From Anaeramoeba ignava BMAN (Eukaryota; Protista; Anaeramoebae): 64,000 bases of DNA. The DNA lies in NCBI GenBank assembly GCA_028826165.1, contig JAPDFW010000073.1:124001-188000 (forward strand), given 5' to 3'. The translations under genes and the position numbers were made by a program. Positions 1 through 64,000 of the stretch are shown here, one piece after another. The notes under the pieces were generated by a model that was not told the origin of the DNA, ran no database searches, and saw nothing but the letters and a program-made list of their open reading frames with translations. Within the stretch, counting starts at the first letter, position 1. Every line of letters starts with the position of its first letter.

Positions 1-2094
1 ATGCTCCTCATCAGTCGCGAATGCTATACACAGCACTCTTTATCCCATCTTGTTTCGCTTTTTTGGAACAGTTTGATCACCCCCAATCTCCGAACAACTT
101 CCCAAAAAAATTCCGATTCCAAAAACATCTTAACAAAACAAGATATCATGCGATCCATTTTCGCATATCTACTGAAAATCATTTCATTGGCACTGACTAA
201 GAAAATTGATAAAACTTTCCCACTTTCACTTACTAAAACAATTTGTGCAATTGTTTCGCGAGCAGATCCCAAATTCTCATTCGAATTTTTCACTTCCCAA
301 TTGCTCAACTTTCCAGACTCGCCCACAGATCCGAATGAGTTCTATCAATTCATCCAGGATAAGCAAGTGGACGTACCAATATACCAACATTCCTCTATTC
401 TTTTGCTTGACGACTTGATTTTCGAAAATGGAATTTTTGCTGTCAAATTTCTTCCCCTTTTACTCCAACACGCTTTTATCCAGAACCCAAACAACGAAAT
501 CGGGAACAACATGCTTTACTACATGATACATTCTATTGTTGTGCGATATTCACAATCCGAGGAAACACGCAAGCATGCAGGAGAGTTTCTGGAGATGCTG
601 ATGAAACCTCACAAAACAATGGAGTTGGTGCAACTTCCACAAGTACTTTATCAGACAAAAACCCAAGAGCAAGCGGATGACACAAACACAGATCAAGACG
701 ATGATCGTGTGGATTGGGATCATATATACCAGATGGATGCAGATATGAAAATCAACTCACTGGAGTATACCGAACAAAATATCCAAATTATCCAAAAATT
801 CGTTGAACTTTTCCAACCTTTTAAATCAAATTTCCAACAAAGATGGAGAAATACACTTCTTTCTTGGTCAGTTAAATCCGTTGACGAACGTTTAACAAAC
901 AACTGTCTGACCGCGTTCTACATTCTTGTTGAAGATTTCAATGATTCCATGATTAAACAAATGGTTATTTTTGCTTTAGAATCACTTCAATACAACCGAC
1001 TCGAGGTCTTTTCAAACATCGCCAAGATTTTCGAGGATATGATCACTACAAAACACAACAAACTCTCGATCGAGTCTCTATCAAACATCGCCAGCTTAGC
1101 TTGTCTTTTACTCTTCTCAGAAACCTCCAAAATGTTTGCTTTGGGATTGAAATTACTTGATATTTTTTCGCGTCTTGAAAAAAATAATTCCAAGTTATAT
1201 CCCGCTATTTTCCTGAATGCCAAAAACCTCTTTCTAGACGATGAAAAGTCTGCACAGAAACAAAAGCTTCCTATTGATGCTCCTCTTATGCGCATTCTCT
1301 TCCGCGCGTTCACACAAGAATCCTTCTCAGAAACAGCAATGAATATTCTTGAATGTTTTTTGTTTTCTTGGGAATCCGTTCTTATTTCTTCAAACAACCG
1401 CTTATTCATTTCTTTCCTTCTCATTCTTGCTCTCAAATTCATGTCGGATGAAAAGGAATCTGTTGTTCTTAAAATGAAACAATTTTCTGAAACTTGCGGC
1501 AATTTACACAATAGTATTGCTAAAAAATTTGTTAATGTTTATTCATCATATGCTCATTTTTCAGACAATACTCAGAATTCACATCCTAATAATGAGTTTC
1601 TGAAAGAGTTTTTTGAGAAATTTGCCCAGAATTTCAACACAAATCTTGATTTTATTTTCATGGCTGTCAAATCATTATTGATTTTTACTCGTGAAAACAA
1701 TCACAAATTGAAAATTGTTTTAATGCAAATTGTTCCTCATTTATTGGCTTCATTTCGTGTTAATTGGACTCAACTTGAATATCAAGAACTTATTGACATT
1801 ATCCAAATCACTTCTCATTCTTCTTCTGTATTGCTTTCTCAAGAATCAGAAAATGCGTTTTCATTTATAATTTCTCGTGTTTCTGAAGATAAACAATTGA
1901 ATGGTTTGGATTTTATTTCTTTACCAATGCAAATTGATGAATTACGTCAGAAAAGTATTTCTGCAATGAAGGAAAAACCTGTTGATAAACAAATTGAACA
2001 AATGTTAAATTCAAATGATATGGATTCTAGTCCTGAATTTGAAAAGAGATATCGAAGGTTATTTAATTTACTTGGAGTGAAGAACATGAATTGA
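1..2094 (+). CDS. 3' part of a Furry/MOR2-PAG1 (TAO3)-like cell morphogenesis protein (5' end outside window)
   Basis: Long helical ORF open from base 1. LPLLLQHAF and RWRNTLLSWSVKSVDERLTNNCLTAFYIL resemble recalled Furry/MOR2-PAG1 motifs (LPLLLH...; W...AL.WA..C....LA..S...FR.L). Confidence 0.55.
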   Translation: MLLISRECYTQHSLSHLVSLFWNSLITPNLRTTSQKNSDSKNILTKQDIMRSIFAYLLKIISLALTKKIDKTFPLSLTKTICAIVSRADPKFSFEFFTSQLLNFPDSPTDPNEFYQFIQDKQVDVPIYQHSSILLLDDLIFENGIFAVKFLPLLLQHAFIQNPNNEIGNNMLYYMIHSIVVRYSQSEETRKHAGEFLEMLMKPHKTMELVQLPQVLYQTKTQEQADDTNTDQDDDRVDWDHIYQMDADMKINSLEYTEQNIQIIQKFVELFQPFKSNFQQRWRNTLLSWSVKSVDERLTNNCLTAFYILVEDFNDSMIKQMVIFALESLQYNRLEVFSNIAKIFEDMITTKHNKLSIESLSNIASLACLLLFSETSKMFALGLKLLDIFSRLEKNNSKLYPAIFLNAKNLFLDDEKSAQKQKLPIDAPLMRILFRAFTQESFSETAMNILECFLFSWESVLISSNNRLFISFLLILALKFMSDEKESVVLKMKQFSETCGNLHNSIAKKFVNVYSSYAHFSDNTQNSHPNNEFLKEFFEKFAQNFNTNLDFIFMAVKSLLIFTRENNHKLKIVLMQIVPHLLASFRVNWTQLEYQELIDIIQITSHSSSVLLSQESENAFSFIISRVSEDKQLNGLDFISLPMQIDELRQKSISAMKEKPVDKQIEQMLNSNDMDSSPEFEKRYRRLFNLLGVKNMN

Positions 2095-2243
2095 AATCAA
2101 AATTCAATTAAAATTCAATTAAAATTTAAATCAAAATTTAAATTTAAATTTAAATTCAAATTCAAAATTAAATTCAAAATTAAAATTCAAAATCATTTTT
2201 TCATTTTTTCATTTTCTCATTTTTTTTTAATAAAAAAATTATA

Positions 2244-3677
2244 ATGGATTCTGGTTTATTTTCAGATTTAGAAACTTTATCTCAAAATTTTGAAGATTTA
2301 CTTTTAGATGAAAATTCAAAAGATTTTACAATAGAAATTGAATCAGAAAAACCAATTTATTTAAGATGTCACAAAGCAATTTTAAATTGTAGAAGTGATT
2401 ATTTCAAAGCACTTTTCAGAAGTAAAATGATAGAATCTCAACAAGGAAAAGTAGTTTTACATGATACTTCAAAAGAAATGATGGAGAAATTTCTGAAATA
2501 CATTTACACAGGCAAAATTGAAATCAATGAAGAAAATGCAGTTGAAATTCTGATCTCTTCAAGAAAATTCTGTTTGGATCAAATTTCTGAATTTGCTGCA
2601 AAATTCATAAAACAAAGAATAACAACACAAAATGTTGTTGAGGTTTACCAAATTTCAAACCAATTTTTATGTGAGGATGTTGCTGATTTTTGCTTTAAAT
2701 ATATTGAAGATAAAATCCAATTATTACTTGAAACAGACCTTTTATATTCTTTAACTGAACAAGAAATGGAAAAACTCTTGAAAAGTGAAAATATCTTTAT
2801 AACAAGAGAATACCGTTTATTTGACTTACTTTTGCATTGGGCTCAATCTCAAATTGGTTGTCCCATTTCATCAGAAATTGATCCTTTATATTTAGACCAA
2901 ATCCAAAAGAAAATTTCCCATTTGGTTCAATTTATTCATTTTTCTGAAATTGAAAAAGATAAATTTTTGGAAATCAAATCAAAAAACTTATTATCAAAAG
3001 ATATGATTGACAAAATTGAGGAATTACATTTACAAATGGATAGAGAAACAAATCAAGATCCAAATCAAAATGTAATCCCGTTTCCAGTAACAGAAATTGC
3101 AGATATTTATCTTACTCCAAGAATAAAGCAAATCCCTTCAAAAATTATTACCAAAAATCAGAATATGATCAAATCACTTAAAAATTGGATTAATAATCCA
3201 GAATTTTTTGAAAAAATGAAACTTGGTTTTTCTCTCTCAAAAACAGAAAATGATGCAACTAAATTCCACGAAATCTGTGATGATAAAGGCCCAACTTTAG
3301 TTCTTATTCAATCCAAAAACGGGAATATTTTTGGCGGTTTTACTTCAGTTGGCTGGAAAAGTTCTGTTGGAAACAATTATATTGAAGATGAAAATGCCTT
3401 CATATTCACTTTGACTAATCAATCAAATTTACCTCAGAAATTCGATCTAAAACCTTTTGAGAAAAACTATGCAATTCGTTATTATTCAAATCTTGGTCCA
3501 CTTTTTGGAAGAGGTTATGATTTTGGAATTAAAACTAATTTGAAAAGAGGTTATTCTAATTTTGGATACAGTTATAATTTACCTGAAGGAATTGATTTAG
3601 GATCTGATCAAGCAAAAAGTTTTCTTGGTGGAAGTTATTCTTTTGTTGTAAGAAAACTGGAAATATTTTTTCTTTGA
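2244..3677 (+). CDS. BTB/POZ-BACK-TLDc domain protein
   Basis: N-terminal BTB (CHKAILNCRSDYFKALF...FLKYIYTG), BACK-like helices (EYRLFDLLLHW), C-terminal TLDc (FHEICDDKGPTLVLIQSKNGNIFGGFTS...AFIFTL...GPLFGRGYD...LEIF). Confidence 0.9.
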   Translation: MDSGLFSDLETLSQNFEDLLLDENSKDFTIEIESEKPIYLRCHKAILNCRSDYFKALFRSKMIESQQGKVVLHDTSKEMMEKFLKYIYTGKIEINEENAVEILISSRKFCLDQISEFAAKFIKQRITTQNVVEVYQISNQFLCEDVADFCFKYIEDKIQLLLETDLLYSLTEQEMEKLLKSENIFITREYRLFDLLLHWAQSQIGCPISSEIDPLYLDQIQKKISHLVQFIHFSEIEKDKFLEIKSKNLLSKDMIDKIEELHLQMDRETNQDPNQNVIPFPVTEIADIYLTPRIKQIPSKIITKNQNMIKSLKNWINNPEFFEKMKLGFSLSKTENDATKFHEICDDKGPTLVLIQSKNGNIFGGFTSVGWKSSVGNNYIEDENAFIFTLTNQSNLPQKFDLKPFEKNYAIRYYSNLGPLFGRGYDFGIKTNLKRGYSNFGYSYNLPEGIDLGSDQAKSFLGGSYSFVVRKLEIFFL

Positions 3678-3723
3678 TTTTGAAAAAGAAAAAAGATTTT
3701 TTTTTTAATTTTTCGTTTTGCTT

Positions 3724-6700
3724 TCAATTTTTATTTCTTTCAATTTCTTTTAATCGATTATTCATTGGATTAAATTCACTTAATTGATAAAAATCTTCAA
3801 TATCCTCATATTCTTGAATTAATTTTTCTGGATTTTGAATTGAATCTAAATCAAATTCTCCAAAATAAAAATAGTGAATAAGTTGTTCAAGAGTTTCTTT
3901 ACTTTTCCCACTATAATCTCTCACAGTATTTGAATCATCTTGAACATTCAAAAACATTCCTCTAAATAAATTTGATCTTGTGATTAAAATTAACTTATGA
4001 ACTTTGATTTCTGAAGAATCATTACAAATTATTCCAAAATCTTTTTTCGTAATTTTTTCTGAATAAAGATTAAGAAGATCGTTTTGGATTCCTGCTTCTT
4101 CTTTTTTATTATCAATCCAATTTTTATCAAATCCTAATTCTTGGAAAACATTGAGTAAATTTTGCTCATTTTGTAAATGGATAAAATTGTCATCATCTCG
4201 TAAAAATTGTGATAGAAATTCTTGAGAATTAAATGCATCAAAATCAAACTCATTTACTTTCCAATAAAATGAAAAAAGTGGATGATTTCTTTCGATTAAA
4301 TTCCAATCATCTTTTTTGAATAAATCCAAATCAAGTGAAATATTCGGATCAATCATTCCGCTGTAAATGAAAATCAAGAAAGGAATGACTTGTTTTGCAG
4401 GTTTTGTTGATAACATTTCTTGAATTCTTGTTAAAATTGATTGATCATTATCAAATCTCATCAATAAAATCAATTGGTGAACTCGAATATTTCCCATCCA
4501 AATAATTTATTGTCAAATCACAAAATTCTTGTCTCAAAAATAAATTTAGTAAATCAACTTGCAAATTCTTTCCAACATTTTTGAGTTGAATTTCAAAAGG
4601 TTCACTTCGATAAATTGGGAAAAAATCATAATATCCAAAATAACCAACTGCAAAAATTTCGTTTTGATTGTATTTCTGAGCGAAATTTGGTTTCAATTCA
4701 ACAAATCCTGAATATAATGCTTGTGAATTGTTTTCAAAACTTTCCTTATCATAAATTGCTTTAGATATTTTTGGAGAGAAAAATGCAATTGAATCATTCT
4801 CACTTGGATTAAAAAAGGAAGGAAGACTCCACAAAACCTGAATTTTATCTCCAAAATTGATTCTTTTGTTGAGTATTTTAATCCCAATAAAATCACTTGG
4901 TTGAACTATGATTGGCGACTGACAAATCACAAAACTGTATGAAAAAGTGTATCCAATGGCAAATTCTTCGGCAATCATTCCTCCTCCTGATTTGATAATA
5001 AATTCGGCTTCTCCTTTTCGTTCACATTTTTCGTTGTAACAAATAAATTGGAAATTCTTGGGCATTTCTTGATCTTTGGATTGGAATTGCTTCCTAAAGA
5101 ATATTAATTGATCATTTTTCTGAGGTTCATAATCGTTTGGTAATTGCCATGATATTGTAATTCTATCTCCAATCTTTGATTCAAATGAAGAAGTGTTGAT
5201 TTCTCCTCCTACTATTTGTCTAACTTGAATTCCTTCACTTTCTGCTATTGAAAGATATCTATCATTTGGAAGATATCTAAACTCAAATATTTGATCTTGA
5301 TCTTTGATATAATTCCAAATAGAAAATGTCATTTTTCCATTTATTGTTGAGGAAGAATTATATTGATAAGTTAAATATGAGTTATTTGGTGTTCCTTTCA
5401 CATATAATCCAATCCAATCATGATAATTTGGGTGATAATAATCAGGTAATTCCCATCCAACATCAATTGATTCTCCAAATGAAATTTGATTTTTGGAAAC
5501 TGTAAGTTTGGTTTGTTTCTTGAATTCTGATTTTACTTTGATTTCTTCACTTTCTGCTATTGAAAGATATCTATCCTTTGGAAGATATCTAAACTCAAAT
5601 ATTTGATCTTGATCTGTAATGAAATTGCCAATATCAAATGTCATTTTTCCCTTTATTGATGTATCATTATTATATTGATAAGTTAAATATGAGTTATTTG
5701 GTGTTCCTTTCACATATAATCCAATCCAATCATGATAATTTGGTTTATAATTTTCAGGTAATTCCCATTCAACATCAATTGATTCTCCAAATGAAATTTG
5801 ATTTTTGGAAACTGTAAGTTTGGTTTGTTTCTTGAATTCTGATTTTACTTTGATTTCTTCACTTTCTGCTATTGAAATATATCTATCCTTTGGAAGATAT
5901 CTAAACTCAAATATTTGATCTTGATCTGTAATGAAATTGCCAATATCAAATGTCATTTTTCCCTTTATTGATGTATCATTATTATATTGATAAGTTAAAT
6001 ATGAATTATTTGGTGTTCCTTTCACATATAATCCAATCCAATCATGATAATTTGGTTTATAATTTTTAGGTAATTCCCATTCAACATCAATTGATTCTCC
6101 AAATGAAATTTGTTTTTTGGAAACTGTAAGTTTGGTTTGTTTCTTAAATTTTGATTTTACTTTGATTTCTTCACTTTCTGCTATTGAAATATATTTATCA
6201 TTTGGAAGATATCTAAACTCAAATATTTGATCTTGATCTGTAATGAAATTGCCAATATCAAATGTCATTTTTCCCTTTATTGATTCAAAAGAATTATATT
6301 GATAAGTTAAATATGAGTTATTTGGTGTTCCTTTCACATATAATCCAATCCAATCATAGTAATTTGGGTGATAATAACCAGGTAATTCCCATCCAACATC
6401 AATTGATTCTCCAAATGAAATTTGTTTTTTGGAAACTGTAAGTTTGATATTTTGGATATTATCAATTTTGAAAGGAGAAGAAACTAATAGAATTTTCTTT
6501 TCATTTAAGGAAGAATGAGAAATATATTTGATAACAAATAAATTGCTTTGATTTTGATTTCCAAGTTCATCAATTTTTTTTTGAAGATCAAAATCTAATT
6601 GAAAATTGAGAATACCAAATCTTGAAAGCTGAGTGTTTCGAATTTCTAATAAAGGATCCGGCTCTTGATTTGTGTTTTGGTCAATACTTTCATTGAAGAA

Positions 6701-7724
6701 AATGGCAAATGAATCAGAAATATTAGGAGTATAATCCTCAGGTAACTTAATTTGAAAATAAAGTGGAGATCCAAATTGAGGATTTTTAGTTGGAATTTCA
6801 ATTCCAGATTTTTGGAGAAATTTGAAACGAAAAGGTTTGCTTGAAAATTGAAGAAAATAGCTATCTTGAGGTAAATACCGCATTTGGAAAGTATTGAGTA
6901 TATCAGTATTTTTGAAAAGACTAAAATCAAATGTGGCTTTTCCTTTTCTTGTTGATGAGGAGTTATATTGATATGTGATATATTGCTTGCTATTTGATGT
7001 TGAATAATAAAGTCCGATCCAATCTTTTGAAGAAACTGGGAATTCTTTAGGGAAATTCCATTCAACTGTAACTGATTCTCCATATTCAAATTCTTGTTTT
7101 GGGATGGAAAGTTCGATATTCTTGATTTCGTACTTCAATTTAAAAGGTTCAGATTCCCCAATTTCTTGGTATTTGTTATTGGGAAGATATCTAAACACAA
7201 ATTCTCTTTCTTCATTTGTTTGAAAATGAAATAACGGAAATTCCAACTTTCCTTTTCTTGTTGTATTTGTGTTATATTTCCAAGATAGAAAATTGATATT
7301 TGCTTCATCTTTGAAAAACAATCCAATCCAATCATAATAATTTGGTTGATAAGCATCAGGGAATTCCCATTGAACAATTACTTTTTTTGGATTTTTTAAA
7401 TTAGCAGTTAATTTTGGTTTGTGTAAAATGGGAATTTCAAAAACTTCAGAAACTAGAATTGATTTATATTGATCATTCGGTAAATATCGGACTTGATAAA
7501 GATTTCTGTTCATTGCTGGAGGTTGAGTAGGTAATTGTATTCTTCCTTCTTTGGCTTTATTTGAGTTGTATTCATAAGTTATGTAAGCGTGATTTGATTC
7601 TTCTGAAAGAAAAAGTCCAATCCAATCATCTGAATTTACTTCATATTGTTCTGGAAGTTTAAATTTAACAAAAATTTCATTTGCTTTTAGATAATTCAAT
7701 TTTTAAATAATAATTTTTCTCCAT
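3724..7724 (-). CDS. Multi-SKICH/Ig-like repeat protein with C-terminal double BTB module (two apparent 1-nt frameshifts, ~7690 and ~4495)
   Basis: About 10 repeats of V.W.LP..Y.P...DWIGLY...Y.TYQYN...G...F...FEFRYLP (SKICH-like). Then LQVDLLNLFLRQEFCDLTI and, in the next frame, VHQLILLMR and VHKLILITRSNLFRGMFLNVQD...DFYQL. Probable ATG at 7724 (MEKNYYLKIELSK) is one base out of frame at an A-run. Confidence 0.75.
5225..6446 (-). repeat. Four near-identical 312-bp (104-aa) coding tandem repeats
   Basis: Anchor ggaaactgtaagttt occurs at 5495, 5807, 6119 and 6431 (period 312). Confidence 0.95.
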
Positions 7725-7839
7725 TATTTTATTTAAAAAAATCAATCAAAAAAAAAATGAAAAGTTATTTTGAAAGAAAAAAAAATATTTTTTTTTTTGA
7801 TTAAAATGAGAACTTTGAAAAACAACATTAATAATAATA

Positions 7840-8118
7840 TTGATATTAATAATGAGAAGTGAATTATATCGAGGAATGTTTTTATCTGTAACAAATGATA
7901 CTTCTAATAAAGTTACAGATTATAGTGAATTAAGTAATAAATCATTTCAAATATTTGAATATTGGATTTATTCAAATCAAATCAAAGAAGGAATTCAAAT
8001 TACACAAGAAATTATTAATGAAATTCAAATCGGAATTGATTATTTTCAATTAAATGAAACAAATCCAAATTTATTTGATTTATTAATTAACAAATTTAAT
8101 AATCAAAATCAAAATTAA
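7840..8118 (+). pseudogene. Solo 3' remnant (last BTB half) of an RCC1-BTB paralogue
   Basis: Near-identical to 9640-9912 (LILIMRSELYRGMFLSVT...DYFQLNETNPNL) with no upstream RCC1 part and no in-frame ATG before the conserved block. Confidence 0.8.
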
Positions 8119-8163
8119 AATTAAAATTAAAATTCATTTTTTCATTTTTTTTCTTTTTTAAAA

Positions 8164-9912
8164 ATGAATGATTGTTTATTTTTTGGTTCAAATGAATATC
8201 CAATTCTTATCAAAAATGAACCAAAGAGAATAACAAAACCAATTCAATTTGAAAATGAAAATGAAAATAAAAAACAAATTAAACAAATTTCATCAGGAAA
8301 TTTTTCAACAATTTTTCTTTTTAAAAATGGAAAAGCAATAGAATATTTAAATAGAAGATATTCAAATAAAAATCCTGAAAAAATCCAAATTGAAGAAAAT
8401 ATTCAAAAAGTAACTGTTGGTGTTGAAAATGAAGCTATTTTAACAAAAGAAGGAAATATATTTGTCAAAGGAGAAAATATTAATTCAGATAATCCAAATG
8501 AATTTATCAATATTTCATTATTAATTGAAGATACAAATGATAGAATAATTCAAGATATTGTTTCTGGAAGAAATTCAATTTATTTATTAACTTCAAATCA
8601 AAATGTTTATGGAATTGGTTCAAATAGATCTGGCCAACTTGGTTTTGATTCTAAAACACTTAAAAAAACAGAAAAACCAATTTTAATGATGAAAAATGTT
8701 TCTAAAATATTTTCAGGAATTGATTCTTCTTATGTTTTTCTTTTAAATTCAAATCAAGAATTATTTGGATCTGGATATAATGAATTTGGTCAACTTGGAT
8801 TAGGAGAATCAAGAAAAGAAAAATATATTCATAAATTAACCAAAATACAAAATATTCCAAAAGGCAAAATAATTGATATTCAATGTGGAGGTATTCATAC
8901 AATAATGCTTATTGAAAATGAAAATGAAAATCCAAAAAGAAAACTTTATTCATGTGGATATTATCAATTTAATGGATTTGGCAAAAATGAAAATACTTAT
9001 GAATTTACTGAAATCAAATCATCTTTATTTGAAAATGATAATATTCTTGATTTTTCTGTTGGAAATGTTCATACTTTGATTTTAACTTCAAATTCGAAAT
9101 TAATAGGATTTGGAGGTAATTATCATGGTCAATTAGGAACTGGAAATACAGAAAATCAAAGAATTCCAATTCAAATTGAACTTCCTAAATTAATATTTAA
9201 TGGAAATATTTCCAATTATCATATTCTTTGTGGATATTTCAATTCATTTATTTATTATTCTCCTCCTTCTTTTTCCAATCTTGAAGAAGATTTGATAAAA
9301 TTATTTGAAAGAAAAGAATTTTGTAATATTTCATTTAAAACAGAAAATGGAGAAATAATCTCAGCTCATAAATTAATATTGAAATATAGATTAAATCAAA
9401 ATCAAAATCAATTTGAAAAACTTAAAGAAATTATTTCAAATAAATCAATTAAAGAATCAAATCAAATATTTGAAATGATTTATTCAAATAGAATAATAAA
9501 TCCAAAATTATATTATGAAATTAAAGAAATTATAAATTTAAATGAAAAAATTGAAGAAACAATGAAAAGAATTTATTTAAATGAAAATGAAAAAGATTTT
9601 ATAATTGAAAGAAAAGAAAAACAATATAAATTTCCTAAATTAATATTAATAATGAGAAGTGAATTATATCGAGGAATGTTTTTATCTGTAACAGAAGATA
9701 AATCTAATAAAGTTACAGATTATAGTGAATTAAGTAATAAATCATTTCAAATATTTGAATATTGGATTTATTCAAATCAAATTAAAGAAGGAATTGAAAT
9801 TACAAAAGAAATTATTAATGAAATTCAAATTGGAATTGATTATTTTCAATTAAATGAAACAAATCCAAATTTAATTGATTTATTAATTAACAAATTTAAT
9901 AATCAAAATTAA
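8164..9912 (+). CDS. RCC1-repeat beta-propeller + C-terminal double BTB protein
   Basis: RCC1 motifs (GYNEFGQLGLG, IQCGGIHT, SVGNVHTLILT, GGNYHGQLGTG) followed by LEEDLIKLFERKEFCNISF...AHKLIL and KLILIMRSELYRGMF. Confidence 0.9.
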   Translation: MNDCLFFGSNEYPILIKNEPKRITKPIQFENENENKKQIKQISSGNFSTIFLFKNGKAIEYLNRRYSNKNPEKIQIEENIQKVTVGVENEAILTKEGNIFVKGENINSDNPNEFINISLLIEDTNDRIIQDIVSGRNSIYLLTSNQNVYGIGSNRSGQLGFDSKTLKKTEKPILMMKNVSKIFSGIDSSYVFLLNSNQELFGSGYNEFGQLGLGESRKEKYIHKLTKIQNIPKGKIIDIQCGGIHTIMLIENENENPKRKLYSCGYYQFNGFGKNENTYEFTEIKSSLFENDNILDFSVGNVHTLILTSNSKLIGFGGNYHGQLGTGNTENQRIPIQIELPKLIFNGNISNYHILCGYFNSFIYYSPPSFSNLEEDLIKLFERKEFCNISFKTENGEIISAHKLILKYRLNQNQNQFEKLKEIISNKSIKESNQIFEMIYSNRIINPKLYYEIKEIINLNEKIEETMKRIYLNENEKDFIIERKEKQYKFPKLILIMRSELYRGMFLSVTEDKSNKVTDYSELSNKSFQIFEYWIYSNQIKEGIEITKEIINEIQIGIDYFQLNETNPNLIDLLINKFNNQN

Positions 9913-9965
9913 AATTAAAATTAAAATTAAAATCAAAATTCCAAAATCATTTTTTCATTTTTTTG

Positions 9966-12900
9966 TTAAATTGGAAGATTTCTTTGTAAAATTAAATCAA
10001 TTATTGAATTTTGGTTTAATTGATAATAATCTTTAACATCTTCAAACTCTTCTTTTTTTAATTCATTTCTTGTTTTAATATCGAATTTATCATGATAAAG
10101 AAAATAAATTAATTGTTGAATGGTTTCAAAAGATTTTCCTGAATAATCATGAACTTGATTTGATGAGTCTTGAACATTTAAAAACATTCCTTTGAATAAA
10201 TCACTTCTTAATATTAATACCAATTTGTGGACTTTAATTTCTTTTTCTTTATCAAAAATTATTGTAAAATCTTTTGTTTCTTCTTGTTGATATAATATTT
10301 GAAAATCTTTTAAAATTCCTTTTCTTCCTTTTTTAGTTTCAATCCAATTTGAATCTAATCCAATTTTTTTGAAAAATTTTTTTATTCTTCTTTCAATTTG
10401 CTTTTCTTTTAATTTCTGTTTTTTTGTTTTAATCTCAAGTTCGTTATCAATTTCACATTCAATATCGATATCAATATCAATATCATTTTTCGTTTTAAAT
10501 TGATTGACAATTTGATTTCTAATTTCTTTTTGAATCATGAATTGGTTATAAAAATATTCAAAATCAGCAAATCCAGTATAAATAAAATTTAGAACAATTT
10601 CAACATCTTCTTTTGGAGTTTTTTTGCATATATCAATAAATTTTTGAAAAGTAGAATGGTTATTATCCAATCTTGTTAAAAGAATTAATTTATGAACATT
10701 GAATTGTGTTGAATCAAATGAATGTATTTGAATATCGGAAAAATTATCAGGTGAATGCAACAAATTCATCAAATCTTGATGAAATGTGTAAAATTTAGAG
10801 AATAGATCCATAAAATCACTTGTAATTTGATGCTCTTTTAAAAGAGAGGCATTTGCATCATTCATTAATAATAAATAGATTAATTTTTGATTATTGTTTT
10901 GAATTGAAATAGAAAGAGGAGTTTCATTCCCATCATTTGATTTTATATTAATTTCTGCTCCTTTTTCAATAAGAAATTCAATAATTTCAAATGAATCTGG
11001 ATGATAGCAAGCAAGATGCAATGGAGTTTTGTTTTGGAATGCTTTCGTATTGATATCAGCCCCATTTTCAACAAGAAATTTAACAATTTGGAAAGAATCT
11101 TGTTGGCACGCAAAATGTAAAGCTGTCTCTTTCCGATAATTTTGTATATTAATTGAAGCTCCCTTCGAAACAAGAAGTTTGACAATCTCCAACGATTTTT
11201 GGCATTTACAAAAAAGAATTAATGGTGTTTCGTTGTCATATATTGTTGTTGTATTTATTTCTGCTCCTTTTTTAATAAGAAATCCAATAATTTCAAATGA
11301 TTTTTCTTTTTGACAAGCAAAATGTAAAGGTGTTTCATTTCTTTTCGTTTTGCAATTGATATCTGCACCTTTTTTAATTAAATATTTAACAACTTCTATT
11401 GATTTTGAATCATGGCATTGGCAAACAATATGCAAAGGTGTTTCCTCTTTTCTTGTCCTCCCGTTAATATCCATTCCATTTTCGATAAAAAATTTCATAA
11501 TTTCAAATGAAATTGGATTTTGATGTTTGCAAATTAGGTGCAATGACGTCTCATTATAATCCGAAGATTTAGCATTAATATCTGCACCATTTGAAACAAG
11601 AAATTTAATAATTTCCAATGATTTCGAGTTTGGATATTGGCAAATTAGATGTAAAACTGTTTCTTTTGTATATTTGCTTCTAGCATTAATATTAGCTTTT
11701 TTTTCAACCAATAATTTAATCATTTCCATTAATTGCGGATTTGAACTTTTGTAAATGAAATGTAAAGGTGTTTTGTTATATTCTGTTTCCGCATTAACAT
11801 TTGCTCCTTTTTGAATCAGAAATTTCATAATTTCAAATGAATTTGGATTTTCATTTTTGCATATTAAATGTAAAGGTGTTTCTTTGATATTATTTATTAT
11901 ATTTACATTTGCTTTTTTTTCAACCAATAATTTAATAATTTCAATTGAATTTGGGTTTGAATTTTGGCAAGCAAAATGTAAAGAAGTTTCATTATAAATT
12001 GTTTTAGAATTAACATTTGCTCCTTTTTGAATTAGAAATTTCATAATTTCAAATGAATTTGGATTTTCATTTTTGCATATTAAATGTAAAGGTGTTTTGT
12101 TATATTCTGTTTTTGCATTAACATTTGCTCCTTTTTGAATCAGAAATTTAATAATTTCAAATGAATTTGGATTTTCATTGTTGCATATTAAATGTAAAGG
12201 TGTTTCTTTTTTATTATTTATTATATTTATATTTGCTTTTTTTTCAACCAATAATTTAATAATTTCAATTGAATTTGGGTTTGAATTTTGGCAAGCAAAA
12301 TGTAAAGGAGTTTCATTATAAATTGTTTTATAATTAACATTTGCTCCTTTTTGAATTAGAAATTTAATAATTTCAAATGAATTTGGATTTTCATTTTTGC
12401 AAATTAAATGTAAAGGTGTTTCTTTGATATTATTTATTATATTTATATTTGCTTTTTTTTCAACCAATAATTTAATAATTTCAATTGAATTTGTATTTGA
12501 ATTTTTGCAAATGAAATGTAAAGGAGTTTCATTATAAATTGTTTTATAATTAATATCTACTTCTTTTTGAATTAGAAATTTAATAATTTCAAATGAATTT
12601 GGATTTTCATTTTTGCAAATTAAATGTAAAGGTGTTTCTTTTTATTATTTATTATATTTATATCTGCTTCTTTTTCAACCAATAATTTAATAATTTCAAT
12701 TGAATTTGAGTTTAGATTTGAATTTTTGCAAAATAAATGTAAAGGAGTTTCATTATAAATTGTTTTAGAATTAATATCTACTTCTTGTTGAATAAGAAAT
12801 TTAATAATTTCAAATGAATTTGTATTTTCATTTTTGCAAATTAAATGTAAAGGTGTTTCTTTTTTATTATTTATTATATTTATATCTGCTTCTTTTTCAA

Positions 12901-13535
12901 CCAATAATTTAATAATTTCAATTGAATTTGGATTTAGATTTGAATTTTTGCAAAATAAATGTAAAGGAGTTTCATTATAAATTGTTTTAGAATTAATATC
13001 TACTTCTTGTTGAATAAGAAATTTAATAATTTCAAATGAATTTGTATTTTCATTTTTGCAAATTAAATGTAAAGATGTTTCATTAAGGCAATTTTTTGTA
13101 TTAGGATCAATTCCTTTTTCAACCAATAATTTAATAATTTCAATTGAATTTGTATTTTCATTTTTGCAAATTAAATGTAAATGTGTTTCTTCATCATATG
13201 TTTTGGCATTAATATCTGCTTTTTTTTGAATTAGAAATTGAATAATTTTCAATGAATTTGGGTTTTGACTTTGACATATTAAATGTAAAGGTGTTTCTTT
13301 TTTATTGTTTTTGGCATTAACATCTGCTCCTTTTTCAATTAAAAACTGTATCATTTCAAATAAATTTTGATGTTGATGTTGGTGTTGACAAACTAAATGT
13401 AGAATAGTTTCTTCTTTATGAGTTTGCTATATTTATATCTTTTTCTTTTGAAATTAAAACTTGAAATTTTTCTATTTCAATGTTTTGATTTTGGATAAAG
13501 GAAAATAATTTTTGTTTTTCTTGAATTTTTTTCAT
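9966..13535 (-). CDS. Long ankyrin-repeat array + C-terminal double BTB protein (apparent frameshifts ~13425 and ~12640)
   Basis: More than 20 ankyrin repeats (ETPLHLIC...EIIKFLIQKGANVN), then DLMNLLHSPDNFSDIQI...VHKLILLTR and VHKLVLILRSDLFKGMFLNVQD...DYYQLN. ATG at 13535 (MKKIQEKQKLFSF) preceded by TTTTCAT repeats. Confidence 0.85.
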
Positions 13536-13633
13536 TTTATTTGAAAAATGAAAAAATGAAAAAATGAAAAAATGAAAAAATGAAAAAATGAAAAAATGAA
13601 AAAATAAAAAAACGAATTTTTAATTTTGATTTT

Positions 13634-13850
13634 ATTAATAATTTAGATTTTAAAAAATTAAACAATTTCCTTTTTTCTTTGTATTTGAATTTTAATTTTA
13701 ATTTCATTAATAATTTAGATTTTAAAAAATAAAACAATTTCCTTTTTTCTTTGTATTTGTATTTGTATTTTGATTTTATTAATAATTTAGATTTTAAAAA
13801 ATTAAACAATTTCCTTTTTTCTTTGTATTTGTATTTGTATTTTGATTATT
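13634..13850 (-). repeat. 72-bp unit x3, each carrying a polybasic-CaaX-stop cassette
   Basis: attaataatttagattttaaaaaat(t/a)aaacaatttccttttttctttgtatttg starts at 13634, 13706 and 13778. The minus strand reads TKKKGNCLIF* / TKKKGNCFIF*. Confidence 0.9.
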
Positions 13851-15603
13851 AATTTTTTTAATTAATAAATCAAATAAATTTGGATTTGTTTGATTTAATT
13901 GAAAATAATCAATTCCAATTTTAATTTCATTAATAATTTCTTCTGTAATTTGAATTTCATTTTTAATTTGATTTGAATAAATCCAATATTCAAATATTTG
14001 AAATGATTTATTACTTAATTCACTATAATCTTTAACTTTATTAGATTTATCTTCTGTTACAGATAAAAACATTCCTCGATATAATTCACTTCTCATTATT
14101 AATATTAATTTAGGAAATTTATATTGTTTTTCTTTTCTTTCAATTATAAAATCTTTTTCATTTTCATTTTCATTTTCATTTTCATTTTCATTTAAATAAA
14201 TTCTTTTCATTGTTTCTTCAATTTTTTCATTTGAATTTATAATTTCTTTAATTTCAGAATATAATTTTGGATTTATTATTCTGTTTGAATAAATCATTTC
14301 AAATATTTGATTTGATTCTTTAATTGATTTATTTGAAATAATTTCTTTAAGTTTTTCAATTTCATTTTCATTTTGATTTAATCTATATTTCAATATTAAT
14401 TTATGAGCTTTGATTATTTCTCCATTTTTGGTTTTAAATGAAATATTACAAAATTCTTTTCTTTCAAATAATTTTATCAAATCTTCTTCAAGATTGGAAA
14501 AAGAAGGAGGAGAATAATAAAGAAATGAATTGAAATATCCACAATAAAGATGGTAATTGTAAATATTTTCATTAAATCTTAATTTAGGAAGTTCAATTTG
14601 AATTGGAATTGATTGCCTTTTTATATCTCCAGTTCCTAATTGACCGAATTCGTTATCTCCAAATCCAATTAATTTCGAATTGGAAGTTAAAATTAAAGTA
14701 TGAGCATTTCCAACAGAAAAATCAAGAATATCATCATTTTCAAATAAAGATGATTTGATTTCAGTAAATTCATAAGTATGTTTATATCTTTTGCCAAATC
14801 CATTATATTGATAATATCCACATGAATAAAGTTTTCTTTTTATTTTAAATTCAATCAACATTATTGAATTAAAACCTCCACATTGAATATCAATTATTTT
14901 GCCTTTTGGAATATTTTGGATTTTGGTTAATTTTTTGATTCTTTGTTCATTTTCTGATTCTCCTAATCCAAGTTGACCAAAAACATTTGAACCACATCCA
15001 AATAATTCTTGATTTGAATTTAAAAGAAAAACAGAAAGTGAAGAATTTCCTGAAAATATTTTAGAAACATTTTTCATCATTAAAATTGGTTTTTCTGTTT
15101 TTGGAAGTGATATAGAATCAAAACCAAGTTGGATATTTTCATTTGAACCAATTCCATAAACATTTTGATTTGAAGTTAATAAATAAATTGAATCTCTTCC
15201 AGAAACAATATCTTGAATTATTCTATCATTTTATATCTTCAATTAATGATGAAATATTGATAAATTTATTTGGATGTTTTGGATTAATATATTTTCCTTT
15301 TGGCAAATACATTTCCTTCTGTTGTTAAAATAGCTTCATTTACATTACCAACAGTTACTTTTTGAATATTTTCTTCAATTTGGATTTTTTCAGGATTTTT
15401 TTTGAATATTTTTCATTTAAATATTCTATTGCTTTTCCATTTTTAAAAAGGAAAATTGTTGAAAAATAACCTGAAGAAATTTGTTTAATTTGTTTTCCAT
15501 TTTTATTTTCAAATTTAAATTGAATTGGTTTTGTTATTTTATTTGGTTCATTTTTGATAAGAATTGGATTTTCATTTGAACCAAAAAATATAATTTCATT
15601 CAT
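13794..15603 (-). CDS. RCC1-BTB paralogue ending in a CaaX motif (one frameshift in a T-run ~15400)
   Basis: MNEIIFFGSNE start at 15603, collinear with 8164-9912, ends KKKGNCLIF*. Confidence 0.85.
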
Positions 15604-15688
15604 TTTTAGAAAAGAAAAAAATGAAAAAAAATGAAAAAAATTTTTTGAAAAGAATTTTTCATTTTTTTTTCTTTTTTTAAAAACTAAA
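15604..15688. promoter_or_regulatory. 85-bp divergent promoter between the RCC1-BTB and BEACH genes
   Basis: Head-to-head ATGs at 15603(-) and 15689(+). Each side has a TTTTCATTTT pyrimidine tract just upstream of its ATG. Confidence 0.6.
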
Positions 15689-18600
15689 ATGAATAAAAAT
15701 CATTTTGAAAATCAATTTGAAAAAGATATTCAAAATGAAATTGAAACAGAAATTCAAATTGAAAAAGAATTTTTTTTAAGTTTTCCTAATGGAAAAGAAT
15801 TTTTTAAAAAATGGAAAGTTTTACGTTTACAATTAATTTCAGAAGTAAATTTTACTTTTGTTTTTTATCATTTTTTAAAACAAAATTAAAAATATTAAAT
15901 ATTATAAAATATTAAATTAAATATTATTAAAAAGGTAACTGATGATTTTATTCAATTTTGTTTATCATTTCAAAAATTATTTGAAAATTGGGATCCAAAT
16001 GAAATCAAAAATCCAAATCAAGAAACAAATCAATTTGAACAACATTTTACAAATGAAGAAATTAATCAAGCAATTTCACAAAAAGAAGCTCATCCATTAA
16101 CATTTCTTTTAATTATATTGAATAATTTAATTTATTCAAGTATTTTGATTCAAGGTTTGATTTTTTAAATTTAATTGAAAATTTAATTGAAAATTGAATG
16201 AATTAATTTGAATTGAAAATTCATTTGAAAAAAATATTTTTTTTTTTTGATCAAATTCAAATAGAACAAAAAGAAAATAAAAATTTTAATTTTCAAATGA
16301 TCGAAAATCAATTTGGTGAAAATGAAAAAAGAATCAAATCTCATAAACATTTAATTTCTTTATCTGTTGTTTCAATTCTTTCAAAATCAAAATTTAATCG
16401 ACAAATTTTATTTGAAAATGGAATTTTTAAAATTCTTTCTGATTTATTGGAAATTACAAAATATGTTTTTGAAACAATGCAACAAATAAGAGTAATTCAA
16501 AAAAAGAAATTATTAAAAAAGAAATGATTGAAAATTCGAAAAAAATTATTCTTTTAAAAAAAAAAAAAAAAGAATTCAAATCCAAAAATTTCCATTTATT
16601 ATTTGTTTGAAATTCAATTCATCCTTTCTCAAATTATGGAAACAATGAAAAATTTTTTAAAAAAAAGAGATGTTTTGCCAAGTAAAGAAATTTTGAAATC
16701 AATTAAACACTCAGAAATTACTTCATTAATGATTGGTAAATTTTTAATTTGGAAATGCAAAGATTTATTTGTTAATTTTGAATTTTTAAAAACAATCAAA
16801 AAAACAAAAATAACCAAAAACAAATAGAATGGTTTTTAATTCATCTAGAATTGAAAAAGAAATTTCTTTTCACAAAAAAACAATATGATATTCAATTATC
16901 AATTTTTGAAAATCTTGAAAGTTGCTATGAATTTGGATTATTAAAAGAACAAGAAAAAATTGATTTGATTGAAATTCTTTTTACTTTCTTTGATGTTCCA
17001 ATATTATCAAAAATCCCAAATCTTGGAATTGAAAATCAAATTCAAAATGAAAATATAATTGAAAATGAAATTTTAGAAGATTTTTTTCAAACAAATTTCT
17101 TTATATTTGATCCAAAAATTAAAAAAGAGCAAAATCCAAATATTTCACAAAATTTGAAAATGAATAAAATTGATGCAATTCATTTAGAATGTGATTTTCG
17201 TTCAAATGTTTTTGATTTCCTTAGTTTTGTTGTTGCACAAGAAAATATTGTTGAAGAATTTAATAATCATATCAAAATTTCGAATTTAAAAGATTTTATT
17301 CTTTGGGTTTGCTATTCTTTCAAACCAAAAATCCCAAAAAATTCAAAAGAATTAAGTAATTCACAAGAAATTTCAAATTCAGAAACAAATCCAAAAAAAG
17401 TCTCAGAAATCAAATTATATCATCCCTATCTTGATACACTTTTCAATCAACTCAGATCTTTTCAAAACATCAAAAAATTAAATCAAACAATTACATCCAA
17501 TGAAAATTTGAAAAAGGAAATGAACAAATCTGAAAACCAAATTAATCCCAAAGTGAATAATTTTAAAGAAAGATTACTTTTAATTTATCTTGATTTATTT
17601 AGCAATTCAGAACAACAAAAAGAAGAAACATCAAATCAGGAAATCATTAAAACTCAAAAACACAAGCAAAGAAACTATTTAGAACTTCAAATGTATATTT
17701 TGTTTGAATTTAAGAGAATGATAATAGAAGAAAGTTTTGATGAAGATATTCTTATATTTTTCCAAAGAAACGGAGGATGGAAATTTTGCTTTTCCGATTA
17801 TTTTATCACAAAAAATCCGAATAATATTAATGTAAATAATCATTATATTTCATTTTATTTTCTTTCATCTATTCTAATTTACTTTTCCATTTTCCAAATT
17901 TTTTTCCCTATTTTGAATAGATTGTTGAAAAAGAAAAGAATCATTTAGAAAAAATGCATTCAAATTTACAAATATTATTATTGGATTTTGTTTTCAATGC
18001 TATTACAAAATACCAAAAAGATTTCGATTATAAAATTTTATTTAATCAAGTTTTCAAAAATCAAAAGGTTGTTTCAAATCCCACTTTATTAAACAAATTT
18101 TTGGAATTGGTTATTGAAATTATCAAAAACAAACCAAAAACTTCATCGAACAAAATTATCCGAAATTATGGATTTCAAATTATTCAAGAATTATTTTTTC
18201 AATTATTCCAAGAAAAACAAAAACAAAATGAAAAACAAAAGGAAACAAAAACAGAACAATTATGTTTTGAAATTTTCAATTTATCCCTTAAAAATGCAAC
18301 TGTTGAAGTTATTCTACAATATCCAGAAATTATCAATTTTTTCATTGAATTGACTTATCATGAAAAAATCCAAAAACTTTCCCTAATTTATATTCCAAAA
18401 TTTTTAGAAAAAGTTCAAAATCATGAAGGCGCAAAGGAAAAGCAATTTATTAATTATTTAATACAAAAAATATTTTTGATCAACCAAATTGAAAATGAAA
18501 ATGAAAATGAAAATGAAAATCAAATTCAAAATGAAAATAATCAAAATGAGTTCAATATATTTATCAAAAAACTCTATGGAGAATGTTTAAAATCAATTTC

Positions 18601-21600
18601 TAAAAATCAAATAATTATTCAAAAAATAGCTTTGAATACAAACTCATTGGTAATTTTAGGAACATTTTTTGAAGAGAAAAACCAAATTAATACTTATTTT
18701 TCATTACAAATGATGAAAGAAATTATCAAAAACAATGATGAAATTATGAAGAAATTTCAAGATTTGATTCCAATACCAAAATTTGTTTCCATCCTTTATG
18801 AATATGACCAAGGAAAACCAACAAAACCAAACATTACAAATTCTATTAGATTTAATGGTTAACAATGAAGAATTTTCCATCAAAACAAATTTTATTATCA
18901 GAAACACAAATATGATTAATATCATTTTGAATCTTTATTCACAAAACTTCCAAAAAGAATTAGATAATTCGCAAAATATTCAACATGATTCTATTAATAA
19001 TAATAATGAAGAAAATGAAAATCAAAGCAACATTTCTTTTCTCGAAATTTTAAAAATATTCAATGAAATTTCTCAAAAATCAATTCATAATATTTGTTGT
19101 TGTTGTGAAGCAGGAATCATTTCTTTCTTACTTGAACTAGTTTCCAAAGTCAAAACAATAGATATCTTCAAAGAAATTATTCAAATTGTTGGAAATTTTG
19201 CAAAATTCAAAACTAATGTTTTCGAAATGAAAAAATACTTTACAATAATGAAAAACCAATTAAATAAAAAATCAAACAAAAATTTTGCCAAATTAATGAT
19301 AAATGAATTAACAAAAATGAAACATCAACCAAATGAACAAAATCCAATAAATTTATTTGATTTTTACGAACAAAACTCAAACATTCAACTTCCACCATTT
19401 AATTCTTCTTTGATTTTTGAAAAATTCACCTTTTGCTGTTGGATCAGAATCGAAGAATTTTCAAGAAGTTTTTTCTCGTCTGATCCAAAAGAAAAGGAAT
19501 ATAAACCAAGAATATTTAGTTTATTATCAGAAAACAACAAAGGAATTGAATTATATTTTGAACTTGATCAGGATCACAAAAACCAATCAAAATCAATTAG
19601 TTATAGAATATATATTGATGATGAAGAAATGATTGAAGCAGTATTTCCTATTCAAATTGAAACAAAGAAATGGTATTTCTTCGTTTTTACACAAAAATAT
19701 GAAGAATCAATCTCAGAAATCGATATTACAATTTACATTAATGGAAAGAAAGAAAAATTCAAAAAACTCCAAATGAAAAAACAATTTGAAACAGAAGAAA
19801 TCCTCACAAAGAATCGAATTGGTTCAAATGTCCCGTTTATAAGAGAAAATAAAGTTCAACAACAAGAAATGCAACAAGTTCTACAACTTCAACAAATAAA
19901 ATTGCTAAAACAAGAAAATGAAATTCTTCAAAAAGAAAATCAGTCTTTAAAACAAGAAAATGAATTTTTAAAAAAGCAAATTCAAATTTTGAATCAAAAA
20001 TTAAAGTCTCAAGAACTAACAAATGAAGATCAAAAAGAGATTCAAGAAAAACCAAAACCTTCAGAATTCTCTTCACAAGAAACAGAGTTTACAAGATGTT
20101 AAATCCAAAAATATAATAAACAAAACATTTCCAAACCAGCAAATACAAGATGTACAAGATTTAAAACAAGAATTGGAAATGCAAGAAATAGATCAATTTG
20201 GAAATGAAAAAATTGATGAAAATGTTATTTTTGGACAAATGGGAGCAATTTATCTTTTTCAAGAAGTTCTTGATGAAACTCAAGTAAAAGCAATTCATTT
20301 TCTTGGTCCAAATTATAAATCTTTTTTTTATTCAGATGAAATATCTCATTATTCTAATTCAATCCTTGGAAATGAATTACAAGAAATATTTAACGGAAAA
20401 TTAACCCAAAAAATTTTAGTTTATCATAATACAAAAGCAATTAAAGAAGATTTTTGTTTAAACGAAAGTCCAGCAAATATTATACCTCAACCATCAAAAA
20501 TAACAAAAATAATTTCATATACTTTAACCAATATTCAGGATATTATTGATTTCCTTGGAGGTATTGAATCATTTATTTATTTGATTTTTGAAATTGATGA
20601 ATTATATAATGAAAATGAATTAAAAAATCAATTAAATAATGAAAATGAATTAGAAAATGAAAATCAATTAAATAATGAAAATCAATTAGAAAATGAAAAT
20701 GAATTAGAAAATAATCAATTAAATAATGAAAATGAAAATTTAGTAAAATCAATTTTTGAAGATATTCTAAGGATTGTTGGAGATTTTTTATTAACTAATT
20801 CTGATTTTCAAGAAAAAATGATTCAAAAAAAAGGATTTCAAATCATTAATATTTTACTTAAAAAAATTCATCCAAATTATTTTTCAAATCAAATCTATTA
20901 TATGATAAAAACATTTACAGAACAAATTCCCAATGAAAAATTTCTATTTAAACTTAAAAAATATTTAATTTTTGATTATAAATTATGGAAGAATTTCAGT
21001 TTTGATATCCAAAATAAATTACTTGAAACAATTGAAATTTGTATTCAAAATCAATTTCTGAACCAAAATCCAACTCAATCTCAAAATGAAGATGAATATG
21101 AAAATGAAGATGAAGATGAAATTCAATCTGAGTATCAATCTGAAAATCAATCTGAAAATCAATCTGAAAATATAAACGAAAATGAAAATCTAAATCAAAA
21201 CCTAAATGAAAACCTAAATGAAAAAGAAGAAAAAAAAGTTTCAAAACCATCAAAAATTAAATTTATTGATTTATTAATTTTGATAGAATTTTATGATAAA
21301 TTTTTATTTAAGACACAAAATCAATTAGAAAATCAATTAGAAAATGAAAATGAAAATCAATTAAAAAATCAATTAGAAAATCAATTAGAAAATCAAAATG
21401 AAAATCAATTAGAAAATCAATTAGAAAATGAAAATGAAAATGAAAATGAAAATCAATTAAAAAATCAATTAAAAAATCAATTAGAAAATCAAATTCTCCA
21501 AATAACTAACAAAATATTTGCAATACTAAACTTTTTTTTAACTAATATACAACTTAAATCTCAAAAAATTATGCTTCATTATTTAATCAAAAGATGCTTT

Positions 21601-24600
21601 CTTTTCAAAACAAATCATTTTATTGAAAAAACTTTTGAATTAATCTATAACTACATTTCAATAAATTCAAATCAAATTTGGAAAGATACATTTTCTAATC
21701 AATTATTATATTCTCCTATTCAATTAATGAAACAAAACAAAAGTACAAAAATGATTGAATTATTTCTTCAAATTATTTCTTCCAGTGATTTTTTTATTTA
21801 TGAAAATATACCACAACCTTCTCAAATATCAGAAATAAGCAAAACCAAAACGAAAAAGAAAATTCATAAATTTAAAGATGCTTATCCTTTAATTCACAAC
21901 ATAATTATTGAAAAAATTGAGATTATTTCTCAAAAAATAATTCAACTTCTTTTCAAAATAATGATTTATGAAAATAGAGCAAATCCATCACAATCACCAG
22001 TAATCCAAAATGGATTCATTTTGCAAACAATTTGCGAAATATTCAAACAAAATCCAAACTTAATCGATTTTGACAATTTCTATAATTTAATCAAAATCAT
22101 TTCGCAAACTAATTTGAATAAACACAAAATTATGTTAGAATTTGGATGGCAAAAATGGATACTTAATTTAATTAATTTAAATTCAAATTCAAATTCAAAT
22201 TCAAATCAAAACCATATTAATGAAATTGGATTCAAAATTTTCAAATTGTTATTTCTTTATTCCTTTTGTGATCCAAATTATAATTTTCCAAAAATATTTG
22301 AAAGATTCCTTGCATCAGTTCATTTGGTTGATCACTTTCTTACAAAAGAAACAAAATATCAAATTATCCAGAAAATAATTAACGATTTAATAATTGATCT
22401 TCTTCAAAATACAGAAATACAATATTTCCGTCAGCAAAAAGATGAAAAAAATTTATCAAAAAAACAAAAAGAACAACAAGAACAAAAAGAACAAAAAGAA
22501 GAATTCAAGATTAAGATATTAAATTTGCCTTCGATTAAAATTGAAAATGAAAGATTCTTCAAAAATTTATTTTATTTAATTTCCATATTAAATATCACTA
22601 TGTTAACTTCATCAAATCAATTCAATTTCCTAAAACCAGAAAAACAACCAACTCAAATTATTCAAACAAAATTATTCAAAAATCTTTCCAAAAAAAAACC
22701 AAAAACACCTAAAGCATTAAGAAAAACAACAAAATTAAAGAAAAATCAGAAAATCAAAAAAAATCAAAAAAATAAGAAAAATCAGAAAAACCAAAAAAAT
22801 CAAAAAAATCAAATACTCAATAATTCAGCTCCTCAAACAAAAATCAAGATGAATCTATTTCAAAACAAAATCATACAAAATCTAATTCTCTTATTAGAAA
22901 AATTTGGGTTTTTCAAACAAAAAGAAATTCTATTCAAAAACAAAGAAAAAAAAAGAACCGTTTTCTCAATTATTACTTTGATGATGCTTTTCTCACTTCC
23001 AAAATCAGATCATCAAATCACTAATTTTTTACTTTCAAAAATTAATGAAATTATGAATCCTGCATTTTATTCCTCAACACTTTCAAACAAAAAATCACAA
23101 GAATTTCTCAAAAATTGTTTCTCTTTTTTGCTTTATTATATTCAAAATGAAAATCAAAATGAAAATCAAAATCTAAATGAAAATCAAAACGAAAGAAAAA
23201 CAAAAAGAAATCTCTTATTAATTAATTTACAAATTTTGATGCAAGATCATTACAATTTCTTGTATAGTTTGTTTTCAAGTTTAAACAAAAAACAAACATT
23301 AGTTTCTAAAAAATATCAAGAATCTTTTATATTTTCATTCAAAGATATTGAAAAAATCGAAAAGGAGATTACGAAACAAGAATGGAAAGAAGCAATAAAT
23401 GATATTTTCCTTTCAGTAAACCAAAAAATTTCCGAAAATACCCAACAAGACGAAAACAATTTCATTCAAATTCAATCAAACAATTTCTTTTTTCTGCAAA
23501 ATGAATTTGAAGAAAAGAAGAACAAAATTGAAAAGAGTTTAATCAACATTGAAAAACAAAAACAAAACCTCATTGAAAAGGAAATCCAAAAAACATTAAA
23601 AACGAAAATTAGCCAAGAAACAAATTTGAAGTATTTACAGAAATTCAAAAAAATGATTGAAAATTCCCTTTTGGGAAAATATCCATGGAGTTCAAATACA
23701 ATGAATATTTTGGATAAGGAATTCGAGAAACACAAATTTTATGCTAAGCTTTTGGAAATTGAAGATGGGATGAGAAGACAAAAGAAATTGAAATTTTATT
23801 CCAAAAAAGAAGAACAAAATGAAAATGATGAAAAAAAAGAAAGCATCAATTTGATACAATTGAAAGAGAATATGAAAAACAAAATAATTGAAATTACAAA
23901 TAAATTGTCACAAAAAAAATGAAAAAGAAAAAGAAAAAGAAATTGAAAAAGAAAAAGAAAAAGAAAAAGAAATTAAAAAACAAAAACAAAAAATAAAACA
24001 AAAGGAAAAGGAAAAGGAACCGAATGAAAATGAGAAGGAAACCCAAACAAAAAACTCATTATCAACAAAATGTGAATTGGTTTCAAAAACAAAAATAATT
24101 AAAGGAATATTTCAAATGACAGAAACTTCAATCAATTTTTTTGATATCAAGAAAAAAGAAAAAGATTATTTATGGAAAATTGAAACGATTCGAACAATTC
24201 ATAAAAGAAGATATAATTTCAAACATTCGTCAATGGAAATATTTTTTCAAAAAAGCAGGAAGTTTGTTTTTTTCAATTTTCCTACAATGGAAACAAGGAA
24301 TGAAGTTTATGAGAAAATCCAAAAACATAAATTCATCAATATCGATCAATCCAAATATAACTATTCAGGAAACGACCCAACAAAATGGATCGAAAAAACC
24401 CAAGTTGTCAAACAATGGCAAGAAGGAAAATTGACAAATTTTGAATATTTGATGTATTTGAACACAATATCGGGGAGAACATACCAAGACGTCTCACAAT
24501 ACCCCATTTTCCCGTGGATTGTGTGCGATTATGGATCTGAGAAACTAGATCTGGAACATCCAGAAACATTCCGCGATTTGTCAAAACCTATTGGAAAATT

Positions 24601-26303
24601 AAACAATAAAATCATGACATATTTCGAGAAGTATCAAAAAAAAGGCAAAGAGAAAGAAATCCAATTTAATTACCACAAATATTATTCAAATCCAGAAATT
24701 GTTTCCTCTTATTTGGTCCGATTGGAGCCATTCACTTCAATTTTCCTGCAAGGAAAGTATGCAATTTTCAAATCAATTCCCGAAACTTGGAAAACAATCA
24801 AAGAATCAAATAACGATTTCATTTTTGGCGAGCTTATTCCCGAATTTTTCCATTTACCCGATTTTCTAAGAAAACCGACCGTATTTAAACAAGAAAACGA
24901 AGCATTCAAACAGATTGCCAATGTTGAACTCCCAAAATGGGCGAAAACACCAGAAGAATTTATCAGGAAGCATAAAGAAGCGCTTGAATCAGAATATGTG
25001 TCACAGCATCTCAACGAATGGATTGATTTGATATTTGGATACAAGCAAAAGGGGGAAGAGGCCAAGAAAGCGTTGAATTTATTTCATCCCAATTTGTATG
25101 AGGAAAATGCCGATTTTTCGGAATTGGAACAGATCAGAAAGGAAATCCAAGCAAAAGGTCAAGTTCCAATCCAATTATTCACCAAAAAGCATCCAAAAAG
25201 ATTATCAAAAAAAGAAATACAGCAAAAATCGTTCCCTTTTTCCTTTTCTCTTTCTCTTTCCTCGTCTGCTGGTTTCCAATGGGGAAACATTTCACTCTCT
25301 GAATCCTTCCATTCAACAAAATTCAAAATTAGCTCAAATCCAATAATATTCATAAATTTCCAAGAAGTTGCAAAAGAAGACGCAACACCAAAATTTCAGC
25401 ATCAAATCACGACAATTGATAAAGAAAGAATCCTGGGAAAGCACGGCTGGGAGTTTCTCAATAAGCCAAACTCCAAAAACAGGTTCTTCAACTTTTATTT
25501 GCACGCAATGACCGAAAAACAAGCCAAAATCGGTGTTTCTTTTTCACAAGATTTCCATAATTTACAGGGAAGTTTCCAAATGGATAAGAATTTGAGATTT
25601 TTGATTTGTTGCGGATTTTGCGATGATACTTTCAAAATATTCGACGCTGAAAATTACAAAATGACTCAAAGCGTCTCAAGACACAAAGATATTGTGAATT
25701 GCTTGGCGATTGATTCCAGATATCTTGTCACTGGCTCAAAAGACACAACTGTAATTGTTTGGGAATTTTCTTTGCGATCAGGAAAAGTGCGACAAGAGCC
25801 CCAAACCGTTTTTTTCGAACATGAAAAAGAAGTCAGAAGTGTCGCCTTATCAGTTGACTACGATATTGTTTTGAGCGGATCTGTTGATGGCAAACTCATT
25901 TTCCATTCCTTAAACAAAGCAAAAGCATGTTCAAACAATCATTCTATCGGATAAACAACCCATTTCGATTATCAAAATAACCAAAGAAGCAAATATCATC
26001 ACATTTTCAGAAAATTCAAAAATCCTGAGGCTGTTTACAATCAATGGTTACTTGATAAAAGAAGAGACTTGTTCTCAGAATATTTATGCAATTTCAATCA
26101 CTCAAGATTCATCCGTTGTCTTTTTAGGTGGAGACAAAGGAATTTTCGAAACTCGCAACTTGTTTGATTTGCAGTTAATTCGTTTTTTTGATTTCAAAGA
26201 AAAAATTTATTCCCTTTCAATTATTGAAAAAGTATTTATAGTTATGATTGGTTTAGGAAATGGACAAATCAAGGTTGGTAATTTTATTGAAAACAAAAAA
26301 TGA
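15689..26303 (+). CDS. Large BEACH-domain protein (neurobeachin/LRBA/Beige-like: ARM-like, ConA/LamG, PH-BEACH-WD40); multi-exon, several apparent frameshifts
   Basis: LamG-like FTFCCWIRIE and GQMGAIYLF; PH (IHKRRYNFKHSSMEIFF); BEACH ([36 protein letters not shown]...ELIPEFF...LNEWIDLIFGYKQKG); WD40 (LVTGSKDTTVIVW). First intron 15845-15934 (GT..AG, phase 0) keeps the frame. Confidence 0.9.
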
Positions 26304-26439
26304 TTCTTTTCCTTTTCCAAAGTTCTTTCAAAATTCTTTCAAAATTTCTTTTCCAAAATTTCTTTTCCAAAATTTCTTTTCCAAAATTTCTTTTTTTGTT
26401 GTTTTTTCTTTCAAAATCTTTTCAAAAAAATAAAGAGAA

Positions 26440-28714
26440 TAAGAATAAATTTATTAATCAATCAAACAATCAATCAAACAATCAATCAATAAAATAATCT
26501 GAAAATTAATCAATCAATCAATCAATCAATTAATCAATAAAATAATCTGAAAATTAATTAATCAATCAATTAATCAATCAATCAATAAATTAATTAATCA
26601 ATCAATTAATTAATCAATCAATCAATAAATCAATCAATAAATTAATCAATCAATTAATAAATCAATCAATTAATAAATCAATCAATCAATAAATAAATCA
26701 CAATCAATCAACAATAATCAATAAATCAAATCACCAATCAAAAATTAATAAATACAAAATAAATCAAATAAATAAATTACCAATAAATAAGCCAATAAAT
26801 CAATAAATTAATCAATAAATTTCACCAAAATAATCAATTGCAAAATAAATCAAATAAATAAATTACCAATAAATAAGCCAATAAATCAATAAATTAATCA
26901 ATAAATTTCACCAAAATAATCAATTGTCAATTGTCAATAAATCAAAAACAATAAAATAAATAAAATGAAACCACAAATCAATAATAAATAATAATTGTCA
27001 ATTGTCAATCAATAATCAATCAATTGGCCAAACCACCAAATTAATTCGAAAATAACCACCACAAATTATCAATAATCACCAATAACAAATAAATACCAAA
27101 TTACAAATACCAAATTCAATAAATAATCAATTAATCAATCCATTAATAATACAAATAATCAAACCAACAACCACAAATTAAACAAATCAATTGGTAATTG
27201 AAAATTGTCCAATAACCAATAATTAATAATTACCAATGGAAATAAATAATTAATGTTTTACCAATACAAATAATTAATCCAATAACAAAAATTAACAACC
27301 AATAATTCAATCAACCACCATCAATTGTCCAATAAATAATGTCAATTACATAATCAATAACAAATCGGTAATTACTAATAAATACAATTGTCAATAACAA
27401 ATAAATCAATTGGTAATTAATAAATCCAATCACCAATTGGTAATTACCAATCCAATAAATCAACCACCATAATAATAATCAATTGTCCAAATAAAATACA
27501 CAAATCAATTCAATTAAAATAAAAATTCAATCAATCAATAAATTCAAAATTCCAATCAACCAATTACAAATGTCAAATAAACCACAATAAATCAATTAAG
27601 TAATTGTCAAATAAATTTACCACAAATTGTAATCAAAATCAAAAATAACAAACCACCAATTAATAATCAATAAATCAACAAAAATCAATAAATAACAAAC
27701 AACAAACCACCAAATCAATTTAAATAAATGAAGAAATTTCACCATAATTACCAATAAATAACCAAATTATGATAAATAAAATTACCAAAATTCATCAAAT
27801 TAATACCAAATCAATACAAATTGGTCAATAAATAAAAATACCCCAAATAATAAATTACAAATCAAATCAATTAATAATTACAATACAATAAACTAATCAA
27901 TCAATCACAAATCATTCAATAAATCAATCAATGTCAATCACCAATAAATAATTAATCAAAAATAAAATCACCAATAAACAAACCAAATCAAATATGTAAT
28001 TGATAATCAATTAAATGCAAAATAATAATCAATTATCAATTAAATCCAATATTTAATAAAAAATTACCAATAAACCAAACCAATCAATCATAATCAAATT
28101 GTCCATAAATAACCACCAATAATACAAATAATAAATTACCAAATAATCAATCAATAAATCAATAAATAAATCCAAAAATACAAATAAATCACCAAATAAA
28201 TTTTGAAAATACCAACCAATTAATTAATAACCAAATGCGAAAATAATAATAATAATAATCAATTGTTAATGGTCAATGAAATAATCGGTAACCAAAATGT
28301 CAATAAATAAATAAATTTGGCCAATAATAAACCAATAATAATTAATAAATTGTAATTGTAAATCCCAAAACCAAATACCAATAAACAAGCCCAAATTGTA
28401 ATTGTCAGTAATTGTCAACAAACCACAAATTGAAATAACCACAAATAATAAATAAATACCAAATAAATGAAATCAATAAATCACCAATCACCAATAAATA
28501 AAATCAACCAAATCACCAATCAATAAATTAATTGGTCAATAAATCCAATAAATAATAATAAATCAATCAACAAATCAACCACAATAATTAATCACCAAAT
28601 AAATAAATACAAATCAATAATTCAATAAATCAAATCAATCAATAAAATAAATCAAACCAACAAATCAATAAATCAATCAATCACAAATAATCACAATCAA
28701 TCAAATCCAAAATT

Positions 28715-28765
<51 letters not shown>

Positions 28766-28930
28766 AAAAATCAAATCAATAAATTAATCAATCAATTAAT
28801 AAATTAATCAATCAATCAATCAATTAATCAATTAATTAATTAATTAATCAATTAATCAATCAATCAATCAATTAATCAATCAATTAATTAATCAATCAAT
28901 AAATTAATCAATTAATTAATCAATAAATCA
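26440..28930. repeat. AAT(C/A/T) tetranucleotide-derived low-complexity array with a scrambled core
   Basis: Ordered aatc/aata/aatt runs at both ends and a degenerate, nearly G-free core. Contains an exact 86-bp tandem duplication (26755-26840 / 26841-26926). Confidence 0.9.
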
Positions 28931-29140
28931 TTACAGAAAAGGGATTTCTTTCAGATCACAATTTAGATTTCAACACTTGTTATTCGTTTGATTTATCAAG
29001 GATTCTCAAGCAAACTCTTTATTCCTTCATTCACCTTCGTCAATAAAATTGTTTTTTTACTTGAAAAAATTAATCGTTACTTCTTTCTCAATTTTATTTT
29101 CACAAACAAAAAAATTTATTTTTCCTTTTTTTCATTCAGT

Positions 29141-31257
29141 ATGAATTCATATTTCACTCAATTATTTTTTTCAGAAAATGAAATATTGTCTAAAATTCAT
29201 CAAAATAAAATTCAAAACAAAGAAACAGAAGCAATACAGCTCGAAAACAATTTTTCTAAATTAGAAAACAAATTCAATTTTTTCTCAGAAGGTTACAAAA
29301 GTTTACGTCAACAAATACTTGATTATATGGAAGAATTTGAAAAGTTGAATCAAAATCTTCACGGAATTGATGGTTCGATTATTCTCAAAAGGTTAATAAA
29401 AAAACTGAATTTTTTTATTGATTCATTTATTACAGCAATCCCAAAATTATTCCCTTTGGATGAAAAGAATTCTATTTATGCAAATTGCCAACCAAAGTAA
29501 GTGATAAAACTTTTCTCATGATTCAGAAAATGATTCTAATACTTATTCTAATACTTCCATTTACAAGAAATTCATTTGTAATAAAACAATCACAATTAGG
29601 TGATAACTTGGAATCTTTATCCAACTTTTCTGCACAAAATCATGAATCAAAAACCGATACGATCAATCAAAAAATTCTTGAATTAATTCAAAACCTTTCC
29701 AATTTTCTTAAAGAAGGAAGAAAAAATTCAACTTTCTTTCATATAGAACAAAATGATTCATTCAAAAAACTCCAAGAAAGACAAAATCCTTTAAAAGAAA
29801 AAATCCTAAATTTTAGAGACAGAGCATCCCACTTGATCCTTCAATTTCAAGAATTTACCGATGATAAACCAGATGAAGAAGTGACTCTAGAAATTAATCA
29901 ATTAAGACAATTAGCAACTATGAGAATCTCAACGTTTAGATCAGAGTCAGTTTTAGATAACCTCCAACAAAAAATGGAGAAATTCAAAACATTTCCCCAA
30001 GTTGATACTCTAATTGAAAAACTTGATTCACTTTCAACATCCCTCCAAAAAATACTTCAATCAATTGAGTTTTCCTCAAAAAATGTTTTCAACACTGTAT
30101 CAAAAGGAAACTCCAGTATTTCATTTGAATTTGCTCTTTTCACGCAATGCTTTGATTTTCTCAATTCATCAATTACCAATTTTGATTCACATTCTTCAAT
30201 TAAAAATGACTTTTTGATTCAATTATTACTTGGATTTTTGAAATTTCTTGATTTGATTCTTGATCTTCTTTTAGAAATCTCCTCCATCTCTTTCAACACT
30301 TCTTTTCATCAAAATCAAGCGCAATCGAAAACCAACCAAATTCACTCTAAAGATATTGAAGAAAAAAATTCAAAAAAAGAAAAAACAAGTGAAAATGATC
30401 CAAATCAAACAGTTGATTTTTTTCTTAATCAAATTTCTCAACTTTCTTTAAATTTCAATGAAACGAAACAATCCGAACAAAAAAATTGTTTTGTGAAAAT
30501 TGGTGTATTAAATGCTGGAAGATTGGAATCAAATAAAATCAATCAAATTTTGTCTCATCTTGTCAAAAATTATGAGATTGATATTTTAATGATCCAAAAT
30601 TTAGATTCAAATTCTGTTGTGCAAATTAGAAATTTTGATACTTTTGGGAATTCAGAGTTGTCACACCAACAAATCAATATTAAAGAAATTGACTTGAATC
30701 CTCAATCCAGAAAAAAAGATCTTTCTTTTTTCATTTCTTCAAGTCTCATGAATCATTTTAAACTTATTGATCTTTCAGAATATATTCAAAGAGGATATTT
30801 CCCAAGACAAATTAAGAACGATCAATTTCGTTATCATTTTGGGGTTATTGAAATAGGTGACCTAATAGTGATAAACTTTTTATCCACTTGTTACTCTCAA
30901 ACAAAGCTTTTGATTAATTTTTGTGCAGTTTTAGAGAAATTATTTCCTCAAAAACAGATTGTTATTGGAGGATCTTTTCATTCTTCCATCAAGAATATCT
31001 CATCTTTATTTTCAACAAAATCTCCTAAATCTCATTTCAGACCTATACCAAATTTAATTAAGAAATCGCATTTCATTGATTCATTCCCTTTTTTTCAATA
31101 TTTCTTGACAAATTATTCAAACCATCTTTCTTTTTCAAGATCTCCTTTTGTTTTTGGTGATGAAGCTGATTTTTCCAATCTTCATGTTTCATCTCTTAAA
31201 ATTCTCAATTCTTCACTTTTGTTGAACGTTTTTCAATTTGGCATACATTCAAATTAA
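29141..31257 (+). CDS. Coiled-coil protein with a C-terminal degenerate exonuclease-endonuclease-phosphatase (APE-like) domain; one intron 29497-29567
   Basis: AA|GTAAGT...TTCTAAT...ACAAG|A joins the two track ORFs in frame (phase 2). C-terminal KIGVLNAGRL...IDILMIQN and IVIGGSFH match EEP motifs (N, DI..QE, GGDFN) with catalytic substitutions. Confidence 0.65.
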
Positions 31258-31314
31258 TTAAATAATTCTCATAAAAACAATCTAATCCTTGTCTTTTTCT
31301 TTTTTAAAATCTTA

Positions 31315-31391
31315 AAATCAATAAATAAATTAATTAAAATCAATCAATCAATCAATCAATTAATTAATTAATCAATAAATAAATAAATTAA

Positions 31392-31476
<85 letters not shown>

Positions 31477-31498
31477 TCAATCAATTAATCAATCAATT

Positions 31499-31537
<39 letters not shown>

Positions 31538-33048
31538 TAATCAATCAATCAATCAATTAATCAATAAATCAATCAATCAATCAATTAAATCAATCAATTA
31601 ATCAATTAATAAATCAATCAATCAATCAATAAATCACCATAAATCAATAAATAATCCAATAAATAATGGCCAAATAAAATACTAATAAATAAAACAAATA
31701 ATAAATGAAATCAATAATAAATAAATCAACAAATCACCAAATCAATCAATCAAATAATCAATCAAAAATCTCCAACCAATTGTAAATCACCAAAAAAATT
31801 ACAAATAATAAATAATACAAATAAATCAACAATCAATAATAATAAATAAATGGTAATCAGTAATAAATTAAATCACTAATAAATTACAAAAATAAATACA
31901 AATTGGCCAAATCAATGGCCAAATGGCAAAAACCAAATAAATCAATGTACAAATGTAAATTCAAATAATTGTAAATCAATAATAAATTGTCCAATAATAA
32001 ACAAATCAATTAAATCAACAAATAAATCAAATAATAATCAATAAAATTCACAATCAATTAATAAATTGGAAAATTAATTCAATTAAATTGAATTAATCAA
32101 TCAATTTGAAATTGGTAATTGTACCACCAAATAAATAAATATTGTAATACAAATCAGTCAACAATAAATCAATTAATCAACAAATAAACTAAAATAACAA
32201 AATTACCAATAAACAAATTCAACCATCAAAATCACCAATTGGCCATAAAAAATAATAAATTACCAATTACAATCAAATCAACCAATAATCAATTAATCAA
32301 TTAATCAATAATGGTAAATCATCAATCAATCAATCAATAAAATCAAATCAATTAAATCACAAATAATTGGCCAAATACAAATACCAATTAAATCAATCAC
32401 AAATTGTCAGCCAATAAAATGGTAACAAATCAATCATCAATTGTAATCAATCACCAATTCAATCAATCAATAAATCAATCAAATAAATCACCAAATCAAT
32501 AAATTAATCAACAAAATATCAATCACCAAAAACCACAAATTAATATTGTCACAAATCAATCAACCACAATAATAATTGTCAATTAATCAATTGTCCAATT
32601 AATCAATCAATCAATTAATAAAAATCAATTAATCAATAAATCAATTGTCATAAATAATAAATCAATCAATCAAATAAATAATTAATACAATTAATTGTAA
32701 TAAATCAATAATCAATCAATAAAATAAATTAATCATAAATAAATAAATTAATAAATAAATAAATTAATATCAATGTCAATAATCAATTCAATCAATCAAT
32801 CAATCATCAAATCAATAATCAATCAATAAAATAATTGTCAATTTCAATAAATAATTAATCAATCAATCAATCAATTAATAAATTAATAAATAAATAAATA
32901 AATAAATAAATTAATAAATCAATAAATCAATCAATCAATTAATCAATCAATCAATCAATAAATAAATCAATAAATCAATCAATAAATAAATCAATAAATC
33001 AATCAATCAATCAATCAATCAATTAATCAATCAATCAATCAATAAATT
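31315..33048. repeat. Second AAT(C/A/T) array with a scrambled core
   Basis: Same architecture and same strand polarity as 26440-28930. Confidence 0.9.
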
Positions 33049-33141
33049 AGAAACAAATTCAAAAATATTTTTTTCATTTTTCATTTTTCATTTTTTTTCA
33101 TTTTTTTTCATTTTTTTCATTTTTTTTCATTTGATTTTTAA

Positions 33142-36100
33142 ATGAATTTTTTTTCTTCATCACAACCAAAAAACCAAACAAGAAACAGCCCAAACCGCAA
33201 AAGAAAAACAGATCCAAATCAAAAGAAACCAGATTTAAGCGAAAAAAAAGAAAATGGATTTACACCATTAGAAACATCATTTAGAAAGCAAACTGAAATT
33301 CAAAACACATTTCAAAGTTTAAAAACAAAGATGAACAACATAAAAGGAAAAATATCTTTTTTAAATTTAAATCTCAACTCGTTTAAACAATAAAGAAGAA
33401 GAAGTTAAAAAATCGACGCTTGAAATTCAAGCACAAATCAACACATTGAATTTTCTTGAAGAAGAAACAGAAACACGGACAAGAAATGTTGAACGAAACA
33501 TCACGGAATCTGAAGAGAAAATCAATCAAAACACAAAAGCACTTTTGGAATTGGAATCATCATTGAAAATATTAACTGTTTATGCTTTTCAAAATGAAAT
33601 CAAAATTCCAACACAAAATGTTCGGTCTCAAGAACTTAACGGCCAAATTGAGGCCTTAACACAAAATTATGAGAAAGTTCTGCAACTGAATTCTAATCTC
33701 GAAACAATCCGTGATCTCAATAGACATGCTCTTGGCGTACTTATGCAAAAAAAATCGATTTTGGATTCAAAGAAAAGGGTTATTCTTGAACATAAAAGAA
33801 GTTTAGAAATCATTCTTAACGACATTAAACATCAGAAGGATATGGCTATTCAAAAAATGGAGCATTTCAGGAAAAAATTGGATGTCAAACAACAACTTAT
33901 TGATCGTCTTGAATATCCTATTTATCAATTATCACCAAGTTTGTCTATTCATCCAATTTATCCAAATCAAAATGAAAATCAAAATGAAAATCATTTGGAA
34001 AATCAAAATTTGATTTTGGAAAATTCTCAAATGAAAATAGAGGAAAATATCCAACAACAATCTCAAAATAAAATAAAACTTCAAGACCCAAATTTAGACT
34101 TCGTTTTAGATAATTTAAAACAAGACGAATTGCAAAAAGAAAATTTGCAAAAAGAAGATTTAAAACAAGAAATTTTAAAAAATGATTTAGAAAAAATCAC
34201 ACCTAAAAATTCAAATACAATAAATACTCAAAAAAGAACTTCTCCAAAAGTTTCTCCCAAAATAATTCCAACATCAAAATCTTTTAATAAAACAAATAAC
34301 GGAGACAAAAAAACAACAGCATTTAAGGATCCGCAACCAACTCATCGAGTGTCTCCCAATCGAAATTATTATTATCATCCACAACAAAATGATTCAGAAT
34401 GGCAACGCCAACAACTTGAAATTATCAAGAAAAGAAAGCTTTTAAAACAAAAGAAAATCGAGAAACTGTTATTGATTCAACAAAAGAAAAACCAGAAAAA
34501 AAGATATAAAACACAAAAAAATAAGGAGCATCAAAGTTATTATTTAAGTCCTTTATTATGTTTCGGGATCTACAAATACCACCCAAATTTCCAGCAAATA
34601 TTCCAATTTTCCATTTCTTCTCCATTTGTAAATCACAGTTTAAATCCTTTTTCCAAATTATGTAACAATGATTTAATATCAAGTTGCACTTTTTCTGATT
34701 GTCAAAATTTTCATTTGTCTCGATCTTTAATTTCAAACGCAGTAGTTTTCAATAATATCAAAGAATTTTTCCAGAACAAAGTTCCACAAGAACAACTTGA
34801 GGAATTTGATGGTTTATTTAAGAAAAATGCCCAATTCGAAGATCCGCAATTTGAAGCAGATTTTTTAAGTTCTCAAATTTTGAAAATTTTTCCCAAATTC
34901 GATTCTGAAAATATTTTGTTTGGAGAAAATCCGCCCACTTTTCAAATCGATCAATACGCAATCGAAATGGTGGATTCTTTACTTCAATTAAAACAGGATG
35001 AAGATCAAATTTCTTGTGTGGTTGAGCCACTTTCTGAAGATGAATTTTTTGAAAATGCTTTGAGAAATGATTTTTCAATTGAAAATTACGAACGTTATTT
35101 CCAAAAATTACCTGTTTTGTATGCAAATCTTTTTGAGGCAGTTTCTCGGATTCCGAAGAATCTGAATCCAGAAGCGCACGAAGATACAAGCTCTTTAAAT
35201 GATGCCTTGGTTGTTTTAGGGAATCTTTTAGTTGAGAATCATGATGATTGCATTGTTTGGTTTACTTTTCTGAAAATTTTTTCTCAAGTTGGATCGCAAG
35301 TTCAATTGCGATCTCTTTTTGAAAATGGATTGAATCAATTTCCTATTTGTGGAGCAATTCTGAAATTGCATGCTGATGTGCAAAGGATCTATTGCAAGAA
35401 GAGGGATGCATATTCTTTAGCTGTGAACAATTACATTCAATATTTAGTCGATTTTGAATCTTCTTCAAATCCAATATCAAATGATGAAAATGAAGATCAA
35501 ATGAATTTGCAAACAAATAACGAAATTCAAATGGAATATTCATCTAACGAAGAGAATTTCGAAACAGAATCCCCAATTTTAAACTCAGATTTTAATACTA
35601 ATAATATTCTGGAAAACGAATTTCAAGAAGAAATTAATGATGTCAAAGAAAGTCCCATTTCTTTGGCAAAAAAATCTTTATCCGAACCTGATTTGAATCT
35701 TTCAAACGATAATTTACTAACCGACGAAATGATCATCTCCAAGCTCTCTGAAGAACCACCAGTGGAAAATATTGAAATTGAAGCACTTTTTATGGAAGAC
35801 AGACAAACAATGGAATCTAATTTGACAATCTTTTTATTAAATATTCTTCAATTACAAGCCGATTCTCACCATGCTAATGAAGCTTTAGAAACTTTAAAAG
35901 AATTCTGGAAAGTTCAAGCTAGTGATTCTGTGATTCAAAATCCTTCAATAATTGTTTCTTTAGCTATTATCAATATTCATCTTTTGATTTTTGATATTTT
36001 TTCTGAACAAGAACAAGAAAAGTATAAAATTTCCATTTTGCAAAATGCGTTTGCTTTAGATTATGAAGATCCTTATTTTAATTTTTCAAATATTCCATCT

Positions 36101-37778
36101 TCTCGATTTAGTGTTCAAGTCACAAACAATTTAAACAACTTTTTCGAGCAAATTCGAACTGCAATTTTCCCACAATTACCTTCTGATTATCATATCCCAA
36201 TTCTATCATATTATTTCCAAATCCAATTCATAGTAAACGCCAAAGATAAAGACAAACTCATCCAAGAATTATTTACTCTAATTGATTCTCATCAAAATTC
36301 CCCTCAAGTTTTTTTCTTTTTGAAAGTTTTAATGAGAAGTCTCAATCTTTTTGATCCAACTGATTTGGAAATTTTCCATCATTTTTCAACTTTATTTTCA
36401 ACAAACCAATCAATATTCCATTTTATTACCCAAGAAATTTTATTCAAAATTAGTTCTTTATTTTTTTCTGGAATTAATTTTCAAAAATCTCAACAAATGA
36501 TGAATATTTTATCAAAATTTTTTGGGAATTATGGAAGAAATTCACTTCAATTTAAATTAGAAAAAGAAAAAGAACAAGAAAAAGAAAAAGAAAAGAAAAT
36601 TCAAAATCAAATTGATAATATTGAATTTTTTATTGAATCTTCACTTAAAAATTTTATGATTTCCTATTATTCAAATATTTTATTTATTCCAAATTCTCAA
36701 CAAAAATATTCAATTAATAATATAAATAATAATAATAATAATATAAATAATAATAATAATATGAATATTGAAGAAAATAATTTAGATTTAAATAGCAAAA
36801 TTGCAAACACTTCTGATCCATATTTAATATTAAATTATATTACATTTATTCTTCTTTGTAAAGATGAATATAATATTGCTTCCATTTTTAATAATATTTG
36901 TGATTTATTTGAATTATCTTTATTGAAGATTATCAAAATAAATCAAAGAAAGATGATTTATTATAAATATTTACAATTTTTATCAAGTTTTATGATTACA
37001 AAAAATGATCCCAATTTTAAAAATCATCAACAAGGAAATGAATTTTATTTTCTTCTTTATTTAAATGCAGAAAAGGAAAGTTTTTTCAATAAGGAATTTA
37101 TCAAAAAAAATCAAATTGAAAGCAAAATTATCAATATTTCAGAAAAAGCATTTTTGGAATTTAATATTTATCAAAAAATAATACCAGATTTCATTCCTTT
37201 TCCAAATTCTTATAATTGGCAAGAATTTTGGAAGAGAATTCAAGAATGGGAATTTTTTCGAATGAAAAAAGTACCCGAATATCATTTTCAGGAAAAAATA
37301 TTTTCATTTTTGCCAATTAAATCAGCATGCAAAATATTAGAAGAATTAATTGATGTGAAAAAGCATGAAATATTTTATTCTATTAAATTTTCACAATTTC
37401 AAAATTTTATTGGAAATAAATTTGGAGGATTAAAAACATTAACAATTGCAGTTAAAAATAATCCAGAATCAGTTATTTTATGGAAGGAGTCCGTATTACA
37501 AAAACAATATTAATTTTTAATATAATTTTTTATTATAAATTTTAATTTAATTTTTTAATTTAATTTTTTAATTTAATTTTTTAATCAGAATTCTTAATTT
37601 AGTTTGTCATTCTGAAAATTTAATTGAAATTCGTAAAATTTTTGAAAGAGCTCTTCTTTATCATCCAGAAAATTATTCTCTTTGGAAAAAGTTTTTAGAA
37701 TTTGAAACTATTCATAAAGATTCAGATAAAATTCAAAAGGTAATTGATACTGCTTTACTTATTGGAATTCCACTTTAA
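33142..37778 (+). CDS. ZFC3H1/Red1-like protein (coiled coil, C3H1 zinc finger, HAT repeats; nuclear exosome adaptor)
   Basis: SPLLCFGIYKYHPNF...LCNNDLISSCTFSDCQNFH matches the recalled zf-C3H1 context of ZFC3H1. Intron 37489-37588 leads to a final exon IRKIFERALLYHPENYSLWKKFLEFE (HAT). First intron ends at AG 33395. Confidence 0.7.
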
Positions 37779-37895
37779 TTTAAAAGGCAAAAATTTAATT
37801 CTTTTTTTTTTCTTTTTCTTTTAAAAAATTTTTAAATAAAAATTAAATAAAATTTTTTTCATTTTTTTCCTTTTTTTTTAAATCAAAAAAAAAAA

Positions 37896-40800
37896 ATGAT
37901 TTCACAATTTGTTATTTTATCACCAAGAGGAAATAATTTAATTCTTAGAAACTGTAAAAACATTAATTAAATTAATTAAAAAATAAAAAATTAAAAAAAT
38001 AAAATAATTTTCTTCTTTTTTTTTTCTTTTCAAATTACAAAAAAAAAACATATTATAATTAATTTAAAGTTCGAAATGATATTAAAGAAGATACATCAGA
38101 TATTATTTTTAGGAAATTGAACTTTGAAAAGATTTCAGATTTTCCACCAGTTTTTGTAAAAAATAAATTCAAAATTCAATTTAAAAAATAATTTTTTAAT
38201 TTTTTTAATTTTTAAATAAATAAAAAAAGCATGAAAATGGAATTAATTATGCTTTTATTAAATATTCAGAGTTGATTTTCTTTGTTACTTCAAGATTCAA
38301 TATTTCTTCTTCTTTTTTATTTGATTTTTTAGATTCCATTTTAACTTCAATTAAAGATTTTTGTGGAGTTTTTAATGAACAAACAGTTATTGATAATTTT
38401 GGATTAATTTACGAATTAGTTGATGAAATGATTGTAAATTTTAAATACAATTTTAATTTTAATTTAAATTTTAATTTTATAAATGAATTTTAATTTTATG
38501 AATGAATTTTAATTTTATAAATGAATTTTAATTTATAAATGAATTTTGATTTATAAATGAATTTTAATTTTATAAATGAATTTTAATTTTATAAATGAAT
38601 TTAATTTTAATTTTAATTTTAATTTTAATTTTAATTTTAATTTATAAATGAATTTTAATTTTATAAATGAATTTTAATTTAAATTTTAATTTTAATTTTA
38701 TAAATGAATTTTAATTTTAATTTTAATTTTAATTTTAATTTTAATTCTAATTTTAATTTTAATTTTAATTTTAATTTTAATTTTAATTTATAAATGAATT
38801 TTTAATTTAAATTTTAATTTTTTTTATAAATGAATTTTAATTTTATAAATGAATTTTAATTTTAATTTTAATTTTAATTTTAATTTTAATTTTAATTTAT
38901 AAATGAATTTCAATTTTATAAATGAATTTTAATTTATAAATGAATTTTAATTTTATAAATGAATTTTAATTTTAATTTTAATTTATAAATGAATTTTAAT
39001 TTTAATTTTAATTTATAAATGAATTTTAATTTAAATTTAATTTTAATTTTATAAATGAATTTTAATTTATAAATGAATTTTAATTTTATAAATGAATTTT
39101 AATTTATAAATGAATTTTAATTTTATAAATGAATTTTAATATTTATTTATTGATAATAAGGATTATGGAGCTCCACAGCTTACAGAAACTAAAAATTTGA
39201 AGAAATTTATTTTTAATGAAACTAAACTTGATGCACAAGAATTAAAGAATTTAAAATCAAACAAAAAAGCAAAAAAAAAATCAAAGAAAAGTATTTCAAG
39301 TGATGCAAAGAAAACACCAATTAGTGGAGTTTTTGCTGGAGGAGGTTTTCAAACAGTAGAAGAAATTTATATTGATATTATTGAAAAATTACATGTTGAA
39401 TTTTCTAATAATGTAAATTTTCTTTTTCAAATTATTTTCCATTTTTTTTTTCTTCTTCAATATTTTTAATTTCTTTTTAATTTCTTTTTAAATTATAGGG
39501 TTCTCTTATTTCTTCTCAATGTAATGGTTTAGTTATGATCAAAAATTTTCTTTCTGGAAATCCTATTCTTGAAATTGGTTTAAATGAAAATATCAAAATT
39601 GGATCACCAAAAGATTTTCGTATGCAAAATTCATTTATAAATTAAATTTAAAATTTATTTCAAAATTCAAAATTAAATTTGAAATTCAATTCAAAATTAA
39701 ATTCAAAATTAAATTCAAAATTTATTTCAAAATTCAATTCAAAATTAAATTCAAAATTTATTTCAAAATTTATTTCAAAATTAAATTCAAAATTAATTTA
39801 AAAATTAAATTCAAAATTAAATTAAAAATTAAATTCAAAATTTATTTAAAAATTAAATTAAAAATTAAATTCAAAATTAAATTCAAAATTAAATTCAAAA
39901 TTAAATTCAAAATTAAATTCAAAATTAAATTCAAAATTAAATTCAAAATTAAATTAAAAATTAAATTCAAAATTAAATTCAAAATTAAATTAAAAATTCA
40001 TTTCAAAATTAAATTCAAAATTAAATTCAAAATTAAATTAAAAATTCATTTCAAAATTAAATTAAAAATTCATTTAAAAATTAAATTCAAAATTTATTTC
40101 AAAATTAAATTCAAAATTAAATTCAAAATTAAATTCAAAATTAAATTAAAAATTCATTTCAAAATTAATTTAAAATTAAATTAAAAATTAATTTCAAAAT
40201 TAATTTAAAATTAAATTTAAAATTAAATTAAAAATTAAATTCAAAATTAAATTCAAAATTCATTTCAAAATTAAATTAAAAATTAAATTCAAAATTAAAT
40301 TCAAAATTAAATTCAAAATTTATTTAAAAATTAAATTCAAAATTAATTTCAAAATTAAATTCAAAATTAAATTCAAAATTAAATTCAAAATTAATTTCAA
40401 AATTAATTTAAAATTAAATTTAAAATTAAATTTTCAAAATTAAATTAAAAATTAAATTCAAAATTAAATTCAAAATTAAATTCAAAATTAAATTAAAAAT
40501 TAAATTCAAAATTAAATTCAAAATTAAATTAAAAATTAAATTCAAAATTAAATTCAAAATTAATTTAAAAATTCATTTAAAAATTCATTTCAAAATTCAT
40601 TTAAAAATTAAATTCAAAATTTATTTCAAAATTAAATTCAAAATTAAATTCAAAATTAAATTCATTTCAAAATTAAATTCATTTCAAAATTAAATTCAAA
40701 ATTAAATTCAAAATTAAATTAAAAATTAAATTCAAAATTAAATTCAAAATTAAATTCAAAATTAAATTAAAAATTAAATTCAAAATTAATTTAAAATTAA

Positions 40801-41916
40801 ATTCAAAATTAAATTCAAAATTAAATTCAAAATTAAATTAAAAATTCATTTCAAAATTAAATTAAAAATTTATTTCAAAATTAAATTTAAAATTTATTTC
40901 AAAATTTATTTCAAAATTCATTTCAAAAGTCAATTCAAAATTAAATTCAAAATTAAATTCAAAATTCATTTCAAAATTTATTTAAAAATTAAATTCAAAA
41001 TTAAATTCAAAATTAAATTCAAAATTTATTTCAAAATTAAATTCAAAATTCATTTCAAAATTAAATTCAAAATTAAATTCAAAATTAAATTCAAAATTTA
41101 TTTAAAAATTCATTTAAAAATTCATTTCAAAATTAAATTCAAAATTTATTTCAAAATTAATTTAAAAATTTATTTCAAAATTTATTTCAAAATTCATTTC
41201 AAAATTTATTTAAAAATTAAATTTGAAAAATAGAATATTTCCAAGGAATTTTTCTTGAAGATGTTCTTTTTTATCATAAATGCGATTCAAGCAAATTTGA
41301 AGAAAGTGGAGTATTACAAATAATACCACCAGAAGGAGAATTTATATTAATGAAATATCGAGTTTCAGAAACATCAATGAATTTACCATTTCAAATAGCA
41401 ACAAATTTTGAAGAATTTGGACAAAATAAACTAGAAATTCGAGTAACAATAACATCAGATTTTGAGAAGGCAATGTGGGCAAGCAATGTTCAAATTTCAT
41501 TTCTTGTTCCAGAAATTTCCCTTGACGTGAAATGTGAACTTGAAGGAAATGATATAACTCAAACTGCAAAATTTCAGAAACAAGACCATCTTGTTGTTTG
41601 GAAACTTCCACGTTTTAATGGAGAAAGAGAAGAGTCAGTTCGTGTCACTTTAACTCTTCCGTTACAAAAGAAAAATTACCCAAAACAAATTAATGCTTTT
41701 CAAGAAACAATTAGTACAAATACTCAATTGACTTCTGCTAATACTCTTCAATTAATTAAAGGGAAAATTGGTCCGATTTGTTTGTCTTTTGATTTTCCTG
41801 ATTATTCCGTTTTGAAAATGAAAACTTTGAAAACTACTGACCAAAACAGAAGTTATGTTCCAACTCGTTGGATTAGAGAATTTTCTAAATCTGATTCTTA
41901 TTTTTCTTGGGTTTGA
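37896..41916 (+). CDS. AP4M1: AP-4 adaptor complex mu subunit; exons 37896-37953, 38070-38155, 38230-38433, 39161-39412, 39499-39619, 41234-41916
   Basis: MISQFVILSPRG, DNFGLIYELVDEMI|DYG, EEIYIDIIEKLHVEFSNN|GSLISS...FLSGNPILEIGLNE, PPEGEFILMKYR, RWIRE. All five introns are GT-AG and preserve the frame. Confidence 0.85.
38445..39140. repeat. Intronic satellite (aatttt / ttataaatgaatttt units) filling AP-4 mu intron 3
   Basis: Lies inside intron 38434-39160 (727 nt). Confidence 0.9.
39635..41222. repeat. Intronic 12-bp satellite (ttcaaaattaaa)n filling AP-4 mu intron 5
   Basis: Lies inside intron 39620-41233 (1,614 nt). Confidence 0.95.
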
Positions 41917-42115
41917 TTTTTCTCTTTTTAAAAATTCTTCAACTTTCTTCTTTTCTTTTAATTTTTCAACTTCTAATTAATTTCTCTTTTTAAAAATTCT
42001 TCAAAAAGGAATAAAATAAAAAAAACGAAAAAATTATTTGCTTTTTTATTTTATTCCCTTTTAAAAAATCTGGAAATTTTTTTTAATTTTTTTTAATTTT
42101 TTTTAAATTGTAATT

Positions 42116-44630
42116 TTATTTGCGTTTAGTATATTTTTTTCTTTGTGGTTTTCTTGGTCTATTTTTTGGATTTCGAAATCTTGATTCAACAACTGGTTTT
42201 GTAATTTCTTCAGTTGGAATTAAACCTTGAGTTTCTCTTGATTCTTTCTTTTTCCTTTGTTTTCTGAAAGAGGAACGTTGATATTTTGGAAGCCATCTTT
42301 CAGGATCAGGAGTAGTATTAGGATCATAATTTTTAGGAAGACGTTTTCCTCTTTTTCTTCCTTTTTTTGGTTTATTCATTTTGGCTTCTTTTGCTGCGTT
42401 TTCTTGTTGATTTTTCATTGTTTGAAGTTTTTCTTTTAAAACTGATAAATCAGGAGTTGGTAAATTAACAAGTTTTTGAACATCGAAATCTTTTGTGAGT
42501 TCAGGAAGTTGTTTTTCAAAAATTGGGATGTATTTATGGAATTGTTTGAAGTCAAAATCCTCTGTTTCTGCTGCTGCTGAGATGAGATGAGAAATTACGA
42601 CTAAATCATCAGGATCAAATTGAATTAATTGTTCGAAAATTTTGACAGCTTGTGATGTGTTTCCAATTTTGAGAAGGAAATTTCCTGAAACGTTAAGAAT
42701 TTTTTTGAAATATTCTCTGATGATTTTGACGTCTTTTTGTTCCAAATTTGTAGGAAAAACTTGTGTTGTTGAAATTTGTTTAATTTCTTTTTCTTTTTCA
42801 TTTTCATTTGAATTTTCATTTTCATTTTCTTTTTGTTTTTCGTTTGAATTTTCTTGATTTTTATAATTTTGAATTAAATCAGCAATTAAGTTATGATAAT
42901 AATGAATTGTTTTTTGGATCAAATCTTTTGCTGAAGAATCGTCTTTCATTTGATGCAATATTGAGAGTAAAATTGAAAATGTTGCAGGAAAATTTTGGAT
43001 TTCTTGGATTGAGGTGAGAATTTCAAAAGCTTTTTTAAGATTTCTTTTCAAAATATGAAGATGAACTTGAGTCAAACGAATAGAAAGAGTTTGATTTTTA
43101 TGATTTTGAAGAATTTCGAGTGATTCATTCAATTTGTTTTGATGTGTTTTCAAGGCTGCAAATAAAAGAGGAATTAAATCACTTTGTGGGAATTCTTTTT
43201 GCAAATCTTGAATTCCTTCTTCAAATTTTTCAAGCTTGTTCATAAATAAAAGGATTAAACATCGATTGAATTTCATGAATTCTTTCTGTTTGGGAAGTAA
43301 TTTCTGTTGGATTTCTTTATCTTCAATATCCTTTGTTTTTTTCAATGAAGTGAATATTTCTTGATCTGATTTTATCACTGCAAGATTATTTGATGCAAGT
43401 GTGTGCATTAATGATTTTTCTGTTTTGTTTTGTAAAGAGAGATTGTAAAATTTTTCTGCTTGATTGAATTTATTTTGAATTTGGAAAAGATATCCTTTTT
43501 GTGTATTAATTTGTGCAAGATCAAGAGTGATATCATCATCTAAATCTTTACATAGTTCTAAATTATTTTTATTTTTATAAATGAATTTTCAAAATAAATT
43601 TTCAAAATGAATTTTAATTTTGATTTTATAAATGAATTTTGATTTTAATTTTATAAATGATTTTAATTTTAATTTTAATTTTAATTTTAATTTTAATTTT
43701 AATTTTAATTTTAATTTTAATTTTAATTTTAATTTTAATTTTAATTTTAATTTTAATTTTAATTTTAATTTTATAAATGAATTTTAATTTTAATTTTAAT
43801 TTTACTTTCTGAAAATTCAAGTAATTCTAAAGATCCAACTAAATCTCCTCTAAATAACTTTAAATAAGAAAGATTATAAAATAATTCAAAAACTTGTTTT
43901 TCTTTAACAAATTTTTCAGATAAAATTTCTTTGACTTGATTTGAATTTTCTAATAAAAGAGTTGCTTCACAAGCAGCTAAATTAGTTAAAGTTTCTGGAG
44001 AATTATCATCACGTTTATCTATTAATAAAAAATAAATATCTCTTGCTTTTTGAAATAGGCCTGATTTATAAAGCTAAATAGATTAAAAATTTTTTTTCAA
44101 TTTAAAAATTTTTTTTCAATTTAAAAATTTTTTTTCAATTTAAAAATTTTTTTTCAATTTAAAAATTTTTTTTTTTCAATTTAAAAATTTTTTTTTTCAG
44201 TTAAAATTTTTTCCTTTTTTAAATACCATTTGTGCTTGAAGATGTAAAAGATCATTTGTTAAATCTTTTTCTTTTTCTAAAATTTCTAATCCTTTTTCTA
44301 TTAAATTCTCTTTATAAAGGCAATAAACATAAAGAAATTTCATTTGATTTTGAATTTTTTCATTTTTTTCAAAAAATTCAACACATTCTTTAAATTTTGA
44401 TAAATAAATCATTGAGACAATTTTGCATTGAATTGCTTCTTCTTCCTTTTCGTTATTTTTAAGGACTTTAAAAAAATAATATAGAAAAAAAAAACATTTT
44501 TAATTATAAATTTTTTTTTGTTTTTTTTTATTTTTTTTTTACTTTGATCACAAATTGAAATTGCTTGTTCGAATTCTTCAGATTGAATTTTTTTATTAAG
44601 TTGAGAATAAAGGTCTTGAACTTTTGACAT
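42116..44630 (-). CDS. SRP72: Signal recognition particle subunit SRP72 (multi-exon)
   Basis: C-terminal RNA-binding motif RKRGKRLPKNYDPNTTPDPERWLPKYQRS; TPR-like N-terminal exons (YCLYK...LHLQAQM; LASNNL). Confidence 0.9.
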
Positions 44631-44730
44631 TTTTTTTTAGAAAAAAAAAGAAAAAAATGAAAAATGAAAAATTTGAAAAAATTATTTTTGAATTTATTTT
44701 ATTCCACTTTTTTTATTTAAATTTCTTTGA

Positions 44731-45600
44731 ATTTGATTATAAATTTGATTATAAATTTAAATATAAATTTAATTAATTTAATTATAAATTTAATTATAAA
44801 TTTAATTATTAAATTTGATTATAAATTTAATTATTAATTTGATTATAAATTTAATTATAAATTTAATTATAAATTTAATTATAAATTTAATTATAAATTT
44901 AATTATAAATTTAATTATAAATTTAATTATAAATTTGATTATAAATTTAATTATAAATTTAATTATAAATTTAATTATAAATTTAATTATAAATTTAATT
45001 ATAAATTTAATTATAAATTTAATTATAAATTTAATTATAAATTTAATTATAAATTTGATTATAAATTTAATTATAAATTTAATTATAAATTTGATTATAA
45101 ATATAATTATAAAATTAATTATAAATTTAATTATAAATTTGATTATTAATTTAATTATAAATTCATTTATAAATTTAATTATAAATTTGATTATAAATTT
45201 AATTATAAATTTAATTATAAATTTAATTATAAATTTAATTATAAATTCAATTATAAATTTAATTATAAATTTAATTATAAATTTAATTATAAATTTAATT
45301 ATAAATTTAATTATAAATTTAATTATAAATTTAATTATAAATTTAATTATAAATTTAATTATAAATTTAATTATAAATTTAATTATAAAATTTAATTATA
45401 AATTTAATTATAAAATTGATTATTAATTTAATTATTAATTTAATTATAAATTTAATTATAAATTTAATTATAAATTCAATTATAAATTCAATTATAAATT
45501 TAATTATAAATTCAATTATAAATTCAATTATAAATTTAATTATAAATTCAATTATAAATTCAATTATAAATTCAATTATAAATTTAATTATAAATTCATT
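44731..45600. repeat. Intergenic 12-bp satellite (ttataaatttaa)n
   Basis: About 70 tandem units; this is the source of the spurious IINL ORFs. Confidence 0.95.
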
Positions 45601-45737
45601 TCTAAATTCATTTTGAAAATTGTTGAAAGTTGTTTAAAATTTTGAAAGTTGTTTAAAATTGTTGAAAATTGTTTTGAAAGTTGTTTAAAATTTTAAAATT
45701 GTGAAAGTTGTTTAAAATTGTTAAAGCTTAAAATTCC

Positions 45738-46793
45738 TCAAATATCAATTAATTCTTCCATTCTTAAAAAATTATGTAAATCTTTTGCTAGATCCTCTTC
45801 AAAAATAAAAAAATGAATATCTTGTAAAGATTCAGAATTATTAACTTGACCACCAAAAACAATCCATTTATCAAAATACCTAGCACAAGAAGCACCATAA
45901 CGTTTTGGAGGCTTTTTAGTTTTACTTTGTAATTTTCTCCACTCTTTTGTTTCAAGATCCAAAACATAATTTGAATTAGACCAAGTCTTTTTGGAATTAT
46001 AACCAGAAAAAAGAACAAAATAACGGTCGTGAAAAATTTCTGCCAGAATTCCACTTCCAACTGGCAAATTAGGAACTGTTTCATTTTGTTGAATTTCGAC
46101 CCAATAATTGTTGAAAAAATCAAAATACCAAAGATCATTTCTTCTGATGATATTCTTGCCCAATCCTCCAAAAATATACATCTTGTCATTATGAAGAAGT
46201 GAAGAATGAGAAGATCTTGCAAACGGAATTTTTCCTTTTGGTTTAATTTCTTCCCATTCATTTGATTCGATGTCAAACGACCAGAGATCATTGAATCTTC
46301 TCTGGTTTGAAGGAACTCCACCGAAAATATAGAACTTTTTCTTATAAGGAATCATTGAAAAAGAATATCTTCCTTCGGGAAGACTTGAGCTAGTTGATTG
46401 AGATTTAGACCAATTATCATTTTGAGTATCAAAAATATAAACTTCTTGAAACCAAGTGATTTCATCATATCCTCCCCAAACATAGATATTATTATGGATC
46501 GCACACATTGAATGTCCACATCGATCTTCTGGTTGTTTTCCGTTGGTGTTGATTTTTTCCCATTCATATGTTCTTAAACAAAAAGAATAAATATCTGGAT
46601 TAAGTGTTTCGTTTTGATAATTTTTTCCTCCATAAAGATATATTTTGTCTTGATGTTGAATGCAAGTAAATCCTGCTTTTGCTACTTGAACTACTTCATT
46701 TTTGGGATGTAATTCAACCCATTTTCCTACTTTGAAAGTATCCATTCTATTTTTCTTTGGAACAGAAATTTTTTCATAAAATAAATCATTCAT
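45738..46793 (-). CDS. Kelch-repeat beta-propeller protein
   Basis: Six Kelch motifs (IYLYGG, IYVWGG, FYIFGG, MYIFGG, VLFSG, IVFGG; R..HS; W). Ends EEDLAKDLHNFLRMEELIDI*. Confidence 0.9.
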   Translation of the reverse strand: MNDLFYEKISVPKKNRMDTFKVGKWVELHPKNEVVQVAKAGFTCIQHQDKIYLYGGKNYQNETLNPDIYSFCLRTYEWEKINTNGKQPEDRCGHSMCAIHNNIYVWGGYDEITWFQEVYIFDTQNDNWSKSQSTSSSLPEGRYSFSMIPYKKKFYIFGGVPSNQRRFNDLWSFDIESNEWEEIKPKGKIPFARSSHSSLLHNDKMYIFGGLGKNIIRRNDLWYFDFFNNYWVEIQQNETVPNLPVGSGILAEIFHDRYFVLFSGYNSKKTWSNSNYVLDLETKEWRKLQSKTKKPPKRYGASCARYFDKWIVFGGQVNNSESLQDIHFFIFEEDLAKDLHNFLRMEELIDI

Positions 46794-46863
46794 TGTATTT
46801 TAAAAAAAGAAAAAGAAAAAAAATGAAAAAAAAAATAAATTTAATTTCCGTTTTTTTTTTTAT

Positions 46864-47529
46864 TTAAATTTTTTCTTCAATATTCAAAGAAATTTCACTT
46901 CGGAATTGATCTAAATATTGTTTCATAAACTGGATTCTTTTTTCTGCAATTTCTTTTGCTTTTTCAGTATGAAGAGTATCTTTAAGTTTAAATAATTTTG
47001 TATAAAAATGATCAACAGTGTAATTTTTATCATCAAGTGATCTTCCGTTTTCACAAAAAGGATCTTGATCGTGATAAAAACTTGATTTCCTTTCTCCACA
47101 AATAGCAAAAACCCTTGCAATTCCTGAAGCTCCTAAAGCATCAATTCGATCAGAATCTTGTAAAATTTTGCCTTCCAAAGTTTGGGGAATTTTGCCAACT
47201 GAAAAAGAATGATTTACAATAGAATCTTTGATTTTTTTAATTTGATCCAAATTGAGAAATTGGGAATAATTTTCTAAAATTGTTTTTGCTTTTTTGAAAC
47301 TAATTTTTGGTTTTGATTCTTTTATCACTTTTTCACAAATATCATGCAATAAACTTGATGCAATAAGAACAATTTCATCAATTTCTCCATTTTCTTTACT
47401 AATTTCTAAAGCAACTGAAAGAACTCTTTTAGAATGACTTAAATCATGTGCTGAATCGTTTTGTTTAAGTTGATTTGAAACTAATGAAACTAATGAATTA
47501 TAAACTAATTTGAAAAATATTTTAATCAT
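46864..47529 (-). CDS. HD-domain metal-dependent phosphohydrolase, YedJ-like
   Basis: AHDLSHSKRV, LLHDI, HSFS, LQDSDRIDALGASGIARVF, DPFC...LDDKNYTVDHFYTKL; intronless. Confidence 0.9.
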   Translation of the reverse strand: MIKIFFKLVYNSLVSLVSNQLKQNDSAHDLSHSKRVLSVALEISKENGEIDEIVLIASSLLHDICEKVIKESKPKISFKKAKTILENYSQFLNLDQIKKIKDSIVNHSFSVGKIPQTLEGKILQDSDRIDALGASGIARVFAICGERKSSFYHDQDPFCENGRSLDDKNYTVDHFYTKLFKLKDTLHTEKAKEIAEKRIQFMKQYLDQFRSEISLNIEEKI

Positions 47530-47671
47530 TTTTAAATTGAAAAATTTATTAATTCAATTAAATACATTCTTTTGCATTCATTTTATTTTGATTTGTTTTA
47601 AAAAAATGATTTCTAAAAAAATTTTTTTTTCTTTTTCATTTTTATTTTTTTTCTTTCATTTAAAAAATAAA

Positions 47672-49415
47672 ATGAATGCGATAAATGATTTTTGGATTTG
47701 GGGAAAGAAAATTCTTTTAAATGATGTAAATGATTTCTCAACTAATCAAAAATCAACAGAAGCAAATCCAATGCAATTTATACCTCGAGAAAAAAAAGAA
47801 CAAATTAAACAAATTTCATCAACTAAATCGAGAACAATTTTCCTTTACAAAAATGGAAAAGCAATAGGTTATTTAAATGGAACGAACCAATTTTTCAAAG
47901 AAACTAGATTTCCCAAGATAAAAAAAATATCTTTTAGTGATTCACATGAAGGGATTTTAACGGAAGAGAAAATATTTTTTGCAAAAGGAAGAAGATCAAG
48001 AAATTATCATTTATATGATTTTACAAATTTTTCTGAATTCATTGAAGATCCAAATGATAGAATAATTGAAGATATTGTTTCTGGACTGGATGCTATTTAT
48101 TGCTTAACTTCAAATGGAAATGCTTATGGATTTGGTTCTAATTATAGATCCCAACTTGGAATTACTAGAAAAAAACTACCAGAATTAAATCAACCAATTT
48201 TAATGATGAAAAATGTTTCTAAAATTTTTACAGGAGATAATTCAAAATATGTTTTTCTTTTGAATTCAAATCAAGAATTATTTGGATGTGGTGAGAATAA
48301 ATATGGTCAACTTGGATTGGGTTTTGAAAAAGAGTTTATTCCATTGACTCAAAATAAAAAAATTCCAAAAGGCAAAATAATTGATATTAAAACAGGAAAA
48401 GTTCATTCAGTAATGCTAATTCAAGATTATGATCAAAATCAAAATCCAAAAAGAAAACTTTATTCATGTGGGCATTTCCAAGTTAACGGACTTGGGAAAA
48501 AAATAATGCATGCATCCTTATTTACTGAAATCAAATCATCTTTATTTGAAAAAGATAATATTATTGAAATTTCTGTTGGAAACAATCATACTTTGATTTT
48601 AACTTCTAAAGGGAAATTATTAGGATTTGGTGGAAATAACTTGGGTCAATTAGGAAATGAAAATATGAAAAATGTTCCTGTTCCTATTCAAATTGAACTT
48701 CCTAAATTAAGATTTAATGAAGATATTTCTAATTATCATATTTATTGTTCAGGTTTTACTTCCTTTCTTTATTTTTCCTTTAATTCAAGTCTCAATGAAG
48801 ATTTGCTAAAACTATTTCAAAGAAAAGAATTTTGTGATATTTCATTTAAAACAGAAAATGGAGAAATAATCGAAGCTCATAAATTAATATTGAAATATAG
48901 ATTAAATCAAATTGAAAAACTTCAAGAAATTATTTCAAATAAAATCAACAAAAGAATCGAATCAAATATTTGAAATGATTTATTCAGACAATTCCAAAAT
49001 AAATCCAAAATTATATTATGAAATTAAAGAAATTATAAATTCAAATGAAAGAATTGAAGAAACAATGAAAAGAATTTATTTAAATGAAAATGAAAAAGAT
49101 TTTACAATTGAAAGGGCATCAAAATCATTCAATTTTCACAAATTAATATTAATAATGAGAAGTGAATTATATCGAGGAATGTTTTTATCTGTAACAAATG
49201 ATACTTCAAATAAAGTTACAGATTATAGTGAATTAAGTGATGAATCATTTGAAATTTTAGAATATTGGATTTATACAAATAAAATTAAAAAAGGAATTAA
49301 AATTACACAAAAAATACTTGATGAAATTGAAAGAGGAATGGATTATTTTCAATTAAATGAAAGTAAAAACAATATATTATTAATGGTTACTGAACAATTT
49401 AAAAATCAAAATTAA
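47672..49415 (+). CDS. Divergent RCC1-BTB paralogue (frameshift ~48940)
   Basis: ATG at 47672 (MNAINDFWIWG), RCC1 motifs, BTB tail HKLILIMRSELYRGMF. Confidence 0.85.
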
Positions 49416-49459
49416 AAATAAAATCCAAAAATCATTTTTTCATTTTTTTCTTTTCAAAA

Positions 49460-51211
49460 ATGAATGAAATTATATTTTTTGGTCAAAACGAAAAACCAAA
49501 ATTTATTCAAAATGAAACCAATTCAATAACAAATCCAATTCAATTTAAATTTGAAAATGAAAATGAAAAACAAATTAAACAAATTTCAACAAGTTTCTTT
49601 GCAACAATTTTCCTTTTTGAAAATGGAAAAGCAATAGAATATTTAAATGAAGAAAATCTAAGAAAAAATCCTGAAAAAATCCAATTTGAAAATATTCAAA
49701 AAGTAACTGTTGGCTATCAAAATGAAGCTATTTTAACAATAGAAGGAAATGTATTTGCCAAAGGATATTATGTTAATCCAAATAATCCAAATGAATTTAA
49801 CAATATTTCATCATTAATTAAAAATACAAATGATAGAATAATTCAAGATATTGTTTCTGGTTCTAATTCAATTTACTTATTAACTTCAAATCAAAATGCT
49901 TATCAAATTGGTTCAAATAAATCTGGTCAATTTGGTTTAGGTTTTGAATCAGTTCGAAAAGCAGAAAAACCAATTTTAATGATGAAAAATGTTTCTAAAA
50001 TATTTTCAGGAAATTCTTCAGAATCTACTTTTCTTTTAAATTCAAATCAAGAATTATTTGGATGCGGATATAATGGAGATGATCAACTTGGATTAGGGAA
50101 ACTGAAAAAAAAATCAAAAGAGGTGTATATAAGAAAATTAACCAAAATCCAAAATATTCCAAAAGGTAAAATAATTGATATTCAATGTGGATTTTATCAT
50201 TCAATAATGTTGATTGAAAATCCAAAAAGAAAACTTTATTCATGTGGAAATTATCAATATAATGGACTTGGAAAATATCAAGATACAAATGAATTTACTG
50301 AAATCAAATCATCTTTATTTGAAAATGATGATAATATTCTTGATTTTTCTGTTGGAAATTCTCATACTTTAATTTTAACTTCCAATTCAAAATTAATTGG
50401 ATTTGGATATAATTATTATGGTGAATTAGGAAATCAGAATCTAAATTTACAATTAATTCCAATTCAAATTGAACTTCCTAAATTAAGATTTAATGAAGAT
50501 ATTTCTAATTATCATATTTCTTGTGGAGATTACAAATCATTTCTTTATTATTCTCCTCCTCCTTTTTCCAATCTTGAAGAAGATTTGATAAAATTATTTA
50601 GAAGAAAAGAATTTTGTGATATTTCATTTAAAACCGAAAATGGAGAAATAATTGAAGCTCATAAATTAATATTGAAATATGGATTAAATCAAAATGAAAA
50701 TGAAATTGAAAAACTTCAAGAAATTATTTCAAAAAAATCAATTAAAGAAACAAATCAAATATTTGAAATGATTTATTCAAACAGAATAATAAATCCAAAA
50801 TTATATTCAGAAATTAAAGAAATTATAAATTTAAATGAAAAAATAGAAGAAACAATGAAAAGAATTTATTTAAATGAAAATGAAAAAGATTTTATAATTG
50901 AAAGAAAAGAAAAACAATATAAATTTCCTAAATTAATATTAATAATGAGAAGTGAATTATATCGAGGAATGTTTTTATCTGTAACAGAAGATACTTCAAA
51001 TAAAGTTACAGATTATAGTGAATTAAGTAATAAATCATTTCAATTATTTGAATATTGGATTTATTCAAATCAAATTAAAGATGAAATTGAAATTACACAA
51101 GAAATAATTGATGAAATTCAAATTGGAATTGATTATTTTCAATTAAATCAAACAAATCCAAATTTATTTGATTTATTAATTAACAAATTTAATAATCAAA
51201 ATCAAAATTAA
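49460..51211 (+). CDS. RCC1-BTB paralogue (intact)
   Basis: Full-length and collinear with 8164-9912. Confidence 0.9.
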   Translation: MNEIIFFGQNEKPKFIQNETNSITNPIQFKFENENEKQIKQISTSFFATIFLFENGKAIEYLNEENLRKNPEKIQFENIQKVTVGYQNEAILTIEGNVFAKGYYVNPNNPNEFNNISSLIKNTNDRIIQDIVSGSNSIYLLTSNQNAYQIGSNKSGQFGLGFESVRKAEKPILMMKNVSKIFSGNSSESTFLLNSNQELFGCGYNGDDQLGLGKLKKKSKEVYIRKLTKIQNIPKGKIIDIQCGFYHSIMLIENPKRKLYSCGNYQYNGLGKYQDTNEFTEIKSSLFENDDNILDFSVGNSHTLILTSNSKLIGFGYNYYGELGNQNLNLQLIPIQIELPKLRFNEDISNYHISCGDYKSFLYYSPPPFSNLEEDLIKLFRRKEFCDISFKTENGEIIEAHKLILKYGLNQNENEIEKLQEIISKKSIKETNQIFEMIYSNRIINPKLYSEIKEIINLNEKIEETMKRIYLNENEKDFIIERKEKQYKFPKLILIMRSELYRGMFLSVTEDTSNKVTDYSELSNKSFQLFEYWIYSNQIKDEIEITQEIIDEIQIGIDYFQLNQTNPNLFDLLINKFNNQNQN

Positions 51212-51425
51212 AATCAAAATTAAAATTAAAATCAAAATTAAAATTAAAATTAAAATTAAAATTAAAATTAAAATTAAAATTAAAATTAAAATCAAAATTA
51301 AAATTAAAATTAAAATTAAAATTAAAATTAAAATTAAAATTAAAATTAAAATTAAAATTAAAATTAAAATTAAAATTTAAAATTAAAATTAAAATCAAAA
51401 TCAAAATCAAAATTAAAATTAAAAT
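51200..51425. repeat. (aaaatt/aaaatc)n hexamer spacer between tandem RCC1-BTB genes
   Basis: Tandem hexamers; similar tracts follow other copies (53255-53350, 61495-61965). Confidence 0.9.
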
Positions 51426-51460
51426 TCATTTTCATTTTTTTCATTTTTTTCTTTTCAAAA

Positions 51461-53258
51461 ATGAATGAAATTTTATTTTTTGGTTTAAATAAAAATCCAA
51501 TTCTTTTCAAAAATAAACCAAATATAATAACAAAACCAATTCAATTTAAATTTGAAAATGAAAATGAAAATGAAAATGAAAATGAAAATGAAAATGAAAA
51601 TGAAAATGAAAATGAAAAACAAATTAAACAAATTTCATCAGGTTTTTACTCAACAATTTTCCTTTTTAAAAATGGAAAAGCAATAGAATATTTAAGTCAA
51701 AATGATTCAAATCAAAAACCTGAAAAAATCCAAATTGAAGAAAATATTCAAAAAGTAACTGCTGGTTATCTAAATGAAGCTATTTTAACAATAGAAGGAA
51801 ATGTATTTGCCAAAGGAAAAGATATTAATCCAAAACATCCAAATAAATTTATCAATATTTCATCATTAATTAAAGATAAAAATGATAGAATAATTGAAGA
51901 TATTGTTTCTGGATCTAGTTCAATTTACTTATTAACTTCAAATCAAAATGCTTATGGAATTGGTGATAATTATGATTGGCCAACTTGGATTAAATTCTAA
52001 AACACTTGAAAAAACAGAAAAACCAATTTTAATGATGAAAAATGTTTCTAAAATATTTACAGGAAATTCTTCAGAATCTACTTTTCTTTTAAATTCAAAT
52101 CAAGAATTATTTTGTTGCGGAAATAATAATTCAGGTCAACTTGGATTAGGAGAATCAACAGAAGAAACAAAAATCCAAAAATTAACCAAAATCCAAAATA
52201 TTCCAAAAGGTAAAATAATTGATATTCAATCTGGAAGTATTTATTCAATAATGTTGATTGAAAATGAAAATGAAAATCCAAAAAGAAAACTTTATTCATG
52301 TGGATATTATCTATTTAATGGACTTGGAAAAAATAGAAATCGAAATACTTATGAATTTACTGAAATCAAATCATCTTTATTTGAAAATGATGATAATATT
52401 CTTGAAATTTCTGTTGGAATTGTTCATACTTTGATTTTAACTTCTAATTCAAAATTGATTGGATTTGGAGATGATAGATTTTCTGAATTAGGAACTGTAA
52501 ATACAAACGATCAATCAATTCCTATTCAAATTGAACTTCCTAAATTAAGATTTAATGAAAATATTTCCAATTATCATATTTCTTGTGGATTTGAAAAATC
52601 ATTTCTTTATTATTCACCTTTTTCCAATCTTGAAGAAGATTTGATAAAATTATTTCAAAGAAAAGAATTTTGTGATATTTCATTTAAAACCGAAAATGGA
52701 GAAATAATCGAAGCTCATAAATTAATATTGAAATATAGATTAAATCAAAATGAAAATGAAATTGAAAAACTTCAAGAAATTATTTCAAAAAAATCAATTA
52801 AAGAATCAAATCAAATATTTGAAATGATTTATTCAAACAATTCCAAAATAAATCCAAAATTATATTCTGAAATTAAAGAAATTATAAATTTAAATGAAAA
52901 AATTGAAGAAACAATGAAAAGAATTTATTTAAATGAAAATGAAAAAGATTTTATTATTGAAAGAAAAGAAAAACAATATAAATTTCCAAAATTAATATTA
53001 ATAATGAGAAGTGAATTATATCGAGGAATGTTTTTATCTGTAACTGAAGATACTTCAAATAAAGTTACAGATTATAGTGAATTAAGTAATAAATCATTTC
53101 AAATATTTGAATATTGGATTTATTCAAATCAAATTAAAGATGAAATTCAAATTACACAAGAAATCCTTAATGAAATTCAAATTGGAATTGATTATTTTCA
53201 ATTAAATCAAACAAATCCAAATTTATTTGATTTATTAATTAATAAATTTAATAATTAA
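51461..53258 (+). CDS. RCC1-BTB paralogue (frameshift ~51977)
   Basis: GDNYD then +1 shift to GQLGL; otherwise collinear with siblings. Confidence 0.85.
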
Positions 53259-54992
53259 AATCAAAATTAAAATTAAAAATTAAAATTAAAATTAAAATTA
53301 AAATTAAAATTAAAATCAAAATTAAAATTAAAATTAAAATTAAAATTAAAATTCATTTTCATTTTTTTTCATTTTTTTCTTTTCAAAAATGAATGAAATT
53401 ATATTTTTTGGTGCAAATGAATTACCAAAACTTATAAAAAATGAACCAAATCAAATAACAAAAATAATTCAATTTAAATTTGAAAATGAAAATGAAAATG
53501 AAAATGAAAATGAAAATGAAAATGAAAATGAAAATGAAAATGAAAATGATTCAACAATTCTCCTTTTTAAAAATGGAAAAGCAATAGAATATTTAAGTGA
53601 AAATGATTCAAATCAAAATCCTGTTAAAATTCAAATTGAAGAAGATATTCAAAAAGTAACTTTTGGTTGTCGAGATGAAGCTATTTTAACAATAGAAGGA
53701 AATGTATTTGCCAAAGGGATAAATATTAATCCAAAACATCCAAATAAATTTATCAATATTTCATCATTAATTGAAGATAAAAATGATAGAGTAATTGAAG
53801 ATATTGTTTCTGGAGCTCATTCAATTTACTTATTAACTTCAAATCAAAATGCTTATGGAATTGGTTTAAATTATTATGATAAACTTGGTTTTGGTTATGA
53901 AACACTTCATAAAACAGAAAAACCAATTTTAATGATGAAAAATGTTTCTAAAATATTTTCAGGAGATGCTTCAAGATCTGTTTTTCTTTTGAATTCAAAT
54001 CAAGAATTATTTGGATGTGGATTTAATCAATATGGTCAACTTGGATTAGGAAAATCAAGAAGAAAAGAATTCGAAATCAATAAATTAACCAAAATCCAAA
54101 ATATTCCAAAAGGCAAAATAATTGATATTCAATGTGGAAGTTGGAATTCAATAATGTTGATTGAAAATGAAAATGAAAATCCAAAAAGAAAACTTTATTC
54201 AACTGGTCATTATCTATTTAATGGACTTGGAAAAGATGAAGATATTTATGAATTTACTGAAATCAAATCATCTTTATTTGAAAATGATGATGATATTGTT
54301 GATTTTTCTGTTGGAGATTATCATACTTTGATTTTAACTTCAAAATCAAAATTAATTGGATTTGGAAAAAATGAATATGGTCAATTAGGAACTATAGATA
54401 AAAAAGATCAATTTATTCCAATTCAAATTGAATTTCCTAAATTAAGATTTAATGAAGATATTTCCAATTATCGTGTTTCTTGTGAAGAATGCAAATCATT
54501 TCTTTATTATTCTCCTCCTTCTTTTTCCAATCTTGAAGAAGATTTGATAAACTTATTTGAAAGAAAAGAATTTTGTGACATTTCATTTAAAACAGAAAAT
54601 GAAGAAATAATCAAAGCTCATAAATTAATATTGAAATATAGATTAAATCAAAATCAAAATCAAAATCAAATTGAAAAACTTAAAGAAATTATTTCAAAAA
54701 AAACAATTAAAGAATCAAATCAAATATTTGAAATGATTTATTCAAACAATTCCAAAATAAATCCAAAATTATATTCTGAAATTAAAGAAATTATAAATTA
54801 CAATGGTCATTTTTCAGGTTCATTTGCCAGAAAGTTTTTTTTAAAATTTGTATATAGAAAAAATTTTTTTCTTTAATTTTTTTTTTATTGTTTTTTTCTT
54901 TAATTTTTTTTTTATTGTTTTTTTCTTTAATTTTTTTTTTTATTGTTTTTTTCTTTAATTTTTTTTTTATTGTTTTTTTGAAATGAAAAAAA

Positions 54993-57446
54993 TTAAACAA
55001 AAAAAGATTTGATGTTTTTTCCTGTTGAATTTTTTTTTAATAATGAATTCAAGCGATATAAACTGATGGTTTTTTTCTTTGATTGAGAAGCTTTTATGTA
55101 AGAAATTAACAAAAAATATCGTAGTTTGATTACTAAATCTTGGCGAATAATCTGTTCCACTTTCTCTAATTCTACTCCCATTTCAGTTACCATCCAAATA
55201 AAAAAAATGACAAATGGGCCGCATTGAGTGGCACCTATTTGGCGAGGTTGCTTTAAAATAATGGAGAATGTTAATTTAATATTTAGAATTTCTTCACAAA
55301 AATTGCGAATGCGAATTCCAAGCGGATCAGCAATTTGGGCTTTATGACCAAAGCTATTGAAGAAACTGAGAGAGAGTTTTTCAAAATCAAGCACATAGCA
55401 TAAATAGTGATTGGGAGTCCAAAATGGAAGGAAAATTCTTCCTTTTTGTTCTTTTGCTTTTTGGAAAAGAAACAAGATATTTTCTAAATCTCTTTTTTTA
55501 GAAAGCTGCTTTGTAAAATGAGTTAACTCCTTGAGCATTTCATATCTTTCTTTGTCTAAAATAATGTCAAATCCTAATCCGCACATGGATAGGAAATTAA
55601 ATAAGTTTTCATCAAGAAAATTTTTTTTCACAAATTCATTATACGATTGAAATTGAAACAAGATGGTTTGCCGATAACGATTTCTATAACATTCTAAAAA
55701 CCAATTTTTGAAATTTTGATCAATTTGGATCAATTTTTCTTGAATTTCATTTTGATTTTTTCCCAAGCTTCTATAGAAGTTAATTGACGGAAGAAGTAGC
55801 GATCTCAAAAAGTCAATTTCTATAGAACTATAAGATGGACATATTAATTCTAGTAAGTTCTTCATATCAGACATATCGACCCATCCATTAATATCTGTCC
55901 TGTCTTCCCAATCTTCTTCAATTCCTCCGTGAAAAAAACGAAGTTGATTTTGCAGAATTCTCTCTTCCAATACCCTATTTAGGGTATTTTGAATCTCTTG
56001 GCATTCTTGATAGTTTGGATCATTTGGGGCAGTTTCCTTTTGATCATTGATCTCTTCTCCATCTTCAATTTCTTCTTCAATTTCTTGTTCAATCAAATTC
56101 ATTTTTCCTGCTTTTTTCCTTACTCCTGTTTTTTTTTTTGCCTTTTGAGATTTTGATTCCAGTTGAGGATTTTTTCTTTTTTTTTTTTGTTGTTTTTTCG
56201 GTTTCTTTTTTTGCGTTTTTTGCGATAGAGATTTTGCTTTCTCCTTCTCTTGAGATTCTTTTTCCTTTTCTTCTTTTTCTCTCTCTTTTCTTTCCCTTTC
56301 AGCTTTCTTGATTGAATTTCTTTGATGATTTTGTTCTCGCTTCCGATCGACTCTTTCTTGTTCTTTTTTCGTTCTGTTTTGTTTTCGCAATGGATGATCT
56401 GAATATTCTAAATTATAAAGAAATGCACATACTTCCATCACATATCCATGGAAGATCACATCAATTTTAAGAGGAGATTTTGAAATTTTAAAATTTTTTA
56501 GAATTGAAAACACATTTTCGATCACTGATCTATGATGTTGTATTATTTGGTTTTCTTCTTTTTCTTTTTGCGTCAATCCCGTTTGCGTTTCCTTATGAGG
56601 AGTGATTGCGTAATCTCTATGGAACGCTTTATCTCCCAAAACCTTTTTATTCTTGAGAATTGGGATTAGTTTTGAGAACCATACACAATTCGAATCATGA
56701 ATTGATCCTGGAAATCCAGTCTGAAAAAAAATAATTTTGCCTACTGGATCACAAACAACTACAGATTTTATTGTCGAACCTCCTCTTTTAAAAGACCAAT
56801 ATAACTTTTCTTTTTTTCCATGCCTTACTCTTGGATGGTCAGTGCAATCCAGAACGCCTGCACAGTCCAAAATCTTGTCCGTTTCCCATATCTCATTATT
56901 TCTCTTCATCTCATCTTCGTTTGGCCATCTGATTTGGTCTTCAAGTACCGTTCGCAAGATTTCAATCATAAAATGAAGATATCTTGAAACTGTTGTTTTG
57001 GAAATCTTAAAAAAAGCGGCCAAAGCACCAAAAGAAAGGGCATGCTTCAACCAGATTAATGTCATTAATAGAATATGAGGAATGGACAATTTCTTTGTCT
57101 GTTTATTTGGGCTTTTTTTCTCTGATCTTGTTTTTTCATTTTCTTGTTCCACTTTTTTTAAAACCTCCGTAAATGATCCTCTAGATAACCCTGTCAGGTC
57201 TTTTAGTTGTGAATCATCATTTAACAATGAATCCAAAAATGAGATATTATTCTTCTCGTCAACTTCATTTTGTTTTAGTTGTTCTTTCAGAGAAAATTCT
57301 GAGAGTCGCGTAAGTATCCTTTGAATCAGATGATTCCATGTTTCCTTCTCAATTAACATTTTTTCCAATTTTTTGAAAGTCTCTCCATGTACTTTTATTA
57401 GACAATCCTTTTCAATTCTTTTTTGATATGTTTTTTTGTTTGACAT
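54993..57446 (-). CDS. DDE_Tnp_4-type transposase fused to a C-terminal Ulp1/CE-clan (C48-like) cysteine protease
   Basis: HTH region (LTGLSRGSF; LLMTLIWLK...LAAFFKISKTTVSR), D200 (VLDCT), GSIHD, D272 (LGDKAF), E310 (RSVIENVF); basic/acidic linker; protease IFLPFWTPNH680YLCYVLD...FFN697S...RQ736IGATQC742GPFV. Confidence 0.9.
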   Translation of the reverse strand: MSNKKTYQKRIEKDCLIKVHGETFKKLEKMLIEKETWNHLIQRILTRLSEFSLKEQLKQNEVDEKNNISFLDSLLNDDSQLKDLTGLSRGSFTEVLKKVEQENEKTRSEKKSPNKQTKKLSIPHILLMTLIWLKHALSFGALAAFFKISKTTVSRYLHFMIEILRTVLEDQIRWPNEDEMKRNNEIWETDKILDCAGVLDCTDHPRVRHGKKEKLYWSFKRGGSTIKSVVVCDPVGKIIFFQTGFPGSIHDSNCVWFSKLIPILKNKKVLGDKAFHRDYAITPHKETQTGLTQKEKEENQIIQHHRSVIENVFSILKNFKISKSPLKIDVIFHGYVMEVCAFLYNLEYSDHPLRKQNRTKKEQERVDRKREQNHQRNSIKKAERERKEREKEEKEKESQEKEKAKSLSQKTQKKKPKKQQKKKRKNPQLESKSQKAKKKTGVRKKAGKMNLIEQEIEEEIEDGEEINDQKETAPNDPNYQECQEIQNTLNRVLEERILQNQLRFFHGGIEEDWEDRTDINGWVDMSDMKNLLELICPSYSSIEIDFLRSLLLPSINFYRSLGKNQNEIQEKLIQIDQNFKNWFLECYRNRYRQTILFQFQSYNEFVKKNFLDENLFNFLSMCGLGFDIILDKERYEMLKELTHFTKQLSKKRDLENILFLFQKAKEQKGRIFLPFWTPNHYLCYVLDFEKLSLSFFNSFGHKAQIADPLGIRIRNFCEEILNIKLTFSIILKQPRQIGATQCGPFVIFFIWMVTEMGVELEKVEQIIRQDLVIKLRYFLLISYIKASQSKKKTISLYRLNSLLKKNSTGKNIKSFFV

Positions 57447-57567
57447 TTGGTAATAGAAAGAAATTAAAATAGAAAAATTAAAATAGAAAAATTAAAATAG
57501 AAAAATTAAAATAGAAAAATGAAAATCCCAAAATCTAAAAACAAGTTTTTATTTAGACAGGTTTTTA

Positions 57568-59033
57568 CAGTATCCCCCTCTAAATTGGAAAAATCCCAAA
57601 AATAAATCAAAATCAAAATAAATTAAAATCAAAATCAAAATCAAAATCAAAATAAATCAAAATCAAAATCAAAATCAAAATGAATCAAAATCAAAATAAA
57701 TTAAAATCAAAATAAATTAAAATCAAAATCAAAATAAATCAAAATCAATTAAAATCAAAATTAATTAAAATCAAAATTAAAATCAAAATCAAAATCAAAA
57801 TCAAAATCAAAATTAAAATCAAAATAAATTAAAATCAAAATAAATTAAAATCAAAATAAATTAAAATCAAAATAAATCAAAATCAAAATAAATCAAAATC
57901 AAAATCAAAATCAAAATAAATTAAAATTAAAATCAAAATTAAAATCAAAATCAAAATTAAAATTAAAATCAAAATAAATTAAAATCAAAATCAAAATAAA
58001 TTAAAATCAAAATAAATTAAAATCAAAATCAAAATAAATTAAAATCAAAATCAAAATAAATTAAAATCAAAATCAAAATAAATTAAAATTAAAATCAAAA
58101 TCAAAATCAAAATTAAAATCAAAATCAAAATTAAAATCAAAATTAAAATTAAAATCAAAATTAAAATCAAAATCAAAATAAATTAAAATCAAAATAAATT
58201 AAAATCAAAATTAAAATAAATCAAAATAAATTAAAATCAAAATAAATTAAAATCAAAATAAATCAAAATCAAAATAAATTAAAATCAAAATCAAAATAAA
58301 TTAAAATCAAAATTAATTAAAATCAAAATTAAAATTAAAATCAAAATCAAAATCAAAATCAAAATTAAAATCAAAATAAATCAAAATCAAAATAAATCAA
58401 AATTAAAATCAAAATAAATTAAAATCAAAATAAATCAAAATCAAAATAAATTAAAATCAAAATTAAAATCAAAATCAAAATTAAAATCAAAATTAAAATC
58501 AAAATCAAAATAAATCAAAATCAAAATCAAAATCAAAATTAAAATAAATCAAAATAAATTAAAATCAAAATCAAAATCAAAATTAAAATCAAAATCAAAA
58601 TAAATTAAAATCAAAATCAAAATAAATTAAAATTAAAATCAAAATTAAAATCAAAATTAAAATCAAAATCAAAATTAAAATCAAAATCAAAATTAAAATC
58701 AAAATTAAAATCAAAATCAAAATAAATCAAAATCAAAATTAAAATCAAAATAAATTAAAATCAAAATAAATCAAAATCAAAATAAATTAAAATCTAAATT
58801 AAAATCAAAATAAATTAAAATCAAAATAAATTAAAATCAAAATAAATTAAAATCAAAATAAATCAAAATCAAAATCAAAATCAAAATCAAAATAAATCAA
58901 AATCAAAATCAAAATCTAAATCTAAATCAAAATCAAAATCAAAATAAATTAAAATCAAAATCAAAATCAAAACCAATCCAAAATTTTTCCAATTTAAAAA
59001 AATTCAATTTTCAATTCATTTCTGGGAGTACTG
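57568..59033. mobile_element. Nested non-autonomous TA-flanked element (Tc1/mariner/pogo-like ends) filled with an aaaatc/aaaatt satellite
   Basis: TA|CAGTATCCCC...GGGAGTACTG|TA (TA at 57566-67 and 59034-35). A second inverted block TAAATTGGAAAAAT (57581-57594) / ATTTTTCCAATTTA (58983-58996) is a perfect 14-bp match. Confidence 0.6.
57600..58972. repeat. ~1.4-kb satellite of aaaatc/aaaatt/aaataaatt units
   Basis: Direct inspection. Confidence 0.95.
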
Positions 59034-59741
59034 TATGTTTCTTTTTTATTTTTCTTTTTTATTTTTCTTTTTTATTTTTCTTTTTTATTTTTCTTTTTTA
59101 TTTTTCTTTTTTATTTTTCTTTTTTATTTTTCTTTTTTATTTTTCTTTTTTATTTTTCTTTTTTATTTTTTGCCAGTTCAGTTAGTTGCAAAAAGTGTAT
59201 ACACTTTTTCAATTTTCAATTTGAATTTCGGAAATAAAAATTGATCTGAATTCTTCATTTATAGATTTAATTGTTACTAATTGAAGCTGAAAAATGCCCA
59301 ATGAAAAAATAGAAGAAACAATGAAAAGAATTTATTTAAATGAAAATGAAAATGAAAAAGATTTTATAATTGAAAGAAAAGAAAAACAATATAAATTTCC
59401 TAAATTAATATTAATAATGAGAAGTGAATTATATCGAGGAATGTTTTTATCTGTAACAAATGATACTTCAAATAAAGTTACAGATTATAGTGAATTAAGT
59501 AATAAATCATTTCAATTATTTGAATATTGGATTTATTCAAATCAAATTAAAGATGAAATTGAAATTACAAAAGAAATAATTAATGAATTTGAAATTGGAA
59601 TTGATTATTTTCAATTAAATGAAGCATATCCAAATTTATTTGATTTATTAATTATCAAATTTAATAATCAAAATTAAAATCAAAATTAAAATTAAAATTA
59701 AAATTCATTTTTTCATTTTTTTCATTTTTTTCTTTTCAAAA

Positions 59742-61500
59742 ATGAATGAAATTATATTTTTTGGTGCAAATGAATTACCAAAACTTATAAAAAATGAACC
59801 AAATCAAATAACAAAAATAATTCAATTTAAATTTGAAAATGAAAATGAAAATGAAAATGAAAATGAAAATGAAAATGATTCAACAATTCTCCTTTTTAAA
59901 AATGGAAAAGCAATAGAATATTTAAGTGAAAACAATACAAATCAAAATCCTGTTAAAATTCAAATTGAAGAAGATATTCAAAAAGTAACTTTTGGTTGTC
60001 GAGATGAAGCTATTTTAACAATAGAAGGAAATGTATTTGCCAAAGGAGAAAATATTAATCCAAAACATCCAAATAAATTTATCAATATTTCATCATTAAT
60101 TGAAGATACAAATGATAGAATAATTGAAGATATTGTTTCTGGAGCTCATTCAGTTTACTTATTAACTTCAAATCAAAATGCTTATGGAATTGGTTTAAAT
60201 TATTATGATAAACTTGGTTTTGGTTATGAAACACTTCATAAAACAGAAAAACCAATTTTAATGATGAAAAATGTTTCTAAAATATTTTCAGGAGATGCTT
60301 CAAGATCTGTTTTTCTTTTGAATTCAAATCAAGAATTATTTGGATGTGGATTTAATCAATATGGTCAACTTGGATTAGGAAAATCAAGAAGAAAAGAATT
60401 CGAAATCAATAAATTAACCAAAATCCAAAATATTCCAAAAGGTAAAATAATTGATATTCAATGTGGAAGGTGGAATTCAATAATGTTGATTGAAAATGAA
60501 AATGAAAATCCAAAAAGAAAACTTTATTCAACTGGTCATTTTCTATATAATGGACTTGGCAAAAATGAAGATATTTATGAATTTACTGAAATCAAATCAT
60601 CTTTATTTGAAAATGATGATGATATTGTTGATTTTTCTGTTGGAGATTATCATACTTTGATTTTAACTTCAAAATCAAAATTAATTGGATTTGGAAAAAA
60701 TGAAGTAGGTCAATTAGGAACTATAGATAAAAAAGATCAATTTATTCCAATTCAAATTGAATTTCCTAAATTAAGATTTAATGAAGATATTTCCAATTAT
60801 CGTGTTTCTTGTGAAGAATACAAATCATTTCTTTATTATTCTCCTCCTCCTTTTTCCAATCTTGAAGAAGATTTGATAAACTTATTTGAAAGAAAAGAAT
60901 TTTGTGATATTTCATTTAAAACCGAAAATGGAGAAATAATTGAAGCTCATAAATTAATATTAAAATATAGATTAAATCAAAATCAAAATCAAATTGAAAA
61001 ACTTAAAGAAATTATTTCAAAAAAAACAATTAAAGAATCAAATCAAATATTTGAAATGATTTATTCAAACAGAATAATAAATCCAAAATTATATTCTGAA
61101 ATTAAAGAAATTATAAATTCAAATGAAAAAATAGAAGAAACAATGAAAAGAATTTATTTAAATGAAAATGAAAATGAAAAAGATTTTATAATTGAAAGAA
61201 AAGAAAAACAATATAAATTTCCTAAAATTAATATTAATAATGAGAAGTGAATTATATCGAGGAATGTTTTTATCTGTAACTGAAGATACTTCTAATAAAG
61301 TTACAGATTATAGTGAATTAAGTAATAAATCATTTCAAATATTTGAATATTGGATTTATTCAAATCAAATTAAAGATGAAATTGAAATTACAGAAGAAAT
61401 AATTGATGAATTTGAAATTGGAATTGATTATTTTCAATTAAATGAAGCATATCCAAATTTATTTGATTTATTAATTAACAAATTTAATAATCAAAATTAA
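59742..61500 (+). CDS. RCC1-BTB paralogue, recent duplicate of the 53389 copy (frameshift in an A-run ~61225)
   Basis: Shares MNEIIFFGANELPKL, the first-blade deletion and the NEAYPNL tail with the 53389 copy. Confidence 0.85.
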
Positions 61501-61965
61501 AATTAAAATTAGAATTAAAATTAAAATTAAAATTAAAATTAAAATTAAAATTAATATTAAAATTAAAATTAAAATTAAAATCAAAATTCAAATTAAAATT
61601 AAAATTAAAATTAAAATTAAAATTAAAATTAAAATCAAAATTAAAATTAAAATTAAAATTAAAATTAAAATCAAAATTAAAATTAAAATTAAAATTAAAA
61701 TTAAAATTAAAATTAAAATTAAAATTAAAATCGGATAAAAAATTAAAATTAAAATTAAAAATTAAAATTAAAATCAAAATCAAAATCAAAATCAAAATTA
61801 AAATTAAAATTAAAATTAAAATCAAAATTAAAATTAAAATTAAAATTAAAATTAAAATTAATAATCAAAATCAAAATTAAAATTAAAATTAAAATTAAAA
61901 TTGGAATTAAAATTAAAATTAAAATCAGTATTAAAATTAAAATTTAAATTAAAATTAAAAATTAA
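61495..61965. repeat. (aaaatt)n hexamer array
   Basis: Direct inspection. Confidence 0.95.
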
Positions 61966-62301
61966 TTTGAATCCCCTTTATTTTTTTTCTTTTTAATTTC
62001 TTTTTAATTTCTTTTTCATCAAAAAAATAAAAAAATAAAAATAAAAAAAATAAAAATAAAAAGATAATTATTAAATTTGGGTATTATTTTTTTTAATCCA
62101 AAAGATGAACCAAAAAAAAAATTGATTGTTTAGTGAAACTTTTTCCAACAGAATGAATAAATCTGAGAAAAGAACAAAGATAAAGACAAGAGAAAGTCAA
62201 TATCTAAAATATGAAAGAAAAAGAAAAAAAAAAGGAAAAAAAAGGAAAAAACAAGAAAACAAAAAAAAAAATGGAAAAAAAAAATGGAAAAAAAAAACAA
62301 C

Positions 62302-62880
62302 TCAAAGAATAAAGCAGAGTTTCTTTTTGCGCGGACCCAACGGCAAACCGTCATTAGATTTAGGGTCTTTACCGCCGTTATACTTACGAATTTGCCTTAC
62401 ACATTGAAAAAAGGCCTCCTCAACATTTTCTCTAGTTTTAGCAGAAGTTTCAATATAAGCGCATTGGAACAATTTTGCCAAATCCTTGAGTTCATCAAGA
62501 GAAACTTGGCGGTTTTTAGTAAGATCTTTTTTATTGCCGACAATAACCATTGGAAAATGGTCAGCCTCTTTAGTCTTAAGAATATTGTCTTTATATAAAG
62601 TAACTTCATCAAAAGAGCTGCGCATATTGATTGCATATACAATTACAAATCCATCCCCGCTTCTCACGTATGTGTCTCGCATAAGCGCATATTCTTCTTG
62701 TCCTGCTGTGTCAATTATTTCTAACATACTCACTTGCCCGTCAATTTCTACTTGTTTTTGATAGAAATCTTCTATCGTTGGTTCGTATTCTTCTATGAAT
62801 TGTGAGTGGATTAATTGTACCGTTAGTGCGGATTTTCCTACTCCTCCTCCTCCTACAACTACTATTTTATAACTCGGCAT
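62302..62880 (-). CDS. Ras-family small GTPase
   Basis: GGGGVGKS, YEPTIED, DTAGQEEY, NKKD, ETSAK, polybasic tail + CaaX (RKKKLCFIL); intronless. Confidence 0.95.
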   Translation of the reverse strand: MPSYKIVVVGGGGVGKSALTVQLIHSQFIEEYEPTIEDFYQKQVEIDGQVSMLEIIDTAGQEEYALMRDTYVRSGDGFVIVYAINMRSSFDEVTLYKDNILKTKEADHFPMVIVGNKKDLTKNRQVSLDELKDLAKLFQCAYIETSAKTRENVEEAFFQCVRQIRKYNGGKDPKSNDGLPLGPRKKKLCFIL

Positions 62881-63159
62881 TGTAAAATAGAAAAAAAAAG
62901 CAAAAAAAAAATGAAAAAAAAATTGAAAAAAAAATTAAAAAAAAAATTTTTAATAAGAAATTTTGTTTATCTCTTTTTTTTAATCATTTAATTTTTTTTT
63001 CTCCTTTTGTTTTTTTTTTCTCCTTTTTTTTTCTTTATTTAAATTTCTTTTTCTTTTTTTTTCATTTTTTTTTTCATTTTTTTTTCTTTTATTAATTATT
63101 CCAAATTATTTAAAATTTTTAAAATTTAATTTTCTAAATAATTTTACTATTTATTTTTT

Positions 63160-63286
63160 ATGGGAAATTGTTCAAAAAATCCTGATTTTAAATCAAAAGA
63201 AATTGAAAGAAATAAACTTATCCAAAAATTAATTGATAAAGATTCAAATTCAATTCAAAAAGAGCAAGTACGAATTTTACTTTTAG
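63160..63286 (+). CDS. Heterotrimeric G-protein alpha subunit, exon 1 (gene continues beyond the window)
   Basis: MGNCSKNPDFKSKEIERNKLIQKLIDKDSNSIQKEQVRILLL-G|GTAGAT: myristoyl/palmitoyl-type MGNC start, alpha-N helix, beta-1 ILLLG, phase-1 donor at the usual G-alpha intron-1 position. Confidence 0.8.
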
Positions 63287-63539
63287 GTAGATAAATATTT
63301 TGAAATGATTTTAATATTAAAAAATTTTTAAAAAGATTTTTATTTTATGAACATTTAATTGATCAAGTTTATAAAGAGCAAATAAAAAAAAATTTTCAAA
63401 TAAAAAAAAATTTATTTTTGATTTAGTATTCAATCGATGAATTATTTTAAAAGCAATTTAAAACATTTAAAAGCAAATTTAAAATAAGCAATTTTAAAAG
63501 CAATTTTCCAACAAATCAAAAAATTAATTTAAAACATCA

Positions 63540-64000
63540 ATTTAAATTAATATATAAATTAATATTTAAATTAATATTTAAATTAATATTTTAAATTAAT
63601 ATTTAAATTAATATTTAAATCAATATTTAAATCAAATATTTAAATCTAATATTTAAATTAATATTTAAATCAAATATTTAAATTAATATTTAAATTAATA
63701 TTTAAATTAATATTTAAATTAATATTTTAAATTAATATTTAAATCAAATATTTAAACCAATAATTAAATTAATATTTAAATCAATAATTTAAATTAATAT
63801 TTAAATTAATATTTAAATTAATATTTAAATTAATATTTAAATTAATATTTAAATTAATATTTAAATTAATATTTTAAATTAATATATAAATTAATATTTA
63901 AAATCTAATATTTAAATTAATATTTAAATTAATATTTAAATTAATATTTAAAATTAATATCCAAATAAATATTTAAATTAATATTTTAATTAATATTTAA
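63540..64000. repeat. 12-bp satellite (aattaatattta)n, probably within G-alpha intron 1
   Basis: Direct inspection; runs off the window end. Confidence 0.9.

Follow-up and report, generated by a model that had tools for sequence, protein, structure and literature searches.

What kind of transposon carries a transposase joined in frame to a Ulp1-like cysteine protease, and what could such a protease do for it? The question is raised by a locus of Anaeramoeba ignava BMAN, situated in a window of 64,000 nt (GCA_028826165.1, contig JAPDFW010000073.1, positions 124,001–188,000 of the forward strand) whose own numbering is used for all coordinates. Positions 54805–59299 are occupied by a complete DNA transposon of 4495 bp. 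Its terminal inverted repeats (TIRs), situated at 54805–54825 (+ strand, the 3′ end of the element) and 59279–59299 (− strand, its 5′ end), start with GG and are identical in 18 of 21 positions, with 0.005 such pairs expected by chance within the window. A copy of AAT abuts each end (54802–54804 and 59300–59302, + strand). The element splits a host RCC1-BTB gene into a 5′ part of 472 codons (53389–54804, + strand) and a 3′ part (59303–59677, + strand); in silico excision of the element plus one AAT regains an open RCC1-BTB gene of 596 codons, collinear with the adjacent tandem paralog (96–98 % identity). Since this paralog represents the empty site, it fixes the target site duplication (TSD).

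The single intact ORF (54993–57446, − strand) codes for a transposase-linker-protease fusion of 817 aa, P0001. We found no second protein-like open frame of at least 90 codons in the element, the remaining frames being of low complexity, and inspection of ORFs and domains revealed no Myb/SANT or YqaJ ORF. The initial annotation, which had described a complete element with an AAT TSD, imperfect TIRs of ca. 21 bp and one intact ORF lacking both of these companions, is upheld on all these points, in agreement with the empty site. The 3′-end TIR continues into a subterminal motif, CATTTGCCAG, that is common to this element and a second family, and the 3′ untranslated part contains a T-rich tandem repeat with a 27-bp unit (54864–54979). 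Of the 1.85 kb that precede the ORF, 1.37 kb consist of a hexamer microsatellite of ca. 245 units (57604–58976).

The N-terminal part of P0001 matched HTH_Tnp_4 (aa 118–168, 56943–57095, − strand; E 6e-11) and DDE_Tnp_4 (PF13359; aa 199–345, 56412–56852, − strand; E 2e-26), and also PF01609 (E 1e-8). The HTH and the triad D200/D272/E310 were thus located where they had been proposed, and the triad aligns with the invariant D/D/E of bacterial IS5-family transposases. The core signature of PHIS or IS5-like enzymes, D(19-29)K(29)D(18-40)D(11-19)P(18-28)R(3)E (PMC4122938), appears in P0001 as D200(19)K220(30)D251(20)D272(10)P283(22)R306(3)E310, with two spacings off by one; a structure model of the transposase produced only generic DDE matches. 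A small N-terminal segment (aa 8–50, 57297–57425, − strand), with a weak match to DUF7557, is present in all three IS5-type families of this genome. Its strand-helix-helix pattern is suggestive, though not proof, of a ribbon-helix-helix domain, an idea that gained no support from PDB or AlphaFold searches. Downstream of the DDE domain lies a charged linker (aa 352–500, 55947–56393, − strand) with 70 % of K, R, E, D, Q or N and 32 lysines, whose basic clusters might serve as a nuclear localisation signal.

One ORF, TIRs, an AWT duplication and a DDE triad are best explained by a cut-and-paste transposon of the IS5/PHIS group that is probably autonomous; PHIS elements in the broad sense likewise have short TIRs, usually with G as the first base, and AT-rich duplications of a few bp. 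The earlier designation as Harbinger/PIF-type proved too narrow, because the duplication is AWT and not TWA, there is no Myb ORF and collinearity of the transposase extends to the bacterial IS5/ISL2 enzymes, which come from single-ORF elements. Strict PIF/Harbinger membership is rejected for the lack of a TWA duplication and of a second, Myb/SANT ORF, both in the window element and in a related element, L002, whose ORF is flanked by no more than 159 and 125 bp of element sequence. ISL2EU is likewise ruled out by 3-bp duplications, versus 2-bp AT at A/AT/T, and by the lack of THAP or YqaJ Pfam matches. Pangu/Harbinger2 elements (PMC4482050) are closer in their 3-bp ANT duplication, to which AWT conforms at four insertions, and in their short TIRs starting with GG; however, Pangu elements typically encode a second ORF, and no further domains are recognised in their transposase, whereas here one ORF combines HTH_Tnp_4 and a protease.

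The transposase scored 45 bits (E 8e-12) against NF033581 (bacterial IS5 family, ISL2 type), below the curated cut-off of 140 bits, so it is a relative of this family and not a member. The likeness to these bacterial elements (among them ISMae4 and an IS from a cyanobacterial plasmid) comprises a single ORF, HTH_Tnp_4 and DDE_Tnp_4 collinear over ca. 280 aa, and invariant D, S, K, K, G, D, D, P, N, R, E and K residues; IS5 elements also generate ANT duplications (PMC4482050). Nevertheless, identity is only 18–27 %, the A. ignava transposases occupy a long separate branch in a tree with these bacterial enzymes, and the A. ignava elements add the N-terminal segment, the linker and the protease, reaching ca. 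3–4.5 kb instead of ca. 1.1–1.2 kb. This collinearity implies that the missing Myb ORF may be ancestral and not a loss. Of the new single-ORF lineage proposed initially, the single-ORF organisation is supported by three fused families, while the absence of the Myb ORF need not be a derived trait; the family may be a new PHIS lineage.

The C-terminal domain of P0001 (aa 505–817, 54996–55934, − strand) was predicted in the initial annotation to be a Ulp1/CE-clan protease fused in frame to the transposase, and profile and fold searches bear this out. In a profile search against PDB, the best 14 matches were all CE-clan proteases for ubiquitin or ubiquitin-like modifiers, including ChlaDUB1 (E 2e-4), SENP2 (5e-4) and Ulp1 (0.04). 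Against Peptidase_C48, with a Pfam gathering score of 20.7 bits, the L002 product (P0002) scored 24.5, above the cut-off, P0004 14.0 and P0001 13.5, and P0003 gave no match. Foldseek ranked SENP2, SnCE1, Ulp1 and OtDUB at the top (probability ca. 1; E ca. 0.01, not significant alone) for a P0001 protease model of modest confidence (pLDDT 51). As a single sequence, aa 520–817 retrieved nothing significant from PDB or Pfam, and the trimmed core produced only weak C48/C57 matches.

Within the catalytic core (aa 668–770, 55137–55445, − strand), the residues H680 (55407–55409), N697 (55356–55358), Q736 (55239–55241) and C742 (55221–55223) are present as claimed, in the order His-Asn-Gln-Cys, with Asn at His+17 and Cys at Gln+6. 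All four fall among 17 invariant columns out of 297 in an alignment of four transposon lineages with 19–25 % identity (chance ca. 7e-6), and those of P0002 align with the H/D/Q/C of SENP2. The combined sequence and model data thus support a CE-clan protease fold with an intact His-Asn-Gln-Cys centre, and we infer that the domain is probably an active ubiquitin, SUMO or NEDD8 isopeptidase. A long helical stretch is predicted to precede the core; if W522 were the Trp opening the CE fold, there would be a helical insertion of ca. 90 aa, but the searches made for this correspondence did not bear it out. The residue following the catalytic His is Tyr, Phe, Tyr and Tyr in the four lineages; a Trp at this place is highly conserved in CE proteases and absent from YopJ acetyltransferases (PMC4961225).

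Two further A. ignava families have the transposase-protease layout, with transposases of 40–47 % identity, their own TIRs and AAT or ATT duplications. L002 is an element of 3.0 kb with an intact ORF of 913 aa, whose product is named 'thap domain protein' at NCBI, yet it has no THAP Pfam match; the third family is represented by two frameshifted copies. The pieces of frameshifted copies (L003, L004 and L005) and of spliced database models were searched separately and not joined into one protein; the frames of these copies are broken by homopolymer indels of 1–2 bp. The TSDs at four insertions are AAT, ATT, AAT and ATT, two of them backed by empty sites, the TIRs of all three families begin with GG, and the fused transposases form one clade (in the tree with bacterial enzymes). 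Separate ORFs for the two domains, a possibility raised along with the initial annotation, are at odds with the fused layout of the three families. Such independent families with the same layout also rule out an assembly chimera.

The protease family of the window element is also carried by L003, a Kolobok-type element with perfect 27-bp TIRs (AG..CT) and a TTAA duplication backed by a reciprocal empty site. Its open frames contain DPWH, followed by a His/Cys cluster and an NESF segment, and matched only ISL3 profiles, weakly; the pattern of open frames hints that this protease, too, may be fused to a transposase. The presence of one protease family on IS5-type and Kolobok-type elements indicates that the module moved between superfamilies.

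No relatives of the protease family were found outside A. ignava. Viral contigs and metagenomes contained no relatives of either domain, prokaryotic genomes none of the transposase, and phages and plasmids none of the protease; the TIR had no match in viral contigs, and no Rfam family was found. Word-index homologue searches retrieved only the query itself and one bacterial-type transposase; since they also missed P0002, their blanks carry little weight.

As a whole, we consider it fairly probable that these are autonomous IS5/PHIS transposons with a tethered ubiquitin or ubiquitin-like isopeptidase as an exchanged counter-defence module. From what is known of the family, TIR binding would fall to the HTH, possibly aided by the small N-terminal domain, and the DDE core would cut the element out and insert it at an AWT site through cleavage staggered by 3 nt. 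The long flexible linker would tether the protease to the transpososome, where it could strip tags from the transposase, sparing it from degradation, or alternatively from chromatin or repair proteins at donor and target sites. The protease would thus be an accessory counter-defence module exchanged between the transposon superfamilies of the host. No SUMO consensus site is common to P0001 and P0002. A bolder scenario, to which we give limited credence, is that a bacterial IS5/ISL2 element entered metamonads separately and became viable in the nucleus by means of a transposon-specific CE-clan isopeptidase, traded with Kolobok elements because it defeats the ubiquitin/SUMO defence of the host, in which case the family would be an uncatalogued PHIS lineage.

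The protease might instead act diffusely, stripping SUMO or ubiquitin from the heterochromatin machinery genome-wide, with the fusion providing only co-expression and nuclear import. SUMO is required for piRNA-guided transposon silencing in animals, and portability between unrelated transposases suggests that no specific partner is needed; the retention of the in-frame fusion by three long-diverged families, and its hint in the Kolobok-type element, nevertheless make this unlikely, and a SUMO-dependent silencing pathway in Anaeramoeba would be hypothetical. The domain could also be a neutral passenger, a piece of host Ulp that was once captured and does nothing for transposition, given that related bacterial IS5/ISL2 elements transpose with a transposase alone. 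This we hold to be very unlikely, as the catalytic residues are invariant in four lineages at about 22 % identity and a search of 1.84 billion cluster representatives turned up no host gene for it away from transposons, each of the four matches lying in a TIR element. Moreover, the protease part has a GC3 of 0.27, in line with the 0.28 of the transposase part and not with the 0.07 of the host gene, which argues against a freshly captured protease; this transposon-like codon composition rules out recent host capture.

Two readings give the CE fold another activity. A maturation protease that cleaves the fusion product, in the manner of the CE enzymes by which adenoviruses and poxviruses process their polyproteins, would fit the di-Gly G507-G508 at the start of the P0001 protease domain and the weak matches to Peptidase_C57 and viral CE folds. 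However, P0002 has no GG or AG at all and the other two relatives have no GG at the aligned place, so self-cleavage at a conserved di-Gly is rejected and the self-processing envisaged initially is unsupported; with the best profile matches being ubiquitin and ubiquitin-like proteases and not viral maturation enzymes, this explanation is the least probable. It is hardly more credible that the domain is an acyltransferase (YopJ/AvrA-like, or as in the side activity of ChlaDUB1) or acts on some other substrate outside the ubiquitin-like modifiers. His-Tyr/Phe in place of His-Trp characterises the acetyltransferase branch (PMC4961225), and the predicted long helical region preceding the core would agree with it, but the third residue is an Asn at the position held by Asp in SENP2, and the listed profile and Foldseek matches include no YopJ-family structure.

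These elements add the IS5/PHIS group and Kolobok to the transposons that carry ubiquitin/SUMO proteases. The host is a deep-branching metamonad, and within the A. ignava genome a single protease family is shared by both superfamilies; its divergent active site, with Asn and without Trp, represents a new branch of the CE clan. Intact members are compact elements with defined ends (3.0 kb in L002) and a single ORF free of introns, so that comparing wild type with a catalytic-Cys mutant would be a clean test of the role of the protease in jumping and of which modifier is removed.

Among known systems, Ginger1 and Mutator/MuDR transposases carry C-terminal Ulp1 (Peptidase_C48) or OTU domains, for which a function in transposition is a proposal only (Bao et al., 2010, PMC2836005). 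They share with the A. ignava elements a DDE transposase with an in-frame C-terminal CE-clan Ulp1-like domain, but here the transposase is of IS5/PHIS type and not of integrase or Mutator type, and the protease is highly divergent: its third catalytic residue is Asn, and the His lacks a following Trp. The fusion is thus less novel than it was initially held to be, in-frame Ulp1-transposase fusions being known, although none to an IS5-type transposase was found in the literature searched. Trichomonas vaginalis XP_001314237.1, which PMC2836005 cites after a study of IS5-like elements, is reported to join a pfam01609 transposase to a peptidase C19. As far as that description goes, it resembles our case in its metamonad host, in the fusion of a ubiquitin hydrolase to a transposase and in PF01609, also matched by P0001, whereas its protease is papain-like (USP/C19) and not of the CE clan. 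The Kolobok superfamily shares with L003 the TTAA duplication, 5′-RR..YY-3′ ends, a C/DxxH motif and varied accessory genes, those named being KolX, nucleases and RecQ (PMC9587614), with no CE-clan protease such as that of L003 among them. Cryptons, Helitrons and others carry Ulp1, OTU, UCH or VTD domains (PMC3212892, PMC11417382, PMC9741609), and the VTD deubiquitinases of Helitrons, of a different fold, have proven activity in vitro, though not in transposition (PMC9741609). These elements use other mobility enzymes and mostly other protease folds, but they likewise show that ubiquitin and ubiquitin-like proteases are recurrently carried by mobile DNA, with shuffling between groups suggested.

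The element (window positions 54805–59299) has a single ORF on the minus strand (54993–57446, 817 aa; product P0001, recorded for contig JAPDFW010000073.1 in assembly GCA_028826165.1) and is bounded by terminal inverted repeats (TIRs) matching at 18 of 21 bases, with 0.005 such matches expected by chance in the whole window, and by AAT at both flanks. It interrupts one gene of a tandem array of RCC1-repeat/BTB genes (47606–61500; also 8164–9912 and 13794–15080), and joining the two halves without the element gives an open frame of 596 codons, collinear with the next paralog and 96–98% identical to it, which fixes the target duplication and suggests a recent insertion. Ends, flanks and rejoined frame agree with the complete element, with imperfect TIRs and one intact ORF, proposed in the initial annotation. 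No second protein-like frame was found inside the element, most of whose remaining 5′ DNA is a 1.37 kb hexamer microsatellite (57604–58976) whose strand bias is complete (no G); between host genes there are similar runs, and the sister families do not have this one. Several RCC1-BTB genes are broken by apparent frameshifts (e.g. 51461–53258 and 59742–61500), possibly assembly errors. The genome of A. ignava, a free-living anaerobic metamonad, was assembled from Nanopore data and then polished with Illumina data (PMC11550330). Ankyrin-repeat-like ORFs (9966–13354, by eye), a BEACH/WD40 gene (20023–25954) and a Ras-family GTPase (62302–62880) are ordinary host genes; none of the DNA is of human or viral origin, and none encodes a toxin.

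As anticipated, Pfam identified HTH_Tnp_4 (aa 118–168) and DDE_Tnp_4 (aa 199–345) in the N-terminal part of P0001. The top prokaryotic profile was that of the IS5 family (NF033581), which scored 45 bits where the cut-off is 140; by tblastn, most of the query matched IS5-family transposases, those of cyanobacteria among them, at 24–29% identity; D200, D272 and E310 were invariant when the enzyme was aligned to seven prokaryote-type sequences; and P0001 shows the published PHIS signature, two spacings being off by one. These data together indicate an enzyme of the IS5/PHIS kind, collinear with single-ORF bacterial elements. The assignment to Harbinger/PIF in the initial annotation had to be abandoned, at least in the strict sense, because both the TWA duplication and the Myb ORF are absent; ISL2EU was likewise discarded, there being no AT duplication, THAP or YqaJ. 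With Pangu and IS5 (PMC4482050) the element shares only the ANT duplication, and a protist group, ISL2PR, is named in PMC10045372. The relative P0002 and protein P0007 are called "thap domain protein" by NCBI, a name probably transferred from ISL2EU-type matches, as no THAP domain was detected in either. A short N-terminal segment common to three families (window 57297–57425; L002 8001–8160; L005 5650–5805) matches DUF7557 weakly (E 4e-4 in P0002) and shows a strand-helix-helix pattern, an unconfirmed resemblance to ribbon-helix-helix DNA-binding proteins.

The C-terminal domain of P0001 is under the Pfam cut-off, its only Pfam matches being two CE-clan families. However, P0002 exceeds the Peptidase_C48 cut-off and its H/N/Q/C align with H/D/Q/C of SENP2, and the first 14 PDB matches of the family profile are all CE-clan (E-values: ChlaDUB1, 2e-4; SENP2, 5e-4; SnCE1, 1e-3; Ulp1, 0.04). 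Four protease lineages, 19–25% identical, share 17 invariant columns out of 297, including H680, N697, Q736 and C742 (chance about 7e-6), with constant spacing (Asn at His+17, Cys at Gln+6). The AlphaFold model has a pLDDT of 51 (core mostly 55–74) and a core in the order expected for a CE fold (three strands, helix, strand, Cys helix); Foldseek matched it to SENP2, SnCE1, Ulp1, OtDUB, I7L and NEDP1 (probability 0.9–1.0, E 0.01–0.1), and to viral Ulp-like proteins. Each line is modest singly, but jointly these profiles and models argue convincingly for the predicted CE fold. The family departs from CE proteases in a long helical stretch ahead of the core, in having Tyr/Phe instead of the Trp kept after His (PMC4961225), and in its third catalytic residue, Asn where SENP2 has Asp.

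When 1.84 billion representatives were searched in full by HMMER with P0001 aa 500–817 as the query, three other proteins came up, every one from A. ignava. P0002 is an intact ORF of 913 aa whose domains follow the same order; it fills a 3026 bp element (L002) that has an ATT duplication and TIRs matching at 16/17 positions. A third family is represented by two copies (L004 and L005; 4083 and 4067 bp; AAT and ATT duplications), of which P0004 and P0005 are the ends; UniProt assigns these a ubiquitin-like protease profile. Both copies are frameshifted by 1–2 bp indels, mostly in homopolymers and likely Nanopore errors, and we kept the pieces separate; from the transposase onwards, wherever one copy is broken the other stays open, and in L004 no stop interrupts the stretch leading from the DDE domain across the linker into the protease N-terminus. 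In a tree with prokaryotic sequences, the three transposases (40–47% identical) group together on one side of a branch with full support. The in-frame fusion first noted in the window therefore recurs and is old and maintained rather than an accident of assembly. Asn/Glu/Gln hexamer repeats, resembling the host's own low-complexity runs, have lengthened the third-family linker (L004, about 6130–7160; L005, about 6790–7780) to about 330 aa. A subterminal motif, CATTTGCCAG (window 54821–54833), which recurs at the 3′ ends of elements L002, L004 and L005 (TTGCC core in L002), lies at equal distance from the 3′ end in the three families, while their TIRs differ; an additional TTGCCAG is at about window 59170.

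A further protease, P0003, follows an unrelated transposase in a 5078 bp element (L003 5068–10145) that has AG..CT ends, perfect TIRs of 27 bp and a TTAA duplication; this transposase contains the motif DPWH, a His/Cys cluster and, terminally, a Glu segment. By these published marks (PMC9587614) the element would be Kolobok-type, yet no protease is among the Kolobok accessory genes given there. Five overlapping open frames lead from transposase into protease and would fit, in this single copy, a frameshifted fusion; the element also has an N-terminal Cys-rich motif. One protease family on two superfamilies indicates transfer between them, as TET/JBP genes move between fungal transposon superfamilies (PMC12730594). 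The L002 and L003 elements, which are unrelated transposons, occupy sites a few bases apart within copies of a single AT-rich intergenic repeat (L002 7800–7841 and 10868–10920; L003 5030–5067 and 10146–10200; 87/90 identical over about 90 bp compared), a possible hot spot, so that each locus supplies the empty site of the other.

Beyond this anatomy, conservation and fold, family knowledge predicts that the HTH would bind the TIRs and the DDE core would cut and paste the element with a 3-nt stagger at AWT. [quoted passage not shown] A diffuse anti-silencing factor is a rather unlikely alternative. Since a single fold, that of the CE clan, is used on ubiquitin, on SUMO and on NEDD8 as well as for acetyl transfer (PMC4961225), the substrate is not predictable. 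An acyltransferase, or action on another substrate, has a small probability, and neutral cargo an equally small one. The GC3 of the protease part (0.27) is near that of the transposase part (0.28) and far from that of the host gene (0.07), so the protease has been carried by the transposon for a long time. Self-processing, also entertained in the initial annotation, we consider the least probable; its basis, a di-Gly at P0001 507–508, is missing from all relatives.

Ubiquitin-directed domains on transposons have precedents: Ginger1 transposases are known to have Ulp1 or OTU domains in frame, Mutator elements have Ulp1 (PMC2836005), Cryptons and Helitrons also carry Ulp1 or OTU domains, and the VTD domains of Helitrons are proven deubiquitinases (PMC9741609). 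PMC2836005, from 2010, also cites a protein of Trichomonas vaginalis in which a C19 ubiquitin hydrolase is reportedly fused to a pfam01609 transposase, a close functional precedent from a related host. Searches of the literature outside Repbase and subscription journals turned up no CE-clan protease on any PHIS or Kolobok element. The idea of a Ub/Ubl protease on a transposase is thus already known and Ginger1 and Mutator likewise carry Ulp1, but on transposases other than the IS5/PHIS kind seen here; this combination with a CE-clan protease, and the protease family itself, appear to be new.
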